DNA of 64,000 nt from Alphaproteobacteria bacterium (GTDB taxonomy: Bacteria > Pseudomonadota > Alphaproteobacteria > MPNO01): positions 458,732-522,731 of the forward strand of contig OZ251446.1 of assembly GCA_965242495.1 (NCBI GenBank), read 5' to 3'. Each line of letters begins with the position of its first letter. The stretch's first letter is position 1. The notes under the pieces are model-generated. The model saw only the letters and a list, made by a program, of their open reading frames with translations. It did not search any database and was not told where the DNA came from. The position numbers and the translations under genes were made by a program. This document shows, piece by piece, positions 1 through 64,000 of the stretch.

Positions 1-778
1 CACCCGCGACCGGTGGTCCCTGCGCGAGGCGATCGAGGGCTATGCCCGCCACGGCGTGCGGGCGATCTGTGTATGGCGGGACAAGCTGGCGGCCTGCGGC
101 GTAGACGATGCCGTCCGGCTGCTCGACGACCACGGCATGACCGTGACCGGGTTGTGCCGGGGCGGGGCGTTCACCGGGCCGAGCCCGGCCGAGCGCCGCG
201 CCGCGCTCGACGACAACCGCCGCGCCGTGGACGAAGCAAGGGCCATCGGCGCCGCCTGCCTCGTCCTCGTCGCCGGCGGCCCGCCCGAAGGCTCGCGTGA
301 CTTGGCCGGAGCGCGGGAGCGCGTCCGCGACGGCATCGCCTCGCTCCTCGACCACGCCCGCGCCGCCGGCGTGCCGCTCGCGATCGAGCCGCTGCATCCG
401 ATGCAGCTGCATCGCGCCTGCGTCAACACCCTGGCGCAGGCCAACGGACTGTGCGACGAACTCGGCGCGGGGCTCGGCGTCGCCGTCGACGTCTACCACG
501 TCTGGTGGGATCCCCGGCTGGAGGCCGAGATCGACCGCGCCGCCGGTCGTATCCTCGCATTCCACGTCTGCGACTGGCTCATTCCCACGACCGATCTTCT
601 GCTCGACCGCGGCATGATGGGCGACGGCGTGATCGACATCCCGCGCATCCGCGCATGGGTCGAACGCGCCGGCTATGCGGGCTTCAACGAGGTCGAGATC
701 TTCTCCCGCAGCTGGTGGCGGCGCGACCCGGACGAGGTGGTGCGGATCTGCATCGAACGCCACCGGACCTGCGTCTGA
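1..778 (+). CDS. sugar phosphate isomerase/epimerase (xylose-isomerase-like TIM barrel); 5' end lies upstream of window
   Basis: In-frame translation is open from base 2 (…WSLREAIEGYARHGVRAICVWRD…) into listed ORF 56..778. The xylose-isomerase-like fold signature and length imply the start lies upstream of the window. Confidence 0.65.
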   Translation, partial: TRDRWSLREAIEGYARHGVRAICVWRDKLAACGVDDAVRLLDDHGMTVTGLCRGGAFTGPSPAERRAALDDNRRAVDEARAIGAACLVLVAGGPPEGSRDLAGARERVRDGIASLLDHARAAGVPLAIEPLHPMQLHRACVNTLAQANGLCDELGAGLGVAVDVYHVWWDPRLEAEIDRAAGRILAFHVCDWLIPTTDLLLDRGMMGDGVIDIPRIRAWVERAGYAGFNEVEIFSRSWWRRDPDEVVRICIERHRTCV

Positions 779-843
779 CGCGCTGGCCCCGCCATCCGAT
801 CGGCGCTAGCATCCCGCGCGTGAGCCGTATCGGAGGGGATGCG

Positions 844-1995
844 ATGCCCGAGCCGTCCAGCGCCGCCGCCGGCGACAACAGGGACGCGCGCCTCGCCGCG
901 CTGTACGCCCGGCTCGACGAGCTCGATCTCGCGCCCTACTGGGCGGTCGAGAGCGGCCGGGAAGAGCATGACGAGGACGCGCAGGTCCTCAAATCGCGCA
1001 AGGCGGTCCCCTATGTCTGGAAGTACGCCGACATCGAGCCTTGCCTGCACCGGGCGGCGGAGCTGGTGTCGATGGACGATTCCGAGCGCCGCTCGATCGT
1101 ACTCGTCAATCCCGGGCTCGCCCCGGTGCGGGCGACGGTGACGACGCTCTATACCGCCTATCGGCTGAACGACCCGCGCGAGGTCATGCCGCCCCACCGC
1201 CACAGCATCAACGCGGTGCGAATCGGCCTGACGGGCGAGAGCAATTTCACCGGCGTCGAGGGCGAGGACATCGTCTTCGGGCCGGGCGATCTGGTGCTGA
1301 CGCCGGCGGATGCGTGGCACAATCACGGCAATCGGGGCGACGACTTCGCGGTCAATGTGAGCGTCCTCGACTTGCCGCTGTCGGAGGTGCTCAACTCGGC
1401 GAGCTTCGAGCACGGCTATGCCGAGAAGCAGGACGGCGCGCTCGTCCGGCGGCGGGAGCAGACCGCGCGCTACGCCGACGATTACTCGCATCGGGTTTAC
1501 GGCCGGGGCGGCTTGGTTCCGCGTTTCGTCAACCACGACCGCGGCGCCGGCAGGCACTCGCCGATGTACGTCTATCGCTGGGAGCGCACGCGCGAACTTC
1601 TGGAGTCGTTTCGCGACCATGACGGCAGCCCTTACGACGGCGTGACGGTCGAATACGTCGATCCGCTGACCGGGCGCGCGGCCTACCCGACGATGACCTT
1701 CTTCGGCCAGCTGCTGCGCCCCGGCGAACGCACGCTGCCGCAGAAGCAGAATGCGAGCCTCGTCTGCTTCCCGTTCCAGGGCGGCGGCCATAGCCGGGTC
1801 GGCGGAAAGCGCCTCGACTGGGAGCGGTTCGACGCCTTCGCCGTCCCCGGCGGCGAATGGTGCGAGCACGTCAACGGCTCGCAGTCGGACGATGCGGTGT
1901 TGTTCGTCGTCAGCGACGAGCCGACGCTCCGCGCCCTCGGCTTCTACGCCCGTTTCGGCCGTTCGCCGAACGGCGAGACGGTGCGCTTGGCGTAG
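844..1995 (+). CDS. gentisate 1,2-dioxygenase (bicupin)
   Basis: Frame of ORF 451..1995; ATG at 844. Cupin His motifs (PPHRHS, AWHNHGN). 383 aa, typical for gentisate 1,2-dioxygenase. Confidence 0.75.
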   Translation: MPEPSSAAAGDNRDARLAALYARLDELDLAPYWAVESGREEHDEDAQVLKSRKAVPYVWKYADIEPCLHRAAELVSMDDSERRSIVLVNPGLAPVRATVTTLYTAYRLNDPREVMPPHRHSINAVRIGLTGESNFTGVEGEDIVFGPGDLVLTPADAWHNHGNRGDDFAVNVSVLDLPLSEVLNSASFEHGYAEKQDGALVRRREQTARYADDYSHRVYGRGGLVPRFVNHDRGAGRHSPMYVYRWERTRELLESFRDHDGSPYDGVTVEYVDPLTGRAAYPTMTFFGQLLRPGERTLPQKQNASLVCFPFQGGGHSRVGGKRLDWERFDAFAVPGGEWCEHVNGSQSDDAVLFVVSDEPTLRALGFYARFGRSPNGETVRLA

Positions 1996-2007
1996 GGTCG
2001 CCGCAGC

Positions 2008-3489
2008 TCAGAACAGTTCGAAATACTCCCGCTGCTCCCAGTCCGTGACCTCGGACAGGTAGCGGGCGACCTCGGCCTGTTTGATCGCGAGCAGGTAGTC
2101 GATGAAGGTCGCGCCGAACTTCGTCGCCAATCGCCGGTCGGCGCGGAGAGCGTCGAGCGCCTCCATCAGGCTGCCCGGCAGGGCCTCGGCGTCGCTCTCG
2201 TAGGGCGAGTCGGTGGGCGGCGGCAGGTCGAGCGCGCGCTCGATTCCGTCCAGCCCGGAGAAGATCTGCGAGGCCAGGTAGAGGTATGGGTTGGCGGCCG
2301 GCTCCCCGACGCGGTTCTCGAGCCGGGCGCCGGGGTCGCCCGCGCCGCCGATGACGCGGATCATCGCCCCCCGGTTGTCGATCGACCAGGACGCCCGGTC
2401 GGGGGCCAGCGAATAGGGCTTGAACCGCTTGTAGCCGTTGATCGTCGGCGTCGTGAACACCGACGCCGCGCGCGCATGTCGCACCAGCCCGGCGGCGAAG
2501 CGCCGGCCGATAGGCGACAGCGCCTCGCCGCCGTCGTCGCTCCCGTCGCCATCGCCCGCCGGCGTGAAGGCGTTGGCGCCCGACGCTCGCTCCCGCAGCG
2601 ATTGGTGCAGGTGCCAGCCGCTGGAGAACAGGTTGGCGAGGCCGGGCCGACACATGAAGGTCGCGTGATAGCCGCGCCGACGGCAGATCTGCTTCACGGC
2701 GCTGCGGAACAGGACCATCGTGTCGGCGGATTCGAGGCCCGCGCCCGGCTTGAAGGTGAACTCGCACTGGCTGGGGCCGAACTCGACCTCGATGGAGCGC
2801 AGCGGCAGGCCGAGCGCGGCGAGATCGCGCCGGAGAAATTCGAGCACCGGGTCGAGCTCGTCCATGCGCAGTTCGGTCAGGTACTGGAAGCCATGCGCCA
2901 GCAGGCCGACTTCGGGCGGTGCGGCCGGCTGCCCGGCATCCTCCGGGCGCAGCTTGGGATCTTCGAGCCGGAACAGGTGGAACTCGACTTCGAGCCCGGT
3001 GACGTAATCGAAACCCAACGCGCCGATCTCGTCGAGCGCGCCCCGCAGGATGCGCCGCGTATCGAACGGCACCGGCCGACCGTTGGCGAAATAGGCGTCG
3101 CACAGCATCCAGCCGGTGCCGGGCGCCCAGGGCAGGACGCGGAAGCTCCGCGCGTCCGGCACCATGACGAAATCGCCGCCGCCGGTCATCTCCGGCATGT
3201 CGAAGCCGCCGCCCGCGGTGAACACGGGGTAGACGGTGCGGTGCGACGTGTCCTTGGCCAGCAGCGTCGTCGTCATGGCGCAGCCGTTGCGCATCGCCGC
3301 ATCGAGCTCGTCGGCGACGATGCTCTTGCCGCGCAGGATGCCGTGCTGATCGGCGAAGGAAAGCCGAACCAGATCGAGCCCGCGCCGCCGCGTCTGGTCG
3401 AGCGCGTCTCGCACGGCGTCGCCGTCGGCGTCGCCGCGCAGGCCGTGGCGGGCGACGAAGTCGGCCCGGCCGGTCGTGCCCTCGCGCAC
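2008..3489 (-). CDS. glutamine synthetase family protein (GlnA-like gamma-glutamyl-amine ligase)
   Basis: Frame of ORF 2008..4437. GS N-terminal beta-grasp (DLVRLSFADQHG) and catalytic domain (ENRVGEPAANPYLYLA). Proposed GTG start at 3489 with AAGG 5 nt upstream, 14 nt after the upstream gene stop. The 5' extension of the ORF is GC-frame artefact. Confidence 0.7.
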   Translation of the reverse strand: MREGTTGRADFVARHGLRGDADGDAVRDALDQTRRRGLDLVRLSFADQHGILRGKSIVADELDAAMRNGCAMTTTLLAKDTSHRTVYPVFTAGGGFDMPEMTGGGDFVMVPDARSFRVLPWAPGTGWMLCDAYFANGRPVPFDTRRILRGALDEIGALGFDYVTGLEVEFHLFRLEDPKLRPEDAGQPAAPPEVGLLAHGFQYLTELRMDELDPVLEFLRRDLAALGLPLRSIEVEFGPSQCEFTFKPGAGLESADTMVLFRSAVKQICRRRGYHATFMCRPGLANLFSSGWHLHQSLRERASGANAFTPAGDGDGSDDGGEALSPIGRRFAAGLVRHARAASVFTTPTINGYKRFKPYSLAPDRASWSIDNRGAMIRVIGGAGDPGARLENRVGEPAANPYLYLASQIFSGLDGIERALDLPPPTDSPYESDAEALPGSLMEALDALRADRRLATKFGATFIDYLLAIKQAEVARYLSEVTDWEQREYFELF

Positions 3490-3503
3490 CGCCTTGCCGC
3501 CGT

Positions 3504-4853
3504 TCAGGCCGCTTCGCCCGGGACCGGCCCGATGGGAGTCGCCCAGGGCGACCGGTCGCGGCGTTCGCGGTCGCGCGCAGCCCAGAATCCCGGCCCGTCC
3601 CCGACGCCGCCGATAGCGTCGATCGCGACCGGACCCCGCAGCCGGGACGCCGCCCCGCCGTCGGGCGGCGTCGGCGCATCCGCGGCCGCGCTCTCGATCG
3701 CCCGCAGCAGCATCCGTCGGCAGGCCGCGATCGCCTTGTCGGTGGTGGCGAGATTCTCGGCCGTCCGGTCGGCGATCGCGCCCAGCGATTCGACCGCCCA
3801 TTGGTCGTGGACGTTGATGTCGGCTCCCATCCCCGTATAGGTGCGGTCGCGCTGCTCCGCCGGGTCGAAGCCGTAATCGTTGGCGCGGTTGCGGCGCGGC
3901 ATGTAGTCGGGGAGGGTATAGAGTTCCAGCCTCTGCCGGCGCATGAGCGCCTTGTCGACCCGGTGCTCGAAAGCGGAGAAGATCGCGTACCACCAGCTGC
4001 GCCGGTCGTCGATCGGGACATGCCACTGCGTGATCGTCATGTCGCCGCTCATCGGGATCGCGATGGCGTTGGGGAAGACCAGGTTGGTGACCCGGACATG
4101 CGTGAACGCCTCGTCGAGTGTCCGCGAGGCGAGGATGCGGAGGCCGTGATCCGCCGGCGCGACCTCGATCTTCGGGCGCGGATATTCGCGCAGCAGGCGG
4201 GTCAGGGGCATGGTCGCCAGTGCGGTGCGGTCGCGGAACTGCCGGCCGTAACCCTCCTCCGGGTCGTCGTCGTCGAGGAAGCGGTGCAGGAACGAGGCGT
4301 GCGCCGGGTCGATGCCGACCTCGAGCGCCTGCAACCAGTTGCAGTCGAGGAAACCCTTGAAGGCGAAGCAGTATTCCGCCGGCGCGGCGAAACAGTCGAA
4401 GCCCGGGAAAGGGGGCGGCGCGCCGGATCCCAGCCAAGCGAAGACGATCCCGTTACGCTCTCTGCACGGATAGGCGCGGTGCGCGATCTTGGTGTGGAAG
4501 TCGCTCCCCGGCGGCTCGGCCGGCTGCTCCAGGCAGCGCCCGGCGTCGTCGAACAGCCAGCCGTGGAACGGACAGCGGAGACCGCCATCCTCGAGCCGGC
4601 CGAAGCCCAGATCCGCGCCGCGATGCGGGCAGCGCCGGCCGATCAGCCCGTATCGCCCCCCGCCGTCCCGGAACAGAACCAGGTCCTCGTCCATCAGGCG
4701 GAGCGCCTTGAGCGGGCGTTCGCCGGCCAACTCCTCGGTCAACGCCGCCGGTTGCCAGACTTGGCGCATCACCCCGCCGCACGGGGTCCCCGATCCGGTT
4801 CGGGTGACCAGCTCGTTCTGGTCCGCGTTCAGCATCGGCGCAGCATTCCACAT
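3504..4853 (-). CDS. Rieske (2Fe-2S) aromatic ring-hydroxylating oxygenase alpha subunit
   Basis: CPHRGADL…CPFHGW Rieske motif. ATG at 4853 (alternative ATG at 4835). About 449 aa. No beta-subunit gene adjacent, as in phthalate-family class IA enzymes. Confidence 0.8.
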   Translation of the reverse strand: MWNAAPMLNADQNELVTRTGSGTPCGGVMRQVWQPAALTEELAGERPLKALRLMDEDLVLFRDGGGRYGLIGRRCPHRGADLGFGRLEDGGLRCPFHGWLFDDAGRCLEQPAEPPGSDFHTKIAHRAYPCRERNGIVFAWLGSGAPPPFPGFDCFAAPAEYCFAFKGFLDCNWLQALEVGIDPAHASFLHRFLDDDDPEEGYGRQFRDRTALATMPLTRLLREYPRPKIEVAPADHGLRILASRTLDEAFTHVRVTNLVFPNAIAIPMSGDMTITQWHVPIDDRRSWWYAIFSAFEHRVDKALMRRQRLELYTLPDYMPRRNRANDYGFDPAEQRDRTYTGMGADINVHDQWAVESLGAIADRTAENLATTDKAIAACRRMLLRAIESAAADAPTPPDGGAASRLRGPVAIDAIGGVGDGPGFWAARDRERRDRSPWATPIGPVPGEAA

Positions 4854-4888
4854 GTCCGGTCCGCTGTCACGATTGCGCGTCCGCGGGG

Positions 4889-6166
4889 TCAGCGGGGCTT
4901 CGGTTCCGGTCCGCGGCCGCGGCCGATGGCGCCGTCGCCGAACTTCTCGCGCACGGCGTCGATTGCGCGCTCCACCGTTTTGCGCCGGACCGCCCCGGCG
5001 TCCGCGAGGTTCTCGGGGTCGGCCTCCGCGGGCGTCGCGTAACGCGATACGCCGACGCCGATCAGGCGGAACCGCACGCCGTCGGCCTCGGCGTCCAGCA
5101 GCCGCGCCGCCGCCCGGTAGATGCTGTCGGCGAGCTGGGTGGGGTCGGTCAGCGTCGCCGAGCGCGTGCGCAAGCGGCGGTCGGCCGATTTGAGTTTGAG
5201 CGTCACCGTGCGACCGGACAACGCATTCGTCTTGAGCCGTGCCGAAACCGCCTCGCATAACGGCCACAACTCCCGCCGCAACGCCTCCCGGTCGGCGATG
5301 TCCTCGGCGAAGGTCCGTTCGGCGGACAGGCTCTTGCGTTCGCCGTCATGGCCGACCGGGCGCGGGTCGATGCCGCGGGAGAAGCGGGCGAGCCTGCGGC
5401 CGAGCGCGCCGTAGCGTCGGGCCAGGGCCGCTTCGGACAAGACCTGGAGGTCGCCGACGCGCTCGATCCCATCGGCCTTGAGCCGGGCCCGCATGGTCGG
5501 GCCGACGCCCCAGAGGACGCCGACCGGCCGCCCGGCCAGGAACTCGACCGCCTCGGCGCGGCCGACGACCGCATATCCCCGCGGCTTGTCGAGCGCCGAA
5601 GCGACCTTGGCCAGGAACTTGTTGTAGCTGAGTCCGACGGAGACGGTGAGCTCCAGCCGCCGCTCGATCCGCAAGGCGAGGCGGGCGAGCGAACGCGCGG
5701 CGGAGCCTGCGTGCAGGCGTTCGGTGCCGGCCAGGTCGAGGAACGCCTCGTCGATCGAGATCGGCTCGACCAGCGGCGTGACCTCGCGCATCAGCGCGCG
5801 CACGTCGTCGGCGACGCGAGCGTATTTCGCCATGTCCGGTCGGATCACCACCGCATCGGGGCAGGCTGCGAGCGCCTTGAACATCGGCATCGCCGAACGC
5901 AGCCCGTAGCCTCGGGCGATGTAGCAGGCGGCCATGACCACGCCGCGCTTGCCGCCGCCCCCGACGATGACCGGCTTGTCGGCGAGCGACGGGTCGGAGC
6001 GCTTCTCGACGCTGGCGTAGAAGGCGTCGCAGTCGAGATGGGCGATCGTGAGCGAGGCGAGCTCGTCGTGGCGGACGATGCGGCCGGAGCCGCAGGCGGG
6101 GCAGGCCGCGACCTCGCCTGCGGCTCCGGCCGTCTGCGCAAGGCAATCGCGGCACAGTGCGGCCAT
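4889..6166 (-). CDS. dinB: DNA polymerase IV with N-terminal CxxC…CxxC zinc-ribbon extension
   Basis: [21 protein letters not shown]…PVIVGG Y-family polymerase motifs. N-terminal CRDC…CPAC extension as in rhizobial DinB. Confidence 0.85.
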
Positions 6167-6279
6167 GGCGGGACGATGCGGCGCGCGCGACGCGGCGTCA
6201 ACGGACGACGGCGGCGACGCGGCGGCGCAGCGCCCTTGGCGCGGGCGGGTTTTTTTGGCAGACAGAGGCCGGATCCGCG

Positions 6280-7971
<1,692 letters not shown>

Positions 7972-7999
7972 TCCCGGGGCCCCGGCGGAAGACGCGGCT

Positions 8000-8214
8000 G
8001 TCCTGGTCCAGACACATGTGAGACGCGGCCCATCGCGCCAGTCGATATCCGGTCTTTCCATGGCCGGAAGCCTGCTTACGGCCATGGATGCCTTCGGAGC
8101 CTCCGGGAGCGGCGGGTCACCCGAAGGGCCGGAGCATAGCGAAGGAGCCGCGAAGCGGCTTGACGCGCCGCTCCCAGAGGCCCACCCGGTGTCTCATATG
8201 TAGTGAACCCGGAC
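8000..8214. repeat. MITE-like element copy 1 (about 215 bp, roughly 24-bp imperfect terminal inverted repeats GTCCTGGTyCAGACACATGTGAGAC)
   Basis: Near-identical to 27394..27603. A 104-bp internally deleted copy is at 23934..24037. Listed ORFs across it (…SISGLSMAGS…) are artefacts. Confidence 0.6.
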
Positions 8215-8281
8215 AGCGGCTTGTCAGTCGCGCGGGATCGAGTCACGCTGCGCGAGGATGCGCCCCAAAGGGAGACTGCCG

Positions 8282-9325
8282 ATGCCAAGGATCGCGAATT
8301 CGCTCGGCCGCTGCGCTCTCGCCGCGGCGGTCTTCCTGGTCGCCGGTTACGACGGGGCGGCGGCGCAGTCCTTCGAGGACCGGACGATCAAGATCGTCAT
8401 CCCCTACGGGCCGGGCGGCACCTACGACAAGTACGGCCAGACCTTCGCCGACCATCTGGGGCGTCACCTCGCCGGCAAGCCGACCCTGATCGTCCAGCAC
8501 ATGCCGGGGGCCGGCGGAGCCAAGGCGATGAACTGGGCGTTCAACGCGATGCCGCGCGACGGCCTGCATCTGCTGACGCCGCTGGACAATTCGGTGGTCA
8601 ACCAGCTGATGCGGCCGAAGAAGATGCGCTACGACGCGCGCGGCTTCACATGGCTGGGCTCCAGCAACCAGACCAACATGGTGCTGGTCGTGCGCTCCGA
8701 TACCGGGGTCAAGTCGTGGAAGGACATGAAGACGATCCCGACCATCGGGGCCACCAGCGGCAAGTATTCCACCGGCTATATCGTGCCGATGCTGGCCAAG
8801 GGCCTGCTCGGCCTCAACCTCCGCATGGTGACGGGCTACAAGGGCTCGTCCCGGAGCATCCTCGCCGTCGAGCAGGGCGAGGCGCATATGGCCTCGTTCA
8901 ACTGGCTGGCCTGGAGCTCCAAGGTCCCGCAGTGGTTCGAGGGCGACGAGCCCTTCGCGCGCGCGATCATCCAGGTCGGCATCTTCCGGGATCCCGACTT
9001 GCCGCCCGAGGTCCCGATGCTGTCCGATCTGGTCGACGACCCGCTGGACAAGGCGGCGGTGAAGTTCATCGCGGTCGCGGGCCTGCTGGGCCGCGGGCTG
9101 GTCGCTCCGCCGGAAGCGCCCGAAGCGTCGATCGCCGCGCTCCGCGCCGCCTACGGCAAGATGAACGCCGACCCCGCCTTCGCCGCCGATCTCGAGAAGC
9201 GCCGCTTGCGCCTGATCCCGTCGGACGGAGCCAAGATCCAGCAGATCGTCGACCAGGCGGTCGCGGAGGCGTCGCCCAAGGTGGTGGCGCACGCCCGCAA
9301 GCTGATCTTCGGCGACGAGAAATAG
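8282..9325 (+). CDS. Bug-family (TctC-like) tripartite tricarboxylate transporter substrate-binding protein
   Basis: ATG at 8282 with AGGGAG upstream. Signal peptide. Bug/TctC family length and motifs (IVIPYGPGGTYDKYGQ). Confidence 0.8.
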   Translation: MPRIANSLGRCALAAAVFLVAGYDGAAAQSFEDRTIKIVIPYGPGGTYDKYGQTFADHLGRHLAGKPTLIVQHMPGAGGAKAMNWAFNAMPRDGLHLLTPLDNSVVNQLMRPKKMRYDARGFTWLGSSNQTNMVLVVRSDTGVKSWKDMKTIPTIGATSGKYSTGYIVPMLAKGLLGLNLRMVTGYKGSSRSILAVEQGEAHMASFNWLAWSSKVPQWFEGDEPFARAIIQVGIFRDPDLPPEVPMLSDLVDDPLDKAAVKFIAVAGLLGRGLVAPPEAPEASIAALRAAYGKMNADPAFAADLEKRRLRLIPSDGAKIQQIVDQAVAEASPKVVAHARKLIFGDEK

Positions 9326-9328
9326 CCG

Positions 9329-9364
9329 ACCGGGCGGGCGGCGAACTGCCCGTCGCCCGCCCGG
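9329..9364 (+). terminator. GC-rich hairpin downstream of Bug-family gene (no T-tract)
   Basis: CCGGGCGGGCG-N13-CGCCCGCCCGG, 11-bp stem, directly after the stop at 9325. Confidence 0.25.
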
Positions 9365-9389
9365 CGCCTGCGGCGCGGGGAGGAGCGCG

Positions 9390-9836
9390 GTGATCGACGT
9401 CGAGCGGGTGGACCATATCGGGGTACGGGTCGCCGATCTCGACCGCGCGCTGGCGTTCTACGAGATACTCGGCTTCCGCTTCGAATACGCGGCGGAGAAC
9501 GACGCCGTCGCGGTGGTCCGCAACGGGCGCGACGTGGAGCTCAACCTCGTCCACAACGCCAACAACCGGAATGGCGGCCGCAACGTGCTGATGGACGTGG
9601 AGGACAAGTATCCCGGTTACACCCATGTGGCGCTTCGGGTCGGGTCGATCGCGCGGACCATCGAGGCCCTCGGCCGCAACGGCGTCCGCATCACCCAGGG
9701 TCCGGTTTCGTTCGGCCGGGACGGACACGTCTCGGTCTTCGTGCGCGATCCGGACGGGAACGTCATCGAGCTGCGCGGACGCGCCGAGGATCCGTCCTCG
9801 ATCGCGGGCCTCACCGATTACGAAAACCGGAACTGA
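9390..9836 (+). CDS. VOC family protein (glyoxalase/bleomycin-resistance/dioxygenase fold)
   Basis: GTG start with GGGAGGAG upstream. VOC fold motifs (VDHIGVRVADLDRALAFY). Confidence 0.7.
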   Translation: MIDVERVDHIGVRVADLDRALAFYEILGFRFEYAAENDAVAVVRNGRDVELNLVHNANNRNGGRNVLMDVEDKYPGYTHVALRVGSIARTIEALGRNGVRITQGPVSFGRDGHVSVFVRDPDGNVIELRGRAEDPSSIAGLTDYENRN

Positions 9837-9850
9837 CGCGGCGCGCCCCG

Positions 9851-11569
9851 TCAGCCGCCGGCGAGAATCGTCGCCGCCACCTTCTCCGCGATCATGATCG
9901 TCGGGAGCGCCGTGTTGGCGCAGGGGACGGCGGGCATGATCGAGGCGTCGCAGACGCGGAGCCCCGCCACGCCGTAGACGCGGGCCGACGGGTCGGTGAC
10001 CGCGCCGGGGTCGTCCGCCGCGCCCATGCGGCAGGAGCAGGACGGGTGGTAATGGCCGAGGACGGTATCGCGAATCCACGACCGCATCGTCGAGTCGTCC
10101 CGGGCGAGGTCCTCGATCGTGGGCCCGTCGGCGATCAGCTTCCGGATCATCCAGCGGCGGAGCGGGCCCGAAGCGTCCATCAGCTGGCCGCCGAGCCAAG
10201 TCTGAGCGCGGTTGTAGCCGTTATGGACCGCGGCGCGGCGGGCGCGGTCGCTGTAGCTGATCGGAAAGACGTCGTGGGCGGCGTCGCGAAGCGCCTCCCG
10301 CGCCTGCAGGCGGATCATCAGCCGCGCGCCGATGGCCAGCCGCTCCAGGTCGCGCGGGTCCGAGCACATGTTGAAATCGACCTCGGGCGCCGCCGTCGGA
10401 TCGGCCCGGTCGAGCCGCACTTCGCCGGTCGAATAGGACTTGTTGACCCACAGCATCAGGAGACCGATCCGGCGGCCGACCGCGTGCCAGAAGGATTTAT
10501 TCATAGGAATCAAATACATGTCTCCGGTGGGGCAACCCTCGAGTCGGGACGACCAGCGGAGGCCGGCATACATGATCGGCAGGCGCAGGTCGGAGCCGAG
10601 CCTTGCGCCGCGCTTCATGTAGAAGCCGAAATTGACGCCGGGATGCTCCATCAGATGCTTGCCGACGCCCGGCCGGTCGGCCACGGGGGCGATGCCGCGC
10701 TCCGCCAGCTCCGCCGCCGGACCGATGCCCGAGCGCAGCAGCAAGGCGGGCGAGTGCAGCGCGCCGCAGGCGAGGATGATCTCGCCCGCATCCAGGTCGA
10801 GCCGGCGGCCGCGGCGGCGCGTCCGGACGCCGGTCGCGCGTCCGCCGGAGAACAGCAGACGTTCGGCCTGGGTTTCGCACGATATCTCCAGGTTGGCCCG
10901 CGCCCGCGCCGCGGCGGTGAGATACGCCGTCGCCGTCGAGACGCGCCGTCCTTCGACGCTCGACGTGGCCACCGGAAACCAGCCGTCGGAGAAGACCCCG
11001 TTCTTGTCGCCCAAGTCGCGCCAGCCTTCCTCGCGCGCCGCATCGACGAAGCCGCGGGTGAAACCGGGCCAGCATTCGGCCGGCGCGCGCCGGACCACCA
11101 TCGGGCCGTCCGCGCCGTGGAGCGGGCCGTCGAAGTCGACGTCGGTCTCGAGCTTGCGGAAATAGGGCAGCACGTCGTCCCAACCCCATCCGGCGGCGCC
11201 GCGCTCCGCCCAGCCGTCGTAATCGCTCGGCAGGCCGCGGATGGCGATCATGCCGTTGACCGCCGATCCGCCGCCGATGACGCGGCCCTGGGCGAAGCGC
11301 ACCCGGGGCCGGCGGTCGGGCGCATTGCCGGGGCGCGGCGAAAAGGCGACCAGCTGGCCGGGCCAGGTGAAGCGCGGGCTGCCGTGGGCCACGCCGGCGA
11401 ACAGGTTGCGCAGTTCGGGCGGCTCGCTCCCCGGCGCGAAGTCCTCGCCCGCCTCGATCAGGAGGACGCGGTTGGACCGCCGTTCGCTCAGCCGGGCGGC
11501 GAGGACGCAGCCGGCGGCCCCGGCGCCGACCACCACGTAGTCGAACCGGTCGCCGGCGGCGGGAGTCAA
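9851..11569 (-). CDS. GMC family oxidoreductase (choline-dehydrogenase-like FAD oxidase/dehydrogenase)
   Basis: N-terminal FAD motif DYVVVGAGAAGCVLAARLSE; 572 aa. 4 nt downstream of the UbiD-family gene. Confidence 0.85.
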   Translation of the reverse strand: MTPAAGDRFDYVVVGAGAAGCVLAARLSERRSNRVLLIEAGEDFAPGSEPPELRNLFAGVAHGSPRFTWPGQLVAFSPRPGNAPDRRPRVRFAQGRVIGGGSAVNGMIAIRGLPSDYDGWAERGAAGWGWDDVLPYFRKLETDVDFDGPLHGADGPMVVRRAPAECWPGFTRGFVDAAREEGWRDLGDKNGVFSDGWFPVATSSVEGRRVSTATAYLTAAARARANLEISCETQAERLLFSGGRATGVRTRRRGRRLDLDAGEIILACGALHSPALLLRSGIGPAAELAERGIAPVADRPGVGKHLMEHPGVNFGFYMKRGARLGSDLRLPIMYAGLRWSSRLEGCPTGDMYLIPMNKSFWHAVGRRIGLLMLWVNKSYSTGEVRLDRADPTAAPEVDFNMCSDPRDLERLAIGARLMIRLQAREALRDAAHDVFPISYSDRARRAAVHNGYNRAQTWLGGQLMDASGPLRRWMIRKLIADGPTIEDLARDDSTMRSWIRDTVLGHYHPSCSCRMGAADDPGAVTDPSARVYGVAGLRVCDASIMPAVPCANTALPTIMIAEKVAATILAGG

Positions 11570-11573
11570 CGAT

Positions 11574-13208
11574 TCACTCCCCGTCTTCGACGGCGCGGAC
11601 CGAGGTCTCGGGCATGAGCCCCTGGCGCCGCCGTTGCAGCGTGCGCCGGCCGTTCTCCAGATAGTCGCCGGCGGCCGCGCGCGCCGCCGCCGCGTCCCAT
11701 TCGTCGGTCCAGTCGCCGAGGGAGTAGCCGTGCCACGGCGATTCGGGGCGGAGCGGCGGCAGGCCGAGGCGCTCCCACAGCGCCTTGGCGTCCTCCATGT
11801 AGCGCCGGGCCGGCAAGGCGAGGGGCGGCATGTCGCTCTTCATCGTGGCGTCGATCAGGAGGGTCGAATCCTCCTCGCCTTCGCGCTCGCGCTTGGGGCC
11901 GTGCCCCTGGCCGCGATGGGGCAGGGCGACCACGTCCTCCGTCGGGTTGTGGCGGTAGGCGAGCGCCCATAGCAGGGCGTCGGCGTTGTCGGGATCGATG
12001 TCGTCGTTGACCGCGACGACCATCTTGCCGCAATCGCCCTTGAAGCTCGCCGCGCCGTAGAGCGCGCGCCAGATCTCGGTGCGCGGGACGCCGCGCGCCA
12101 TGACGACGACGGTAAGGCGCAGCAGCGCCGTCAACGGCTCGTGCAACGACACCTTCTCGACGCCGCCGATTCCCAGCGCGTCGCGGAGATGGGCGAGGAA
12201 CAGCGGCTCGTAGGCGACGCGCTTGATCACGCTCGATTCGCTCGGCGTGACCTGGCTGATATAGGAGGGGACGACGGGCGCGCGCTTGCGGGTGATCGCG
12301 GTGACCCGCATCGGCAGGTTGAACTCCTCCAGCGCCACATGGCCGTGCGATTCGCCGAACGGCCCCTCCGGCTCCAGCCAGGCGGTGTCGATCAATCCCT
12401 CGATGACCAGCTCGGACTCGGCCGGGACCAGCAGATCGACCGTCCGCGCGCGGACGACGTTGATCGGCTCGCCCGCCAGCCCGCCCGCGACCGCCATCTC
12501 GTCCACGCCGAGGGGGAGCTTCTGCGGCCCCGTATAGGCGACGCAGGGCGGGCAGCCGAGCACGATCGCGCAGGGCATCGCCTCGCCGCGCTCGTGGTAT
12601 TTGCGCCAGTGGAGATAGCCCCCGGCGCCGCCGACGCGGGTCGCCATGCGGACGACCAGACGGTCGGACGCCTTCAGCCCGGCGCGATAGGTGCCCATGT
12701 TCTGGACGCCGGTATCCGGGTCGCGGGTGATGCAGTTGGTCGCGGTCAGCGTCGGCGCGCTGTCGAAGCCCGGCGTCGAGACCGGAATCGGCAGCGCGTC
12801 CAGCCCCCTGGCCTCGCCGATAAGGCCGTCGCCTTCGATCGCGACTTCCTGGCAGGGCGCGCGGTCGACGGGCCGGGGCGGTATCGGCCCGGCGATGGCG
12901 CGGTCCCATTTGGCTCCGATCTCCTCGACCGGGGCCGCCATGCCGACGCCGTAGACGCCGCGCGAGGCGGCCAGGGCGCCGACCACGACCGGCATGTCGT
13001 AGCTGCGCCCCTTGCCGTCGATCACGCCGGTGAACAGGAACGCCTTGCGGTCGGCCTCGGCGACGCCGCCGCGAAACTGCCAGCGCACCAGCGGATGCAG
13101 CTCGGCGTCCTTGTCGACCGGCTCCCGGATCGTCAGCAGCAGCCCGGCCGCGTCGAGGGCGCGGAGATGCTCTTGCAGATCGGCGTAGCCGCGGGTCGCC
13201 ATGGTCAT
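11574..13208 (-). CDS. UbiD-family (prFMN-dependent) reversible decarboxylase
   Basis: 544 aa. UbiD family hallmarks, end-to-end UbiD-like. No ubiX seen in window. Confidence 0.8.
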   Translation of the reverse strand: MTMATRGYADLQEHLRALDAAGLLLTIREPVDKDAELHPLVRWQFRGGVAEADRKAFLFTGVIDGKGRSYDMPVVVGALAASRGVYGVGMAAPVEEIGAKWDRAIAGPIPPRPVDRAPCQEVAIEGDGLIGEARGLDALPIPVSTPGFDSAPTLTATNCITRDPDTGVQNMGTYRAGLKASDRLVVRMATRVGGAGGYLHWRKYHERGEAMPCAIVLGCPPCVAYTGPQKLPLGVDEMAVAGGLAGEPINVVRARTVDLLVPAESELVIEGLIDTAWLEPEGPFGESHGHVALEEFNLPMRVTAITRKRAPVVPSYISQVTPSESSVIKRVAYEPLFLAHLRDALGIGGVEKVSLHEPLTALLRLTVVVMARGVPRTEIWRALYGAASFKGDCGKMVVAVNDDIDPDNADALLWALAYRHNPTEDVVALPHRGQGHGPKREREGEEDSTLLIDATMKSDMPPLALPARRYMEDAKALWERLGLPPLRPESPWHGYSLGDWTDEWDAAAARAAAGDYLENGRRTLQRRRQGLMPETSVRAVEDGE

Positions 13209-13301
13209 GCGCGAGTCCCGGTCATGCCGGCCGCTCCCGGCCCGGCCATGATGCCATCGACGGCCGGGGCGGCCAAACGGGCGGCGCGGCTGCGATTCCG
13301 A

Positions 13302-14000
13302 CTATGATTCCGACTCCGACGCGGCGGCCGCCGTCCGCCGCAGCCGGGCGAAGACCGCCGTCGCGACCGCGGCGCCCAGGAGTTCGGCGACGACGAAGGC
13401 CGGCGCGTCCGCCGGGCGGATGCCGGAGAAGCTGTCGGTGAGGCTGCGCGCGATCGCCACCGCCGGGTTGGCGAAGGAGGTGGAGGAGGTGAACCAGTAA
13501 CCCGCCGAGATGAACAGGCCGACGGCGTAGGGGACGGCGCCGGGTCGGGCCGCGAGGCAGCCGAGAATGGCGGCGAGGAGGCCGAACGCCGCCACGAACT
13601 CGGCGAGCCACTGGCCGGGGCCGGTGCGCACGGTCGTGGACAGGGCGAGCGGGGCGGCGTCGAACATCAGATGCGCGACCACGACGCCGGCGACGCCGCC
13701 GGCGATCTGCGCCAGCGCATACGGCCCCGCCTCGCGCCACGCGAGCGTTCGCCGCAGGGCGAAGGCGAGCGTCACGGCCGGGTTGAGATGGGCGCCCGAA
13801 ACCGGCCCCAGGATCAGGATCAGGACGACCAGGATCGCCCCCGTCGCCAGCGTGTTGGCGAGCAGCGCGATCGCCGCGTTGCCGTCGGCGAGCCGCTCGC
13901 CCATGATTCCCGAGCCCACGACGGTCGCGACCAGGAACGCGGTCCCCAGACATTCGGCGAACAGGCGGTCGGCGAGCGGGAAGGGGGGCATTCGCCTCAT
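13302..14000 (-). CDS. MIP-family channel (aquaglyceroporin/AqpS-like)
   Basis: Two NPA boxes (HLNPAVT, ANPAVAI). ATG at 14000 overlaps the stop of the upstream gene (ATGA). The longer listed ORF 13302..14336 is an R-rich artefact. Confidence 0.8.
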   Translation of the reverse strand: MRRMPPFPLADRLFAECLGTAFLVATVVGSGIMGERLADGNAAIALLANTLATGAILVVLILILGPVSGAHLNPAVTLAFALRRTLAWREAGPYALAQIAGGVAGVVVAHLMFDAAPLALSTTVRTGPGQWLAEFVAAFGLLAAILGCLAARPGAVPYAVGLFISAGYWFTSSTSFANPAVAIARSLTDSFSGIRPADAPAFVVAELLGAAVATAVFARLRRTAAAASESES

Positions 14001-14446
14001 CCGGTCGAGGCTTGGGCGGTCGAGGCTTGGGCGGTCGGGGCTTGGGCCATGGCGATCGCCAGCGTGTCGTCGCCGAAGACCCGGGCTTCGCCCGTCAGGA
14101 CGTAGGCCTCCCGCGGGACGCCCTGCGGATCGAAGCTCCACGCCTTGTCCGCCTTGGCGTAGCAGCAGGCGGCGCCGGGCTGCGGAAGGACCCGGGCTTC
14201 GGCGGCGCGCAGCCGGCCCTCGACGTCGGCGAGTTCGGCCTCGTCGTCCACCTGGATGCCGAGATGATCGACGCCGGCGCCTTTGCCGGCGCGGCTGGAG
14301 ACGGCGAAGTTGACCCGCGGATCGTCCACCATCCACTTGGCGTAGTCGGACTTGCGGACCGCGGGCTCGGCGTCGAACAGATGGGAATAGAAGACGATCG
14401 CCCGGTCGAGGTCGTCGACCGTGACGTGGACGTGCAGGCGCTTCAT
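13997..14446 (-). CDS. VOC-family protein resembling ArsI C-As lyase / CadI (vicinal Cys pair)
   Basis: ATG at 14446 with GGAG 9 nt upstream. VOC fold with a CC pair (GAACCYAKAD). C-terminal TAQAS repeat encoded by a 15-bp tandem DNA repeat. Confidence 0.55.
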   Translation of the reverse strand: MKRLHVHVTVDDLDRAIVFYSHLFDAEPAVRKSDYAKWMVDDPRVNFAVSSRAGKGAGVDHLGIQVDDEAELADVEGRLRAAEARVLPQPGAACCYAKADKAWSFDPQGVPREAYVLTGEARVFGDDTLAIAMAQAPTAQASTAQASTG

Positions 14447-14537
14447 CGGCTCATGCTCCGGTTGCGGGCGGACGGATCGGGGGGCGCCCCCGGCGACGAT
14501 CCTCGGTGAGAAAGGCGAGGCGGCCGCTTTCAGGACG

Positions 14538-15083
14538 TCATGGAGGCGGTTCGGATGGAGACGGCCCGGACGAAGACGGCCCGGCGTCCGACCCCCGCCG
14601 CGGCGAGGTGAGCTCCAGCACCGCGCGGACCATGCCGACATAGCCGGTGCAGCGGCAGATATGCCCGCTCAGCATGTCGCGGAGCTCGTCCTCGGTCGGG
14701 GCCGGGTTGTCCTCCAGCCAGGCGCTCAGCGACATCAGAATGCCGGGCGTGCAATAGCCGCATTGGAGGGCGTGATGGCGCCGGAAGGCCCGTTGCAGGT
14801 CGGACAGCTCGCCGCCGTCCGCGGCCAGCCCCTCGACGGTGTCGATGCGCCGCCCGTCGGCCTGGACCGCGAAGACGAGGCAGGCGCGCGCGATCTTGCC
14901 GTCGAGGCGGATCGTGCAGGCGCCGCACACGCCGTGCTCGCAGCCGACATGCATGCTCGTGACCCCGAGCTCGCGCAGCAGGAAGTCGCTCAGCAGCAGG
15001 CGCGGCTCGGCGCGACCGGCCATGCGCGCGCCGTTGACGACCAGGGTCACCGGGTGGCGGTCGTCGCGACTCAGCTGCGGCAT
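14538..15083 (-). CDS. (2Fe-2S)-binding small subunit of a molybdenum hydroxylase (CoxS/XdhC-type)
   Basis: CEHGVCGACT and CGYCTPG, HICRCTGY motifs. ATG at 15083 overlaps the upstream CoxM-like gene by 13 nt. Confidence 0.85.
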   Translation of the reverse strand: MPQLSRDDRHPVTLVVNGARMAGRAEPRLLLSDFLLRELGVTSMHVGCEHGVCGACTIRLDGKIARACLVFAVQADGRRIDTVEGLAADGGELSDLQRAFRRHHALQCGYCTPGILMSLSAWLEDNPAPTEDELRDMLSGHICRCTGYVGMVRAVLELTSPRRGSDAGPSSSGPSPSEPPP

Positions 15084-15898
15084 GATCTGGCCTCCTCGAT
15101 GGCCTTGCGCCCCAACCGCCTGACCAGTTCGCGGCGATAGCGCGCCGTCGCGTGGATGTCGTCGTAGCCTTCGAGCTCCCAGGCGAAGGCGTTGAGCGCG
15201 TCGTCGAGGTCGTCGCCGGCCAGATCGTCCCAATCGCGGAGGGCCGGGCGGTCGGCGACGCCGCCGACGCCGAGCCGGATGCGTCGGTCCGAGGCCAGCG
15301 CGGCGACCGAGACGATGGCGAAATCGCCGCGCCGGCGCGCAACCTCGCGGAAGGCGCAGCCTTCGCCGGGACGCCGGACGGGGAAGCGGGCGGCGACCAC
15401 CAGCTCGTCCGCCCGCCGCGCGGTGGCGAGCATCCCGCGCTGGAAGTCGCCGGCGGCCAGGACGCGGCGGCCGCCGGCGGATTGCAACACGACCTCGCCG
15501 CCCAGCGCGGCGAGGCATAGCGGCAGTTCCGAACTCGGGTCCGCATGGGCGAGCGATCCGCAGACCGTGCCCCGGCTCCGGGTCTGGAAATGGCCGACGA
15601 ACGGGAGCGCGGCCGCGAGCAGCGGGCTCGACGCGGCGAGTCCGGGCCAGGCCGACAGCTCCGCCTGGGTCGCCGCGGCGCCGACTTCGATCCACCCGTC
15701 CTCCGCGCGGACGTGACGCAGCGCGTCGATGCGCGAGACGTCGACCAGAAGCCGCGGCTCGACCAGCCGGAAGTTCATCATCGGCGCCAGCGACAGGCCG
15801 CCGGCGATGACGCGCGCATCCTCCGCCGCGCGCGCGAGAGCGTCGAGCGCTTCCCCGGCGGTCGCCGCCGCCAGGTAATCGAAGGCGCGGGGCTTCAT
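15071..15898 (-). CDS. FAD-binding subunit of molybdenum hydroxylase (CoxM-like)
   Basis: 275 aa. FAD-binding PCMH-type pattern (VIAGGLSLAPMMNFRL). ATGA overlap with the upstream large-subunit gene. Confidence 0.85.
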   Translation of the reverse strand: MKPRAFDYLAAATAGEALDALARAAEDARVIAGGLSLAPMMNFRLVEPRLLVDVSRIDALRHVRAEDGWIEVGAAATQAELSAWPGLAASSPLLAAALPFVGHFQTRSRGTVCGSLAHADPSSELPLCLAALGGEVVLQSAGGRRVLAAGDFQRGMLATARRADELVVAARFPVRRPGEGCAFREVARRRGDFAIVSVAALASDRRIRLGVGGVADRPALRDWDDLAGDDLDDALNAFAWELEGYDDIHATARYRRELVRRLGRKAIEEARSCRS

Positions 15899-18888
15899 CG
15901 CCCGATCCCGAGCCGGCGCAGCAGGCGGCGAAGCCAGTGCGCCGGGGGCGCGGCGCCGGAAGCCGGCGGTCGGGCGATCCGGGCCGCCAGGCGGTCGAAG
16001 AACTGGCCGACCAGGGCGCGCGCGGCGCCTTCGAGCATACGCCCGCCCACCGCCGCCGCCTTGCCGCCGATCTCGACCGTGTAGTCGTAGGAGACGCGGG
16101 CGCCGCCGTCGGCGGAATCGAGCCGCACCCGGCCTTCGCCCCGCGAGGAGCCGAGCGGCCCGGTCAGTTCGCCCGACAGCGTCGCCCTGTGCGGCGGATC
16201 GAGGTCGGACAGGCGGACGCCGGCGCGGAACCGCCCGCGCACCGGACCCACGCCGAGCGAGACTTCGGCGCGGTAGCTGTTCTCGCCCGTCCGCTCCAGC
16301 GCGTGGCAGCCGGGAATGACCGCGGCGAGCGCGTCCGGGTCGAGCAGGGCGCGCCAGACGTCTTCCCGCGCCGCGGGCAACAGCCTTTCGCCCCGGCCGG
16401 ACAGCGCGCGCGCGCCCGGGACGGCGGCGGGCGCGGCGTCGGTATCGTCCGCCTCGCCGGTTGCGCGCGCGGGCGGCGGGCGCTCCGCGCCGTGGATCAG
16501 CGCGCTCAGCCGATCCGGGGTGAGCGGCAAGGCGAGGTCGGCGGCGTCCAGCGCGTCGCACACCGCGTTGGCGACGCAGACGGGCGTGCTCATGCAGTTG
16601 CCCTCGCCGATGCCCTTGGCGCCCAGCGGCGTCACCGTGGACGGCGTCTCCATGTGCAGCACCACCGGCTCGGGCACCTCGGCCGCGGTCGGGCACAGAT
16701 AGTCGGCGAAGGTCCCGGACAGGAAGCTGCCGTCCTCGCCATAGGCGAACTCCTCGTAGAGGGCCGCGGCCACGCCCCAGGCGAAGGCGCCGTAGACCTG
16801 CCCGTTCGCCAGCAGCGGGTTCAGCAGCGCGCCGGAGTCGTGCATCGTGACGTATTTGTCGATGCGCGCCTCGCCGGTGTCGCGATCGACCTCGACCCCG
16901 CAATAATCGAACACGAAGCCGTAGGTGAGGGAGGTGTTGATCTGGTCGGCGTCGTTGGGCGGCTCCATCTCCGGCGGCGACCAGGAGCCGATCTCGCGGA
17001 TGCCGGGATCCATGCCGGCGGGCAGTTCCCCGGGCGACCAATGCGCGGTCCCCGCCGCCCGGTAGAAGGGGATGGCGTTGTCCGGATTGTCGACGGCGAA
17101 GACCTTGCCGGCGGCGAAGTCGAGGCGTTCGGGGGCCGCGTTGAGGGTCTGGCTGGCGATGCGGGCGATCTTGTCGCGCACCTTCCGCGCCGCCTTGTCG
17201 GCCGCCACCGCGGTCGAGGACGAGAAGCGCGCCGAATAGTTGCCGGTCGCGATCGACCAGGCGTCCTTCTGGGTGTCGTGTTCGAGGTTGACGCTGACGT
17301 CGTCGGGCCGGAGCCCCAACCGGTCGGCGACGATCTGGGACAGGATCGTCGCATGTCCCTGCCCCTGGGGGATCGAATCGGCGGTGACGCTCACCGCCCC
17401 CAGCGGGTCGACGTTGACCGTGGCGTTCGACACCGCCCCGCCCTTGGGGCTGCGGCGCCGCTCCGCCGCCGGCAGGATGTTGGTGATGTAGCCCATGTTG
17501 GATTGCGCCGGCTCGACGACGGCGGCGAAGCCGATGCCGTAGAGCCGGCCTTCGGCGCGCGCCTCGTCGCGACGCCGCCGGAGCTCCGCGAGCCCGCCCT
17601 CCTCGACGGCCGCGTCCACCGCGCGCGGGTAGTCGCCCGAGTCCAGGAGCGCGCCCGCGGCGGCGCGATAGGGAAAGGCGCCGGCGGGGATCAGGTTGCG
17701 GCGGATCACGGCCAGCGGATCGAGTCCGAGTTCGACCGCGATGCGCTGGATCAGCCGCTCGATGGCGTAGTACATCTGCGGCCCGCCGAAGCCGCGCACC
17801 ATGGCGGACGGGCATTTGTTGGTCATCACCACGCGGTTGACGACGGCGAGGTTGGCCACGTCGTAGGCGCCGGTGAGGACCCCGTGCATCCGGTAGAGCG
17901 GCCCCGGCATGGGCGCGCGCAGATAGGCGCCGTAATCGTCGAGCTGGTCGAAGCGAAAGGCGGCGATGCGGCCGTCGCGTCCGACCGCGGCTTCGATCTC
18001 GACGACCCGGTTGGGCGCGGCGGAAGCCGCGGTCAGGTGTTCGAGACGGTCCTCGACCCATTTGACCGGCTTGCCGGTCTTCTTCGAGGCGAGGCCCATC
18101 AGCACGACGTAGGGGAAGATCTGCACCTTGACGCCGAAGCCGCCGCCGGAGAAGGCCGGCGTCCGCAGCCGCAGCCGGGCGCCCGGCACCCTGAGGGCGC
18201 GGCTCATCACCGGATGGGTGCTGTACGGTCCCTGGAAATTGCAGGCGACGTCGTAGAGGTCGTCGTCGGGCCGGTAGTCGGCGACCACGACGTAGCCTTC
18301 CATGGGGGTCTGCGAATTGCGCGGGTAGCGCACGGTGAGCTTGACGCTGCGCTCGGCCTCGGCGAAGGCCTTGTCGGGGTCGCCATAGACGAAGTCGCGG
18401 ACCGAGACGACGTTGGAGCCGATGTCGGGGTAGAGGAGCGCCGCGCCGTCGCGGGCCGCGTTCTCGGGGTCCACCGCGGGATCGAGGACCCGGTAGTCCA
18501 CGTCGATATCCTCCAGCGCATCCTCGGCGAGGTAGCGGTCGGAGGCGATCACCGCCGCGACCGCCTCGCCGACGTAGCGGACGCGGTCCACCGCGAGGCA
18601 CCAGTGATGCATCGGCTGGCGGAGCACGGTCTGGAACGGCTCCGACATGGCCTTCGCGTCCTCGCCGGTGAGCACCGCGGCGACGCCCGGCCGGGCGAGG
18701 GCCGCGGCCGCGTCGATGCCGACGATCTCGGCATGGGCGTGGGGCGAGCGCAGGATCGCGGCGTGGAGGGCGCCGGCGCGGACCGGCAGATGGTCGGAGA
18801 ACAGCGCCCGTCCGGTCAGGAGCGCCGCATCCTCGACCCGCTCGACCGACCGCCCGACGAAGGTTTCCGTTTCGGCGCGCTCCGCCAT
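15895..18888 (-). CDS. molybdopterin-binding large subunit of xanthine-dehydrogenase/CO-DH family hydroxylase, fused to a C-terminal CoxG-like (SRPBCC) domain
   Basis: About 997 aa from ATG 18888. Aldehyde-oxidase/xanthine-DH a/b-hammerhead and Mo-pterin domains. The last ~160 aa (AREDVWRALLDPDALAAVIPGCHALERTG…) match CoxG. Confidence 0.85.
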   Translation of the reverse strand: MAERAETETFVGRSVERVEDAALLTGRALFSDHLPVRAGALHAAILRSPHAHAEIVGIDAAAALARPGVAAVLTGEDAKAMSEPFQTVLRQPMHHWCLAVDRVRYVGEAVAAVIASDRYLAEDALEDIDVDYRVLDPAVDPENAARDGAALLYPDIGSNVVSVRDFVYGDPDKAFAEAERSVKLTVRYPRNSQTPMEGYVVVADYRPDDDLYDVACNFQGPYSTHPVMSRALRVPGARLRLRTPAFSGGGFGVKVQIFPYVVLMGLASKKTGKPVKWVEDRLEHLTAASAAPNRVVEIEAAVGRDGRIAAFRFDQLDDYGAYLRAPMPGPLYRMHGVLTGAYDVANLAVVNRVVMTNKCPSAMVRGFGGPQMYYAIERLIQRIAVELGLDPLAVIRRNLIPAGAFPYRAAAGALLDSGDYPRAVDAAVEEGGLAELRRRRDEARAEGRLYGIGFAAVVEPAQSNMGYITNILPAAERRRSPKGGAVSNATVNVDPLGAVSVTADSIPQGQGHATILSQIVADRLGLRPDDVSVNLEHDTQKDAWSIATGNYSARFSSSTAVAADKAARKVRDKIARIASQTLNAAPERLDFAAGKVFAVDNPDNAIPFYRAAGTAHWSPGELPAGMDPGIREIGSWSPPEMEPPNDADQINTSLTYGFVFDYCGVEVDRDTGEARIDKYVTMHDSGALLNPLLANGQVYGAFAWGVAAALYEEFAYGEDGSFLSGTFADYLCPTAAEVPEPVVLHMETPSTVTPLGAKGIGEGNCMSTPVCVANAVCDALDAADLALPLTPDRLSALIHGAERPPPARATGEADDTDAAPAAVPGARALSGRGERLLPAAREDVWRALLDPDALAAVIPGCHALERTGENSYRAEVSLGVGPVRGRFRAGVRLSDLDPPHRATLSGELTGPLGSSRGEGRVRLDSADGGARVSYDYTVEIGGKAAAVGGRMLEGAARALVGQFFDRLAARIARPPASGAAPPAHWLRRLLRRLGIGR

Positions 18889-19605
18889 CGCCCGTTCGCC
18901 TTTCCGTCGTCGCGGGGTCGGGGACCGCGTGTGAGGATCGGGGGTGCGACCCGCGCTCAACATGCCGATTTTCTCCGGCCCGTCAACACGCCCGGCGCGA
19001 CGACGCCCGGCTCCGGGACGCCTGCCGCCGGCGCCTTTCCGTTGCGACGGAATACAACCTTCGGTTGCTTCGGCCGCGGGGAAGCCCGCCGCCGAATCCG
19101 CGCGCCTTCCGACGCCGCCGGGGGGCGGGACGGGCGCTTGGGGAAGGTCGAAACGCGCATCGCCAGAGGGAAATTTCATGGCTTTCCTTACATTTCAAGG
19201 GGTTAGGCCGAAAAAATAGGGAAAAAGCAGAGCAAAAACCGGTCGGAAGCAGGGCGAAAGCAGGGGAGAAGCAGGGAGGATTCCCGGTCCGAAGCCCGGT
19301 GGGCGGCGTTCGGCGCCGCCGCCTTGCGCCTCCCCGCTCCGATGCGGCCGGCGCGAAGAAGGAGCGACGCCGGACGTTTCCGAGACATTTCCGAGTCGCC
19401 GTCTTCGCAATTTCCGATTGCGAAGGATCGGGGCGACCCCGCGAGCCGTTGCAGGGTTCCGGTCGCTTTCTTCGAGCGTGAGGGGATCGTATCACATGGA
19501 CTCGGTTTTGTCAAGCGAAAAATGCGCGATGTTCCGAAAAAGTTCGAGGATGCGCCGCGGCTCCGCCGGGGGCGCGGTCGATGGCGGAATCGGCGGCGCG
19601 GCCCG

Positions 19606-20448
19606 TCAGTCGGCCGGGCGCAGGGCGATCAACCCCATCCCGGTGGTCATCGGCGCGTAGTAGTTGCGGTGGACGCGCTCGACCGGGCCGTCCAGCGCGC
19701 CGCGCATGACCAGCCACATGATGAGTTCGACCGCTTCCGCGCCTGCGGCCTCCATGATCTGCTGATGGGTCAGAGCGGTGAGGGCGGACGGGTCCGTCTC
19801 GATCCTGTCGAGGAAGTCGCGGTCGAATTCGGGGTTCAGATGGCCGAAGCGGGCGCCGTTCAGCTGGTGCGACATGCCGCCGGTGCCGAGGATCGCGACG
19901 CGGAGGTCCTCCGGGTAGCTCTCCACCGCGCGGCGGATCGCCCGACCCAGCTTCCAGCAGCGAAGCGCCGTCGGCAGCGGGTGCTGGATGACGTTGACGG
20001 CGACCGGCACGGTCTTGACCGGCCAGCCGGGGTCGTGCCGGAAGCATAGATGCATCGGCACCATGAAGCCGTGCTCCACCGCCAGCTCCTGGCAGACGAC
20101 GATGTCGAACTCGTCATAGACCAGGGAGTTGCAGAGATGCCAGGAGAACGCCGCGTCGCCGGGGAAGTCCGGCAGCGGCCGCCGTCCCCAGCCTTCGTCG
20201 CCGACCGGGTAGCATTCCGCCGCCCCGACCGCGAAGGTGGGGTATTTGTCGAAGAAGAAATCCGCGCCGTGGTCGTTGTAGACGACGATGGCGAGGTCGG
20301 GCTTCGCCTCCTCGCGCAGCCATCTCTCGACCGGGACGTAGCCGTCGAACAAAGGTTTCCAGTCGGGCTCCCGGGTGCGCCCCTGGTCGTAGGCGACGCC
20401 GATGGAAGGGACGTGCGAGGAGCCGACGCCGGCGACGATTCTCGCCAT
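19606..20448 (-). CDS. ligB: class III extradiol dioxygenase beta subunit (LigB-type, protocatechuate 4,5-dioxygenase-like)
   Basis: 280 aa. LigB family pattern (IVAGVGSSHVP…YNDHG). Confidence 0.75.
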   Translation of the reverse strand: MARIVAGVGSSHVPSIGVAYDQGRTREPDWKPLFDGYVPVERWLREEAKPDLAIVVYNDHGADFFFDKYPTFAVGAAECYPVGDEGWGRRPLPDFPGDAAFSWHLCNSLVYDEFDIVVCQELAVEHGFMVPMHLCFRHDPGWPVKTVPVAVNVIQHPLPTALRCWKLGRAIRRAVESYPEDLRVAILGTGGMSHQLNGARFGHLNPEFDRDFLDRIETDPSALTALTHQQIMEAAGAEAVELIMWLVMRGALDGPVERVHRNYYAPMTTGMGLIALRPAD

Positions 20449-20457
20449 CGCCGCCGC

Positions 20458-20820
20458 CTACCGCGCGCCCCGGGCGTTGCGCGTGGCGAGGAACTCCTCA
20501 TAGGTCTCGCCGCGCTGATGCGCGCCGATCTGATAGAGGCCCTGGCCCACGACCGCCCCGATCTTCATGATCATGTAGATGTTGCCGCCATGCTCGGTCA
20601 GGATCGCCCGCCAGTCGCGGGCGCGAATCAGTCGCCGCTCCTCGTCCGTCAGGTCCGCGCGCGCCAGACAGGCCTCCTCGTCGGCCCGGAACGCCTCGCG
20701 GTTCTCCGCCCTGGTCATCGACATGGCGAATTTGTTGAGCCGATAGCCCCGCCGCGTCTCGTCGCAGTCGAATATCCTGGTGTTCGGGATCGGGCGGCTC
20801 CTGTCCAGTTGCGCGGCCAT
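20458..20820 (-). CDS. ligA: extradiol dioxygenase alpha subunit (LigA-type)
   Basis: 120 aa, immediately upstream of the LigB-type gene. LigA-like sequence. Confidence 0.7.
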   Translation of the reverse strand: MAAQLDRSRPIPNTRIFDCDETRRGYRLNKFAMSMTRAENREAFRADEEACLARADLTDEERRLIRARDWRAILTEHGGNIYMIMKIGAVVGQGLYQIGAHQRGETYEEFLATRNARGAR

Positions 20821-20959
20821 GCGCGGCGTCCTCTTCGTTGGCGGCCGTGCGGCATGTTAGCCCGTATCAGCCGGCCTGACCACGGCTTGCGCAGCGACTG
20901 GTCGGCGAAGTTCCTGGCGTTTTCGAGGCGAATCGAGGCGATCGCGGCTTTCCTCCCGC

Positions 20960-21406
20960 CTATCGGGCCATCCGGCGCGGCGCGGCGCGCGCCACGTGCA
21001 GGATGCGGTCCGACAGATAGGGATGGGCGCGCAGCTTGTCGTGGAATCGCGCGTCGGCGGTGACCACCGGATACCCCGTCTGGATCGCCAAGGCGAGATA
21101 GAAGCAGTCGTAGACCGGGTGGTCGACGTCCGCGGCGAGCCGGGCGGCGGCGGCGGCGAGCTGGGGCATGGAGAAGGGGGTCGCGAGCGGCGCCGCCTTC
21201 AGCGCGTCCACCGCCGCCGCAACGTCCTCATCGGAGACGTCGCCCCGCCGCCGCAACGCCCACAGCGCGTTGGCGACTTCGGCGAAGACGAGTTCGGGCG
21301 CCGCGAGCGTCGATCCGCCCTCCAGAAGACGAGCCGCTTCGTCGGAGAATTCCTCCGTCACCAACCATTTCACGACGACGCTGGCGTCGACCACGTGGCC
21401 CGTCAC
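20960..21406 (-). CDS. vapC: PIN-domain toxin VapC
   Basis: VVDASVVVKW…D…D PIN acidic residues. GTG start overlaps the antitoxin stop (GTGA). Confidence 0.8.
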   Translation of the reverse strand: MTGHVVDASVVVKWLVTEEFSDEAARLLEGGSTLAAPELVFAEVANALWALRRRGDVSDEDVAAAVDALKAAPLATPFSMPQLAAAAARLAADVDHPVYDCFYLALAIQTGYPVVTADARFHDKLRAHPYLSDRILHVARAAPRRMAR

Positions 21407-21639
21407 GCCAAGCCGTCCCGGTCGCGGTCGGCCCGGATCGTTTCCGCGCTGTCGATGGAAGAGCGCAGCCGCCGCCGCAAGGCTTCGGCGCGCGCGGCGA
21501 AATCCTCCTCCGCCCCGAGAAGCGCCGCGCGCAGAATGTTCCTGTGTTCGGCCTCGGCGGACCGCCCGTGCGCGGCGGCTCTGCGCTTGAGCGCGCCGAC
21601 CACCTCGTCGCTCACCTTTCGCACCGTCAACTGCGCCAT
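21403..21639 (-). CDS. antitoxin (FitA/VapB-type ribbon-helix-helix)
   Basis: 78 aa, MAQLTVRKVSDEV… RHH pattern. GGAGG RBS. Co-oriented and overlapping with vapC. Confidence 0.65.
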   Translation of the reverse strand: MAQLTVRKVSDEVVGALKRRAAAHGRSAEAEHRNILRAALLGAEEDFAARAEALRRRLRSSIDSAETIRADRDRDGLA

Positions 21640-21938
21640 GGCGCGCGCCTCCAATGAAACGTCTTCATTGCCATCATTACAGGCCGCGCGCCCGTTCGGC
21701 AAGATGCCGTCCTGGTTCACTCCCATGATCCGGCCCGCCGTCGCGATGGCCTTCCGAGCGGGTTTGGCCTCTCGATTCGCTACACGGGTTGAGCCTTGGC
21801 GGCCGCCCGGCCTCGTTGAAGCATTGGCTTCACTGGGTCCGATAGCCCACACGCCATAGCTCGCCATCGCGACGGCGCTTGACACGCCCCCGGCGGTTGT
21901 CCCGTGATCCGCCGCGGCCGTCCCAGCGGAGATAGAGA

Positions 21939-22232
21939 ATGACGCGCGCCGCCTTCGCCCTCGCCTTCGCCGTCGTCGTCGTCGCGCCCCTCGCCCCGGC
22001 GGCCCAAATTTTCAGTATGCACCCCTCCTTCGGCCCGGTTCGGGAAGGTGTGAGTTTCGACTTCGATTTCTCCACCGACAGACTTGACGTGCGCATTTCC
22101 AGGGACGGATACACCGACTCTCATCGCGTCCGCTGGCCCAATATCAAAGCGCGTCGCCGCCACGAACCCGCGCGGCCCGGTCTTCACTGGGACATGTTCG
22201 ACGGCATCCGGCAGCCCGAGCCCGCCCGTTGA
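21939..22232 (+). CDS. small hypothetical secreted protein
   Basis: GGAGA RBS, N-terminal hydrophobic signal-like segment. No recognisable domain. Confidence 0.3.
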   Translation: MTRAAFALAFAVVVVAPLAPAAQIFSMHPSFGPVREGVSFDFDFSTDRLDVRISRDGYTDSHRVRWPNIKARRRHEPARPGLHWDMFDGIRQPEPAR

Positions 22233-22347
22233 CGGCGACCGGCCTCCCAGGATGCGCCAGGATGCGCCGGGCGACCGCTCAGGCTCACCACATGAGACGC
22301 CGGACGGGCCTCCGGGAGCGGCCGTCAAGCCGCGGCGTCGGAGAGCC

Positions 22348-22812
22348 TCAACGATCGCCTTCGGGATCGTCCTGCGGTCCGCCGGTCAGACGCCCGGCCT
22401 CGTCGTAGATCTGTTCGCGGCCGACCGTGAAACCCGGCGGCCAGGACCCGCTCCGAATCGGCGGCCAGAACTCGTCGACGTCGAACCGCCGCCCGCGGGG
22501 CGGTTGCCCGGCCTGCGCGGGCGCGTCCTCCGCGCGCCGGAACACCAACGTCTCCGCCTCGAGGTCGATGGCGCCCGTCCGCCAGCCCGCGGCCTGCCAG
22601 GCGAGCGCATGGCCATGTCCGCCGCCCTTTCGCCGGTTCGACCACCAGGGCCGGTACAGGCGCGCCGAATCCGGCAGGCGGAAGCCCAGGATCGCCTCGA
22701 CCTCACCGAAGGAAGCGCGCCATTCCGCCTCGGAACGCGCGGAGAGATGGCGATAGAGCGGGGCGTACTTGCCGCGCGCCGCCGCGTCCCGCACGAGCTC
22801 TTCCCGGTTCAT
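22348..22812 (-). CDS. hypothetical protein (154 aa)
   Basis: ATG at 22812 with AAAGGGA upstream. Coding-like composition. The 5' extension of listed ORF 22348..24021 runs through REP and MITE repeats and is artefact. Confidence 0.5.
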   Translation of the reverse strand: MNREELVRDAAARGKYAPLYRHLSARSEAEWRASFGEVEAILGFRLPDSARLYRPWWSNRRKGGGHGHALAWQAAGWRTGAIDLEAETLVFRRAEDAPAQAGQPPRGRRFDVDEFWPPIRSGSWPPGFTVGREQIYDEAGRLTGGPQDDPEGDR

Positions 22813-22967
22813 GAGTTTCCCTTTCGACGCCGCGGGTTCCGAATTGCTTGCTTGAACATGGGGGCGCCGCCGTCGCCGGTCAATTGGCGCGACGGGCCGT
22901 GTCTCACACGTATCCGAACCAGGACGGGGGCTTGATGGCGCGCCGTCTTCATGGGAGCGTGGCGCGA

Positions 22968-23062
22968 TGAAGACGACCATCGAACTTCCCGACGTCATGT
23001 TCCGGCAGGCCAAGGCGCTTGCCGCCGCTCGCGGCGTCCGAGGCGCAGCTCCTGCGCCGTAA
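22968..23062 (+). pseudogene. truncated RHH/VapB-like antitoxin remnant (31 codons)
   Basis: MKTTIELPDVMFRQAKALAAARGV then premature stop. GGGAG RBS. No toxin gene follows; REP repeats instead. Confidence 0.4.
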
Positions 23063-23204
23063 GGACGACGGTCGCGCCGGACGGGATGGCCGGCTTCGGC
23101 GCGCTGTCCGAACCAACGCCTTGTCCGCCCTGGGCGGAAGGGCGCGCGGCGATCGAGGCCCATCTTCGCTCGGCGGAGCGTCCGGCCGTCCCCGGCGAGG
23201 AAGC

Positions 23205-23292
23205 TTCGTCCGAAATGGATTCCCGCTTTCGCGGGAATGACGAGGGTTGCCGCGACGGCCTCCCTCGGGCCGTCGTCACAGGCTTCCCGCGC
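23205..23292. repeat. REP-like palindromic element pair (GGATTCCCGCTTTCGCGGGAATGACG core plus TTGCCGCGACGGCCTCCCTCGGGCCGTCGTCACA unit)
   Basis: Perfect hairpin ATTCCCGC-TTT-GCGGGAAT. Same units recur at 33150-33640 and 41285-41440. Confidence 0.55.
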
Positions 23293-23400
23293 GCCCGGGT
23301 TCCGCGCGCTTGGTTGGCTGAACGGACGCCCGCGCGGTTCTTTACACTCGCTTTCGATTCCCGATGCGGCGACCCGGCGGAAGGCCGGGAGGAGGGGCGG

Positions 23401-23895
23401 ATGGACGGCGTCATGAAGACGGCGATGCTGGTTCTGGCCGCCGGGGCCGCGCTGAGCGGGTGTTTGGATCCCGGAATCGACTGCTGGAGCCGGGAGCGCT
23501 ACCAGGCTGCGGCGCGAAACCCGGGCGGCCCGATCCATGAGATACGGGCCGGGACGCATCCCGGCGAGGTCGCGGTGGAAGACCCGGGCAACTGGTGGAC
23601 GGGCGTCCGGTTCACGGGCGAGTCGTGTCGGATGGAGGTCGAGCACCGACCGGAAGGGACGTATGTCGGCGCGGGTTTCCTGGACGCGGCGGTGAGGCTG
23701 CGCGCGCGCATGGGCCCGGAAGACAGCCCGTTCTTTACCGGAGAGACCGCGGACGGGAGGGTCGTCGTCCTGCAACACCATCTGGGCCGCCCCGTGTCGC
23801 TGACGCTGACCCGTTACGGGGCGGACGGAACGCTGAACTACGGGGCCTGCGGCGAACCGGGGGCGCCGTTTCTGGAATGCCATGGCGGCCGATAG
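23401..23895 (+). CDS. hypothetical lipoprotein
   Basis: GGAGGAGG RBS. Signal peptide with lipobox LSGC (MKTAMLVLAAGAALSGC). Confidence 0.55.
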   Translation: MDGVMKTAMLVLAAGAALSGCLDPGIDCWSRERYQAAARNPGGPIHEIRAGTHPGEVAVEDPGNWWTGVRFTGESCRMEVEHRPEGTYVGAGFLDAAVRLRARMGPEDSPFFTGETADGRVVVLQHHLGRPVSLTLTRYGADGTLNYGACGEPGAPFLECHGGR

Positions 23896-23933
23896 CAGGG
23901 ATCGCCGGGCTTCCCGGCCGGGAGTCCGCCACT

Positions 23934-24037
23934 GTCCTGGTTCAGACACATGTGAGACGGCGCCCATCGCGCCAGTCGATATCCGGTCGTTCCATGGCCG
24001 GAGGCCCACCCGGTGTCTCATGTGTAGTGAACCAGGA
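23934..24037. repeat. MITE-like element copy 2 (104-bp short form)
   Basis: Same TIRs as 8000-8214 and 27394-27603, lacking the ~110-bp internal segment. Confidence 0.55.
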
Positions 24038-24373
24038 CAATATGACTCAAGATTGCATTCGGTGTAGTCTCCGCCGCCGATAGCAGCTAGGAGCGCACGG
24101 GATGGATGGAATGAGGGTGCTCAGCGTAATTCGAAGGGAAGGCCGCCGGGGTAGCGAGGTGATGTGCTGCGTGACGGGTCTGGCTCGATGTGGCCTGGGC
24201 AGTGGTCGGCGGACGGTGGTCACCATCGCGGCGGAAGAGCAGCAGCGGCGACATCTACGGGCCATGCCGCCGACCAGCGGAGCGTTGAGCATGGGTGGCG
24301 CCTGTCTTTCCGAAGTCTTCGTGAGGCGTTCGCAGGGCGCCGCGGGGGCTGGCGGCGTTTGTGCGCATGGGTG

Positions 24374-24577
24374 ATGAAGATTCGCGAGTTGATCAGGATG
24401 ATCGAACGTGATGGCTGGATACAAGTGAGAACGCGAGGCAGCCACCGGCAGTTCACGCATCCCGTCAAGCCGGGAACGGTCACGGTGTCAGGCAAGGCAG
24501 GCATTGATGTGCCGCTGGGCACTCTGAACAGTGTGCTCAAGCAGGCGGGTCTGAAACAGCCGGAGAGAACCCCATGA
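24374..24577 (+). CDS. hicA: HicA family mRNA-interferase toxin
   Basis: MKIRELIRMIERDGWIQVRTRGSHRQFTHP…GTV matches HicA. ATGA overlap with hicB. Confidence 0.85.
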   Translation: MKIRELIRMIERDGWIQVRTRGSHRQFTHPVKPGTVTVSGKAGIDVPLGTLNSVLKQAGLKQPERTP

Positions 24578-24789
24578 AGTATACGGTGATTGTGGAAAAA
24601 GGTGAGTCAAGCTACGGGGCGTTTGTTCCCGACTTGCCCGGTTGCATCGCGGTTGGCGAGGATCGGGAGCAGACGTTGCGCTTGCTGGAGGAAGCGGTTG
24701 TATTTCACGTCGAAGGGCTGCGGGCAAAAGGATTGCCGGTGCCGCCACCGCAATGCGACATAGCGCATGTGGAGGTGGAAGCCGCGTGA
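24574..24789 (+). CDS. hicB: HicB family antitoxin (short form)
   Basis: MKYTVIVEKGESSYGAFVPDLPGCIAVGED…EAVVFHVEGL matches the HicB N-terminal domain. Confidence 0.75.
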   Translation: MKYTVIVEKGESSYGAFVPDLPGCIAVGEDREQTLRLLEEAVVFHVEGLRAKGLPVPPPQCDIAHVEVEAA

Positions 24790-25107
24790 CGGCATGAAAG
24801 CATGCACAGGTCGGCTCCTGGTCGTCATAGATGTTGACGTTATATTCGCTGGGAGCCGTTCCAGTTTTGAGGAACCTGAGGACTGGTACGCTGCGGTCAT
24901 TGCATGCCGACACAGATGTTACCACGAGACAATCATGACTGCCGTGTAAATTCCTGTTACGAATGATTACTTAGGAGAATCTGGATTTTCTCCCGTGCTT
25001 GAACCGTGAGGTAACCGTGATCGGAGTCGAGACAACTGTGAAACCTTCACCATCTATTGTGGCTCTTACCGGTGCCGAATTAAGATCTGTCGATGCATTG
25101 AGGAGTC

Positions 25108-25449
25108 TTAACACTGAGACGCTCGGCCTCCTTGCCGATAAGATCCTTTCACACTATCTCTTTTCGGGCGGAGGTCTCTCAGGATGATCGTCTCGTTGCG
25201 TATTTGTTGTTTGCACGCCATAAATATCACATACGCATCATTCATCTTTGTGTTGCCAGCGAGATTGGCGGGGGTCAGGCGCATCCGTCTGGCGATGGAG
25301 GCGTTGGGTTCGCCCTCGGCGCAGGCCAGGACGATCTGCGCACGCCGGACCAGCCCATGGGGCAAGGAGCGCGCATTGGTGAGACTGAGCAATTGGGATT
25401 TCTCGGTGTCGTCGAGAACGATAGGTGCGATCGGGCGACCGGGGGCCAT
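25108..25449 (-). pseudogene. IS630-family transposase N-terminal (HTH) fragment
   Basis: MAPGRPIAPIVLDDTEKSQLLSLTNARSLPHGLVRRAQIVLACAEGEPNASIARRMRLTP then divergence. No DDE domain. Confidence 0.6.
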
Positions 25450-25591
25450 GGCTGGACTCCTGTGGGAAACCAACCAGAAACGTATCGGTCATTTGAGGGA
25501 TACAACATTAGTTTGAATTGTTCCACGGAAGAAACTACCATGAGAGGGTTGCGCATGCAGGAGGCTGTCCTTCTCTATTTTCCCTGACCTT

Positions 25592-26308
25592 TTACTCACG
25601 GAAGTCTTTTTTCCACCTTGCTACCTCTGCGTATGCGTTCCGTGTGTGAATCTTCCCTTTCTCTGCTACGCTCATGTTGTGTCTGTGCATTTGCCTCAGC
25701 GTCACGCCGAGGTTGCCCATCGTTTTGTTCGCCCTCATCTTTCCGCTTCGCTCCCTCCCCATCATCAACAATACTGAGTGTGAAACCGGCCCTTCGGGGT
25801 CGCTCACCTGCATCCGCGCCGCGAAGTGTTGGCCCACCATCATCACCTTCCCGCCTGTTCCCGGGAGTCTGATCCACCGGCTGAGCTGATATTCGTTTCC
25901 GGTCCTGCCTTCCGGGATCCCCACTTCCTCCTCTTCTGTGCTCAGCCCCAGGATCGGCTCCCACCTGCCGTCCCTTCTCTCCTCGTATACCCATACGCAG
26001 CAGTCGCAGTGGCTCCGTATCGGCCAGGGAGGGAACACGCTCTTCATGGCTTCGTTGCACTCTCTGTGCATCGGCTGTACGTTCATGTCGCGGCCGATCA
26101 CCACCCCGTGCTTTCTCCGAAGCTCTTTGTGCTCTGCCCGCGACATGTGCTCATCGAGGTGCCCTCTGTTGCTCATCGTCTTCGGTATGATGTGCCCAAC
26201 GTCTCCTTCCGACGCTTCCACCCGTTTCCCGCATCCTTGCAGGTGAATCCCGCACAGTCCGCCGTCCCTCTGCCATACCCTCTCGAACTGCCGCCGTCTT
26301 TTTCCCAT
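25592..26308 (-). CDS. HNH-endonuclease-like protein (CxxC … DVGHIIP … N … H)
   Basis: ATG at 26308 with AGGAGG 11 nt upstream. GC about 50%, well below genome. HNH-type motif LCGIHLQGCGKRV…GDVGHIIPKT…NRGH. Confidence 0.55.
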   Translation of the reverse strand: MGKRRRQFERVWQRDGGLCGIHLQGCGKRVEASEGDVGHIIPKTMSNRGHLDEHMSRAEHKELRRKHGVVIGRDMNVQPMHRECNEAMKSVFPPWPIRSHCDCCVWVYEERRDGRWEPILGLSTEEEEVGIPEGRTGNEYQLSRWIRLPGTGGKVMMVGQHFAARMQVSDPEGPVSHSVLLMMGRERSGKMRANKTMGNLGVTLRQMHRHNMSVAEKGKIHTRNAYAEVARWKKDFRE

Positions 26309-26380
26309 CCGTTTACCGCCTCCTGCGCCTCGGTGCCTCTGGGTGGGCTGCTTTTTGCCCGTTGCAAATCGACCAGCCCA

Positions 26381-26697
26381 GCTTAGGCTCAGGACCTATA
26401 ACGGGGGTTGTATGGGGATGCGGGATGTGATTCAACCCTACCAGATATAGGGGGAGCATCATGTCCAACCGCCATTTCTGGCTATCCGACGCCCAATTCG
26501 CCCGTCGCCTTCGATGCCGAACTCTACAAGCGACGCAACCGCATCGAGCGCATGTTCGGCCGGCTCAAGGACTGGCGGCGCATCGCAACGCGATACGACC
26601 GATGCGCACACACATTCTTGAGCGCCATCCAAATCGCCGCTATCCTCATCTTCTGGATATCCTCATCTTCTGGATATGAGTCCTGAGCCTAGATGAC
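26381..26697 (+). mobile_element. deletion derivative of an IS5-family element bounded by 12-bp inverted repeats (TAGGCTCAGGAC)
   Basis: Left CTTAGGCTCAGGACC at about 26383, right GAGTCCTGAGCCTAG at about 26682. Contains only a transposase C-terminal fragment (…YKRRNRIERMFGRLKDWRRIATRYDR…, 26408..26686) and an 18-bp tandem duplication (CCTCATCTTCTGGATAT x2). Confidence 0.6.
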
Positions 26698-26722
26698 GGC
26701 GGTTGGCGGAGGAACGGGACGA

Positions 26723-27142
26723 ATGGGCGAGATAGTCGCTTCGATGGAGCTGGAAAACACCGTCGACCGCGACAACGCCAGCGATGGCTTGCGCGACGAA
26801 TCCACGGTGCGCCGCGCGACGGTGGACGGCGTGGTCGACGCTGGCGCGGTCATGCTCGTGTTGCCGGAGGACGTCGTCGACCGGCTCGGCTTGAGGACGC
26901 GGCGCGAGGTCGCCGTGACCTACGCCAACGAATACAGGGAGACCCGCCCGGTCGCCGGGCCGGTGACGGTCCACATCGGCGACCGCTTCATGAACGCCGA
27001 CTGCATCATCGGCCCGCCTTCGAGCGAGCCGCTGATCGGCCAGATCGTGCTGGAAGCGCTGGACTTGGCGGCGGACTGCGCCAACCGCACGCTTGGGCCG
27101 CGCCCGGAGTCGCCGGATCGTCCCCTGCTGAAGCTGAAGTGA
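26723..27142 (+). CDS. retropepsin-like (clan AA) aspartic protease
   Basis: GGAGGA RBS before ATG 26723. VDAGA active-site-like motif and family-typical length. Confidence 0.5.
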   Translation: MGEIVASMELENTVDRDNASDGLRDESTVRRATVDGVVDAGAVMLVLPEDVVDRLGLRTRREVAVTYANEYRETRPVAGPVTVHIGDRFMNADCIIGPPSSEPLIGQIVLEALDLAADCANRTLGPRPESPDRPLLKLK

Positions 27143-27393
27143 CCCGCGCCCGCCGAGGCTTCGCCGACGCCTGAACCGGTGGGTGGAGTCGAGTCGCGGC
27201 GGGTGGCGGAGACGGCGAGGCCGGGCGGCGGAGCCTTGCGCCATGCGTAGCGCCCCCCCCCCCTCCCGACCTCCCCCCTGTCAGGGGGAAAGAGCGTCAA
27301 TGGCTTCCTCCCGCCCCCTCGTTCTCCCCCCCCTTGCAGGGGGAGGGTCGGGGTGGGGGTCGCGCGAACCGGAACCGACCGGCATCCGCGCCG

Positions 27394-27603
27394 CCCCGGT
27401 TCGGACGCATGTGAGACACGGCACATCGCGCCGGTCGATATCCGGCCTTTCCATGGCCGGAAGCCTGCCGCCATGGATGCCCTTGGAGTCTCCGGGAGCG
27501 GCGCGTCGCCCGAAGGGTCGGCGCGTAGCGAAGGAGCCGCGAAGCGGCTTGACGCGCCGATCCCGGAGGCCCGCCCGGCGTCTCATATGCAGTGGACGAG
27601 GAC
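27394..27603. repeat. MITE-like element copy 3 (long form)
   Basis: Near-identical to copy 1. Artefactual ORFs in the track across it. Confidence 0.6.
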
Positions 27604-27683
27604 GGACGCTTGCGCCGCGCGATCGAACCGCACAGGATGGGCGCGGCGCCTTGCGGCGCCGGGGGAGCGGCAGCGATGGACGG

Positions 27684-29270
27684 ATGCGGATGGAGGACAA
27701 CACAGTCGTCGTAGACCGCTCGGCGACGCCGGCCGCGCTCCGCTTCGCGCCCGCGTTCAACGTCGCGGTTCCGTTCATCGACCGGCATCTCGCCGAGGGC
27801 CGGGGCGCCAAGACCGCGATCCGGACCGTCGACGAGGAGGTGAGCTACGCGGGGCTGGCCGAACGGGTCAACCGCTGCGGCGACGCGCTCAAGACGTTGG
27901 GCGTGGGCGCCGGCGAGCGGGTGCTGATGGTGGTCAAGGACGGCCCGGCCCTGATCGCGCTGTTCTTCGGCGCGGTCAAGGCGGGCGCCGTTCCGGCGCC
28001 GGTCAATACGCTGCTGCGGGCGAGCGACTATCGCTATCTGATCGAGGATTCGGGATGCGCGGTCCTGGCCTACAGCCCCGAATTCGCCGAGGTCGTGGAG
28101 GCGGCCGCGTCCGAGGCGGCGCACAAGCCGCGCCACATGCTGAAGACCGGGGGCGACGACGGCCTTTCCGGTCTGGCGGCGCAGGCCGCGCCCGCGCTCG
28201 CGCCGGCGCCCGCGACCGCGGCGACCGACTGTTTCTGGCTGTATTCGTCGGGCTCGACCGGCAACCCCAAGGGCGTCGTCCACTCGCATCGGGACATGGT
28301 GTGCACCAGCCAGCGCTACGCCGCGGACGTGGCGGGGATCCGCGAAGACGACGTCTGCTTCTCGGTGAGCAAGCTGTTCCATTCCTACGGCTTCGGCAAC
28401 GCGATGACCTTTCCGCTCTGGGCGGGGGCCACGATCGTGCTCAGCGACCGGCGCGTCTCGCCCGACATGACCTTCGAGATCATCGAGCGGTTCCGGCCGA
28501 CGGTGTTCTACGGCGTGCCGACGCTCTATGCGCAGCAGCTGCACGCGCTGGAAAGCGCCGCGCCGGACTTCTCGTCGCTCAGGCTGTGCATCTCGGCCGG
28601 CGAAGCCCTGCCGGCGGACGTGTTCCGGCGCTGGCGGGAGCGCACCGGGCTCGCCATCCTCGACGGGCTGGGCTCGACCGAAATGCTGCACATCTTCGCC
28701 TCCAACAGCGAAACCGACCTCAAGCCGGGCACTTCGGGCAAGGCGGTGCCGGGCTACGAGGTCAAGATCGTCGACGAGGCCGGCGAGCCGGTCGGGCCGG
28801 GCGAGATCGGCGTCGTGCTGGTCAAGGGCGAGTCGGCCGCCCGTTGCTACTGGAACAATCCGGAGAAGACCGCGGCGACGATGCTGGGCGACGGCTGGCT
28901 GAACACCGGCGACATGTATTACCGCGACGAAGAAGGCTATCTCGTCAATTGCGGGCGCGGCGACGACATGCTCAAGGTCGGCGCCCTGTGGTGCTCGCCG
29001 TTCGAGATCGAGGCCCGGCTGATCGAGCATCCCAAGGTGCTGGAGGCGGCGGTCGTGGGCCGCGCCGACGACGACGGGCTGACCAAGCCGGAAGCGTTCG
29101 TCGTGCCGAACGATCCCGGCGATGCGGGCGCCGCGCTGGGCGAGGAGCTGCGCGAGCATTGCCGGGCCGGGCTGGCCCGCTACAAATATCCCCGCTGGTT
29201 CAACTTCGTCGACGAACTGCCCAAGACCGCGACCGGAAAGATCCAGCGCTTCCGGCTGCGGGCCGGGTGA
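27684..29270 (+). CDS. benzoate-CoA ligase family aryl-CoA ligase (AMP-forming)
   Basis: AMP-binding motif YSSGSTGNPKGV. C-terminal …ATGKIQRFRLR typical of benzoate/4-hydroxybenzoate-CoA ligases. 528 aa. Confidence 0.8.
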   Translation: MRMEDNTVVVDRSATPAALRFAPAFNVAVPFIDRHLAEGRGAKTAIRTVDEEVSYAGLAERVNRCGDALKTLGVGAGERVLMVVKDGPALIALFFGAVKAGAVPAPVNTLLRASDYRYLIEDSGCAVLAYSPEFAEVVEAAASEAAHKPRHMLKTGGDDGLSGLAAQAAPALAPAPATAATDCFWLYSSGSTGNPKGVVHSHRDMVCTSQRYAADVAGIREDDVCFSVSKLFHSYGFGNAMTFPLWAGATIVLSDRRVSPDMTFEIIERFRPTVFYGVPTLYAQQLHALESAAPDFSSLRLCISAGEALPADVFRRWRERTGLAILDGLGSTEMLHIFASNSETDLKPGTSGKAVPGYEVKIVDEAGEPVGPGEIGVVLVKGESAARCYWNNPEKTAATMLGDGWLNTGDMYYRDEEGYLVNCGRGDDMLKVGALWCSPFEIEARLIEHPKVLEAAVVGRADDDGLTKPEAFVVPNDPGDAGAALGEELREHCRAGLARYKYPRWFNFVDELPKTATGKIQRFRLRAG

Positions 29271-29363
29271 GGCGCTACATGGTTTCTTACGCTGCTTCCG
29301 AAAAAACGCGCTTCCGGCTGCGGGCGGGGTGAGGACGGGCGGCGGGAGGATCGGGAGGACGGG

Positions 29364-29810
29364 ATGACGAAACCGATGCGACTCCAGGCGGATGCGCCGA
29401 TCTTCCTGGCTCTGGTGGTCAAGGACGTCGGCGCCGCGGTCGCGTTCTATCGCGACGTGCTGGGCATGGAGGAGATCAAGCAGGTCGTCGTGCCGGACGG
29501 CAAGGCCGCGGACGGCGGGTTCGCGCGCAAGGGCTTCCGTTTCCGCACCTTCCGCATGGGCCCGCTCGCGCTCAAGCTGGTCGAGGTGGAAGGCCGGCCG
29601 GAATCGACCCAGGGTCTGGTCGATACGCATACCGGGGTCCGCTACATCTCCTTCGCGGTGGAAGACATCGAAGCCGTGGAGCGGCGGCTGCGGGAAGCGG
29701 GCGTCGAATTCGAGTCGCCGATCCTGCCGCCGGAACCCGACCACGGCGTGGGCCGGCTGGTGTTCTTCCGCGATCCCGACGGCAATCTGCTGGAACTCTA
29801 CGGCGACTGA
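29364..29810 (+). CDS. VOC family protein
   Basis: Glyoxalase-fold pattern. 148 aa. Confidence 0.7.
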   Translation: MTKPMRLQADAPIFLALVVKDVGAAVAFYRDVLGMEEIKQVVVPDGKAADGGFARKGFRFRTFRMGPLALKLVEVEGRPESTQGLVDTHTGVRYISFAVEDIEAVERRLREAGVEFESPILPPEPDHGVGRLVFFRDPDGNLLELYGD

Positions 29811-29839
29811 GGGTCCGTTCGAGGATCGCGCTCATCCAT

Positions 29840-30598
29840 GTGCGCCCCGGCGGAACCCGATTTCTCGAACGGACTCTGAGGATGCCGCCGGTCCGCAGCG
29901 CGGCGAGGGAGGTCGAAGCGATCCTGGCGGCCGCCCGCGCGCGCGGCCAGCGGACGCTTTCGGAGCATGACGGCAAGCGGATTCTCGCCGCCTACGGCGT
30001 TCCCGTAGCGCGCGAGGCGCTGGTGGGCGGGCCGGCGGAAGCGGCGCGCGCCGCGCGCCGGATCGGCTATCCCGTGGTCCTCAAGGCGTGCGCGGCCGAT
30101 GCGATCCACAAGACGGAGAAGGGCTTGGTCGCGCTCGGCCTCGCCGACGAGCGCGCTCTGGCGGCGGCCTTCGCGGAGATCGCGGCGCGGGCGGGCGAGG
30201 GGCATGACGGCGGCTTCCTGGTCCAGGAGAAGATCGACGGCGCGCGCGAACTGACGATCGGCATGATCCGCGATTCGCAGTTCGGCCCGTCGGTGATGTT
30301 CGGGCTCGGCGGCATCTTCGCCGAGATACTCGAGGACGTAGCGTTCCGGGTGGCCCCGGTCGGCAAGCGGGATGCGCTCGACATGCTGCGCAGCATCCGC
30401 GGCAGCCGCATCCTCGGCCCGGTGCGCGGCATGGAGCCGGTCGATCTCGAGCTGCTGAGCGCAAGCGTCCGGGCGCTCGGCAGGATCGGCCTCGACCATG
30501 ACGACGTCGAGCAGTTCGACGTGAACCCGCTCATCGTGCAGGGCGGGCGGCCGATCGCGGTCGATGCGCTGGTCGTCCTGGCGGAGCCGCCGCGGTGA
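29840..30598 (+). CDS. ATP-grasp domain protein (ADP-forming acyl-CoA synthetase beta-like)
   Basis: LSEHDGKRILAAYGVPV…VVLK ATP-grasp pattern. Start at GTG 29840 or ATG 29882. GTGA overlap with the downstream gene. Confidence 0.7.
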   Translation: MRPGGTRFLERTLRMPPVRSAAREVEAILAAARARGQRTLSEHDGKRILAAYGVPVAREALVGGPAEAARAARRIGYPVVLKACAADAIHKTEKGLVALGLADERALAAAFAEIAARAGEGHDGGFLVQEKIDGARELTIGMIRDSQFGPSVMFGLGGIFAEILEDVAFRVAPVGKRDALDMLRSIRGSRILGPVRGMEPVDLELLSASVRALGRIGLDHDDVEQFDVNPLIVQGGRPIAVDALVVLAEPPR

Positions 30599-32019
30599 CC
30601 GGCGCGATGGAGAAGTTCTTCGCCCCGCGCGGCGTGGCGGTGATCGGCGCCTCGGCGACGCCCGGCAAGCCGGGCAACGTGCTGCTGCGGAACCTCGACG
30701 CCAACGGCTACGCCGGCGGGGTCTATCCGGTCAATCCGCGCGGCGGCGAGATCGAGGGCCGCAAGGTCTACCGGTCGATCGAGGAGCTTCCCGACGGCGT
30801 CGATCAGGCGGTGGTGACGCTGCCGGCGGCGGACAATCCCGGCGTAGTCCGCGCCTGCGCCGCCAAGGGGATCGAGGCGATCGTGCTGGCGGCGAGCGGG
30901 TTCGCCGAGGTCGATCGCATGGGCGAATCGCTCCAGGACGAGCTCGCCCGCGCGATCGCCGAGACCGGCGTCCGCGTGCTCGGCCCCAATACGACCGGGC
31001 ACGTCTCCACCCCGAGCGGCTTCACTTCGAGCTTCTTTCCGCTCGGCAGGATCCCGAGAGGGCGGATCTCCTATATCGCCCAGACCGGGAACTTCTCCGG
31101 CATCACGCTGCGCCACATCATGTCGGCGGAGAATTTCGGCGTCTGCCGGGTCGCCGGGCTCGGCAACAAGGTGGACGTGGACGAAAGCGAACTGCTCGAA
31201 TATCTCGGCGACGACGACGAGACCGCGGCGATCCTGCTCTATCTCGAAAGCATCAAGCGGCCGCGGCGCTTCCTCGCCGTCGCCGGCGAGGTGACCCGGC
31301 GCAAGCCGGTGATCCTGCTCAAGGGGGGGCGTTCGGACGCTGGGGCCCAAGCGGCGCTCGCCCATACGGCGTCGCTCGCCTCCGACGCCCGCATCGTCGA
31401 CGGCGCCATGCGTCAGGCCGGGGTCGTCCGCATCGACAAATACTCGCATCTGGTGCAGGTGGCCAAGGCGCTCGCCTGCGCCGGACTGCCGCGCGGGCCG
31501 CGCGTGTCCTTCCTGTCGCCTTCGGGCGCGTTCACCGTCTGCATGACCGATCTGTGCCGCGCTCAGGGGCTCGAAGTGCCGGCGCTGGAGGCCAAGACCC
31601 GCAAGCGCCTCCAGGAGATCAGCCCGCCCTTCATCCGGATGCGCAACCCGGTGGACATCTACGGCGCCGTGAGCCTGCACGGCTTCGAGTTCGCCTATGG
31701 CGAGGCGCTGCGGGCGGTGCTCGCCGACCGCAACGTCGATGCGGCGGTGGCGATCGTGCTGGTCACCGACGAGACCGGCGCGCCATCCTACGACTTCCTG
31801 GTGGAGATCGCGCGCGAGACGCCGGACAAGCCGGTCCTGGTGACCTTCATGGGACAGCATGAGCGCAACCTGGAGGCCAAGGCCTTCTTGGAGCCGCGCG
31901 GCGTTCCCGCCTATATGCTGGTCGAGGAGCCGTTCGAGACGCTGGGCGCGCTGGCCCGCTGCCGGGCGGCCATGGACCGCGGCGGGCGCAGACGGAGGAC
32001 CGGGGAGGGAGCGACATGA
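30595..32019 (+). CDS. CoA-binding protein (ADP-forming acyl-CoA synthetase alpha-like)
   Basis: CoA-binding Rossmann domain (VAVIGAS…GKPG). 474 aa. Confidence 0.8.
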   Translation: MTGAMEKFFAPRGVAVIGASATPGKPGNVLLRNLDANGYAGGVYPVNPRGGEIEGRKVYRSIEELPDGVDQAVVTLPAADNPGVVRACAAKGIEAIVLAASGFAEVDRMGESLQDELARAIAETGVRVLGPNTTGHVSTPSGFTSSFFPLGRIPRGRISYIAQTGNFSGITLRHIMSAENFGVCRVAGLGNKVDVDESELLEYLGDDDETAAILLYLESIKRPRRFLAVAGEVTRRKPVILLKGGRSDAGAQAALAHTASLASDARIVDGAMRQAGVVRIDKYSHLVQVAKALACAGLPRGPRVSFLSPSGAFTVCMTDLCRAQGLEVPALEAKTRKRLQEISPPFIRMRNPVDIYGAVSLHGFEFAYGEALRAVLADRNVDAAVAIVLVTDETGAPSYDFLVEIARETPDKPVLVTFMGQHERNLEAKAFLEPRGVPAYMLVEEPFETLGALARCRAAMDRGGRRRRTGEGAT

Positions 32020-32459
32020 CCGCCGACAGGGCCGCGCTGGAGAAGCTGACGACCGATTTCACCGAGGCGTTCAACCGCGAGGACATCGACGAGGTGATGT
32101 CCTATTTCGCCGAGGACGCGATCTACGACGAGTTCAACGGCGTCCGCCATGCGGGGAAGGCGGCCATCCGCGAGGCGTTCGTCCCCCAGTTCCGGGGCGA
32201 TTTCGGCCGTATGCGCTTCCACGCCGAGGACATGTTTCTGGACCCGGCGGCGGGGAAGGCCATGATCCGCTGGCTGCTCACGATCGAGACCCCGGAGCGC
32301 GCCGGCGGCTGGCGCGGCCTCGACCTGCTCCATTTCGAGGGCGGCAAGCTCAAGGAGAAGCACACCTACGCCAAGGCGAGGAGTCCGGCGGTGGAGAAGA
32401 AGGCCGAATCGCCCCGCGTCCGCGCCGCCATCGACGGGTCGTATCGAGAGTCCGTTTGA
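32016..32459 (+). CDS. SnoaL-like / NTF2-family protein
   Basis: ATGA overlap with upstream gene. Ketosteroid-isomerase-like pattern. Confidence 0.65.
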   Translation: MTADRAALEKLTTDFTEAFNREDIDEVMSYFAEDAIYDEFNGVRHAGKAAIREAFVPQFRGDFGRMRFHAEDMFLDPAAGKAMIRWLLTIETPERAGGWRGLDLLHFEGGKLKEKHTYAKARSPAVEKKAESPRVRAAIDGSYRESV

Positions 32460-32477
32460 GAATCCCGCTTATTCATG

Positions 32478-32530
32478 AGAGTCGTCCCGGCGAAAGGGAT
32501 TCGTCCGAAATGGATTCCCGAGTGACGAGG
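32478..32530. repeat. REP-like element
   Basis: GGATTCGTCCGAAATGGATTCCCGAGTGACGAGG variant of the family core. Confidence 0.45.
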
Positions 32531-32597
32531 GGATGCGGGGATGGCGGCGCGGCCCGCGGAGCCTGTCTCCGCAGGGGCGCCTCCGCGGAGCCGGGGG

Positions 32598-32897
32598 TCA
32601 GGCGGCGGCCGGGGCGGGCTGCTCGAGGTCGGATTTGGCGATGAAGTGGACCTGGGGCCAGCCCGGGGAGTCCTCCGCCTCCACCCACACCTTCTCGATG
32701 ATCTCCGAGCGCACGTCCATCGAGCGTCCCTGGTCGATCAGCTGCTCGACCTTGCCGTCATAGACGATCCTCACGTCCAGCAAAGGGTCGTCGTAGTGGT
32801 CGAAGCCGGGCTTGACGTCGATGCTGACGATGGGGATGTCGGCGAAACGGGCCTTGAAGGCCGCCTCCGCGATCTCGCGGACCTGCCGTTCGTTCAT
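32598..32897 (-). CDS. hypothetical small protein (99 aa)
   Basis: ATG overlaps the stop of the upstream small ORF (ATGA). Coding-like codon usage. Confidence 0.45.
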   Translation of the reverse strand: MNERQVREIAEAAFKARFADIPIVSIDVKPGFDHYDDPLLDVRIVYDGKVEQLIDQGRSMDVRSEIIEKVWVEAEDSPGWPQVHFIAKSDLEQPAPAAA

Positions 32898-33142
32898 CTC
32901 GGAATCTCCTGGGACGGTCGTTGCCTGAACAATGCATGAGCGGCGAAGGCGCGCCTGGCCGCGGCGTCCGCCCGCTCGAACCGGTCGATGGCGCGCTCTG
33001 CGGAGACTATGTATTCCAGAACGTCGGACGTCCGGTAAGCCTCCACGTCCAGCGCATAGTCCGCCTTCTGCCGTTCGACCTGCAACACCACGAACGACTT
33101 GGCGAAGCTGCGGACCTCCGCGCAGTCATCGACGGGTCGCAT
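32894..33142 (-). CDS. hypothetical small protein (about 82 aa; C-terminal Rx4H HEPN-like motif RRAFAAH)
   Basis: ATG at 33142. Upstream in-frame sequence is REP-derived. Start uncertain. Confidence 0.35.
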   Translation of the reverse strand: MRPVDDCAEVRSFAKSFVVLQVERQKADYALDVEAYRTSDVLEYIVSAERAIDRFERADAAARRAFAAHALFRQRPSQEIPR

Positions 33143-33149
33143 CAAGCCG

Positions 33150-33640
33150 CGTCGCGGGCCGTGATTCCGAGGTCCCTGGATTCCCGCTTTCGAGCGTGTG
33201 AAGAAATCCCGAGACGTCCGCGTGGGCGTCGGTTCAGCCGACCGAGCGCGCGGAATCCCCGGGCGCGCGGGAATGACGAGGGAGGCCTGTGACGACGGCC
33301 CGAGGGAGGCCGTCGCGGCCTCCCCCGTCATTCCCCCGGTCGGGCGGGGGGCAGGCTCCGCGAAAGAGCATGGGACGAAACCCTTGGCGTATCCGCCTCG
33401 AGTCGATGGCTTTCCTGGGGCCATCGTCACGCCCCCCTTCCGTCATTCCCGCGAAAGCGGGAATCCATATTCGTATCCCGTTTCTCGCTTCCGTGGGGAC
33501 GAAGGGCCTGTGACGTCGGCTCGAGGTACGCCCAAGGACCCGTCCTTTCCCGCCCTGGATTCCCGCTTTCGCGGGAATGACGAGGAGGGTGCGACGATGG
33601 CCCCGGGAAGGCCATCGGCTCGAGGCGGATGCGTCGGACT
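33150..33640. repeat. cluster of nested REP-like palindromic units in both orientations
   Basis: Contains TCATTCCCGCGAAAGCGGGAATCCATATTCGTATCCCG, GGATTCCCGCTTTCGCGGGAATGACGAGG, GGCGTATCCGCCTCGAGTCGATGGC and its inverse. Track ORFs here (VIPAKAGIH…) are artefacts. Confidence 0.6.
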
Positions 33641-33683
33641 TCTTCGCACGCTCGGAAGCGGGAACGACGCGCCCCGGGTCGCG

Positions 33684-34595
33684 TCAGCAGGCGACGCCGT
33701 GCGCGCGCAGGAACCCGATCATCGCCTCGCGGCAGGCGGCCGGCTCCTCGACCTGGAGCAGGTGTCCGGCGCCGGGGATCGGCGTGTAATCGTAGCCGTT
33801 CTCCTCCGCCAACGCCCGGTTGGCGATCGCGGTGGGGCCGGGGCGGGGGAGGTCGGGGTCGGCGGCGATCAGCTTGACCGGTCCGCCGAACTCGTCGGCG
33901 CGGGGCCACAGATTCATCGGGATGTTGGCGAGATAGGTCTCCGCCTCCACCGCGGGCGGGCAGGCCAGCGCCCATTCGCCGCCCTCCGGGCGCAGCACGG
34001 CGCGGGCCATCGCCGCATGGGCGCCTTCGACCCAGCCGCGATGCGCGCGGGCGGCGGCGTACTGGCCCGCCAGCTCGTCCGGATGGGCGAAACGGTCCTG
34101 CCGGCTTCGCGCCCAGGCTTCGAGCTTGTATTCGAAATCGATCATCGGCCGGTGGGCCGGATGGCCGGGCGGCGGGATGTTGGGCGGATCGAACAGGACC
34201 AGCGCATCCCAGCCCCAGCCGATCTCGAGGGCGTGCTTCATCGCCGCCCGCCCGGACATGGAGTGGAAGACGCCGACGCCGGGCTTGGCGCCGTATCGCG
34301 CCGCGGCCCCGCGCCGGACCGTCTCCACGTCGCGCGACAGCTGCGCGTAGTTGTTCCCCGCCGGATCGGAGGGCGCGTTCCGCCCATGGTTGCGATGGTC
34401 GAACAGGATCAGTTCGAAGCGCTCCCGCAAGGGCGCCCAGAAGGCGGCGTAGCCGTCGATGGCGAACCCGTTGCCGTGGCTCAGGAACAGGCGGGTCGCG
34501 GCGCCGGCGTCGCCATGGCGGCGGATACGGAGCTTCGCGCCGTCGTCCATGGCGAGGTCGAAGGCGTCCAGCGGTTCGGGTGCGGCGGGTTGCAT
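33684..34595 (-). CDS. alpha/beta hydrolase fold protein
   Basis: AAGGA RBS before ATG 34595. HSMSG nucleophile elbow. Confidence 0.7.
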   Translation of the reverse strand: MQPAAPEPLDAFDLAMDDGAKLRIRRHGDAGAATRLFLSHGNGFAIDGYAAFWAPLRERFELILFDHRNHGRNAPSDPAGNNYAQLSRDVETVRRGAAARYGAKPGVGVFHSMSGRAAMKHALEIGWGWDALVLFDPPNIPPPGHPAHRPMIDFEYKLEAWARSRQDRFAHPDELAGQYAAARAHRGWVEGAHAAMARAVLRPEGGEWALACPPAVEAETYLANIPMNLWPRADEFGGPVKLIAADPDLPRPGPTAIANRALAEENGYDYTPIPGAGHLLQVEEPAACREAMIGFLRAHGVAC

Positions 34596-34837
34596 GTCGG
34601 CGTCCTTGCGGGGAGGGGGAGTGCGGCCGCCGCCTCCGAACATGCGCAAGGGGCTGCGGATATACGAGAGGGAGGGAGAGCGATGGCGCGCACAGTCGCC
34701 ATCCCGCTGCGGCGCCCGGCGACGATCATAGGGGGAACGGCCCGATTGACGCCGAACGACCCCCGTTTACCGCGCCGCTAAACCCCTGTCAACCGCTATT
34801 TGAAGGAGCTTCGAATGGCGACCGCGCGGAACCCGAC

Positions 34838-37528
34838 TTATGACGCAGGTTCGATGTTCCGCGCCCGCTCCGGCCGCTCCAGCTTCTCCGTCAGCTGCGC
34901 GCGCGGGTCCTTGCCGTCGATCTCCTTCTCGACGACGAGGAACAGGCCCCGGCCCTGGGACGCGCGCTCCCATAGTTCGCCGACGGCGCTCTTCTCGGCC
35001 GCGTCGGCGCCGTCGGCGAGGTGCGCGCCCTTGTATTCGACGACGAGCAGCCGTCCGTCGTCGAGTTCCGCCGCGAAGTCGGGGTAGAACCAGTCCGAAG
35101 CCGTCGGCAGCCGGAACGACTCCGGGTGGCGGGCGACGTTGCGGATCCAGTGCTTGACGCCGGGCAGGGAGTCGAGAGCCTGCGCGCAGCGGACTTCCTC
35201 GCCGTCGTCGTCGCCGTCGAAGGCGGGGACCGCGTCCGGGCCGAGAAAGTGCCGGTTCGGCCGCCAGCGCCCGCGGTAGCGGCGCTCGTCGGCATACATG
35301 CCGTCCCGGAACGCGAAGGCGCAGCCGAAGGAGACTTGCGGCCGGGTCTCCGGCGCGAACAGGCGGCGTTGGTAGACCGCCTCGCGCTCCCGGCGGCGGA
35401 TGGCGGCGATCCGGTCGCGGACCTTGCGGGCGAGCTGGAACTTGGCCAGCGTGAGCGCGGCGACGGAGAGGCCGCGCGCCGCGGTCAGATGGCTCAGGAG
35501 GCCGGACAGCCAGGCGATCAGGTCGCTCTGGTCGACGTCGTCGGCGCGGACCTCGCGGTCGAGCCACAGCGTCAGGTTCTGCGAGGTCCAGCCCTCTACG
35601 TCGACGTCGAGCATGAATTGCGCCTCCGCGCCGGTCTGCGCGTAGGTCACGCGGTCGCCGTCGCGGTCGCCGCGGACGTCGATCTCGAACCCGCGCGCCG
35701 TCTCGCGGATCGAGAACTCGCTTGCGTCGGGCCGGTAGGGATGGGCGGCGAGCGACCAGTCGTGACTCTCCATGAACAGGTCGGTATCGGCGAGTTCCAG
35801 CTCCCCCTGCTCCATCGCGACGAGGGCCGGGACCTCGAACCGCACGCCCCGCGCCGACGGCGGAAACCGATGCTCTTCCTCATGGCGGAACCGCGCGGCC
35901 GCTTCCGCGAAGCCCGCCTGCGCGGCCGGGGGCAGGGCGTCCAGGATCGCCTTCTCCCGCGCGTCGCCCACCCAGCCGTCGACCGCGATCTCGACCGCGC
36001 CGTCGTCCGTCGCGCGCGCCGCCGCGCCTTCCGGCAACGCGCCTTCGAGCGCCGCCGCGGCTTCGGGCGGCAAGGCGACCGCATGGCGGAACACGGGTTG
36101 CGGCCTGTCGCGCGCGGCGAACAGGCCGCGGTTCGGGTCGAGCTCCGGTTGCGCCGGCTCGACGTTCTCCTTCGCCTCGTCCTCCTCGAACCCCATCGCC
36201 ACCAGCCTGTCGCTCAGGTCCTTCGCCGCGGCGGCGAAGTCGGGTTCGTGAACGAAGGCGTAGGCCTTGTTCAGGGCGGCGTGCGCGCGCCGTTCGGCGT
36301 AGGGCATCCGCAGCACCCGGCCCAGCAGCTGCTCCACGTCGGCGGCGCTCCGGATCCGCGACACCGAGCAGAAGACGTAGGCGAAGGAGCAGTCCCACCC
36401 CTCCTTCAGGGCCTGGACGGTGACGACGTGCTCGACCGGGCAGGCGGGGTCGAACAGGTCGACGCCGTCGAGCTCGCGCTGGTCGCCGGTGGCGACGGCG
36501 ATCCGCTCCGCCGGGACGCGCTCGACCTCGATCAGATGCCGCTTCAGCGCCTCGGCCGTCACCTCGCGGTTCTTGGGTTGCGCCTGGAACAGCGCCACCG
36601 GGCGGACGTAGCCGGGGTCGGCCTTCGCCGTCTCGGCCAGCCTCGCGCGCTCGGCGACGGCGGCGCTCACCGCGCCTCGCCAGTCGTCGTGCTCGGCGAG
36701 CGCCACCGGCAGCTTGATCATCGCCTCGCGCTTCAGCTCCGACGCCCGGGCGTTGAACAGGACGTTCGAACCCTTGCGCGGCGTGGCCGTGAACTCGATC
36801 ACCGCGCAGGGGTTCACCCGCGCCTGCATCTCGCGCGTGAGTCCGGTGACGGCGTTCTGCGCCTCGTCGACGATCATCAGCGGGCGGTGGAGATGGAGCA
36901 GGTTGGCGAAGGAGAACTTGGCCCCGCCCTCGGGGAGTCGCTCCAGCCCCGGCGCGGCGGCCGCGGCGGCGGGCAGGGCGGCGAAATGCGCCTCCATGTC
37001 CTCGTGATGGGCGTAGACCTTGCGGCCTTCGGTGTTCTCGACCCGCAGGGTCTGGATGGTGCCGACGACGACGCAGCACTTGTCGCGGAGGTCGTGGGGG
37101 CGGAGCTGGGCGAAGTCGGCTATGTCGAAGACGCGCACGCGGCCCGCGAACGCCGCGTCGAGGGCGCGGCGGCACGGGTGGCGCGGGTTCTTCAGCGCCT
37201 CCGCGGTCTGGCGGCGGATGATGCTGGTCGGCGCCAGCCACAGGACGAGGGGATGGTCCCGCTCGATCCAGGCGCGGCGGGCGACGGCGACGGCGTGGGC
37301 GGCGAGGAGCGTCTTGCCGCCGCCGGTCGGCAGGCGCAGGCAGACATGCGGCGTGGCGGGCAGGCCGGCGAGCGGCCGGTAGGTCGCGGCGCGGCGACCG
37401 AGCCGCGCCGCCAGTTCCGGTTCGGCGATGAGCTTCGCATAGGCCGCCGCCGGCCCGGCGATCCGCGCTTCCTCGAGAAAGCGCCGCAGCGTGTCGAGCG
37501 CCTCGGTCTGGTAGGGTTTGAGCTCCAC
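34838..37528 (-). CDS. res: Type III restriction enzyme Res subunit (SF2 helicase plus PD-(D/E)xK nuclease)
   Basis: Walker A PTGGGKT, motif II MIVDEAQN, motif III FTATP. C-terminal LLVVEYKG nuclease motif. GTG start at 37528. Confidence 0.8.
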   Translation of the reverse strand: MELKPYQTEALDTLRRFLEEARIAGPAAAYAKLIAEPELAARLGRRAATYRPLAGLPATPHVCLRLPTGGGKTLLAAHAVAVARRAWIERDHPLVLWLAPTSIIRRQTAEALKNPRHPCRRALDAAFAGRVRVFDIADFAQLRPHDLRDKCCVVVGTIQTLRVENTEGRKVYAHHEDMEAHFAALPAAAAAAPGLERLPEGGAKFSFANLLHLHRPLMIVDEAQNAVTGLTREMQARVNPCAVIEFTATPRKGSNVLFNARASELKREAMIKLPVALAEHDDWRGAVSAAVAERARLAETAKADPGYVRPVALFQAQPKNREVTAEALKRHLIEVERVPAERIAVATGDQRELDGVDLFDPACPVEHVVTVQALKEGWDCSFAYVFCSVSRIRSAADVEQLLGRVLRMPYAERRAHAALNKAYAFVHEPDFAAAAKDLSDRLVAMGFEEDEAKENVEPAQPELDPNRGLFAARDRPQPVFRHAVALPPEAAAALEGALPEGAAARATDDGAVEIAVDGWVGDAREKAILDALPPAAQAGFAEAAARFRHEEEHRFPPSARGVRFEVPALVAMEQGELELADTDLFMESHDWSLAAHPYRPDASEFSIRETARGFEIDVRGDRDGDRVTYAQTGAEAQFMLDVDVEGWTSQNLTLWLDREVRADDVDQSDLIAWLSGLLSHLTAARGLSVAALTLAKFQLARKVRDRIAAIRRREREAVYQRRLFAPETRPQVSFGCAFAFRDGMYADERRYRGRWRPNRHFLGPDAVPAFDGDDDGEEVRCAQALDSLPGVKHWIRNVARHPESFRLPTASDWFYPDFAAELDDGRLLVVEYKGAHLADGADAAEKSAVGELWERASQGRGLFLVVEKEIDGKDPRAQLTEKLERPERARNIEPAS

Positions 37529-37545
37529 CGGTCAGGCCCGCGCGG

Positions 37546-37980
37546 TCACGGGCGCGTTCCACCTCGCGCTTCGCCGAGACGCGCCAATGCTTCGCGGGCG
37601 GTTACGACGGGTATGCCTTCGACGTTCCCGAGCGCGAGGACGTGCTTCTTGTCGCCGGAAACGATCATGTCGGCTTCTCCGGCGATGGCCGCCGCCAGGA
37701 TCGGATTGTCCTTGGGATCGGGAGACAGGTTCACGGTCGGCAGATCTTCGAGGACAAGAGCGCGCGCGCCGATGTTCTCGATGATCCTCGCCGCCTCGTC
37801 GGTATCGAGACACCTTTGCAGGCGAGGCCGCGCGAGAACTTCGGCGAACTCGGCCATTTGCGCGGTGGACGTCACGAGCCCGATCTCGCCGCGCAACCAT
37901 GTCCGATAGAGCCTGTCCGGCGGCGTGCCCCTGACGATGAGGGCTGCAACAAGGATATTGGTATCAAGGACGACCCGCAC
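37546..37980 (-). CDS. PIN-domain toxin (TIGR00305-like)
   Basis: MRVVLDTNILVAA…GDKKHVL. Overlaps upstream RHH gene by 17 nt. Confidence 0.8.
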   Translation of the reverse strand: MRVVLDTNILVAALIVRGTPPDRLYRTWLRGEIGLVTSTAQMAEFAEVLARPRLQRCLDTDEAARIIENIGARALVLEDLPTVNLSPDPKDNPILAAAIAGEADMIVSGDKKHVLALGNVEGIPVVTAREALARLGEARGGTRP

Positions 37981-38200
37981 GCACGGCGTCCACTTCCTCG
38001 TCGATCAGGTCGAGGATGGCCTGTCCGTCGATCCGGGCGTTGCGCTCCTTGACGTCGTGAACGGTGGCGTCCAGAACGCGGCGGCGCACCGCTTCGTCGA
38101 CGAAGCGCGAGAGATCGCTCTCTTCGACCCCGTTGCGCGCGAGGAAGGCGCGGACCGTCCGATCCGTCTTCTCGGGAATGGAGAGATTCCATCGAACCAT
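37964..38200 (-). CDS. ribbon-helix-helix (CopG-type) antitoxin
   Basis: ATG at 38200 with GGAGA RBS. 78 aa; MVRWNLSIPEKTDRTVRAFLARNG typical partner of PIN toxins. Confidence 0.65.
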   Translation of the reverse strand: MVRWNLSIPEKTDRTVRAFLARNGVEESDLSRFVDEAVRRRVLDATVHDVKERNARIDGQAILDLIDEEVDAVRAGRP

Positions 38201-38204
38201 CGGG

Positions 38205-38290
38205 CATTCTCCAGATCGTGGACATCTGTACACATAGTGTATACTGTACACAAAAACAATGTACACATAAAATTAACACACACATAAACT
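38205..38290 (-). promoter_or_regulatory. AT-rich (about 35% GC) putative promoter/operator with three TGTACA palindromes
   Basis: CTGTACACATAGTGTATACTGTACACAAAAACAATGTACACAT immediately upstream of the RHH/PIN pair. Confidence 0.4.
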
Positions 38291-38342
38291 GCCGCATGAT
38301 GGTGCGCGCCGTCAATCTTCGCGCGCGCCGACGCGCGCCCGT

Positions 38343-39887
38343 TCAGCCCCGCGCGGTCACGTCGTAGGGGGTCTGTCGGAAGGTCAGCCGTTCGGCCTTC
38401 AGCGTCGCGTCCCGGAAGGCCGAGCGCGCGGCGTAGACGGTGAGCGGCCCGTCGAAGCCGCCCGCCGCGGCGCGGACGGCCGCCAGCGTGCGGCGCGTCA
38501 GCACGTTGCCGCCGCCGGCGGAGCGGTCGCGCAGCACGCCGTTGTAGAGCAGCGCGTAGCCGCGCCCTTCATGCGCGCCGAGGAAGGGGCTGGGATCGGC
38601 CGGGGCGGTCCATGGCCGGCCGGTCTCGGTGAACCAGACATGGGCGGCGAGGACGGGAAAGGCCACGTCCGGCCGGATGCGGCCGTCGGCGTCGAAGGCG
38701 GGCGGGGCGAGGCGGTGGAAGCGGAAGCCGCCGCCGCCCTTCCAGCCGACGGCTTCGGAGACGCCGCCCTGCTCGCCCTCGACGACCTTGCGCAGGCGCG
38801 GGGCGCAATGGGTGACGGCGTGTTCGCCCATCTCGACGCCGATCCAGCGCCGGCCCATCTTGTGCGCGACCGCGGCCGTGGTTCCGGAGCCGAGGAAGGA
38901 GTCGAGCACGAGATCGCCTGGGTCCGTGGCGATGTGAATGATTCTTGCAACTAACGCCTCAGGTTTCGGGGTAGAAAACGGTGTTTCTCCCTCAAACAGA
39001 TTCACGATTTCGCCTTTTGCTGTTCCAGTTGTACCAACCTCTTTATGGGACCAATGTGTCGAAGGAACAAGACCAACGCGAACTTCAGATAAGAATTTTT
39101 TGAGGCGAGGAGCATTATTTCCTGTCTCTCCAAACCATATCCGATTTTCCGCACACATTTCACGAAAGCGATCTTCCGTGTATAGCCAACATCGGCCTGG
39201 TGGAGGATCAACCATTCTTCCTGATGGAAGGGTGATCGTGAAAAATTGATCTCTTCTTCGTCCCTTTTCGGCCTTGGCGTGCATAGGAAGGGATGACCAA
39301 TCACCACGAGGGTCATTATCCGGATTCTTGAAACGAGCTATCTGTTCTTCAGAACTTGGCAAAGGATTCCTGATTTCACGCCAAATACCACGATTCTTCG
39401 CAAAAATCAGAATGTTGTCATGAACGTTTGAAATATCTGTCCGATTCTCCCTCGTGTGTGTACGTTGCCAAAATATATCCGCTACAAAGGAGTCGCGACC
39501 GAACACTTCATCCATGATGACCTTGAGATAGTGCCCCTCGTTGTCGTCGATGGAGACCCAGATCGAGCCATCGTCCGCCAGCAGGTCGCGCAAGAGCTCC
39601 AGCCGCGGCCACATCATGGCGAGCCATTTGGCGTGCTCCAGGCTGTCGTCGTAATGCGCGAAGGCCGAGCGCGTGTTGTAGGGCGGGTCGATGTAGATGC
39701 ACTTCACCTGCCCGGCGTAGAACGGCAACAGCGCCTTCAACGCCTCCAGGTTGTCGCCCTGGATCAACATGTTGTCCGCCGCCGCCTCCCCGGCGGAGAG
39801 CGCCGGCGCCTCCTCCAGCAGCCGGTAGGGCGCGCGCGACGCCGCGCCGATGTCCTCGTCCCGCGTCAACCAATGCAGCGTCGGCAT
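38343..39887 (-). CDS. mod: Type III R-M Mod subunit (N6-adenine DNA methyltransferase)
   Basis: DPPYN motif IV, SAM-binding FLGSGTT. Central target-recognition segment 38940-39480 is about 45% GC. Confidence 0.85.
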   Translation of the reverse strand: MPTLHWLTRDEDIGAASRAPYRLLEEAPALSAGEAAADNMLIQGDNLEALKALLPFYAGQVKCIYIDPPYNTRSAFAHYDDSLEHAKWLAMMWPRLELLRDLLADDGSIWVSIDDNEGHYLKVIMDEVFGRDSFVADIFWQRTHTRENRTDISNVHDNILIFAKNRGIWREIRNPLPSSEEQIARFKNPDNDPRGDWSSLPMHAKAEKGRRRDQFFTITLPSGRMVDPPPGRCWLYTEDRFREMCAENRIWFGETGNNAPRLKKFLSEVRVGLVPSTHWSHKEVGTTGTAKGEIVNLFEGETPFSTPKPEALVARIIHIATDPGDLVLDSFLGSGTTAAVAHKMGRRWIGVEMGEHAVTHCAPRLRKVVEGEQGGVSEAVGWKGGGGFRFHRLAPPAFDADGRIRPDVAFPVLAAHVWFTETGRPWTAPADPSPFLGAHEGRGYALLYNGVLRDRSAGGGNVLTRRTLAAVRAAAGGFDGPLTVYAARSAFRDATLKAERLTFRQTPYDVTARG

Positions 39888-39890
39888 CGG

Positions 39891-41228
39891 CTATCCGTCC
39901 GCCTTAATCGGAACGCCGCGCATGGCCTCCTCGTATTCCTTGATCCACCGCTCGGCCTCTTCCTTCGTGTAGGTGCCGGTTATGGCGCCGCTGTCTTCCG
40001 GCAGTTCGTTGCTTGCCGGCTTGCCGATATGCGGTTCCAGTGTCTCTCGCAACTCTTTCGTTTTCTTCTCAGAAAGATTAGCAGTAAGAGAGTCTAAGAT
40101 TTTCTGGTCAAGACCATTCTGAAGAAAGGATCCGGACAAATCGCTCTCTCGGCCGATCCTCACGTGGATACAATTCTTGAACGATGGACATATGATAAAT
40201 TGGCAAGTAACTCCTTGCAGTTTCGTCCTGCTAAGGATCGCCCCTTGTAGTTGCGCTTCGTCAAGGCTCGCCCCTTGTAGCTGCGCTCCGCTAAGGATCG
40301 CCCCTTGCAGTTGTACTCCGTCAAGGATTGACCCTTGCAATTGCGCATCGGCAAGGTTCGCCCCTTGTAGTTGCGCTCCATCAAGGCTCGTCCCTTGCAG
40401 TTGCACCTCGTAAAGGTTTGCTTCTTGCAGTTGAGCCCCGAAAAGGTTTGCTCCTTGCAGTTGCGCATCGTAAAGGTTCGCTTCTTGCAATTGTGTCTCC
40501 TCAAGATCCGCCTCTTGCAGTTGCACCCTCAGAAGGGATGCGTTTTGCAGTTGTGCCTGGAAAAGATTCACCCCTCGTAGTTGCGCACCGGAAAGGCTCA
40601 CTTCTTGCAGGCGCGCCCTGGTAAGATCTGCTCCGTTCAGCCAGCTTCCCTGCAAGTCGATACGGCAACCTCTGAAGATCTCGTGCTCCTGCACGAACAA
40701 CAGAGTCAACAAACTCTGAATCTCCGTCGAGGGCTCCGATTTGTGTTTCTCCTGGTACCCGTCCTCCCCCGTCGTCCGGCGGATGTGGGCGCAGAGGATG
40801 TCCAGCGCCGTCTGGCGCATGTCTTCGGTGTTCTGCGCCAGATGGAAGAGCTCGTAGGCCCCGCCCAGGCGCACCGAGTCCGACTCGTGGCCCAGATGTT
40901 CGATGGCGTTCTTCAGCCGCTCCTGCCGCCGCCCGTCCTCCGCGCCCTGGTTGGCCGCCGCCTGCGCGTTCGCGGCCTTTTCCATCGCCACGGCGCGGCG
41001 GTTGGCGATCACGGCTCCGATGGCCAGCAGCACGCCGCCCATGCCGACGCCCAGATATTCGAGAACCCGGAATTTCTTCTCCACGCCGAAGAGGTAATAG
41101 GCCAATTTCGGTTCTTCGGAAGCCATGACGATGGCCATGACGACCAGAAGGAACGCGAACAGACGGACCAGCCGCGCGACGCGGTCCGCCGGAAAGAGCG
41201 CCCGCACGACTCTACGCAACATGTTCAT
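39891..41228 (-). CDS. membrane-anchored pentapeptide-repeat protein
   Basis: Two N-terminal TM helices, then more than 25 tandem A(D/N)LxxAQLQG pentapeptide units. Stop 3 nt before mod ATG. Repeat-encoding DNA is AT-rich and internally repetitive. Confidence 0.75.
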   Translation of the reverse strand: MNMLRRVVRALFPADRVARLVRLFAFLLVVMAIVMASEEPKLAYYLFGVEKKFRVLEYLGVGMGGVLLAIGAVIANRRAVAMEKAANAQAAANQGAEDGRRQERLKNAIEHLGHESDSVRLGGAYELFHLAQNTEDMRQTALDILCAHIRRTTGEDGYQEKHKSEPSTEIQSLLTLLFVQEHEIFRGCRIDLQGSWLNGADLTRARLQEVSLSGAQLRGVNLFQAQLQNASLLRVQLQEADLEETQLQEANLYDAQLQGANLFGAQLQEANLYEVQLQGTSLDGAQLQGANLADAQLQGSILDGVQLQGAILSGAQLQGASLDEAQLQGAILSRTKLQGVTCQFIICPSFKNCIHVRIGRESDLSGSFLQNGLDQKILDSLTANLSEKKTKELRETLEPHIGKPASNELPEDSGAITGTYTKEEAERWIKEYEEAMRGVPIKADG

Positions 41229-41284
41229 GAGTGCGGACTCACGCGGCGCCCGCGCCGGCCGCGGCGGCCCCGACGGAAGCACTG

Positions 41285-41440
41285 TCCTGGTCAGGAAACG
41301 GGATACGAATATGGATTCCCGCTTTCGCGGGAATGACGAGGGGGTTGTTCGCGGAGCCTGCCCCCGGCTTGACCGGGGGAATGACGAATTGTCGGCGTAT
41401 CCGCCTCGAGCCGATGGCCCTCCTGGAGCCGTCGGCGCAG
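41285..41440. repeat. composite REP-like element
   Basis: GGATACGAATATGGATTCCCGCTTTCGCGGGAATGACGAGG … GGCGTATCCGCCTCGAGCCGATGGC, matching units in the 33150-33640 cluster. Confidence 0.55.
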
Positions 41441-41689
41441 GTCCCGCAGGCCGCCTGTGTATCGCCGGCCGCGGCAAGCGCGTCGAAGACGGCATCGGCC
41501 ATGGCGTCTCTCCGGTCGGGCGCGACCATCGCGCCCGTATTCTTCGCCCCGCGATTATATCGCGGAACGCGGCCGGCGCGCCTCCATGATCCCGCCCGTC
41601 TATTCGCTTGCTCGGGGCGCCGGGGGCGGGGCATCCTGCCGCCGGCCGGGCCGCGATCCAGGCCGAACGCGGCGACGATGGAGGCCCGT

Positions 41690-42841
41690 ATGGTCCGATA
41701 CAAGTACAACTCCGCCGACAATCATCTGGACCAGCGCTGGATCCCGCGCGACCTGTGGCGAAGCCGCGTGGCGCGCCGCTTCCGCGACGCCGCGCCGAAG
41801 GTGGTCGAGATCGACGGCGGCTCGTTCTGGAGTTGGGAAGGCAAGACGATCCGGGGGCGCGACGGCGGCTCGGCCGACGGCCCCGACAACGCGGCCCTGC
41901 TGGCCGAATTCTACGGGCCGGCGGGGGTGGACGTACCGCCCGGCTCGCTGCCGCCGGCCGATCCCGATCTGCTGCTGCGGCACATGGACCTCGCCGGCAT
42001 CTACGCCTGCGTGTCCTTCGGGGCGGTGCGCAAATGGGACATCGACGACCATGACCTGCGGATGGAGGTCCACCGCGTCTACAACGACTGGGCGATGGAG
42101 ATCAACGCGGCCGACCCGGATCGGCTATTGGTGCTGCCGCATCTGCCGACCTTCGACCCGGCCGCCTGTCCGGGAGAGCTGCGGCGGATGGCGGAGAAGG
42201 GGTGCAAGGGGGTGGAGTTTCCGGCGTTCGACGCGGGCCTGCCGGTCTGGCATGAGGCGTGGGAGCCGTGCTGGGCCGTCGCGGCCGAGGCCGGCATCCC
42301 GCTATGCAGCCATATCGGCGACAAGGCGGGCGAGCCGTACCCGCCGACCGAACGCGGGGTGCGGATGGCGCATTTCTCGACCGCGCCCTTCGCCGCGGCC
42401 CGGCCGATCGCGCAGCTGACCTATGCCGGCGTGTTCCAGCGCCATCCGGGGCTCCGCTACCATTACGGCGAATGCCGCGCCGGCTGGGCGCCGTTCCTGC
42501 TCCACTGGATGGACCGCCAGGCGCGCGAGCGCCCCGGGCTGTTCGCGGAGTCGGGGCTCGAACTGCCGCCGAGCGAATACGTCCGCCGCCAGGTGACGAT
42601 CACCTTCGAGGAGGACGACATAGCCGGGCTGTTGCTGCAACACGACGAATCGATGCTGCGGGACGTCCTGGTCTGGGGCGCGGACTACCCGCATCCGCAG
42701 GGCGTCTGGCCGGACGTCGATCCGGTGATGGACCGGATCTTCGCCGGCGTCGACGCCGGGCTGCGCCACGAGATCGTGTTCGAGCGCTGCCGGCGGCTGT
42801 TCGGCCTGAAAGGCCCCGACCCGGCGCTGATGGCGGCGTGA
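41690..42841 (+). CDS. amidohydrolase-2 family metal-dependent hydrolase/decarboxylase
   Basis: GGAGG 9 nt before ATG 41690. TIM-barrel amidohydrolase_2 pattern. Confidence 0.75.
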   Translation: MVRYKYNSADNHLDQRWIPRDLWRSRVARRFRDAAPKVVEIDGGSFWSWEGKTIRGRDGGSADGPDNAALLAEFYGPAGVDVPPGSLPPADPDLLLRHMDLAGIYACVSFGAVRKWDIDDHDLRMEVHRVYNDWAMEINAADPDRLLVLPHLPTFDPAACPGELRRMAEKGCKGVEFPAFDAGLPVWHEAWEPCWAVAAEAGIPLCSHIGDKAGEPYPPTERGVRMAHFSTAPFAAARPIAQLTYAGVFQRHPGLRYHYGECRAGWAPFLLHWMDRQARERPGLFAESGLELPPSEYVRRQVTITFEEDDIAGLLLQHDESMLRDVLVWGADYPHPQGVWPDVDPVMDRIFAGVDAGLRHEIVFERCRRLFGLKGPDPALMAA

Positions 42842-42874
42842 GAGGCCGCGTCGATCGATCTCGTCACGGCCTCC

Positions 42875-42912
42875 TTCGTCCCCCCGGATGCGGAAGCGGG
42901 AATCCATTCCGG
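42875..42912. repeat. REP-like core (inverse orientation)
   Basis: GGAAGCGGGAATCCATTCC. Confidence 0.4.
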
Positions 42913-42924
42913 CCGCCCCGGGCG

Positions 42925-44094
42925 TCATGCGAGTTCGCGGGCCAGGGCCAGCAGCGCTTCGTCGGCGCCGGGCGGCCCGACGAAGGAGAGGCCGAGCGGG
43001 AGGCCGTCGAGCGAACCCAGCGGCAGGCTGACCTGCGGCAGGCCGCCGAGCCCGGCGATGCACAGCAGGCGCATCGCCTGATGGCGGAAGACGACCTCCT
43101 TGTCGGTCACCTCGGCGTCGCGCGGCGGCGCGACGCGGGGCGAGGTGGGGAGGCAGAGGACGTCGCCCGCGGCGAGCAGGGCATGAAGCCGCCGCCGGAT
43201 CTCCCGCCACCGCGTCTTGCCGGCCTCGATCTCGGCGGGGCCGCGGGCCGCGGCCCATTGGAAGCGTTCGCGGACGCCGGGCCCGAATTGGGGCTTGGTC
43301 TCGCGGATCCAGGCGCCGTGATTGGCCCAGATCTCCGACGCCTGGACGACGCGGAACACCTCCATCCAGCGCGGCAAGCCGTCGTCGCCGACGACGATCT
43401 CGCCCCGTGCGCCGAGGACGCGGGCCGCGGCGTCGACCGCGGGCGCGAGCGCGTCGGCGACGCGGCGGTCGACGAGGGCGAAGGCATCGGTCGCGACCAG
43501 GAGGCGCCGCGCCGGGGCGGGTTCCGGGCCGTCGTCGAGCAGGAGGCGGCCCACGCGGCCGAGCAGCCCGGCGTTCCGGGCGAACCAGCCGACTACGTCG
43601 AAACTCGGCGCGAACGGGATCACGCCCTCGGTCGACACCCGGCCATGCGTCGGGCGGAAGCCCAGGACGCCGCAATAGCTCGCCGGCAGCCGCACCGAGC
43701 CGCCGCAATCGGTGCCCAGGGCGAAATCCACCAGCTCCGCGGCGACGGCCACGACCGAGCCGTTGGAGGACCCGCCCGGAACCCGCGCCGGGTCGCGGGG
43801 GTTGACCGGGGTCCCGTAATGGACGTTTTCGCCGGTGAGGCCGTAGCAGAGCTCGTCGCAGACGGTCTTGCCCGCCATGTCGGCGCCGGCGTCCAGCAGC
43901 CGCCGGACCGCGGCGGCGGTCGTTCGCGCCGGCGGATGGGTGCGCAGCCAGTCGGGATGGCCAAACCCGCTGCGACGGCCGGCCAAGTCGAAGACGTCCT
44001 TGACGGCGAAGGTCAGGCCGGCGAGCGGCCCGCCGCCGGCTCCGGCGAGGGCTGCGCCGTCATGGCGACAGAAGGCGCCGAAATCGTCCTGCAT
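42925..44094 (-). CDS. amidase (amidase-signature family)
   Basis: GGSSNGS signature, Ser-cisSer-Lys triad context. 389 aa from ATG 44094. Confidence 0.8.
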   Translation of the reverse strand: MQDDFGAFCRHDGAALAGAGGGPLAGLTFAVKDVFDLAGRRSGFGHPDWLRTHPPARTTAAAVRRLLDAGADMAGKTVCDELCYGLTGENVHYGTPVNPRDPARVPGGSSNGSVVAVAAELVDFALGTDCGGSVRLPASYCGVLGFRPTHGRVSTEGVIPFAPSFDVVGWFARNAGLLGRVGRLLLDDGPEPAPARRLLVATDAFALVDRRVADALAPAVDAAARVLGARGEIVVGDDGLPRWMEVFRVVQASEIWANHGAWIRETKPQFGPGVRERFQWAAARGPAEIEAGKTRWREIRRRLHALLAAGDVLCLPTSPRVAPPRDAEVTDKEVVFRHQAMRLLCIAGLGGLPQVSLPLGSLDGLPLGLSFVGPPGADEALLALARELA

Positions 44095-44141
44095 CGGGCG
44101 CGGGCCGCGCCGGCGGGTCGGGTCGGGGAGGGGAGGGAAGA

Positions 44142-44645
44142 TCAAGCCTCGCCGTGGGTCTCCAGCATCGCCGACGCGACCGCCTCGCCGGGCGTCTTGC
44201 CGGCCCAGACGACGAACTGGAACGCCGGGTAGTAGCGCTCGCATTCGGTGAGGGCGATGTCGAGCAGGTCTTCGAGCAGTTCGACGCTGGCGCCGGGAAC
44301 GCCGCGCAGCAGGACGGCATGGCGGAACGCCGGCGCGCCGTCGTCCGACCACAGGTCGAAATGCCCGACCAGCATCTTTTCGTTCATCAGGGCCAGCAGC
44401 CCCGATACGTCGCGCCGCTTGTTGACCGGCACCCGCATGTCGAAGACGCAGGCGTAGAGAAGCGCCTGGACCTCCGGATGCCAGGACAGGAGCATCCGGT
44501 AATCGCACCAGCCGCCGGTCACCTCGACCGCCATCTCCCGTTCGCCGCCGCGCTCGAACGGCCAATCATGCGCGCCGGCGATGTGCTCCATCAGGTCGAG
44601 CGGGTTGGGCGTCGATTCGAGGATCGTCTCCAGTCCGGTGCCCAT
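44142..44645 (-). CDS. YbjN-domain protein
   Basis: YbjN-like sequence. Start uncertain. Confidence 0.55.
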   Translation of the reverse strand: MGTGLETILESTPNPLDLMEHIAGAHDWPFERGGEREMAVEVTGGWCDYRMLLSWHPEVQALLYACVFDMRVPVNKRRDVSGLLALMNEKMLVGHFDLWSDDGAPAFRHAVLLRGVPGASVELLEDLLDIALTECERYYPAFQFVVWAGKTPGEAVASAMLETHGEA

Positions 44646-45058
44646 GCGTCTCGCGCCCCCGTCCGCCGGCGGCGGGCGCCGACGGCCCGCCATGGGGGCC
44701 ATGCTGCCGGACGGGCGGGCGCGACGCAACAAGTATTTGTGGGTGGACGGAACGCTACCCCAACATTTGGTGGGGTAGCCCCGCGGATGCGCCGGGCGCT
44801 CCTTCTTGCCGCACGCCGGCCCGGGTTGGATCGCTTCCCGGGCCGACGCTAGTCATTACCGCGGAGCCGCTGGTTGATCCCGCCGCCGCGGCCCGGCCGG
44901 ATTGCCGCCCGGCCGACTCGCCAATGACGTTATGCATCCATCGTAACCGCTTGCGCGCGGGCCGCAAAACCCTACCCACGGGCCGGCGTCGAGGCTCGCC
45001 GGCGCCAGGGAACGGGTAGCCCGGCGGATGCGCCGGGCGCTTCCGCCGAATCCCGCTT

Positions 45059-45096
45059 CGTCTCGGATAGTCTCGGATAGTCTCGGATAGTCTCAG
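45059..45096. repeat. 10-bp tandem repeat (GTCTCGGATA) x3.5
   Basis: TCTCGGATAGTCTCGGATAGTCTCGGATAGTCTCAG directly downstream of ubiK. Confidence 0.6.
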
Positions 45097-45120
45097 AAGC
45101 CGCGTGGGCGCGGCGGACTC

Positions 45121-45414
45121 TCAGCCTTCGGGGCCGGGGCGGCGGCGACGGCGGCGATTCGCCGCCGCCTCCAGCTCGGCGATTCGCCGGAGCAGGTCTT
45201 CCTGTTCGGCGCGGGCCTTCGCGGCCATCGCCTTGACGGCCTCGAACTCCTCCCGGGTCACCAGGTCCATCCGGGCGATCAGGCGCTCGACCTGATGGCG
45301 GACCAGCGTTTCGACTTCGCGCCGGACGCCGGCGAGGGCGCCCAGGGCGCCTTCGGCCAGCTTGGCTGCGTCGTCGAACAGGCGGGGGCCGCCTTGCGCG
45401 CGGTCGTCTTCCAT
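45121..45414 (-). CDS. ubiK: ubiquinone biosynthesis accessory factor UbiK (BMFP/YqiC family)
   Basis: 97 aa coiled-coil protein with UbiK pattern (…LVTREEFEAVKAMAAKAR…). Confidence 0.7.
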   Translation of the reverse strand: MEDDRAQGGPRLFDDAAKLAEGALGALAGVRREVETLVRHQVERLIARMDLVTREEFEAVKAMAAKARAEQEDLLRRIAELEAAANRRRRRRPGPEG

Positions 45415-45551
45415 GGCCCGAATATGGCGGTTCGCGCCGCGGAGCGCAACGGGTCGCCGGCGGCTCGGCTTGGCCTTGCCGGCCGCCGGGCCGGGCCGTA
45501 TAACGGGCGCCGCGCTCCCGAGACCCTCGACGACAGCCGGCGGCGGGACCG

Positions 45552-46349
45552 ATGCCGACCATCGCCTTTCCCGCGATCGATCCCATCGCGCTTCAGCTCG
45601 GACCCGTCGCGATCCGCTGGTACGCGCTGGCCTACGTGCTCGGCATCCTCGCCGGCTGGCGCTACATGGTTTATCTGGCGCGGCGTTGGCCGCAGCCGGT
45701 GGGGCCCCGCGAGGTCGAGGACTTCGTCGTCTGGGCCACGATCGGCATCGTCCTGGGCGGGCGGCTGGGCTACGTCCTGTTCTACCGCCCGGCCTTCTTC
45801 GCCGACGAGCCGTTGCAGGCCTTCGCGATCTGGCAGGGGGGCATGTCGTTCCATGGCGGGCTGTTGGGCGTCGCCGCGGCGCTCCTGCTGTTCGCCCGCG
45901 CCCGCAGGACGAATTGGCTGGCGCTCGGCGATCTGGTCGCCTGCGCGGCGCCGATCGGGCTCTTCCTGGGCCGCCTCGCCAACTTCGTCAACGGCGAGCT
46001 GTTCGGCCGCCCCAGCTCCCTTCCCTGGGCGATGGCGTTTCCCGGCGGCGGCCCGTCGCCGCGGCATCCGAGCCAGCTCTACGAGGCGTTCCTGGAGGGG
46101 GCGGTCCTGTTCCTGCTGCTGTCGTGGCTGGCCCTCGCCACCCGCGCCCCGGAGCGGCCGGGGCTGATCGGCGGCGCGTTCCTCGTCGGCTACGCCGCGG
46201 CGCGCAGCGCGGGGGAGCTGTTCCGCGAGCCGGATGCGCATCTCGGGTTCGTCTTCGCCGGCGCGACGATGGGCCAGCTGCTCTGCCTGCCGGCGCTGCT
46301 GGCCGGCGTCCTGCTGATCCGCCGCAGCTCGCGTCCGCGCGCGCGATGA
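45552..46349 (+). CDS. lgt: prolipoprotein diacylglyceryl transferase
   Basis: Lgt family signature and multipass TM topology. Confidence 0.9.
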   Translation: MPTIAFPAIDPIALQLGPVAIRWYALAYVLGILAGWRYMVYLARRWPQPVGPREVEDFVVWATIGIVLGGRLGYVLFYRPAFFADEPLQAFAIWQGGMSFHGGLLGVAAALLLFARARRTNWLALGDLVACAAPIGLFLGRLANFVNGELFGRPSSLPWAMAFPGGGPSPRHPSQLYEAFLEGAVLFLLLSWLALATRAPERPGLIGGAFLVGYAAARSAGELFREPDAHLGFVFAGATMGQLLCLPALLAGVLLIRRSSRPRAR

Positions 46350-47455
46350 CCCCGCTGGAGCGAAGCCTGCGGGCGCGGATGCGCCGATACGGCCCGATCT
46401 CGATCGCCGAATACATGGCCGCCGCGTCGGGCGATCCCGAACACGGCTATTACCGGGCGCGGGACCCGTTCGGCCGGGGCGGCGACTTCGTGACCGCGCC
46501 GGAGATCAGCCAGATCTTCGGCGAGCTGCTGGGGCTGTGGTGCGTCGCCGCGTGGCGGCGGATGGGCGCGCCGCGCCCGGTCATGCTGGTCGAGCTGGGG
46601 CCGGGCCGCGGCTCCCAGATGGCGGACGCCTTGCGCGCGGCGCGGACGGACCCGGCCTTCTCCGCCGCGATCGAACTGCATCTGGTGGAGGCCAGCGAGA
46701 CGCTGCGCCGCCGGCAGCGCCGCGCGCTGGACGGCGTCCGCGCGCATTGGCGCGACCGGTTCGACGACCTGCCGGCGGGGCGGCCGATGCTGCTGCTCGC
46801 CAACGAGTTCTTCGACGCCCTGGCCAGGGAGCAATACGTCCGCGCCGCGAAGGGCTGGCGGCGGCGCTATGTCGGGCTCCGCGGGCCGGACGGTCGGCTC
46901 GGCGTCGTGGCTCCCGCCGAACCCGTCGACTGGACGCAGCGCATCCCGCCGGCGCTCCGCGACGCCGCGCCCGGCGCCGTGTTCGAGACCTGCCCGGCGG
47001 CGGAGGCTCTGGCCGCGGCCCTCGCCCGGCGGCTGGCGGCGGACGGCGGCGCCGCGCTGATCGTCGATTACGGACACGCGGCGAGCGGCTTGGGCGACAC
47101 CGTCCAGGCGGTGTCGCGCCACCGCCCCCACGACCCGTTCGATGCGCCGGGAACCGCCGACGTGAGCGCCCAGGTCGATTTCCAGGCGCTGGCCGCGGCC
47201 GCGGCGGGCGCCGCCGTGTACGGGCCCGTCCCGCAGGGCGTCTTCCTGGAGCGGCTCGGCGTCCGCCTGCGCGCCGACCGCCTGGCCGCATCGGCGCGCC
47301 CCGCCCAGGCCGAGGCGATCCGCGCCGGCTGCCGCCGCCTGACCCATCCCGGCGAGATGGGCGCCCTGTTCAAGGCCTTCGCCATCGCCCAGCCCGGGTT
47401 GGGCGCGCTCGCCGGTTTCGAGCCCGACGGGCCAGGCGACCGGTCGCGATGCTGA
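46346..47455 (+). CDS. class I SAM-dependent methyltransferase, MidA/NDUFAF7-like
   Basis: ATGA overlap with lgt. MidA-family pattern. Confidence 0.7.
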   Translation: MTPLERSLRARMRRYGPISIAEYMAAASGDPEHGYYRARDPFGRGGDFVTAPEISQIFGELLGLWCVAAWRRMGAPRPVMLVELGPGRGSQMADALRAARTDPAFSAAIELHLVEASETLRRRQRRALDGVRAHWRDRFDDLPAGRPMLLLANEFFDALAREQYVRAAKGWRRRYVGLRGPDGRLGVVAPAEPVDWTQRIPPALRDAAPGAVFETCPAAEALAAALARRLAADGGAALIVDYGHAASGLGDTVQAVSRHRPHDPFDAPGTADVSAQVDFQALAAAAAGAAVYGPVPQGVFLERLGVRLRADRLAASARPAQAEAIRAGCRRLTHPGEMGALFKAFAIAQPGLGALAGFEPDGPGDRSRC

Positions 47456-48246
47456 CGCTCCCCGTTCTCGACGGCCTGCCCGGCGTCCGTCACGGCTTCT
47501 TCACCCGCGCCGGCGGGGTGAGCGAGGGGGTCTACGCCTCGCTCAACTGCGGCTGGGGGTCGCGCGACGACCCGGCGCGGGTGGCCGAGAACCGCGCCCG
47601 CGCCGCGCGGCGGCTGGGGGTCGCGCCCGAGGCGCTGGCGACGGTCCGCCAAGTCCACGGCGTCGCGGTCCATCGGGTCGAGGGCGCCGGCGGGGACGAG
47701 GAAGGGCGGGGCAAGAAAGGGCAAGGCGGAGAAAGGCGGCGCGAGGCGGACGCCTTGACGACCCGGACGCCGGGCCGGGCGATCGCGGTGCTCACCGCCG
47801 ATTGCGCGCCGGTGCTGCTGGCCGATGCCGGCGCCGGCGTCGTCGGCGCCGCCCATGCCGGATGGCGCGGCGCGCTCGCCGGCGTGCTCGAAGCCGCGAT
47901 CGCGGCGATGGAGGAGCTGGGCGCCCGCCGCGCGGCGATCGCCGCCGCGATCGGCCCCTGCATCGGCCGCCGGTCCTATGAGGTGGGGCCCGAGTTCCCG
48001 GCGCCGTTCACCGCCCGGGACCCCGCCGCCGCCGCCTTCTTCGCCCCGGCGGGGGAGCGTTTCCGGTTCGATCTCGAAGGCTACGTCGCCGCCCGGCTCC
48101 GCGCCGCCGGCCTCGCCGGCGTCCAGGCCGCGCGCGCCGACACCTGCGCCGACGAGCGGCGGTTCTTCAGCCATCGCCGCGCGCGGCTGCGCGGCGAGCC
48201 GGGCCATGGCCACGGTCTGTCCGCCATCGCGCTGTCCGGGCGGTGA
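47449..48246 (+). CDS. pgeF: peptidoglycan editing factor PgeF (YfiH/DUF152)
   Basis: Laccase-domain motifs (HAGWRG, CTC…). Contains a charged low-complexity insert. Confidence 0.8.
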   Translation: MLTLPVLDGLPGVRHGFFTRAGGVSEGVYASLNCGWGSRDDPARVAENRARAARRLGVAPEALATVRQVHGVAVHRVEGAGGDEEGRGKKGQGGERRREADALTTRTPGRAIAVLTADCAPVLLADAGAGVVGAAHAGWRGALAGVLEAAIAAMEELGARRAAIAAAIGPCIGRRSYEVGPEFPAPFTARDPAAAAFFAPAGERFRFDLEGYVAARLRAAGLAGVQAARADTCADERRFFSHRRARLRGEPGHGHGLSAIALSGR

Positions 48247-48401
48247 CGTGCCTTATCTGATCCTGTTCGCATGTCTGCTGATCCTCGGCATGATGGCGAC
48301 CTGCTTCGCCTGACCGCCGGTTTACACGCCGGGAGGCGGGGGGTAGGATCGATCATGGCTCGTCGTCCCCGCGCGGGGCGGGATCGGGATGGCCCGCCGG
48401 C

Positions 48402-49334
48402 ATGAAGATCGTCGCCTGCAACAGCAACCGTCCGCTCGCCGAAGCGATCGCGGCCTATCTTCAGACGCCGCTCACCGCGGCGAGCATCCGCCGCTTCTCC
48501 GACATGGAGTGCTTCGTCGAGATCCAGGAGAACGTGCGCGGCGAGGACGCCTTCGTCATCCAGTCGACCTCCTACCCGGCGAACGACAACCTGATGGAGC
48601 TGCTGGTCACGCTGGACGCGCTGCGGCGCGGCTCGGCCCGGCGCATCACCGCGGTCGTCCCCTATTTCGGCTACGCCCGCCAGGATCGGAAGTCCGGCCC
48701 GCGCACGCCGATCTCGGCCAAGCTGGTCGCCAACCTGATCACCACCGCGGGCGCCGACCGGGTGCTCACCCTCGACCTGCACGCCGGCCAGATCCAGGGG
48801 TTCTTCGACATACCGGTGGATAATCTGTTCGCCGAGACCGTCTTCGTCCGCGACATCGGGGAGCGCTACGACGGCGAGCGGCCGATGCTGGTCTCGCCCG
48901 ACATCGGCGGCGTGTTCCGCGCGCGCGGCATCGCCAAACGGCTCGACTCGGATCTGGCGATCATCGACAAGCGGCGCGAGCGGGCCGGCGAGTCGGAGGT
49001 CATGAACGTCATCGGCGACGTGAGCGGCCGCATCTGCCTGCTGGTCGACGACATCGTGGATTCGGCGGGCACGCTGTGCAACGCCGCGGAGGCGCTGCGC
49101 GAGATCGGCGCGCGCACGGTATCGGCCTATGCGACGCACGGCGTCCTTTCCGGCGGCGCGGTCTCCCGCGTCGCCGGCTCGCCGCTGGAGCGGCTGACGA
49201 TGACCGACAGCATCCAGAGCACCGAGGCGGTGCGGGTCTCCGACAAGCTGGGGCAGCTCACCATCGCCGCGCTGATGGGCGAGGCCATTCAGCGCATCAG
49301 CGAAGAGAAATCCGTCTCCAGCCTGTTTGACTAG
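48402..49334 (+). CDS. prs: ribose-phosphate pyrophosphokinase
   Basis: PRPP synthetase motifs across the full length. Confidence 0.95.
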
Positions 49335-49420
49335 CCGCGGCCGAACGGATACATCCTGTACGTCCTGCGCGCGCGTACATCCTGGCGCGCGCGGCGCGGC
49401 GGAGCGGCGAGGGGAGCGCG

Positions 49421-50116
49421 ATGGGCGAAGAGATCCGGACGCTTGCGGCGGCGGAGCGGCCGCTCGCCGGCAAGGGGCCCGCCCGGGCGGCGCGCCGGAA
49501 CGGGCTGGTGCCTGCCGTCATCTACGGCAACGACGACGCGCCGCTGCCGGTCGGCGTCGAACGCAAGGCGTTCGAACTGGCTCTCCACGAAGAGGGGTTC
49601 TTCACCCGGCTGCTCGACGTCGCGGTCGACGGCCGGCGCCACCGGGTGCTGCCGCGCGAGGTCCAGCTCCACCCGGTCACGGACGCGCCGCTGCACGTCG
49701 ATTTCCTGCGCTTCTCCGCCGACCGCACGATCGCCGCCGACGTCCCGGTCCGGTTCGAGAACGAGGACGCCTCGCCGGGGCTGAAGCGCGGCGGCGTGCT
49801 CAACGTCGTCCGCCACGCGATCGAAGTGCAATGCACCGCCGACCGCATCCCGCAGGTCGTCGTCGTCGACCTGAGCGGCTACGACATCGGCGATGCGGTC
49901 CACGCCAGCAGCGTAGCCCTGCCCGAAGCGGTCCGCTTCGCGATCACCGATCGCGACTTCACCATCGCCACCATCGCCGCCCCCACCGTCGTCGCCGAGG
50001 AGGCGGCGGAGGATCAGGCCGCGGAGACGGACGGCGAAGCGGTGCCGGCGGCCGATGCGCCGGCCGATGCGCCGGCCGAGACCGCCGATGGAGCGGGCGC
50101 GAAGTCCGAGGGCTGA
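49421..50116 (+). CDS. rplY: 50S ribosomal protein L25 / general stress protein Ctc
   Basis: L25/Ctc family with acidic Ala-rich C-terminal tail. Confidence 0.9.
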   Translation: MGEEIRTLAAAERPLAGKGPARAARRNGLVPAVIYGNDDAPLPVGVERKAFELALHEEGFFTRLLDVAVDGRRHRVLPREVQLHPVTDAPLHVDFLRFSADRTIAADVPVRFENEDASPGLKRGGVLNVVRHAIEVQCTADRIPQVVVVDLSGYDIGDAVHASSVALPEAVRFAITDRDFTIATIAAPTVVAEEAAEDQAAETDGEAVPAADAPADAPAETADGAGAKSEG

Positions 50117-50174
50117 GCGCGGGACCGAGCGCGGAGCCGGGCGCGGGACCGACCCCGGGGCCGACCGCGCGGCG

Positions 50175-50768
50175 ATGCTGATCCTGGTCGGGCTGGGCAA
50201 TCCGGGCCGCAGCTACGCCGGGCACAGGCACAACGTCGGCTTCCGGGTCGTCGACGCCCTGGCCGCCCGCTACGAACTGGCGGCGGCCCGGCCGCGCTTC
50301 CACAGCAGCGTCGCCGCCGGGGCCATCGCCGGCCGGCGGGTGCTGCTGCTCAAGCCGAAGACGTTCATGAACGATTCGGGCCGGGCGGTGGGCGCCGCGC
50401 TCCGCTTCTACAAGCTCCGCCCCCGGGACGTGCTGGTCGCGCATGACGATCTCGACTTGGCCCTGGGGAAGGTCCGGGTCAAGACCGGCGGCGGGGCGGC
50501 CGGCCATAACGGGCTCCGCAGCATCGACGCCCGCATCGGCCGCGACTACCGGCGGATGCGGCTCGGCATCGGGCATCCGGGGGACCGCGGCCGCGTGCGC
50601 GGCCACGTGCTGTCCGAGTTCGACGCGGCCGAGGCCGACATGCTCGACCGCGTGGTCGATGCGGTCTGTACGGCGATGCCGCTGCTGATCGCGGGCGACG
50701 ACCCGGGCTTCATGACCCGGGTGGCGCTGCTCAACCCGCCGCCCAAGGCGCGGGCGGACGCCGGGTGA
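50175..50768 (+). CDS. pth: peptidyl-tRNA hydrolase
   Basis: LIVGLGNPG…HN Pth signature. Confidence 0.9.
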   Translation: MLILVGLGNPGRSYAGHRHNVGFRVVDALAARYELAAARPRFHSSVAAGAIAGRRVLLLKPKTFMNDSGRAVGAALRFYKLRPRDVLVAHDDLDLALGKVRVKTGGGAAGHNGLRSIDARIGRDYRRMRLGIGHPGDRGRVRGHVLSEFDAAEADMLDRVVDAVCTAMPLLIAGDDPGFMTRVALLNPPPKARADAG

Positions 50769-51853
50769 CGGGGTTGCGCTGCGGCGTCGTAGGCCTTCCC
50801 AACGCAGGCAAGTCGAGCCTGTTCAACGCGCTCACCGCCTCGGCCGCGGCCGAGGTCGCGAACTACCCCTTCACCACGGTCGAACCCAATCTGGGCCGCG
50901 TTCCGGTCGCCGATGCGCGGCTCGCCGAAATCGCCCGCGTCGCCGGGTCGGCGCGCATCGCGCCGGCGCAGCTCGACATGGTGGACATCGCCGGGCTGGT
51001 GAAGGGCGCGAGCCGGGGCGAGGGGCTCGGCAACCGGTTCCTGGCCACGATCCGGGACATGGACGCCATCGCCCACGTGGTCCGCTGCTTCGACGACGAG
51101 GGGGTCCCCCATGACGGCCCGCTCGACGCCGCGGGGGACGCGGAGATCGTCGAAACCGAGCTGCTGCTGGCCGATCTCGACGGTCTGGAGCGGCGGCTCG
51201 ACCCGCTGATCAAGAAGGCGCGCGGCGGCGACCGGGCGGCGATCGAGGAGAAAGAGGCCGTCGAGCGCTGCCTTGCGGTCCTGCGCGAAGGCCGGCCCGC
51301 GCGCGCCGCGGGCGAGGGTCCCGCGTTCGACCGGTTGCAGCTCCTGACCGCCAAGCCGGCGCTCTACGTCGGCAACGTCGAGGAGGACGCGGCGGCGTCC
51401 GGCAACGACCGGTCGCGGCGCCTCGCCGATTGGGCGGCGGCGCGGGGGGCGCCGGTCGCGATCGTCTCGGCGGCGATCGAGGCGGAGATCGCCCGGCTTG
51501 CGGACGCGGACGAACGGGCCGCGTTCCTGGCTGCGATCGGACTCGAAGAAACCGGTCTCAAGGGTTTGATTCGTAAAATCTACGACCTGTTGGGATTGAT
51601 CACCTTCTTCACCGCCAACGCCAAGGAGGCCCATGCCTGGACCGTCGCCGCGGGGACGCGCGCGATCGACGCCGCGGGCGGCGTCCATTCGGACATGGCG
51701 CGCGGCTTCATCGCCGCCGAGACCGTCCCGGCCGACGCCTATGTCGCCCTTGGCGGCGAGCAGGGGGCGCGGGATGCGGCGGCGCTGCGCCGGGAAGGCC
51801 GCGACTACCCAGTGCGCGACGGCGACGTGATCCTTTTTCGCTTCAACGTATGA
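50765..51853 (+). CDS. ychF: redox-regulated ribosome-binding ATPase YchF
   Basis: GVVGLPNAGKSSLFNALT P-loop and TGS domain. GTG start overlapping pth stop. Confidence 0.9.
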   Translation: MTGLRCGVVGLPNAGKSSLFNALTASAAAEVANYPFTTVEPNLGRVPVADARLAEIARVAGSARIAPAQLDMVDIAGLVKGASRGEGLGNRFLATIRDMDAIAHVVRCFDDEGVPHDGPLDAAGDAEIVETELLLADLDGLERRLDPLIKKARGGDRAAIEEKEAVERCLAVLREGRPARAAGEGPAFDRLQLLTAKPALYVGNVEEDAAASGNDRSRRLADWAAARGAPVAIVSAAIEAEIARLADADERAAFLAAIGLEETGLKGLIRKIYDLLGLITFFTANAKEAHAWTVAAGTRAIDAAGGVHSDMARGFIAAETVPADAYVALGGEQGARDAAALRREGRDYPVRDGDVILFRFNV

Positions 51854-51929
51854 GGCGATGGAGGCTATATTGGCGCGGCGGCGGGCGGCCCCGCCCGCCG
51901 AACCTCAACCCTGTCGGGAGACCTGTCGG

Positions 51930-52604
51930 ATGGCAAGGCGAATTTCGTTGACGGCAAGCGACGGCCACCAGCTCGGCGCCTTCGTGGCGGAGCCATCGGG
52001 AACGCCGAAAGGCGGCGTGATCGTCATTCAGGAGATATTCGGCGTCAACGGCCATATCCAGGACCTGGTGGACATGTTCGCCGGGAAGGGCTATCTCGCC
52101 GTCGCGCCCGAACTGTTCGACCGCTTCGAGAAGGGCGTGGCCCTCGGCTACGACGAGACCTCCTTCGCCAAGGGCCGCGACCTGCGCGGCCGGCTGACCG
52201 ACGACATGATCCTCGCCGACGTGGGCGCCGCGGCGGCGCATGTCGGGACCGCCGGCAAGGTCGGGCTCATCGGCTACTGCTTCGGCGGCTACGTCGCCTG
52301 GGTGACCGCCTGCGGGCTCGACAGCCTCGCCTGTTCGGCCAGCTGCTACGGCGGCGGCGTCGCCGCGCGGGCGGAGAACGACACGCCGCGCTGCCCGGTC
52401 CAGTTCCATTTCGGCGACAAGGACCACGCCATTCCGCTGGACGACGTGCAGAAGATCAAGAACGCGCATCCCGACGTCCCGACCTTCGTCTACGACGATT
52501 CGGCGCATGGTTTCTGCTGCGACGACCGCGACGTCTACAACGCCGGCGCGTGCGAGCGCATGCATGGCCGCGCGCTGGCGATGTTCGCCGAACACGTCGG
52601 CTGA
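51930..52604 (+). CDS. dienelactone hydrolase family protein
   Basis: GGGAGA RBS. DLH pattern with Cys nucleophile (IGYCFGG). Confidence 0.75.
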   Translation: MARRISLTASDGHQLGAFVAEPSGTPKGGVIVIQEIFGVNGHIQDLVDMFAGKGYLAVAPELFDRFEKGVALGYDETSFAKGRDLRGRLTDDMILADVGAAAAHVGTAGKVGLIGYCFGGYVAWVTACGLDSLACSASCYGGGVAARAENDTPRCPVQFHFGDKDHAIPLDDVQKIKNAHPDVPTFVYDDSAHGFCCDDRDVYNAGACERMHGRALAMFAEHVG

Positions 52605-52655
52605 CGGGGGGGGGCGACCCGGGGGAGGAGCGACCGGAGGCCGGGCGGGCGGCGC

Positions 52656-53825
52656 TCACGACGCCGGCGCGCCCGCCGGGCCGCCCGACCACATCCGCGC
52701 CAGGACCAGCGTGAGACCGCCGCCGGCCGCCGCCATCGCCGCCATGGCGTGGAACGCCGCCCCGCCGAACGCTGCGTAGAGCTGCCCGGCGGCGATCATC
52801 GCCAGCCCCATCGCGACCCCCATCGCGAAGCCGGCGTAGAGGCTCTGCGCCGTCGCCGAACGGGAGGCGGGTACGGCGCGCTGGAGAAAATGCATCGCCG
52901 CGAGATGCGCGGCGGCGAAGGTGGCGGCGTGCAGGAGCTGGACCGCGGCCAGCGCGGCGAGGTCGGTGGTGAGCCCGAGGACGCTCCAGCGGACGATTCC
53001 GGCGACCGCGGCGACGCCGAGCAGCCGCAGCGGACCCAGCCGGGCCACGACCGCGCCGGAGAAGGCGAACAGGGCGATCTCGGCGACGACGCCTTCGGCC
53101 CATAGCGCGCCGATCGCAGCGTCGTCCAGGCCGGCGGCGCGCCAGTGCAGGGTGGCGAAGCCGTAATAGGCGGCGTGGCTCGCCTGGATCAGACCGGCGG
53201 CGCACAGGAACACGACGAAGACGCGGTTGCGCAGCAGGTCCGACGAGGGCGGCCCGGGGCCCTGCGCCGGCGGTGGGCGGATGTCGGGCAGGGCGAAGCT
53301 CGCCGCCAGCGTCAGCGCGAGCGCCGCCAGGACCAGCCACAGCACCAGGTCGTCGGGACGCCCGGCCAGCAGCCGGCCGCCGAACGCGGCCCCGGCGATG
53401 AAGGTGAGCGAGCCCCAGAGCCGGACCCGGCCGTAGTCGAAGCCTCGTTGGCGCGCGGCCAGCATGGCCAGATTCTCGCCCAGCGGAATCACCGCGCTGA
53501 AGCAGGCCGCGGCCAGCGCGCCGACCGCGAGCAACGGCCAGAAACCGCGCGCTCCGGCATAGGCGAGATAGGCGAGGCAGGTCGCGGCCAGCAACAGGAC
53601 GATGACGCGCTTGCGCTCGCCGCGCCGATCCGCGCCATGCGCGATCAACGGCGGGACGACGGCGCGGATCCAGGCGGCCGCGGACAGGAGTATCCCGATC
53701 TCCGCCGCGTCCGCCCCGCGCGAGGCGAGCCACACCGGCCAGAACGGCAGATGCACCCCGACATAGAGAAACGCCGCGGCGTAGAACAGGCCGAGCGGGA
53801 GCGGCGCAGCGAAGAGTCCGTTCAT
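52656..53825 (-). CDS. MFS transporter
   Basis: 12-TM hydrophobic profile. MFS motifs. Confidence 0.75.
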   Translation of the reverse strand: MNGLFAAPLPLGLFYAAAFLYVGVHLPFWPVWLASRGADAAEIGILLSAAAWIRAVVPPLIAHGADRRGERKRVIVLLLAATCLAYLAYAGARGFWPLLAVGALAAACFSAVIPLGENLAMLAARQRGFDYGRVRLWGSLTFIAGAAFGGRLLAGRPDDLVLWLVLAALALTLAASFALPDIRPPPAQGPGPPSSDLLRNRVFVVFLCAAGLIQASHAAYYGFATLHWRAAGLDDAAIGALWAEGVVAEIALFAFSGAVVARLGPLRLLGVAAVAGIVRWSVLGLTTDLAALAAVQLLHAATFAAAHLAAMHFLQRAVPASRSATAQSLYAGFAMGVAMGLAMIAAGQLYAAFGGAAFHAMAAMAAAGGGLTLVLARMWSGGPAGAPAS

Positions 53826-53959
53826 TCCTTCCGACGCCGATCGGTGTCCGGCCCCGCCGCGGCTCGCCCGGCGTCCCGCGCATCGCCGACGAAGACGCGC
53901 CCTTGGCGCGACGGCGGCCGCGATGATAGCATGCGGCGGCGAGGCTGGAGGGAACGCCG

Positions 53960-55033
53960 ATGGAATTCGGGATGCAGTTCTTCCCCGACGTCGGGGAAGA
54001 CGAGAAGACCGGCGCGCGCTATTTCGACGAATCGCTGCGGCTGATCGAGTATTGCGACGTCTACGGCTACACCCACGTGCGCACGGTCGAGCACTACTTC
54101 CACCCGTATGGCGGCTACAGCCCCAACCCTCACATCTTCCTGACCGCGGCCTCGCAGCGCAGCCGCAACGCGCGCATGGTCACCGGCGCCGTGCTGCCGG
54201 TCTTCAACCATCCGCTCAAGATCGCCGGCGAGATCGGCATGCTGGACGCGATCTCCGGCGGGCGGCTCGAATGCGGCTTCGCCCGCGCCTTCCTGCCGCA
54301 TGAATACGCCCGCTTCGGCGTCGAACTCGACGACAGCGTCGCCCGCTTCGACGAAGGCGTCGAACAGGTGCGCCGCCTGCTGGAGGAGGAGAACCTCACC
54401 ATGGCGGGGCGCTTCCACAGCTTCGCCAACGTGACCTCGCTGCCGCGCCCGACGCAGAAGCCGCGGCCGCAGTTCTGGACCGCGGCCTTCACGACGCCGC
54501 AATCCTTCGAAAAGGCCGGCCGCAACGGCAGCTGGATCATGGCCATCCCCATCGGCGGCGGGGCGATGGCCGATCTGGTGGCCGTCTACCGCGACGCCTG
54601 GAAGGCGGCTGGGCACCCGGGAAACGGCCGGGTGATGCTCGCCTTCCACATGTACTGCCACGAGGACCGCGAGGAGGCCTATCGCATCGGCCGCGATCCG
54701 TTGAACCGCTATCTCAAATCGCTGGTCGATGCGGCGTCCGACTGGACCAGCGGCGCCTCTTCGGCGGACTACAAGGGCTACGACAAGCTGATCGACGCCC
54801 TCGACCGGGAGACGTTCGAATCCCAGCTCGAGAAGGGCGCCGCCTGGGCCGGCGCGCCCGCCGACCTGATCGAGCAGATCGAAGCCTACGACCGGGCGGT
54901 CGGCGGGTTCGAGGACGCCTCGTTGCAGGTCAACTACAACACGATCTCCTACGAAGACGCCGAGCGTTCGGTCAAGCTGTTCGGCGAGAGGGTCATCCCG
55001 CATTTCGCCGGCAAGCGGGCGGCCGCCGAATAG
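53960..55033 (+). CDS. LLM-class (luciferase-like) flavin-dependent oxidoreductase
   Basis: Luciferase-like TIM barrel pattern. GGAGGG RBS. Confidence 0.8.
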   Translation: MEFGMQFFPDVGEDEKTGARYFDESLRLIEYCDVYGYTHVRTVEHYFHPYGGYSPNPHIFLTAASQRSRNARMVTGAVLPVFNHPLKIAGEIGMLDAISGGRLECGFARAFLPHEYARFGVELDDSVARFDEGVEQVRRLLEEENLTMAGRFHSFANVTSLPRPTQKPRPQFWTAAFTTPQSFEKAGRNGSWIMAIPIGGGAMADLVAVYRDAWKAAGHPGNGRVMLAFHMYCHEDREEAYRIGRDPLNRYLKSLVDAASDWTSGASSADYKGYDKLIDALDRETFESQLEKGAAWAGAPADLIEQIEAYDRAVGGFEDASLQVNYNTISYEDAERSVKLFGERVIPHFAGKRAAAE

Positions 55034-55067
55034 GCCGGCCGTCGAACGGACCCGCCGCCCGCGCCCC

Positions 55068-56762
55068 ATGCGCTACGACTACGCCATCGTCGGCGGCGGG
55101 TCGGCGGGCTGCGCGCTCGCCGGGCGCCTCTCCGCCCGCTCCGCCAACCGGGTTCTGCTGATCGAGGCCGGCCGCGACTACCCGCCCGGCGCCGAACCCG
55201 CGGAGGTCCGCGACAGCTTCTACACCGCCGTCTACCACGCCCGGAACCTATGGCCCGGGATCATGGTCCACTGGCGGGCGGGGCCTTGCGGCGCCCCGGG
55301 GCGGGCGGGGCCGAGGCGCTACGAGCAGGCGCGCATCATGGGCGGCGGCTCCAGCATCAACGCCATGGTCGCGCTGCGCGGCTTCCCGCGCGACTTCGAG
55401 GAATGGGCGGCCCTCGGCGCGGCGGGCTGGTCGTGGGACGACGTGGCGCCCTATTTCCGCCGGCTCGAACGCGATCTCGATTTCACCGGCCCGGCGCACG
55501 GCGCCGACGGGCCGATTCCGATCCGCCGGCACGATCCCGGCGACTGGCCGCCCTTCTGCCGCGCGGTCGCCGATGCGCTGGCGGCGCGGGGCTTCGCCCG
55601 CCTCGCCGACGCCAACGGCGAGTTCCGCGACGGCGTGATCCCGATTCCGATGAACAACCTGCCGTCCGGGCGCGTGTCCGCGGCGATGGCCTATCTCGAC
55701 CGCGACGCGCGGGCGCGGCCCAATCTCGACATCCTCGCCGAGGCGCGCGCGCTGCATCTCGCCTTCGACGGCGCGCGCATCGACGGGGTCGCGGTCGAAC
55801 GCGGCGGAAGGCGGGAGGTCCTCGCCGCGCGCAACGTGATCCTGGCCGCCGGCGCGTTCCAGTCGCCGGCGCTGCTGATGCGGTCGGGCGTGGGGCCCGC
55901 CGATCATCTGCAGTCGCACGGCGTCGACGTCCGCCTCGATCTGCCGGGGGTCGGCGGCAATCTGTGCGACCATCCGACGGTCGCCGTCGCGGCGCATCTG
56001 AAACGCGCCGCCATGCAGCCCCGGTCGCTTCGCGCCGCCGGCAACGTGGCGCTGCGATACTCGTCCGGACTCGCCGGCTGCCCGCCGACCGACATGTATA
56101 TGAGCGCGCCCAACAAGGTGTCGTGGCACGCGCTCGGGGCGCGCATGGCGTCGCTCACCGTGTCCTGTTACCGGCCGTTCTCGCGCGGCCGCGTGTCGCT
56201 CGCGGGCGCGGATCCGTCGGCGGAGCCCCGGATCGAGCTCGATCTCCTGTCGGACCGGCGCGACCTCGAACGCATGAAGGCGGGGGTCCGCTTCGCCGGC
56301 GAGCTGGTCCAGGCGCCTCCGGTCCGGGCGCTGATCAACGAAGCCTTTCCGGCGAGCTTCTCCGAGCGCGTGCGCCGACTCAACGCCTATCGGCCGGCGA
56401 ACGGCGCGCGGGCGCGGCTGCTCGCCCTGACCCTCGACGGGCCGGCGGCGCTGCGCCGCCGCCTCATCGACCGGGTAGTCAGCCCCGGCGCCGAGCTCGG
56501 CCGGCTGATGGCCGACGACGACCTGCTCGAGGAATGGGTCCGCGACAACGCGACCGGCTTCTTTCATCCGGCGGGGACCTGTCGGATGGGCGCGCCCGGC
56601 GACCCTCGGGCGGTGGTGGATCCGTCCTGCCGGGTGCGCGGCGTCGACGGCCTGCGCGTCGTCGATGCGTCGGTGATGCCGTCGATCGTCAGCGTCAACA
56701 CCAACGTCACCACGATCATGATCGCGGAGAAGGCGGCCGACGCGATCCTGTCGGCCGCCTGA
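55068..56762 (+). CDS. GMC family oxidoreductase (paralog of 9851..11569)
   Basis: [22 protein letters not shown] motif. About 45% identity by eye to the first GMC. Confidence 0.85.
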
Positions 56763-56784
56763 GCCGGCGGGGGCGCGGCCTGGG

Positions 56785-57378
56785 ATGTCCGGGGGCGAGA
56801 TCGAGCGGCTGATCCGGCTCCTCGCCAAGCTGCCGGGGCTGGGCCCGCGCTCGGCGCGCCGCGCCGCGCTTCACCTGATCGCGCGCCGCGAGGCGCTGCT
56901 GGCCCCGCTGGCCGCGGCCATGGCCGACGCCGCCCGCTCGGTCGTCGCCTGCGGCGTCTGCGGCAACCTGGATTCGCGCGATCCCTGCGCCATCTGCGCC
57001 GACGGACGCCGGGACCCGGCCGTGATCTGCGTCGTCGAGGAGGTCGCGGATCTGTGGGCGCTCGAGCGCATGGGCGCGTTCAAGGGCGCCTATCACGTCC
57101 TCGGCGGCGTCCTGTCGGCCCTCGACGGGCGCGGACCCGAAGCGCTGGCCATCGACCGACTGGTCGAACGCGCCGCCGCGCCCGCGACCAGAGAGGTGAT
57201 CCTCGCCACCTCGGCGACGGTCGATGGCCAGACCACCGCGCATTACGTCGCCGACCGGCTCGCCGGGGCGGCGGTCGAGATCTCGCGCCTCGCGCATGGC
57301 GTGCCCGTCGGCGGCGCGCTCGACTATCTCGACGACGGCACCCTGTTCGCCGCCCTGGAGGCCCGGCGGCCGGTCTGA
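56785..57378 (+). CDS. recR: recombination protein RecR
   Basis: HhH, C4 zinc finger (CGVCGN…CAIC) and Toprim domain. Confidence 0.9.
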
Positions 57379-57812
57379 GGGCGCGCGGCGGCGCCCGCCA
57401 TTGGCGGTTGGGGTCGCCCTGGCGCCGTTCCCGCGTCGTCGGAGGAGGATCGAAGGGGGCTACGGCGGTGGATAATCGGGCGCGGGCGATGGCGAACTCG
57501 TCCTTCCAGGGATGGGCGGCCATGGCGGTACAGGCGCGACGCCGGGCAGGCGCCCTGCCTCACATGTGTCCGAACCAAGTCGGGTCGGCGCTGCGCTGCG
57601 CAACGCGCATACGGCCGCGACGAGCAGGGCGGAGCCGCGCCAATCTTTCGCGAAGCGCCGGCAAAGCGCGATTCATGATCGAGCGCATGACTCAAATTAG
57701 GGTTTTTCTCTCCTGCTTCCCGCCGCTAGGTTTCGAATCGGTTTCAAACACGGGCGGGAACGCTTGCGGACCGTCCGCACGGGCGGAAGCGGAAGGAGCC
57801 GGGAGACGAAGG

Positions 57813-58160
57813 ATGGACAAGGAGACTCACGGCCAACGCTGGGCGGCGATGGTGGCGAACTGGCGGGGGGACCCCGAGTTCCGCTCGCGGATGGAGGAGG
57901 ATCCCAAGGCGGCGCTAGCCGAGAACGGGATCGAACTCCCCGGCGGCGTCGAGGACGTGCGCCTCGCGGTGGACAGCGAGGAAACCGTTCACATGGTTTT
58001 TCCGCCCGATCCGAACGGCGCGATGTCCGACGCCTCGCTCCAGGGCGTCGTTGGCGGCACTGATTGGATGATAATGGGTAATGGCTGGATGATAGGAACT
58101 TATGACGTTCCTCAGACTCCGTTTGCTTTCGCGTTTTCCGGCGGACTGACCTCGGGATAG
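57813..58160 (+). CDS. NHLP (nitrile-hydratase leader peptide) family RiPP precursor
   Basis: Strong AGGAG RBS cluster. Leader RWAAMVANWRGDPEFRSRMEEDPKAALAENGIELPGGVEDVRLAV…VHMVFPP…LQGVVGG matches the NHLP consensus including a terminal GG. 33-aa core TDWMIMGNGWMIGTYDVPQTPFAFAFSGGLTSG encoded by about 43% GC DNA. Confidence 0.7.
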   Translation: MDKETHGQRWAAMVANWRGDPEFRSRMEEDPKAALAENGIELPGGVEDVRLAVDSEETVHMVFPPDPNGAMSDASLQGVVGGTDWMIMGNGWMIGTYDVPQTPFAFAFSGGLTSG

Positions 58161-58598
58161 GGCGGAAGCCTAAGGGCCGCGACCGCCTTCGGGCGATGGT
58201 CCGAAGCCGGGCGGGGATCGCCACTCCTCCTCCCTGTCGAGGGAGAGAGCGTCAGCCCGCATTCGCACGCCGATCCCGCCGGCCGCGCAACGGCAGACGT
58301 TCGATCGCAGCCCCGTGATGGGTGATCCGGCGGCGCGCCGACGTCGCTCCCTCCCGCCCAACTCCAGTCGGTTCAGCGTCGATTTCCCCGCTACCGTGGT
58401 CGCGAACTCACCGCCCCGCCGTCGAACCCCGCCGCAACCGAACGGCCCTCGACCGCTTGGAACCCAAACGACGTCGTGCTACGCTCCGTCTGCATCGGGG
58501 AACCCCTCTGCCGTCAGATAACTCTCTGTTCACAAAGAATTATCTCACATGCAGAACCCCGATGCGCCACACAGTACGAGAAATGCGGGCTAAGGCGC

Positions 58599-59123
58599 AT
58601 GGCGGTCCTTCCCATCGTCGTCGCGCCGGATGCGCGGCTGAAGCTCGCCTGCGCCCCGGTGGAGCGCGTGGACGGGGCGGTGCGCCGCCTGATGGACGAT
58701 CTGCTGGAGACCATGTACCAAGCGCCGGGGATCGGCCTCGCCGCCCCCCAGGTCGGCGTGCCGAAGCGGGTGCTGGTGGTCGACGTGAGCCGTCGCGGCG
58801 AGCAGCCGGCGCCGTTCCGCATGGCCGACCCCGAACTTCTGTGGCGGTCCGAAGCGCTGGACGTCCACGAGGAGGGCTGCCTGTCCCTGCCCGGGCAATA
58901 CGCCGAGGTGACCCGGCCCGGGCGCGCCCGGATCGGTTATCTCGACGAGACCGGGGCGCGGCGCGAGCTCGAGGCCGAGGGCCTCCTCGCGACCTGCATC
59001 CAGCACGAGATGGACCATCTGGACGGCGTCCTGTTCGTGGACCGCATCTCCAGCCTCAAGCGCGGCATCATCCTCCGCAAGTTGATCAAGGCCAGGAAGG
59101 CGGACGCGAAGGCGCGCGGCTGA
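58599..59123 (+). CDS. def: peptide deformylase
   Basis: GIGLAAPQ, EGCLS, HEMDH motifs. Confidence 0.9.
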   Translation: MAVLPIVVAPDARLKLACAPVERVDGAVRRLMDDLLETMYQAPGIGLAAPQVGVPKRVLVVDVSRRGEQPAPFRMADPELLWRSEALDVHEEGCLSLPGQYAEVTRPGRARIGYLDETGARRELEAEGLLATCIQHEMDHLDGVLFVDRISSLKRGIILRKLIKARKADAKARG

Positions 59124-59124
59124 A

Positions 59125-60075
59125 ATGCCCCGCCTGCGCCTGGCGTTCATGGGAACGGCGGCGTTCGCGCTGCCGTCGCTCGCCGCCCTGGTCGAAGCCG
59201 GCCACGAGATCGCCTGCGTCTATACGCGGCCGCCGCGGCCCGCCGGGCGCGGCCTCGGGACGCGGCCCTCGCCGGTCCATGCGTTCGCCGACCGGCGCGG
59301 CCTCGCGCTGCGCGCGCCGGCCTCGTTGAAGGAGGCCGGGGCGTTCGCGGCGTTCGCGGCCCTGGGCGTGGACGCCGCGGTGGTCGCGGCCTACGGGCTG
59401 CTGCTTCCGGCCGCGGCGCTGGCCGCCCCGCGGCTCGGCTGCCTCAACCTGCATCCTTCGCTGCTGCCGCGCTGGCGCGGGGCGGCGCCGATCCAGCGCG
59501 CGATCATGGCCGGGGACGCCGAGACCGGAGTCACCGTCATGCGGATGGACGAAGGGCTCGATACCGGGGACGCGCTGCTCGTCCGGCGCGTCGCGATCGA
59601 CGCCGGGACGACCGGCGGCGCGCTTCACGATTCGCTCGCGGAACTCGGCGCGCGGGCCGTCGTCGAGACCCTGGCCGGGCTCGACCGGGGCCGGTTGCGC
59701 CCGGTTCCCCAGCCCGCGGCCGGCGCGACCTACGCCGCCAAGATCGGCCCCGGCGACCGGGCGCTGGACTGGCGGCGCCCGGCGGCGGCGCTCGAACGTC
59801 AGGTGCGGGCGCTGACCCCCCGGCCCGGCGCCTGGTTCGCCTGCGGCGGCGAGCGGGTGCGGGCGGCGGCGGCGGCGGCGGTCCCCGCGGCGGCGCCTGC
59901 GGCGCCCGGCGCGGTGCTCGACGAGGCGCTCACCGTCGCTTGCGGCGAGGGCGCGCTGCGGCTGCTCCGCGTCCAGCGGCAGGGACGGCGCGAGATGGAC
60001 GCGGCGGCGTTCCTGCGCGGTTTCGACCTCCCGCCCGGTCGCGTGCTGCCGAGCCCCGGCGCCGCGCCGGCATGA
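59125..60075 (+). CDS. fmt: methionyl-tRNA formyltransferase
   Basis: Formyl transferase N- and C-domains. def-fmt synteny. Confidence 0.9.
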
Positions 60076-60085
60076 CCCGGTCGAC

Positions 60086-60847
60086 ATGACCCGGTTCAAG
60101 CTGACGCTCGAATACGACGGCGCCGGCTTCGTCGGCTGGCAACGCCAGACCAACGGCCTCTCGGTCCAGGAGGCGGTCGAGACCGCGATCGGCGCCTTCT
60201 GCGGCGAGGCGGCGACGGCGTTCGCGGCCGGGCGCACCGACGCCGGGGTCCATGCGCTCGGCCAGGTGATCCATGTCGACATCGCCCGCCCGGCCGCCCC
60301 CGGCGTCGTCGCCGATGCGGTGAACGCGCATCTCCGGCCGCACCGGGTGGCGGTGATCGCCGCCGAGGCGGTCGATGAAGGCTTCCATGCGCGCTTCTCG
60401 GCCAGCGGGCGCGCCTATCTCTATCGCATCGTCAACCGGCGCGCGCCGCTGGCGATGGATCGCGGCCGCGCCTGGCGCGTCGTCGCGCCGCTCGACGCCG
60501 ACGCCATGCAAGCGGCGGCGCAACGGCTGGTCGGCCGGCACGACTTCACTACCTTCCGCGCCGCTTCCTGCCAGGCCGCATCCCCGGTCAAGACGCTCGA
60601 CCGGCTGGACGTGGAGCGGACGGGCCGCGAGATCCGGATCTCGGCGCGGGCGCGGTCGTTCCTGCACCGCCAGATGCGCAACATGGTCGGCAGCCTGAAG
60701 CTGGTGGGCGAGGGGAGATGGGACGCCGACGATCTCGCCCGCGCGCTCGCGGCCCGCGACCGCTCGCAAGGCGGGCCGGCCGCGCCCGCGGCGGGGCTCT
60801 ATCTGGCCGAGATCGTCTATGGCCGGGACCCGCCCCGCCGACCGTGA
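60086..60847 (+). CDS. truA: tRNA pseudouridine(38-40) synthase
   Basis: TruA family with catalytic Asp context (GRTDAGVHA). Confidence 0.9.
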
Positions 60848-60883
60848 TAGGCTGCGCCTCCCGTCGCCGGAGGGAGCGCCCGG

Positions 60884-62122
60884 ATGCCCGAGCCCGCGCG
60901 GCCGGCGCGGCCGCCGGACCCCGCCCTGAAGCGGCGCTTTCCCACCGCCCACGACCTTCGCGCGCGGGCGCGCCGGGCCCTCCCCGGCTTCGCCTTCGAA
61001 TACATCGACGGCGGGGCCGGGGCGGACGTCGGCATCGACCGCAACTGGGCCGCGTTCGACCGCATCGAGCTGATGCCGCGCTACGGCAGGGTGATCGCGC
61101 CGCCGCCGACGGACGCCCGGCTGTTCGGCCGCGACTATGCGGCACCGATCGGCATCGCGCCCTTCGGCGGGCCGGGGACCGGCTTCCCCGGCGCCGAGAC
61201 CTACATGGCGCGCGCCGCGCAGGCCGCGCGCGCGCCCTACGTGCTGGGCCTTCTGTCGGGCATCGACATCGAGCGGGCGGCCGCCCTCGCTCCCGACGTG
61301 CTGTGGCTTCAGCTGTATCGCTTCTCCCGGAACGGCCATGAGATCGGCTTCGACCTGCTGCGCCGCGCCGACGCCGCCGGCGTGCACGTGCTGATGCTGA
61401 CCGTCGATACGCCGATCCGCACGACCAGGCCGCGCGAGGTCAAGAGCGGCATCGCGACTCCCTTCCGCCTGACCGCCCGGCTGCGGCTGGACGCGCTGTC
61501 GTCCCCGTCCTGGCTCGGCGCGCTGCGGCGCCACGGCATACCGCGCTTCGCGTCGCTGACCCCCTATATGGGCGGGGGGCGGCGGAGCCTCGCCGAGACC
61601 GCCGCCTTCATCCAGCGCGAAAGCGGCGGCGCGTTCACCTGGGAGGAGATCGCGCGCTACCGCGACAGATGGCGGAAGCCGCTGGCGCTCAAGGGCATCC
61701 TCCATCCCGAAGACGCCGCCCGCGCCGTGTCGCTCGGCCTCGACGGCGTCGTGGTGAGCAATCACGGCGGGCGGCAGATCGAAGCCTTGCCGCCCTCGAT
61801 CGACGCGCTGCCCGCGGTCGCGGCCGAGATCGGACGGCGGGCCGCGGTCCTGCTCGACAGCGGCGTGCGGTCGGGCGTCGACGTCGCGCGCGCCCTGGCC
61901 CTGGGCGCCGACGCGGCGTTCGTCGGCAAGGCCTTCCTGTGGAGCCTCGGCGCGCTGGGCGCGCGCGGCCCCGGGCATCTCATCGACCTGTTGATCGAGG
62001 AGCTCGCGGCGACGCTGGGCCAGCTCGGCTGCCCGACGCCGGCGGATCTCGCCTCGGTTGGCCGGCGCCACCCCGGCGCCTGGCCCGCGGAAGCGTTCTC
62101 GCGCCGCCCGGCCTCGGCTTGA
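60884..62122 (+). CDS. FMN-dependent alpha-hydroxy-acid dehydrogenase/oxidase (LldD/glycolate-oxidase family)
   Basis: FMN_dh pattern (…VVSNHGGRQ…). Confidence 0.8.
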   Translation: MPEPARPARPPDPALKRRFPTAHDLRARARRALPGFAFEYIDGGAGADVGIDRNWAAFDRIELMPRYGRVIAPPPTDARLFGRDYAAPIGIAPFGGPGTGFPGAETYMARAAQAARAPYVLGLLSGIDIERAAALAPDVLWLQLYRFSRNGHEIGFDLLRRADAAGVHVLMLTVDTPIRTTRPREVKSGIATPFRLTARLRLDALSSPSWLGALRRHGIPRFASLTPYMGGGRRSLAETAAFIQRESGGAFTWEEIARYRDRWRKPLALKGILHPEDAARAVSLGLDGVVVSNHGGRQIEALPPSIDALPAVAAEIGRRAAVLLDSGVRSGVDVARALALGADAAFVGKAFLWSLGALGARGPGHLIDLLIEELAATLGQLGCPTPADLASVGRRHPGAWPAEAFSRRPASA

Positions 62123-62183
62123 CGACGGCGGCGCGCCGGTTCGGCGGCCGGGGAAGGGGCCGCCGCCGCCGGGCGAGCGCCGG

Positions 62184-63209
62184 CTACGCCTTGCCGCGCG
62201 TGGCCTCCACCGCCTTCTTGATGCGCTCGTACATGGGCGCGATCTTGGGGTTCTTGCCCAGATATTCGTCGCCCAGCGGGCGGGCGCGGCGGAACAGCTC
62301 CTCGCGGTCGGCGTCGGTGGGTTCGACGACGACGCCGCCATGCTCGACCCACAGCTTCTCCCACTTGGCGGTGATCTCGATGGCGATCTTGCCGGTGACG
62401 TCGGCCATCTCCTTGCCGATGTCGAGGATCGCGTCGCGATGGGCCGCGGGCAGCTTTTCGAGCCATTTTTTGTTCATCCAGAAGGCGCTCGGGATGAAGC
62501 CCGACTTCTCGTTGTAGAGATGCTTGGCGACGGTATAGAACTTCGACGGCCCCATCACGATGACCGCGCTTCGCACCCCGTCGAGCACCCGGCGCTGCAA
62601 CGCGGGCAGGACCTCCGAATAGGGCATCGGGATGCCGGCCGCGCCCACGGTCGCCATCACCGCGGTCTCCATCTTGGTGGCGAGCACGCGGATCTTGAGC
62701 CCGTCCATGTCGGCCAACGTCTTGATCGGCGCGCGGGATGCGATCGCCGACGCCCCGGCCGACCAGGTGTAGTTGCCGACGATCCCGGCATGTTCGGCGA
62801 GCCGCAGGAAGGCGTCGCGCACCAGAGGATGGTTGAGCGTCTTGTGCTGGTGCCACTGCGAGTCGAAGAGCGCCGGCGCGTCGGGCGCCTGGAAGGCGGG
62901 GTTGAGGCCGACGAAGAAGCCGGGCGGCGAGATGAACACTTCCTGGGTGCCGAGCTGGATGCCCTCGACCTGGCGCGGAATGGTGCCCAGCTGCGCCAGC
63001 GGGAAGATGCGCGCCTGGATGTCGCCCTTGGTGCGCTCCTCGATCTTCCGTTTGAAGATCTTGGCCGACTCGTGCTGCGAATCGTTGACCGTGACGAAGC
63101 CGATCTTCATGTCGAACGTCTGCGCCGACGCCGCGCCGGCGGCCATGGCCAGGACGCCGACGGCGGCCGCGGCCGCCGCGCGCCGCGCGATCGAACATGG
63201 GTGTTTCAT
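62184..63209 (-). CDS. TRAP transporter substrate-binding protein (DctP family)
   Basis: Signal peptide plus DctP family pattern. GGGAGGG RBS. Confidence 0.85.
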   Translation of the reverse strand: MKHPCSIARRAAAAAAVGVLAMAAGAASAQTFDMKIGFVTVNDSQHESAKIFKRKIEERTKGDIQARIFPLAQLGTIPRQVEGIQLGTQEVFISPPGFFVGLNPAFQAPDAPALFDSQWHQHKTLNHPLVRDAFLRLAEHAGIVGNYTWSAGASAIASRAPIKTLADMDGLKIRVLATKMETAVMATVGAAGIPMPYSEVLPALQRRVLDGVRSAVIVMGPSKFYTVAKHLYNEKSGFIPSAFWMNKKWLEKLPAAHRDAILDIGKEMADVTGKIAIEITAKWEKLWVEHGGVVVEPTDADREELFRRARPLGDEYLGKNPKIAPMYERIKKAVEATRGKA

Positions 63210-63241
63210 CGTTTCCCTCCCCGGGGTTGATCAACCCGCCG

Positions 63242-64000
63242 CTATTGCAGCCGGTAGAAGTCGATCATGTTGTTGTAGAGCAGGTTGCGCTTGACGGCCT
63301 CGCTGTATTCGTTGGAGTCGATGAACTCCGGCAGTTCGGTCGTCAGGTCGTCCTCCGTCGGCTCGTGCGGATAGTCGGATGCGTAGAGGATGCGCTTCGA
63401 TCCGATGGCGTCGATGGTGTATTTCAGGCCGGTCTCGCCCAGCTCCATCGCCACCCAGAAATTCTCGCCCTCGCGGATGTAGTCCGACGGGCGCTTCTTC
63501 AGCCGCCTGCGCGCGGCGGCGCCGAAGATCGAGTCGAACTCGTAGTCCAGCCGGTCCATCATGAACGGCACCCAGCTGCAGCCGCCTTCGAGATAGGCGA
63601 TCCGGAGGCCCGGAAACCGGTCGTACACGCCGGAAAAGACGATGTCGGTCAGCTGGATCATCAGCGGGAACGGGTGTTCGAGCGCGTGCACCTTGGCGAA
63701 CTCGTTGAAATGGTCGAAGCCGAGCCCGCGGCTCGGCGCGCCGTGTATGGCCAGCGGCATGTCGTGCTTCTCCGCCGCCTCGAAGATCGGCCAGAAGAAC
63801 TCGTCGCCGTAGCTCTTGCCGAGATAGGTCTGCGACGGCAGCAGGCAGGCCGGAAAGCGGACCCGTCGCTTCTTGCAGCGCTCGATCTCGGCCGCGGCGG
63901 CGGCCGGGTCCTGCACCGCGATCATGCCGGCGCCGTAGAAGCGCTCGTCCCGGCTGGTGTAGCGGTCCTCCAGCCAGTTGTTGTAGGCGGCCGCGGTGGC
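63242..64000 (-). CDS. amidohydrolase-2 family protein, N-terminus beyond window end
   Basis: C-terminal half of a PF04909-like TIM barrel (…ILYASDYPHEP…). ORF still open at base 64000. Confidence 0.6.
   Translation of the reverse strand, partial: ATAAAYNNWLEDRYTSRDERFYGAGMIAVQDPAAAAAEIERCKKRRVRFPACLLPSQTYLGKSYGDEFFWPIFEAAEKHDMPLAIHGAPSRGLGFDHFNEFAKVHALEHPFPLMIQLTDIVFSGVYDRFPGLRIAYLEGGCSWVPFMMDRLDYEFDSIFGAAARRRLKKRPSDYIREGENFWVAMELGETGLKYTIDAIGSKRILYASDYPHEPTEDDLTTELPEFIDSNEYSEAVKRNLLYNNMIDFYRLQ

Follow-up and report, generated by a model that had tools for sequence, protein, structure and literature searches.

In Type III restriction-modification (R-M) systems the recognition site is asymmetric, and Mod2 methylates one of its strands; after sliding along DNA in an ATP-dependent way, Mod-Res cleaves molecules whose unmethylated sites are inversely oriented. 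Among pentapeptide-repeat proteins (PRPs), Qnr, MfpA and AlbG are known DNA mimics. No paper or PADLOC model was found for an architecture that combines a PRP with a Type III system. Such a combination occurs in the window, the whole 64-kb stretch of DNA analysed here (70% GC). Taken as a whole, the locus is probably a copy of a horizontally mobile PRP-mod-res Type III cassette into which a toxin-antitoxin (TA) pair was inserted later.

Gene organization and Type III identity

An earlier note had described five minus-strand genes in the order PRP, mod, RHH, PIN and res, and the open reading frame (ORF) listing agrees. The automatic listing gave longer PRP and RHH ORFs, extended upstream; the shorter starts of the note, used below, are backed by homologues.

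39891..41228, minus strand: PRP gene, 445 aa
38343..39887, minus strand: mod, 514 aa, Type III beta-class N6-adenine methyltransferase
37964..38200, minus strand: RHH_6 antitoxin gene, 78 aa
37546..37980, minus strand: PIN_3 toxin gene, 144 aa, GTG start
34838..37528, minus strand: res, 896 aa, GTG start, Type III restriction subunit
41295..41439, no strand: palindromic elements of REP/MITE type immediately upstream of PRP, inverted relative to their copies at 33326-33636

The spacings first reported also hold when read from the sequence: a 3-nt gap between PRP and mod, 17 nt shared by the RHH and PIN ORFs, and 17 nt between the PIN TGA and the res GTG. The two sets of REP/MITE-like elements, whose inverted repeats are I3 (44 nt, 100%), I5 (39 nt, 92%) and I4 (47 nt, 85%), bracket a block of 7.8 kb that contains a hydrolase gene, res, TA, mod and PRP. 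The element is dispersed, with a further copy at 23216.

Profile searches place mod and res in Type III families, as the note had proposed. Mod matches PADLOC MTase_III PDLC03644 over its full length (1.7e-181, profile positions 1-541 of 542) and Pfam N6_N4_Mtase (6.5e-46), and its sequence matches in the PDB include a Type III Mod (6k0w, 1.8e-47) and EcoP15I Mod (4zcf_A, 5.2e-35). Res matches PADLOC REase_III PDLC03650 (3.7e-182, profile positions 3-879 of 898) and Pfam ResIII (1.3e-12); no sequence-level PDB match was obtained for it, the solved EcoP15I Res included. All motifs listed earlier are found in the translations: DPPYN and FLGSGTT in Mod, in the order DPPY then FxGxG, and in Res the SF2 helicase motifs GGGKT, DEAQ and TATP together with VVEYKG, part of a C-terminal PD-(D/E)XK-like motif (YPDF...VVEYKG). 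On the strength of these profiles, PDB matches and motifs, mod and res are assigned to a Type III R-M system.

A foreign target-recognition domain in mod

Two dips in base composition seen earlier are real by GC and GC3 profiles. Against the 70% of the window, GC is 0.46-0.51 over 38850-39600 and 0.48-0.57 over 39900-40800; GC3 falls to 0.36 in the mod target-recognition domain (TRD) and to 0.51 in the PRP beta-helix, compared with 0.84-0.95 elsewhere.

38988..39497, minus strand: mod TRD, aa ~131-300, horizontally swapped

The TRD has a GC of 0.45 and lies between mod segments with GC3 of 0.88-0.94. Compared with L001, one of the two closest relatives, the mod core is 92% identical and the TRD 34%, while the TRD is 68-70% identical to those of L063 and L076, though their cores are only 73-75% identical. 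Nucleotide matches of 87-93% to L001, L002 and L010 end at both TRD borders. Across related loci, Mantel correlation with Res is 0.15 for the TRD and 0.81 for the mod core. The contrast between core and TRD identities and the Mantel values bear out the swapped specificity module suggested earlier, and the comparisons show a TRD replaced by a foreign, low-GC one. The predicted target site of Mod should therefore differ from that of its nearest relatives.

Coupling of PRP to mod

39885..39905, minus strand: PRP stop/mod start junction, AAGGCGGA, then TAG-CCG-ATG

The PRP TAG, the triplet CCG and the mod ATG follow one another just downstream of AAGGCGGA. The PRP-family set comprises 79 loci, all from metagenome-assembled genomes (MAGs), with host labels Alpha- and Gammaproteobacteria, Nitrospirales, Latescibacterota, Binatia, Gemmatimonadota, Thermodesulfobacteriota and Entotheonella. 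Going by gene content and these labels, the PRP-mod-res cassette recurs in at least six phylum-level lineages. Some genomes hold several PRP copies, and tandem duplications occur. Full-length mod lies directly downstream of PRP in 43 of the 79 loci, so that the case the note had named against its own reading, PRP homologues never neighbouring R-M genes, fails decisively. Res is present in 38, Mod and Res always being on the strand of PRP, and remnants of mod or res persist in a further 6-7 loci. Distances among the PRPs are correlated with those among the Res proteins (Mantel r=0.58, p<=0.0005). At 46 PRP-mod junctions of related loci, stop and start are at most 3 nt apart in 37; 24 are stop/start overlaps (15 TGATG, 9 TAATG), and three are of the TAGCCGATG type. 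Given the 3-nt gap in the window and the 1-nt TGATG/TAATG overlap in most relatives, the junction sequences identify PRP as the leading gene, translationally coupled to mod.

The link is real but, as judged from these loci, facultative. PRP is solitary at 36 of the 79 loci, which have no common neighbour, and solitary and linked copies are phylogenetically intermixed (nearest neighbour with the same label 0.55 versus 0.50 expected, p=0.22). PRP was found upstream of none of 51 more distant mod-res copies (metagenome loci anchored on Mod and having 1.4 kb or more of upstream sequence) and in none of three plasmid mod-res relatives; L083, a sponge-derived locus with the TRD type of the window, has another gene upstream of mod. 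Conservation of PRP beside mod-res is thus confirmed in part: it is conserved and closely coupled in many genomes, but not an obligatory component of such systems. Conserved gene order may partly reflect common descent through recent cassette transfer.

These features give some room, though less than even, to an autonomous PRP, a stand-alone defence or exclusion gene or a mobile-element gene that travels with mod-res or is its landing site, and that may supply a promoter for mod-res with no functional interaction with R-M. Solitary copies make up nearly half of the family and are scattered among the linked ones, and 5-6 loci have further defence genes (KAP NTPase, Schlafen, SIR2-Piwi, TA) wedged between PRP and mod. 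Repeated gain or loss beside a resident PRP would fit the mod 5' remnants that follow PRP in L002 and L008. Distant TM+cap+PRP relatives are single genes on Rhodococcus, Anabaena and Pseudanabaena plasmids, beside integrase, AbiEii, TIR, DUF262/HEPN and TA genes. However, the close junctions persist though Res is only ~60% identical, which is hard to reconcile with a lack of selection for PRP-mod co-expression, and no other gene family among the PRP-anchored loci is linked to PRP to a comparable degree. No PADLOC model matches PRP, so an independent defence role is likewise putative.

Architecture of the PRP

40213..40610, minus strand: tandem 30-bp repeat array (decapeptide AxLQGAxLxx), coding for most of the beta-helix, low GC3

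PRP matches Pfam Pentapeptide at 7e-39. It begins with a TM hairpin (aa ~17-37 and ~57-77) and a stalk helix to aa ~112, followed by a helical cap (113-189), a right-handed beta-helix (190-342) and a small C-terminal helical domain (343-440). The AF2 model (pLDDT 78.9, above 90 within the beta-helix) has helices at 16-36 and 52-112, the latter hydrophobic in its first part, and so supports the two TM helices first proposed. PRP is probably an inner-membrane protein, with an Arg-rich N-terminus and an NRR after TM2 suggesting an N-in/C-in hairpin. The stalk, the conserved cap, the beta-helix of variable length and the conserved C-terminal domain would then lie on the cytoplasmic side; the family alignment and the AF2 model reveal no evident signal peptide or secretion signal.

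In the family alignment (A1), the N-terminal and C-terminal domains are rich in invariant residues. TRF resolves the repeat array into 10.4 copies of period 30, along with periods 60 and 120, and a separate repeat search recovers it as direct repeat family D1. Because the beta-helix measures anything between 86 and 283 aa in family members (3.3-fold) and GC3 of the repeat region is low in nearly all related cassettes, regardless of host GC, the beta-helix appears to turn over fast. The suggestion that this region had been swapped, like the TRD, keeps the shared low-GC3 signature in its favour, but the low-GC patches are family-wide and not peculiar to the window.

The note had reasoned from DNA mimicry. 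Under such a reading PRP, as a mimic of the Qnr, MfpA or AlbG kind, would fill the DNA-binding cleft of Mod/Res and form a built-in anti-restriction or establishment regulator that shields an unmethylated host when the cassette arrives. Foldseek ranks HetL, Np275/276, MfpA, AlbG and QnrB1 as top matches, so the beta-helix fold agrees; the beta-helix in the window is acidic (pI 4.05, net charge -10), the first operon position would allow early synthesis, and a Vibrio relative has a small regulator gene upstream of mod. As a family property the rationale fails. Net charge of the family's beta-helices has a median of +1 (interquartile range -2 to +4, extremes -16 to +16), only 6% are at -8 or below, and length varies more than three-fold. 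PRP scores 39.5 bits with the NCBIfam Qnr profile (cut-off 240) and 47.4 bits with the MfpA profile (cut-off 360), and its membrane anchor and additional conserved domains distinguish it from the known mimics. A Qnr-like mimic is accordingly disfavoured and must be considered unlikely.

Insertion of the toxin-antitoxin pair

37551..38338, minus strand: inserted TA cassette, 788 bp (AT-rich leader, RHH, PIN)
38339..38361, minus strand: left direct repeat CGTGACCGCGCGGGGCTGAACGG, 23 bp (mod 3' end, stop codon, spacer)
37528..37550, minus strand: right direct repeat CGTGACCGCGCGGGCCTGACCGG, 23 bp, holding the PIN stop codon; its last base is the first of the res GTG
38227..38267, minus strand: three TGTGTACA repeats (38227-38234, 38245-38252, 38260-38267), candidate operator/promoter of the TA cassette

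RHH matches Pfam RHH_6 (7.6e-19), and PIN matches Pfam PIN_3 (3.6e-20, profile positions 1-115 of 115) and TIGR00305 (60 bits, cut-off 29). A search with the PIN protein gave 1443 homologues (E<=1e-10), many of them sharing 75-80% identity with it, and 78-aa RHH homologues with the same start position, about three-quarters identical by reading translations, lie upstream of PIN_3 genes. Such pairs occur beside RepA/ParA plasmid genes and beside thiC, with no R-M genes nearby.

The note had called a TA pair between mod and res non-canonical, and this holds against the closest relatives, L001 and L002, which lack the cassette and have contiguous mod and res genes ~4 nt apart. Their Res is 85% identical to that of the window, nucleotide identity is about 90% (89-90%) on both sides of the junction, and the alignments break exactly at the left repeat copy. 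By local alignment the two repeat copies agree at 21 of 23 positions. The mod end is likewise duplicated in L019 (36 bp), L032 and L045, and in 19 of 42 related loci this junction is occupied by other cargo (HicAB-like, GIY-YIG, HD, DUF3800). Contiguous relatives, flanking duplication, varied cargo and stand-alone pairs elsewhere together mark RHH/PIN, on comparative grounds, as a stand-alone TA module and a secondary, lineage-specific insertion. Through the duplicated mod 3' end, res keeps the ancestral mod-stop/res-start context behind the PIN stop.

The 142-bp TA leader is 51% GC. The three TGTACA palindromes noticed earlier each lie within a longer TGTGTACA, spaced by 15 and 18 nt, in the interval 27-67 nt before the RHH start. 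The window has no further copy (0.07 expected; 0 of 100 shuffles reach three). The repeats are a candidate operator or promoter, though a simple scan of the minus strand of the leader found no sigma-70-type promoter. Homologous RHH/PIN cassettes are likewise preceded by AT-rich leaders of their own, in which the motifs are similar without being the same.

It is improbable that RHH/PIN acts as an R-M 'guardian' like PrrC in the EcoprrI locus, PIN being set free to trigger abortive infection once phage has blocked the restriction complex. The pair is embedded in the operon and co-oriented, with res starting just behind PIN, the junction repeatedly houses TA-like or nuclease cargo, and accessory genes within R-M loci are an established concept (PMC12707154). 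Yet the closest relatives lack the pair, the junction cargo is heterogeneous and unrelated, close RHH/PIN relatives reside beside plasmid replication/partition and thiamine genes away from R-M, and PADLOC gives no system match beyond one weak match. Nor is the pair an integral part of the R-M system, given its lineage-specific insertion with the 23-bp duplication, the varied cargo at the junction and the stand-alone pairs elsewhere.

Proposed working and comparison with known systems

Least probable of all is a host-interaction role of PRP, in which it would serve sponge symbionts as a symbiosis protein, much like the eukaryote-like repeat proteins for which their genomes are enriched, and would be next to R-M only by hitch-hiking on the same mobile DNA: the family is confined to MAGs (sponge origin was verified for only two contigs, L021 with a PRP locus and the PRP-less L083), is multicopy and tandemly duplicated, changes repeat number quickly, and both repeat proteins and R-M systems are reported enriched in sponge symbionts (PMC8163846), but the repeat domain is predicted to be cytoplasmic, without evident export signals, and this reading offers no obvious reason for PRP to be translationally coupled to a DNA methyltransferase.

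In the favoured reading of a mobile PRP-mod-res cassette with a later TA insertion, the operon would be transcribed from upstream of PRP, and PRP and Mod would be produced together. RHH-PIN would repress its own promoter at the TGTGTACA repeats, also receive read-through, and stabilise the cassette by adding post-segregational killing. R-M and TA systems are both reported enriched in sponge symbionts (PMC5649159, PMC8163846). The preferred view of PRP, though at less than even odds, is that of a separable accessory partner of Mod: it may tether the R-M complex to the membrane, the entry point of foreign DNA, or gate it there, or else the fast-changing surface of its beta-helix may sense proteins of an invader.

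By analogy with described Type III systems, Mod2 would methylate one strand of an asymmetric site and Mod-Res would cut unmethylated, inversely oriented sites. The RHH/PIN pair shares no homology with PrrC of the EcoprrI locus, and PRP is set apart from the known DNA mimics Qnr, MfpA and AlbG by its membrane anchor and extra conserved domains.

Gene organization and Type III identity

The locus holds five co-oriented genes, which are listed here in transcription order with their profile matches.

41228..39891, minus strand: PRP, pentapeptide-repeat protein; Pfam Pentapeptide, 7e-39
39887..38343, minus strand: mod, 514 aa; N6_N4_Mtase, 6.5e-46; PADLOC MTase_III, 1.7e-181 over the whole profile
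38200..37964, minus strand: RHH, 78 aa; RHH_6, 7.6e-19
37980..37546, minus strand: PIN; PIN_3, 3.6e-20 over the full profile; TIGR00305 above its cut-off
37528..34838, minus strand: res, 896 aa, GTG start; ResIII, 1.3e-12; PADLOC REase_III, 3.7e-182 over the whole profile

The genes are exactly as the earlier note describes them, and profile searches confirmed every gene assignment that it had made from the sequence. Its junction spacings also hold. In the window sequence, the PRP/mod boundary reads TAG-CCG-ATG with AAGGCGGA just before it, RHH and PIN share 17 nt, and the res GTG sits 17 nt past the PIN stop. A crude sigma-70 and terminator scan returned no terminator between PRP and mod and no minus-strand promoter in the leader of the RHH/PIN toxin-antitoxin (TA) pair.

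The mod-res pair of the window is a Type III restriction-modification (R-M) system. Mod has the features of a beta-class N6-adenine methyltransferase, with motif IV (DPPY) N-terminal to motif I (FxGxG); in the translation, DPPYN (aa 67-71) and FLGSGTT (aa 333-339) enclose the target-recognition domain (TRD). Among PDB sequences, Mod matches the Type III Mod 6k0w (1.8e-47) and EcoP15I Mod (5.2e-35). The Res translation holds the SF2 helicase/ATPase motifs GGGKT, DEAQ and TATP and a C-terminal PD-(D/E)XK-like motif, YPDF...VVEYKG. At the sequence level Res matched none of the chains in the searched PDB copy, so its subfamily appears distant from EcoP15I Res, a comparison that hangs on entry 4zcf, which we take to include the EcoP15I Res subunit. 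Order and strand of mod and res are kept in the window, where the two lie 818 nt apart owing to the TA cassette; the gap is ~4-10 nt in the relatives L001 and L002 and in nearly all of 80 metagenome relatives. From established knowledge of these families, Mod2 would methylate a single strand of the asymmetric site that the TRD specifies, and Mod-Res would cut unmethylated DNA with two inversely oriented sites after ATP-dependent sliding.

Architecture of the pentapeptide-repeat protein

A homologue search places PRP in a large family of 400-600-aa proteins that are 50-65% identical to it over their full length. Rather than being small, soluble and anchorless, these proteins keep two N-terminal hydrophobic helices, followed in the family alignment by an Ala/Gln-rich linker, a highly conserved helical region (RQERLKNAIEHLGH..DSVRLGGAYELFHLA...), a variable number of AxLQGAxLxx decapeptides and a conserved C-terminal domain of ~100 aa. 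The AlphaFold2 model (pLDDT 78.9) shows a transmembrane (TM) hairpin, a long stalk helix, a helical cap, a right-handed quadrilateral beta-helix (pLDDT >90 over aa 190-330) and a small helical C-domain. Foldseek against the PDB retrieves HetL, Np275/276, MfpA, AlbG and QnrB1 with E-values of 1e-9 to 1e-7; these matches are to generic pentapeptide-repeat beta-helices only and offer no clue to the N-terminal cap or the C-terminal domain. When the first 190 residues were searched exhaustively, 188 clusters, formed at 50% identity, came out at E<=1e-30 and 2690 at E<=1e-3. The Arg-rich N-terminus and an NRR after the second hydrophobic helix suggest that the beta-helix is cytoplasmic and tethered to the membrane. 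With its ends conserved and its middle changing fast, the protein could be built around a spacer or tether, or else around a recognition surface that varies. In bacterial NACHT defence proteins, pentapeptide repeats are listed as one kind of sensor repeat (bioRxiv 10.1101/2022.07.19.500537).

The earlier note had reasoned from Qnr and MfpA that PRP might act as a DNA mimic. The beta-helix of the window copy is indeed acidic (pI 4.05, net charge -10). Tested by charge and length over 89 copies, this rationale does not carry over to the family: the median net charge is +1 (interquartile range -2 to +4, full range -16 to +16), the beta-helix varies from 86 to 283 residues, and the NCBIfam scores of PRP are far below the cut-offs (39.5 bits against 240 for Qnr; 47.4 against 360 for MfpA). 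A DNA-mimic regulator is therefore rejected as a family trait and, as an account of PRP, is very unlikely.

Linkage of PRP to mod and res across genomes

Scanning the PRP-family alignment against one genome per species gave 79 loci (L001-L079), all in metagenome-assembled genomes (MAGs). Their labels span Alpha- and Gammaproteobacteria, Nitrospirales, Latescibacterota, Candidatus Binatia, Gemmatimonadota, Acidobacteria, Thermodesulfobacteriota and Entotheonella, and the loci closest to the window are on uncultured alphaproteobacterial MAG chromosomes. The sponge Aplysina aerophoba is the documented source of MPMZ bin75 (L021) and of MKWU (L083, a PRP-less relative contig) (PMC5649159). Sponge origin is confirmed for these two only, the other record names being consistent with sponge studies; that PRP is a symbiosis factor is improbable.

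A full-length Mod homologue lies directly downstream on the same strand in 43 of the PRP-anchored loci, Res follows downstream on the same strand in 38-42, and mod or res fragments come straight after PRP in 6-7 more. Exact junctions could be compared for 46 PRP/mod pairs: the separation is at most 3 nt in 37 (3 nt in the window), stop/start overlaps of the TGATG or TAATG kind occur in 24, and the window-type TAGCCGATG junction in 3. Res of the linked loci is 60-86% identical to window Res, and distances computed from the non-repeat parts of PRP correlate with Res distances (Mantel r=0.58, p<=0.0005). With 43 Mod-linked loci, coupled junctions and co-varying PRP and Res distances, the possibility raised in the earlier note that PRP homologues never neighbour R-M genes elsewhere is clearly set aside. 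The window copy is itself such a PRP-led cassette, in which a PRP with TM segment, cap, beta-helix and C-domain is coupled to mod and followed by a Res of the clade with at least 60% identity.

Duplications and remnants accompany these cassettes. Several genomes hold two or more PRP loci, and a paralogue of the window PRP (P0001), P0026, is found in the same genome outside the window. Tandem PRP duplications are present at L002:10001-12771 and L010:10001-12721 and in L022, L038, L049 and L069. Remnants of the first 33-35 mod codons, 91% identical to window mod, stand after a PRP in some loci (including L008:11216-11314); a second PRP and an intact mod sometimes come next. These arrangements suggest cassette recombination, or repeated loss and gain of mod-res beside PRP.

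The linkage has limits. PRP stands alone in 36 of the 79 loci, beside neighbours without anything in common: the solitary copies have no common partner, and the recurrent clusters are only PRP, Mod, Res, their antisense ORFs and scattered small TA genes. Linked and solitary PRPs are intermixed: 55% of nearest neighbours have the same label, where 50% would be expected (p=0.22). PRP was found in none of 80 Mod-anchored metagenome loci (Mod 37-81% identical), 51 of which have at least 1.4 kb upstream; Res in these 80 is mostly just ~40% identical to window Res. In an Erythrobacteraceae strain, in Vibrio and in Acinetobacter, plasmids carry relatives that are plain mod-res pairs, and the sponge-derived L083 has the TRD type of the window but a different upstream gene. 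Defence-type genes are wedged between PRP and mod at L004:12741-14915, L063:11999-15957, L076:11831-15010 and L007:11529-12064. These inserts include a KAP-family NTPase, a Schlafen/AlbA_2 gene with HATPase_c_4, a small TA pair and a SIR2-Piwi gene, the last encoding a 1059-aa SIR2_2 protein with a weak Piwi match. Plasmids of Rhodococcus, Anabaena and Pseudanabaena carry distant PRP relatives as single genes, surrounded by many integrase, AbiEii, TIR, DUF262/HEPN and TA genes. Solitary copies, PRP-less relatives, wedged genes and single plasmid genes thus make PRP a separable module, one which the Type III clade with Res of at least 60% identity very often carries as its leading, coupled gene.

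Insertion of the TA cassette at the mod-res junction

The earlier note had drawn attention to the TA pair that splits mod from res. Its position is indeed non-canonical, but the pair is incidental to the system, a secondary insertion absent from the closest relatives. Compared with L001, L002 and L010, where mod and res are ~4 nt apart, window res is 89-90% identical and the 3' part of window mod 87-91% identical at the nucleotide level, and the alignments stop at 38339 and restart at 37550. The 788-bp insert is flanked by two copies of a 23-bp direct repeat.

38339-38361, minus strand: left copy, CGTGACCGCGCGGGGCTGAACGG; mod 3' end, stop codon and spacer
37528-37550, minus strand: right copy, CGTGACCGCGCGGGCCTGACCGG; 21/23 identical to the left copy

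The right copy supplies the PIN stop codon and ends at the first base of the res start codon, so the ancestral upstream context of res has been kept.

Other cargo of 0.5-2 kb occupies the mod-res junction in 19/42 related loci; cargo-bearing gaps are listed for L004, L006, L007, L015, L016, L019, L027, L032, L044, L045, L054, L059, L063, L064, L073 and L076. The cargo comprises DUF1902+HicA (HicAB-like) pairs, GIY-YIG genes, an HD-domain gene with a partner, DUF3800, DUF6979 and an opposite-strand gene without a Pfam match that reads like an Rpn/DUF4351-type gene. A duplicated mod 3' end precedes res in L019 (36 bp), L032 (15 bp) and L045 (18 bp). Toxin-antitoxin and nuclease genes thus seem to have been inserted repeatedly at this junction, and the alignments and repeats place the TA pair as a secondary insertion at this hotspot. 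R-M loci as carriers of add-on modules are a reviewed concept (PMC12707154).

RHH/PIN is an ordinary mobile VapBC-like module. PIN has >1400 homologues, many of them 75-80% identical; a 78-aa RHH_6 gene overlapping a 141-143-aa PIN_3 gene adjoins RepA_C/ParA/ParG plasmid genes in 8 contigs and thiC in one further contig. The three TGTACA palindromes described in the earlier note are present in the TA leader and can be refined to three copies of TGTGTACA at 38227-38267, which within the window are unique to this leader (0.07 copies expected). Homologous RHH/PIN cassettes have AT-rich leaders of their own with related, not identical, motifs, and TGTGTACA as such is not conserved in them. By analogy with such modules, RHH-PIN would autoregulate at the TGTGTACA repeats as a candidate operator and may stabilise the cassette through post-segregational killing; read-through from PRP-mod would raise the expression of the TA pair and res.

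A PrrC-like role of the TA pair, as guardian of the R-M system, is very improbable. Nothing specific supports it: the pair has no homology to PrrC, which like RloC combines an ABC-type ATPase with an anticodon nuclease, and is missing in the closest relatives, the junction cargo is heterogeneous, and in PADLOC PIN matches PDC-M11A weakly (0.0014) and RHH matches nothing. Unrelated cargo at the same junction in other genomes suggests an insertion hotspot rather than a dedicated guardian.

TRD exchange and module turnover

Two AT-rich patches had been taken in the earlier note as signs of horizontally swapped modules. The GC dips are genuine, and third codon positions show the greater contrast: the remainder of PRP, mod and res has a GC3 of 0.84-0.95, the mod TRD one of 0.36 and the PRP beta-helix one of 0.51. 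For mod, the proposed exchange of the specificity module is borne out by a mismatch between core and TRD identities and by the uncoupling of the TRD from Res. Window Mod and that of L001 are 92% identical in the core and just 34% in the TRD, while the TRDs of L063 and L076 match the window TRD at 68-70% identity and their cores match at 73-75%. TRD distances correlate with Res distances at r=0.15, core distances at 0.81.

The PRP repeat region likewise has low GC3, but the patches are not peculiar to the window copy: low GC3 of the TRD, the PRP beta-helix and the C-domain recurs in almost all of 36 related cassettes, whatever the GC of the host. No donor of the window PRP repeat region was found, the best nucleotide identity being 75-77% (L001 and L002, whole gene). 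Everywhere, exchange of the TRD and PRP segments seems to outpace that of the core.

Repetitive elements in the flanks

A REP/MITE-like palindromic element with the core CGTCATTCCCGCGAAAGCGGGAATCCA occurs in the window at 23216-23242, 33326-33636 and 41295-41439. Inverted copies, with 44-nt arms that are 100% complementary, bracket a 7.8-kb block from a hydrolase gene to PRP. Exact 27-mers recur at L035:7745-7771 and at L056:7208-7234, 11566 and 16006-16032, adjoining PRP or R-M cassette ends in MAGs labelled Nitrospirales and 'Enterobacteriaceae', and near-copies are found in 7 more loci. With exact copies in different phyla, the element may be a MITE that moves among these bacteria. A composite transposon bounded by the inverted copies was considered and not adopted, as the element is dispersed, with a fourth copy at 23216 and copies in other phyla. 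Two small overlapping ORFs (99 aa and 178 aa; 32598-33430, minus strand) downstream of the hydrolase gene overlap the REP-like cluster; neither matches Pfam, and the 178-aa ORF is probably inflated by translated repeat elements.

Possible roles of PRP and significance

Two readings of the role of PRP carry about the same weight. PRP may be a separable accessory partner made together with Mod, which tethers or gates the complex at the inner membrane or senses invaders via its variable surface; we regard this as a tentative proposal, with the coupled junctions and the correlated PRP and Res distances on its side. Its main rival, held to be possible to about the same degree, is that PRP is an autonomous defence-island gene without functional interaction, as the solitary copies, their lack of a common partner and the single plasmid genes would have it. 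A more far-reaching form of the accessory-partner proposal is doubtful: PRP would be the third component of a new Type III subclass, membrane-anchored, facing the cytoplasm and made in fixed ratio with Mod, and would use its quickly exchanged repeat surface and its conserved end domains to recruit, gate or trigger Mod-Res at the envelope, and the mod-res junction would be a dedicated docking site for defence and addiction modules plugged in by a duplication-generating mechanism. If so, PRP could restrict DNA where it enters the cell or detect proteins of the invader.

A Type III R-M system is taken to comprise two genes. The maintenance of a third gene in stop/start overlap with mod in many phyla would point to a layer of restriction control or localisation that has gone unrecognised, and it would provide a testable role for pentapeptide-repeat proteins, a group with mostly unknown functions. 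The R-M system, TA pair and TRD exchange belong to known kinds. No PADLOC model matches PRP, and the literature searched on pentapeptide repeats with Type III restriction, sponge symbionts or defence islands does not describe this arrangement; that literature and PADLOC together contain no description of a clade-wide coupled PRP leader, of the cross-phylum spread of the cassette, or of a mod-res hotspot with duplicated mod ends.

PRP, the Mod core and Res keep 60-85% protein identity across MAGs of at least 6 phylum-level lineages (L001-L079), and the specificity and repeat domains of the cassette turn over faster than its core. The cassette looks like a concrete candidate for inter-phylum gene transfer, possibly within sponge microbiomes; in a published survey of sponge MAGs, evidence for such transfer was still lacking (PMC8163846). 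The hotspot at the mod-res junction bears on how defence islands grow and on why such cargo is hard to lose.

Comparison with known systems

Classical Type III systems (EcoP15I, EcoP1I) consist of two genes, mod then res. The window locus shares with them a beta-class adenine methyltransferase with a central TRD, a Res with SF2 helicase motifs and a C-terminal PD-(D/E)XK-like motif, and the mod-then-res order, contiguous in its nearest relatives. It differs in the shorter proteins of its subfamily (Mod 514 aa, Res 896 aa), in the third, translationally coupled upstream gene, PRP, across the whole clade, and in the TA cassette between mod and res of the window copy.

Qnr, MfpA and AlbG have the same right-handed quadrilateral beta-helix fold. 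These are soluble dimers of ~180-220 aa that target gyrase, whereas PRP is a 445-aa protein with a TM hairpin, a stalk, a conserved helical cap and a C-terminal domain; its family is not consistently anionic, and its profile scores lie far below the curated cut-offs.

Plasmid VapBC-type modules likewise have an RHH_6 antitoxin upstream of an overlapping PIN_3 toxin and an AT-rich leader with repeated palindromic motifs, and close homologues of the window pair lie beside RepA/ParA genes. The window pair differs solely in its site: it sits exactly where mod meets res and is accompanied by a 23-bp target duplication. PrrC in the Type IC EcoprrI locus, like other embedded accessory genes, is also a non-R-M gene inside an R-M operon and co-transcribed with it; the window TA pair is without homology to PrrC and is a generic RHH/PIN module found on its own elsewhere.

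The TRD exchange in the window is of a kind already known for Type III mod genes, being comparable to TRD shuffling in the hypervariable central region of Haemophilus influenzae mod (PMC1557822). Both have conserved N- and C-terminal mod arms around an exchanged centre and a conserved res. Unlike H. influenzae mod, window mod has no visible phase-variable repeat tract, its exchange is seen as a fall in GC3 from ~0.9 to 0.36 in a 70% GC genome, and this GC3-marked exchange recurs across phyla.

Follow-up and report, generated by a model that had tools for sequence, protein, structure and literature searches.

A stand-alone NHLP-type precursor gene with a compositionally alien core in a high-GC alphaproteobacterium

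Introduction

The gene at positions 57813-58160 (+) of the window, by which we mean the whole 64-kb stretch of DNA analyzed here, encodes a precursor of the known NHLP class and, judged by its sequence, falls in a small divergent clade of that class. It is best explained as a functional and self-contained transcription unit that consists of an upstream element, a ribosome-binding site, an open reading frame (ORF) and a 3' hairpin, and that is presumably transcribed as such. Its product is best explained as an 82-aa, putatively structured leader followed by a 33-aa core that is Cys-free, hydrophobic and acidic. We hold it to be fairly probable that the precursor, one of a dispersed family, is cleaved behind Gly82 and is exported in trans by a transporter encoded elsewhere. 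The unusual features are the stand-alone architecture with an upstream element of its own, the signs of lateral spread, the mosaic and compositionally alien core, and the reuse of the leader in front of a CFI-box domain.

The precursor gene and its composition

The ORF is intact and codes for 115 aa, with the ATG at 57813 and the TAG at 58158-58160. A Shine-Dalgarno sequence, GGGAG, occupies 57801-57805 and is separated from the ATG by 7 nt; a second such motif, AAGGAG, precedes it at 57793-57798, in agreement with the strong ribosome-binding site and the 115-aa ORF reported in the preliminary description. Both motifs belong to a purine-/GGA-rich 5' untranslated region (5' UTR; 57732-57812, +), which was read from the sequence and is 83-86% identical to that of the related loci L091, L104 and L107. 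The leader (aa 1-82; 57813-58058, +) is an NHLP-clan domain of nitrile-hydratase-alpha (NHase-alpha) descent and ends in the tail ...MSDASLQGVVGG, the double-glycine codons of which occupy 58053-58058. It is followed by the N-terminal part of the core (TDWMIMGNGWMIGTYDVPQT; 58059-58117, +), which is variable and AT-rich and where a GC trough, a duplication and mosaicism coincide, and by the conserved C-terminal core tail (PFAFAFSGGLTSG) with the stop codon (58118-58160, +), whose motif is kept in homologues.

The core, TDWMIMGNGWMIGTYDVPQTPFAFAFSGGLTSG, indeed has 33 residues and 0 Cys, as first described, and the whole 115-aa precursor, leader included, is without any Cys. The core is rich in Gly, Met, Phe and Trp and contains 4 Thr and 2 Ser. 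Its unmodified monoisotopic mass is 3554.60 Da, which corrects an earlier value of ~3.4 kDa to ~3.55 kDa, and its pI is 4.05. The claim that the core is encoded by an AT-rich, compositionally alien patch holds as well. Measured over 80 nt, GC is lowest at 58058-58137, where it falls to 0.4375; the window mean is 0.70 (sd 0.074), and <1% of all 80-nt stretches have a GC of 0.45 or less. The GC at third codon positions (GC3) is 0.48 in the core, compared with 0.87 in the leader and 0.86-0.93 in twelve neighboring genes, and by our own count the GC of the core is ~45-55% at each of the three codon positions. The GC trough is partly a matter of amino-acid composition, yet the codon usage of the core is also alien.

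Homology of the leader and the Gly-Gly site

The assignment of the leader to the NHLP family stands as to homology and fails as to canonical membership. TIGR03793 (leader_NHLP) matches aa 13-82 with model positions 9-77 of 77 (E=1.3e-10, 41.0 bits), and the Pfam family NHase_alpha (PF02979) matches aa 16-81 with 29.5 bits, above its gathering score of 27.2. The TIGR03793 score, however, misses the curated trusted cut-off of 50.9 bits, and the relatives tested against the same model, at 40.7-44.5 bits, are all under it too. The leader is homologous to the NHLP / nitrile-hydratase-alpha clan, and its NHLP score under the NCBIfam trusted cut-off places it in a divergent clade outside canonical TIGR03793. 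A family profile built on the precursor and its relatives matches nitrile hydratase alpha (1v29_A) with E=7e-17 over the C-terminal ~66 residues of the alpha chain, and the solved NHLP leader of SrpE (8tb1_A) with E=7.7e-16.

With respect to the enzyme itself, homology is restricted to profile positions 110-176 of 184 of PF02979, the N-terminal half is absent here, and the score against TIGR01323 (nitrile hydratase alpha) is 29.4 bits against a cut-off of 249.85. The metal site of nitrile hydratase is absent because the protein has no cysteine. A functional nitrile hydratase alpha was rejected, given 115 aa, 0 Cys and no beta subunit adjacent to the gene, whose neighbors are recR and def.

The TIGR03793 model ends (77/77) on G82, the second Gly of the pair. 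The leader tail can be written M(-12)SDAS L(-7)QG V(-4)VGG, with GG at -2/-1 and hydrophobic residues at -4, -7 and -12; the closest homologues all have L at -7 and one of M, L, I and V at -12. The tail of the window protein, MSDASLQGVVGG, agrees with the Gly-Gly logo that Haft 2010 (PMC2887384) gave for NHLP leaders, as well as with the L(X)4L hydrophobic recognition common to NHLP-binding enzymes and C39 proteases (PMC12537861). The double-glycine site first proposed at VVGG is supported in that HMM homology and conservation both stop exactly there. An AlphaFold model, weak at a pLDDT of 56, predicts a helical leader (helices 3-37, hairpin 50-63) and a disordered core.

Relatives and conservation

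A word-indexed search gave ten close homologues and a profile search five more, at 58-68% identity over the matched part. All of these ~15 relatives come from metagenomes or assemblies, and all are intact with respect to start, ribosome-binding site, GG site and stop. When the window protein is compared with its ten closest homologues, 48 leader columns are invariant and conservation collapses right behind VVGG. Comparing cores across relatives, a check proposed in the preliminary description, finds them variable as anticipated, with a mean pairwise identity of 0.38 for the core versus 0.86 for the leader. Behind the variable N-terminal patch, the C-terminal core motif P-x-AFAFSG-x-LTSG is present in eight of the ten closest homologues, and this tail is conserved at the nucleotide level, yet its GC3 is low. 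In the leader, dN is smaller than dS in nearly every pair, for instance 0.18/0.55 and 0.38/1.19 against distant members, and the two exceptions fall among the closest pairs, which have too few differences for estimates. The alternative of a decaying gene, also raised initially, is contradicted by ~15 intact homologues with conserved leaders and a dN below dS in nearly every pair.

An exhaustive HMMER search returned 3717 NHLP-like clusters (50% identity) at E<=1e-3, only ~3 of whose representatives are near or below E=1e-30, so that the family, as far as sequence relations go, is a tiny clade inside the large NHLP superfamily. Its distant members have the leader pattern ...DPxFRxxxExDPKAALAExG...HxVxPPDPN...L..VxGG in common, and their cores are unrelated. 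In two proteins, P0012 and P0013, the same leader with its VVGG stands before a 125-aa domain that passes the CFI_box_CTERM model (44.9 bits, cut-off 40). Because the same leader and cleavage motif precede such a domain, this arrangement argues that the leader is mainly a tag for export and processing.

No close relatives were found in species-representative genomes and JGI metagenomes with the family alignment and the degenerate DNA pattern for H[MV]VxPPDPN; the single match in those scans was a distantly related soil contig of 1.5 kb, on which two NHLP genes lie in tandem. The viral contigs searched held no family members, and the plasmids searched held only true nthA genes. A homology search with the core alone gave no matches and was insensitive, since not even the known family members were recovered.

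Mosaic structure of the core patch

The core patch contains a 21-nt tandem duplication, the two copies of which (58056-58073 and 58077-58094) encode GTDWMI and GNGWMI. Its history is best followed in L107, which occupies the same locus as L091 and L104. In the 5' UTR, L107 is 94-97% identical to L091/L104 and 84% identical to the window, and in the core tail and 3' segment the corresponding values are 97% and 90%. In the variable patch (58059-58117) the relation is reversed, with 72-74% identity and 14 gap positions against L091/L104 and 93% identity to the window. Since the patch of L107 matches the window and its flanks match L091/L104, the sequences provide direct evidence of an exchange of the AT-rich patch between copies. 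The low GC3 of the core (0.36-0.64) is confined to the subfamily with the AFAFSG tail, whereas the distant members have values of 0.88-0.92. The AFAFSG-type core may thus derive from a pool of ~45-55% GC, or be kept by exchange with it.

The shared module: upstream element, boundaries and lateral spread

Homology between the DNA of the window and that of its relatives is confined to the precursor gene and its immediate flanks. Upstream of the 5' UTR lies a promoter-like element, AAATTAGGGTTTTT-N-CCGCCGCTAGGT (57694-57731, +), which is conserved in relatives and consists of A(A/G)ATTAGGGTTT(T), followed after 19-20 nt by CTAG(N)(N)T. Of the 15 family loci other than the window, 13 have a single copy of the 8-mer TTAGGGTT, always placed on the same strand as the ATG and ~95-115 nt upstream of it. 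The most distant member lacks it at both of its loci, and the contig of L107, 700 bp long, ends short of that position. The background is 3 occurrences in 953 kb of unrelated loci. The AT-rich, promoter-like upstream region first reported is thus confirmed as a GC trough (57671-57750) that contains an element conserved in relatives, but a scan of the region for the sigma-70 consensus gave no match. A regulator or an alternative sigma factor may bind to the element, in which case the dispersed genes would form a regulon. A cluster of GANTC (CcrM) sites in the same region was dismissed, as it is not conserved in relatives.

The module extends further to the left (57585-57693, +) only in homology to the L001-L005 copies. 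The left blastn limits are 57585/57593 for L001-L005 and 57664 for L091, and the homology to L107 covers 57715-58214, its left limit being the start of the 700-bp contig. On the right, a conserved 3' segment (58161-58214, +) begins with GGCGGAAGC directly after the stop codon and continues into a GC-rich hairpin, CGCC-TTCG-GGCG, around 58184-58195. Homology ends at 58214 with L091, L104 and L107, which marks the right end of the module, and at 58169 with L001-L005. A terminator scan of the 3' segment, which has no T-run, was negative; a role of the hairpin as terminator is nevertheless conceivable. For the 5' UTR, RNA structure prediction gave nothing significant (z=-0.78) and Rfam no match. 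A predicted long-range stem between the codons of FPPDP and the post-stop GGGCGGAA was discarded as an RNA element (z=-0.65, no covariation, nothing in Rfam).

The leaders of the window and of L001 differ by a dS of 0.12 and are 93% identical in nucleotides, whereas the recR genes on the same two DNA molecules have a dS of 0.88 and 72% amino-acid identity. This difference implies that the module is much younger than the genomes that carry it, and therefore points to lateral spread or gene conversion. At the module ends no transposase was found, and terminal repeats or target-site duplications were weak and at chance level only.

Genomic contexts

In the window the gene order is recR, precursor, def and fmt. 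Pfam scans of essentially all long ORFs assigned the remaining content to genes of aromatic-compound catabolism, a tRNA synthetase, a restriction-modification / toxin island, and further genes that include prs, L25, pth, ychF, a dienelactone hydrolase, an MFS transporter, a luciferase-like monooxygenase and a GMC oxidoreductase. In the 64 kb, the same scans detected no gene of the radical-SAM, YcaO, LanM, C39-ABC or HlyD type, and the precursor gene is indeed an orphan in the window, as originally stated.

Seven distinct contexts were recovered, and all are housekeeping ones. Besides that of the window (recR, precursor, def), the L001-5 copies lie between an AAA_14/DUF4143 ATPase on one side and cytochrome c, kdsB, pheA, NUDIX, dnaX, ybaB and recR on the other; at L091, L104 and L107 the order is PrpD, TauD, TauD, precursor, Trypsin_2, ruvX and gatCAB; L089/90 has the precursor next to a class II aminoacyl-tRNA synthetase; L087/88 has RNase II, MFS, precursor and LpxR; L086 has DctPQM, the precursor-CFI-box gene and an AAA ATPase; and L105 is a 2.5-kb contig on which both neighbors are without a recorded Pfam family and one touches the contig end. 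Within <=10 kb in the relatives' contexts, many of which are short contigs, there was no maturase and no peptidase-ABC exporter (PCAT, HlyD), and the NHLM transporter set TIGR03794/03796/03797 was not found clustered in the 64-kb window or in those contexts (<=10 kb). An association with TauD was rejected as inconsistent, since such genes are near two relatives' loci and absent from the window, L001-5, L087 and L089. No NHLP gene was present at 80 alphaproteobacterial recR loci, and the best RecR identity among these was 73%, so low that the host lineage is evidently poorly sampled.

Comparison with known systems

The precursor shares with the NHLP leader family a leader of ~80 aa derived from the C-terminal part of NHase-alpha and lacking the metal-binding cysteines, as well as a Gly-Gly at the end of homology followed by a hypervariable core. 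It differs from that family in its score (41 versus 50.9 bits), in a core that is rich in aromatic residues and Met and not in Cys, Ser and Thr, and in the lack of an adjacent NHLM transporter, cyclodehydratase, LanM or radical-SAM gene in the seven contexts. Precursors of lanthipeptides and of TOMM products are set apart in a similar way, as the core here has 0 Cys and the window has no LanM and no YcaO cyclodehydratase.

The closest solved NHLP leader is that of the SrpE/SrpI proteusin brominase system (PDB 8TB1; PMC10858898, PMC12537861), in which the enzyme docks on a short hydrophobic L(X)4L motif of the C-terminal SrpE leader tail, as C39 proteases do (PMC12537861). The equivalent motif here is M/L/I/V-x4-L. 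The two leaders are only distantly related, and no halogenase is nearby here.

The prochlorosin (Nif11) families resemble the present one in their conserved leaders and hypervariable cores, and they have many precursor genes per genome. Their precursor genes are scattered around the genome. They differ in that the leader is of the Nif11 and not of the NHLP type, and in that their cores serve as lanthipeptide substrates, with a need for Cys together with Ser/Thr, whereas the core here is Cys-free. The prochlorosin precursors of marine picocyanobacteria are reportedly served by a single promiscuous enzyme (PMC10783134; bioRxiv 2020.03.09.984088).

The Gly-Gly motif is also common to the class II bacteriocins and microcins exported by PCATs. 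Double-glycine class II leaders have hydrophobic residues at -4, -7 and -12, and they precede small, hydrophobic, anionic and Gly-rich cargo that looks unmodified, encoded by a unit of promoter plus gene. These leaders are much shorter (~15-25 aa, compared with 82 aa here) and unstructured, and their genes normally lie beside those for immunity and transport.

Proposed mechanism and alternative explanations

In the mechanism that we propose, expression would be driven from the shared upstream element, and a C39-peptidase ABC exporter (a PCAT, or the NHLM type of Haft 2010) encoded elsewhere would recognize the leader tail, cut after Gly82 and release a hydrophobic, anionic 33-mer of ~3.55 kDa. 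The dispersed modules, with their common leader and upstream element, presumably share both a regulator and the exporter, and their cores may have been diversified via duplication and cassette-like recombination. We infer the cleavage, the export and a peptide activity of the core from sequence features. Several points count against export in trans: the core is not rich in Cys, Ser and Thr as characterized NHLP substrates are, the TIGR03793 scores of all family members are under the trusted cut-off, no PCAT, HlyD or maturase gene turned up in the 64 kb here or within 10 kb in the relatives, the AlphaFold model is weak, and the upstream element fits no known promoter consensus. In favor of it, NHLP conservation tracks the peptidase-ABC / HlyD export cassette more than any one enzyme, some NHLP-bearing species have no known maturases, and paralogous precursor families can be large in single genomes, with up to 29 members in Prochlorococcus marinus (PMC2887384). 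The stand-alone housekeeping contexts agree with that account, in which NHLP conservation follows the transporter and precursor paralogues are many per genome. Modification of the core by a trans-encoded enzyme before export and export in unmodified form appear about equally likely, the latter because of the Cys-free core, the lack of enzymes in seven contexts and the presence of the same leader on the 125-aa CFI-box domain; nothing in the data points to modification.

The sub-case in which modification is required is that of a true RiPP of the proteusin type, whose aromatic, aliphatic, Asp or Thr residues would be modified by a dedicated, if promiscuous, maturase from a distant locus before export; it differs from our explanation in this point only, and we consider it possible, if somewhat doubtful. 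Candidates for the enzyme are a radical-SAM epimerase or cyclophane synthase, a P450, a flavin halogenase or an Fe/2OG hydroxylase. NHLP leaders do serve many enzyme classes, the mature products being proteusins (PMC12537861, PMC2887384), and SrpE, which has the closest solved leader, is a peptide brominase substrate. The conserved tail AFAFSGxLTSG beside the variable patch could be a site of enzyme recognition or modification, and TauD-family genes occur near two relatives' loci. On the other hand, the TauD association is inconsistent, no enzyme lies near any of the seven contexts, the leader also carries a folded domain of 125 aa as cargo, and a core with 0 Cys has only 6 Ser/Thr among its 33 residues. 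A cytoplasmic protein resembling nitrile hydratase alpha, acting as a regulator or partner, with an unconstrained C-terminal tail and not secreted at all, would agree with the lack of an exporter in any of the contexts, with the predicted folding of the leader (helices 3-37, hairpin 50-63) and with the NHLP-clan protein Os1348, which crystallized as a stable dimer and whose secretion could not be shown (PMC7726476). We nonetheless regard it as unlikely, since conservation breaks exactly at a canonical Gly-Gly with the right hydrophobic spacing, the C-terminal core tail is conserved and hence constrained, cores are swapped as cassettes, and the joining of one and the same leader to unrelated cargo is what one typically sees with an export tag.

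The orphan state of the gene everywhere and the lateral movement implied by the leader and recR dS values (0.12 vs 0.88) would also be expected of a remnant, either a leader-core gene left after cluster loss or a functionless, selfish mobile module. This seems very improbable in view of ~15 copies that are all intact, of a leader and an upstream element retained across members of 58-89% identity, and of module ends without transposase or terminal repeats. Even harder to credit is an origin of the AT-rich core as the variable region of a diversity-generating retroelement or as the product of some other targeted mutagenesis. Hypervariation is confined to ~60 nt at the 3' end of the ORF, beside a conserved 3' segment, as such a system would have it, but the variants are indels and a 21-nt duplication and not adenine-specific substitutions, and the window contains neither a template repeat or second copy of the core nor, in Pfam scans of its long ORFs, a reverse transcriptase. 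For the 64-kb window, a diversity-generating retroelement is effectively refuted by the missing template repeat and reverse transcriptase.

A more speculative extension of the trans-export explanation, to which we give a rather small chance, is that the ~550-bp unit is a laterally mobile plug-in module. It would insert between housekeeping genes and rely on a regulator and an exporter acting in trans, perhaps also on a maturase for aromatic/aliphatic residues, and its core cassette would be exchanged among loci and genomes. If true, bacteria other than cyanobacteria would possess a combinatorial library of peptides, based on an NHLP leader that serves to export folded CFI-box domains as well.

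Biological implications

The practical value of the finding is modest. It offers a new family of Cys-free cores as candidate antimicrobial or signaling peptides and resolves no long-standing question. The conserved upstream element provides a concrete means of locating, in a complete genome, the exporter or maturase that is missing here. If our explanation is correct, local cassette exchange would create core diversity and leave a strong compositional scar, and the leader would be a general export/processing tag for peptides of 16-36 aa as well as for a 125-aa CFI-box domain. NHLP precursors in uncultured high-GC alphaproteobacteria would then exist as free-standing, co-regulated modules, which would escape cluster-based genome mining.

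Leader Fused to a CFI-Box Domain

The NHLP-type leader of the precursor is also found joined to a protein domain. In two proteins, P0012 (encoded at 10001-10624 of L086, a contig from a relative) and P0013, a precursor-type NHLP leader and VVGG site are followed by a 125-aa CFI_box_CTERM domain, whose NF041770 score of 44.9 bits exceeds the cut-off of 40. A search of the full-text literature for "CFI-box" found no paper. Upstream of this variant (L086 9922-9950; L106 1889-1920), a poly-C run forms the spacer that separates the ATTAGGGTTTT box from CTAG. L086 and L106 are two assemblies of one locus, and the spacer differs in length between them, with about 11 and 14 C. This difference could be a long-read homopolymer error, one of the contigs having 3x coverage, or it could reflect phase-variable promoter spacing.

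Genomic Surroundings of the Precursor

In the window, a luciferase-like monooxygenase and a GMC oxidoreductase are encoded upstream of recR (53960-57378), whereas in the related locus L001 the order is dnaX-ybaB-recR; the precursor neighbourhood is therefore rearranged relative to that of L001. Two of the seven gene neighbourhoods of the family have genes for TauD-family Fe/2OG dioxygenases close to the precursor (L091 6247-9379 and L104 496-3628, where transcription is divergent, and L086 5317-6255), and because this proximity is inconsistent across contexts it is probably coincidental.

The sequence GGGCGGAAGC is present in the 5' UTR of the precursor and again directly after its stop codon, and is complementary to TTCCGCCC in the FPP codons of the precursor; these sites occupy 57781-57796, 58000-58012, and 58155-58175. 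The copy after the stop codon is kept in relatives. Pairing of GGGCGGAAGC with TTCCGCCC received neither statistical support from folding nor support from covariation.

GC is reduced at 20960-26700 of the window, falling to 0.55 at 24.5-26 kb, and those candidate ORFs of this region that were scanned gave no Pfam matches; a PIN-domain protein (20963-21664, minus strand) and a 590-aa protein with DUF7662 (22351-24120, minus strand) lie alongside. This region may be an island gained by horizontal transfer. Positions 34841-41000, on the minus strand, form an island that resembles a defence or restriction-modification locus; in it, a Pfam scan of long ORFs identified a ResIII helicase-family protein (34841-37531), a PIN_3 toxin (37549-38004), and an N6_N4 DNA methylase (38346-39890), all on that strand. 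The island also encodes a pentapeptide-repeat protein, which occupies the low-coordinate end of the minus-strand stop-to-stop ORF 39894-42101, where GC is 51%. The sharp GC trough inside the methylase gene (38929-39534, ~45% against 70% for the genome) is reminiscent of a swapped target-recognition segment.

Distant NHLP Precursors

Among 12 pattern matches in JGI metagenomes, the sole NHLP match was L094, a 1.5-kb soil contig carrying two distantly related NHLP precursors (about 35% identity) in tandem on the minus strand (52-769), both ending in AVAGG. Many of the nearest NHLP relatives have a length of 170-240 aa and carry two tandem NHLP leader domains followed by a single GG-core, as in the representative-library matches P0030, P0031, and P0034, among others. 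Haft 2010 (PMC2887384) noted fused NHLP-Burk pairs, of which this arrangement is reminiscent.
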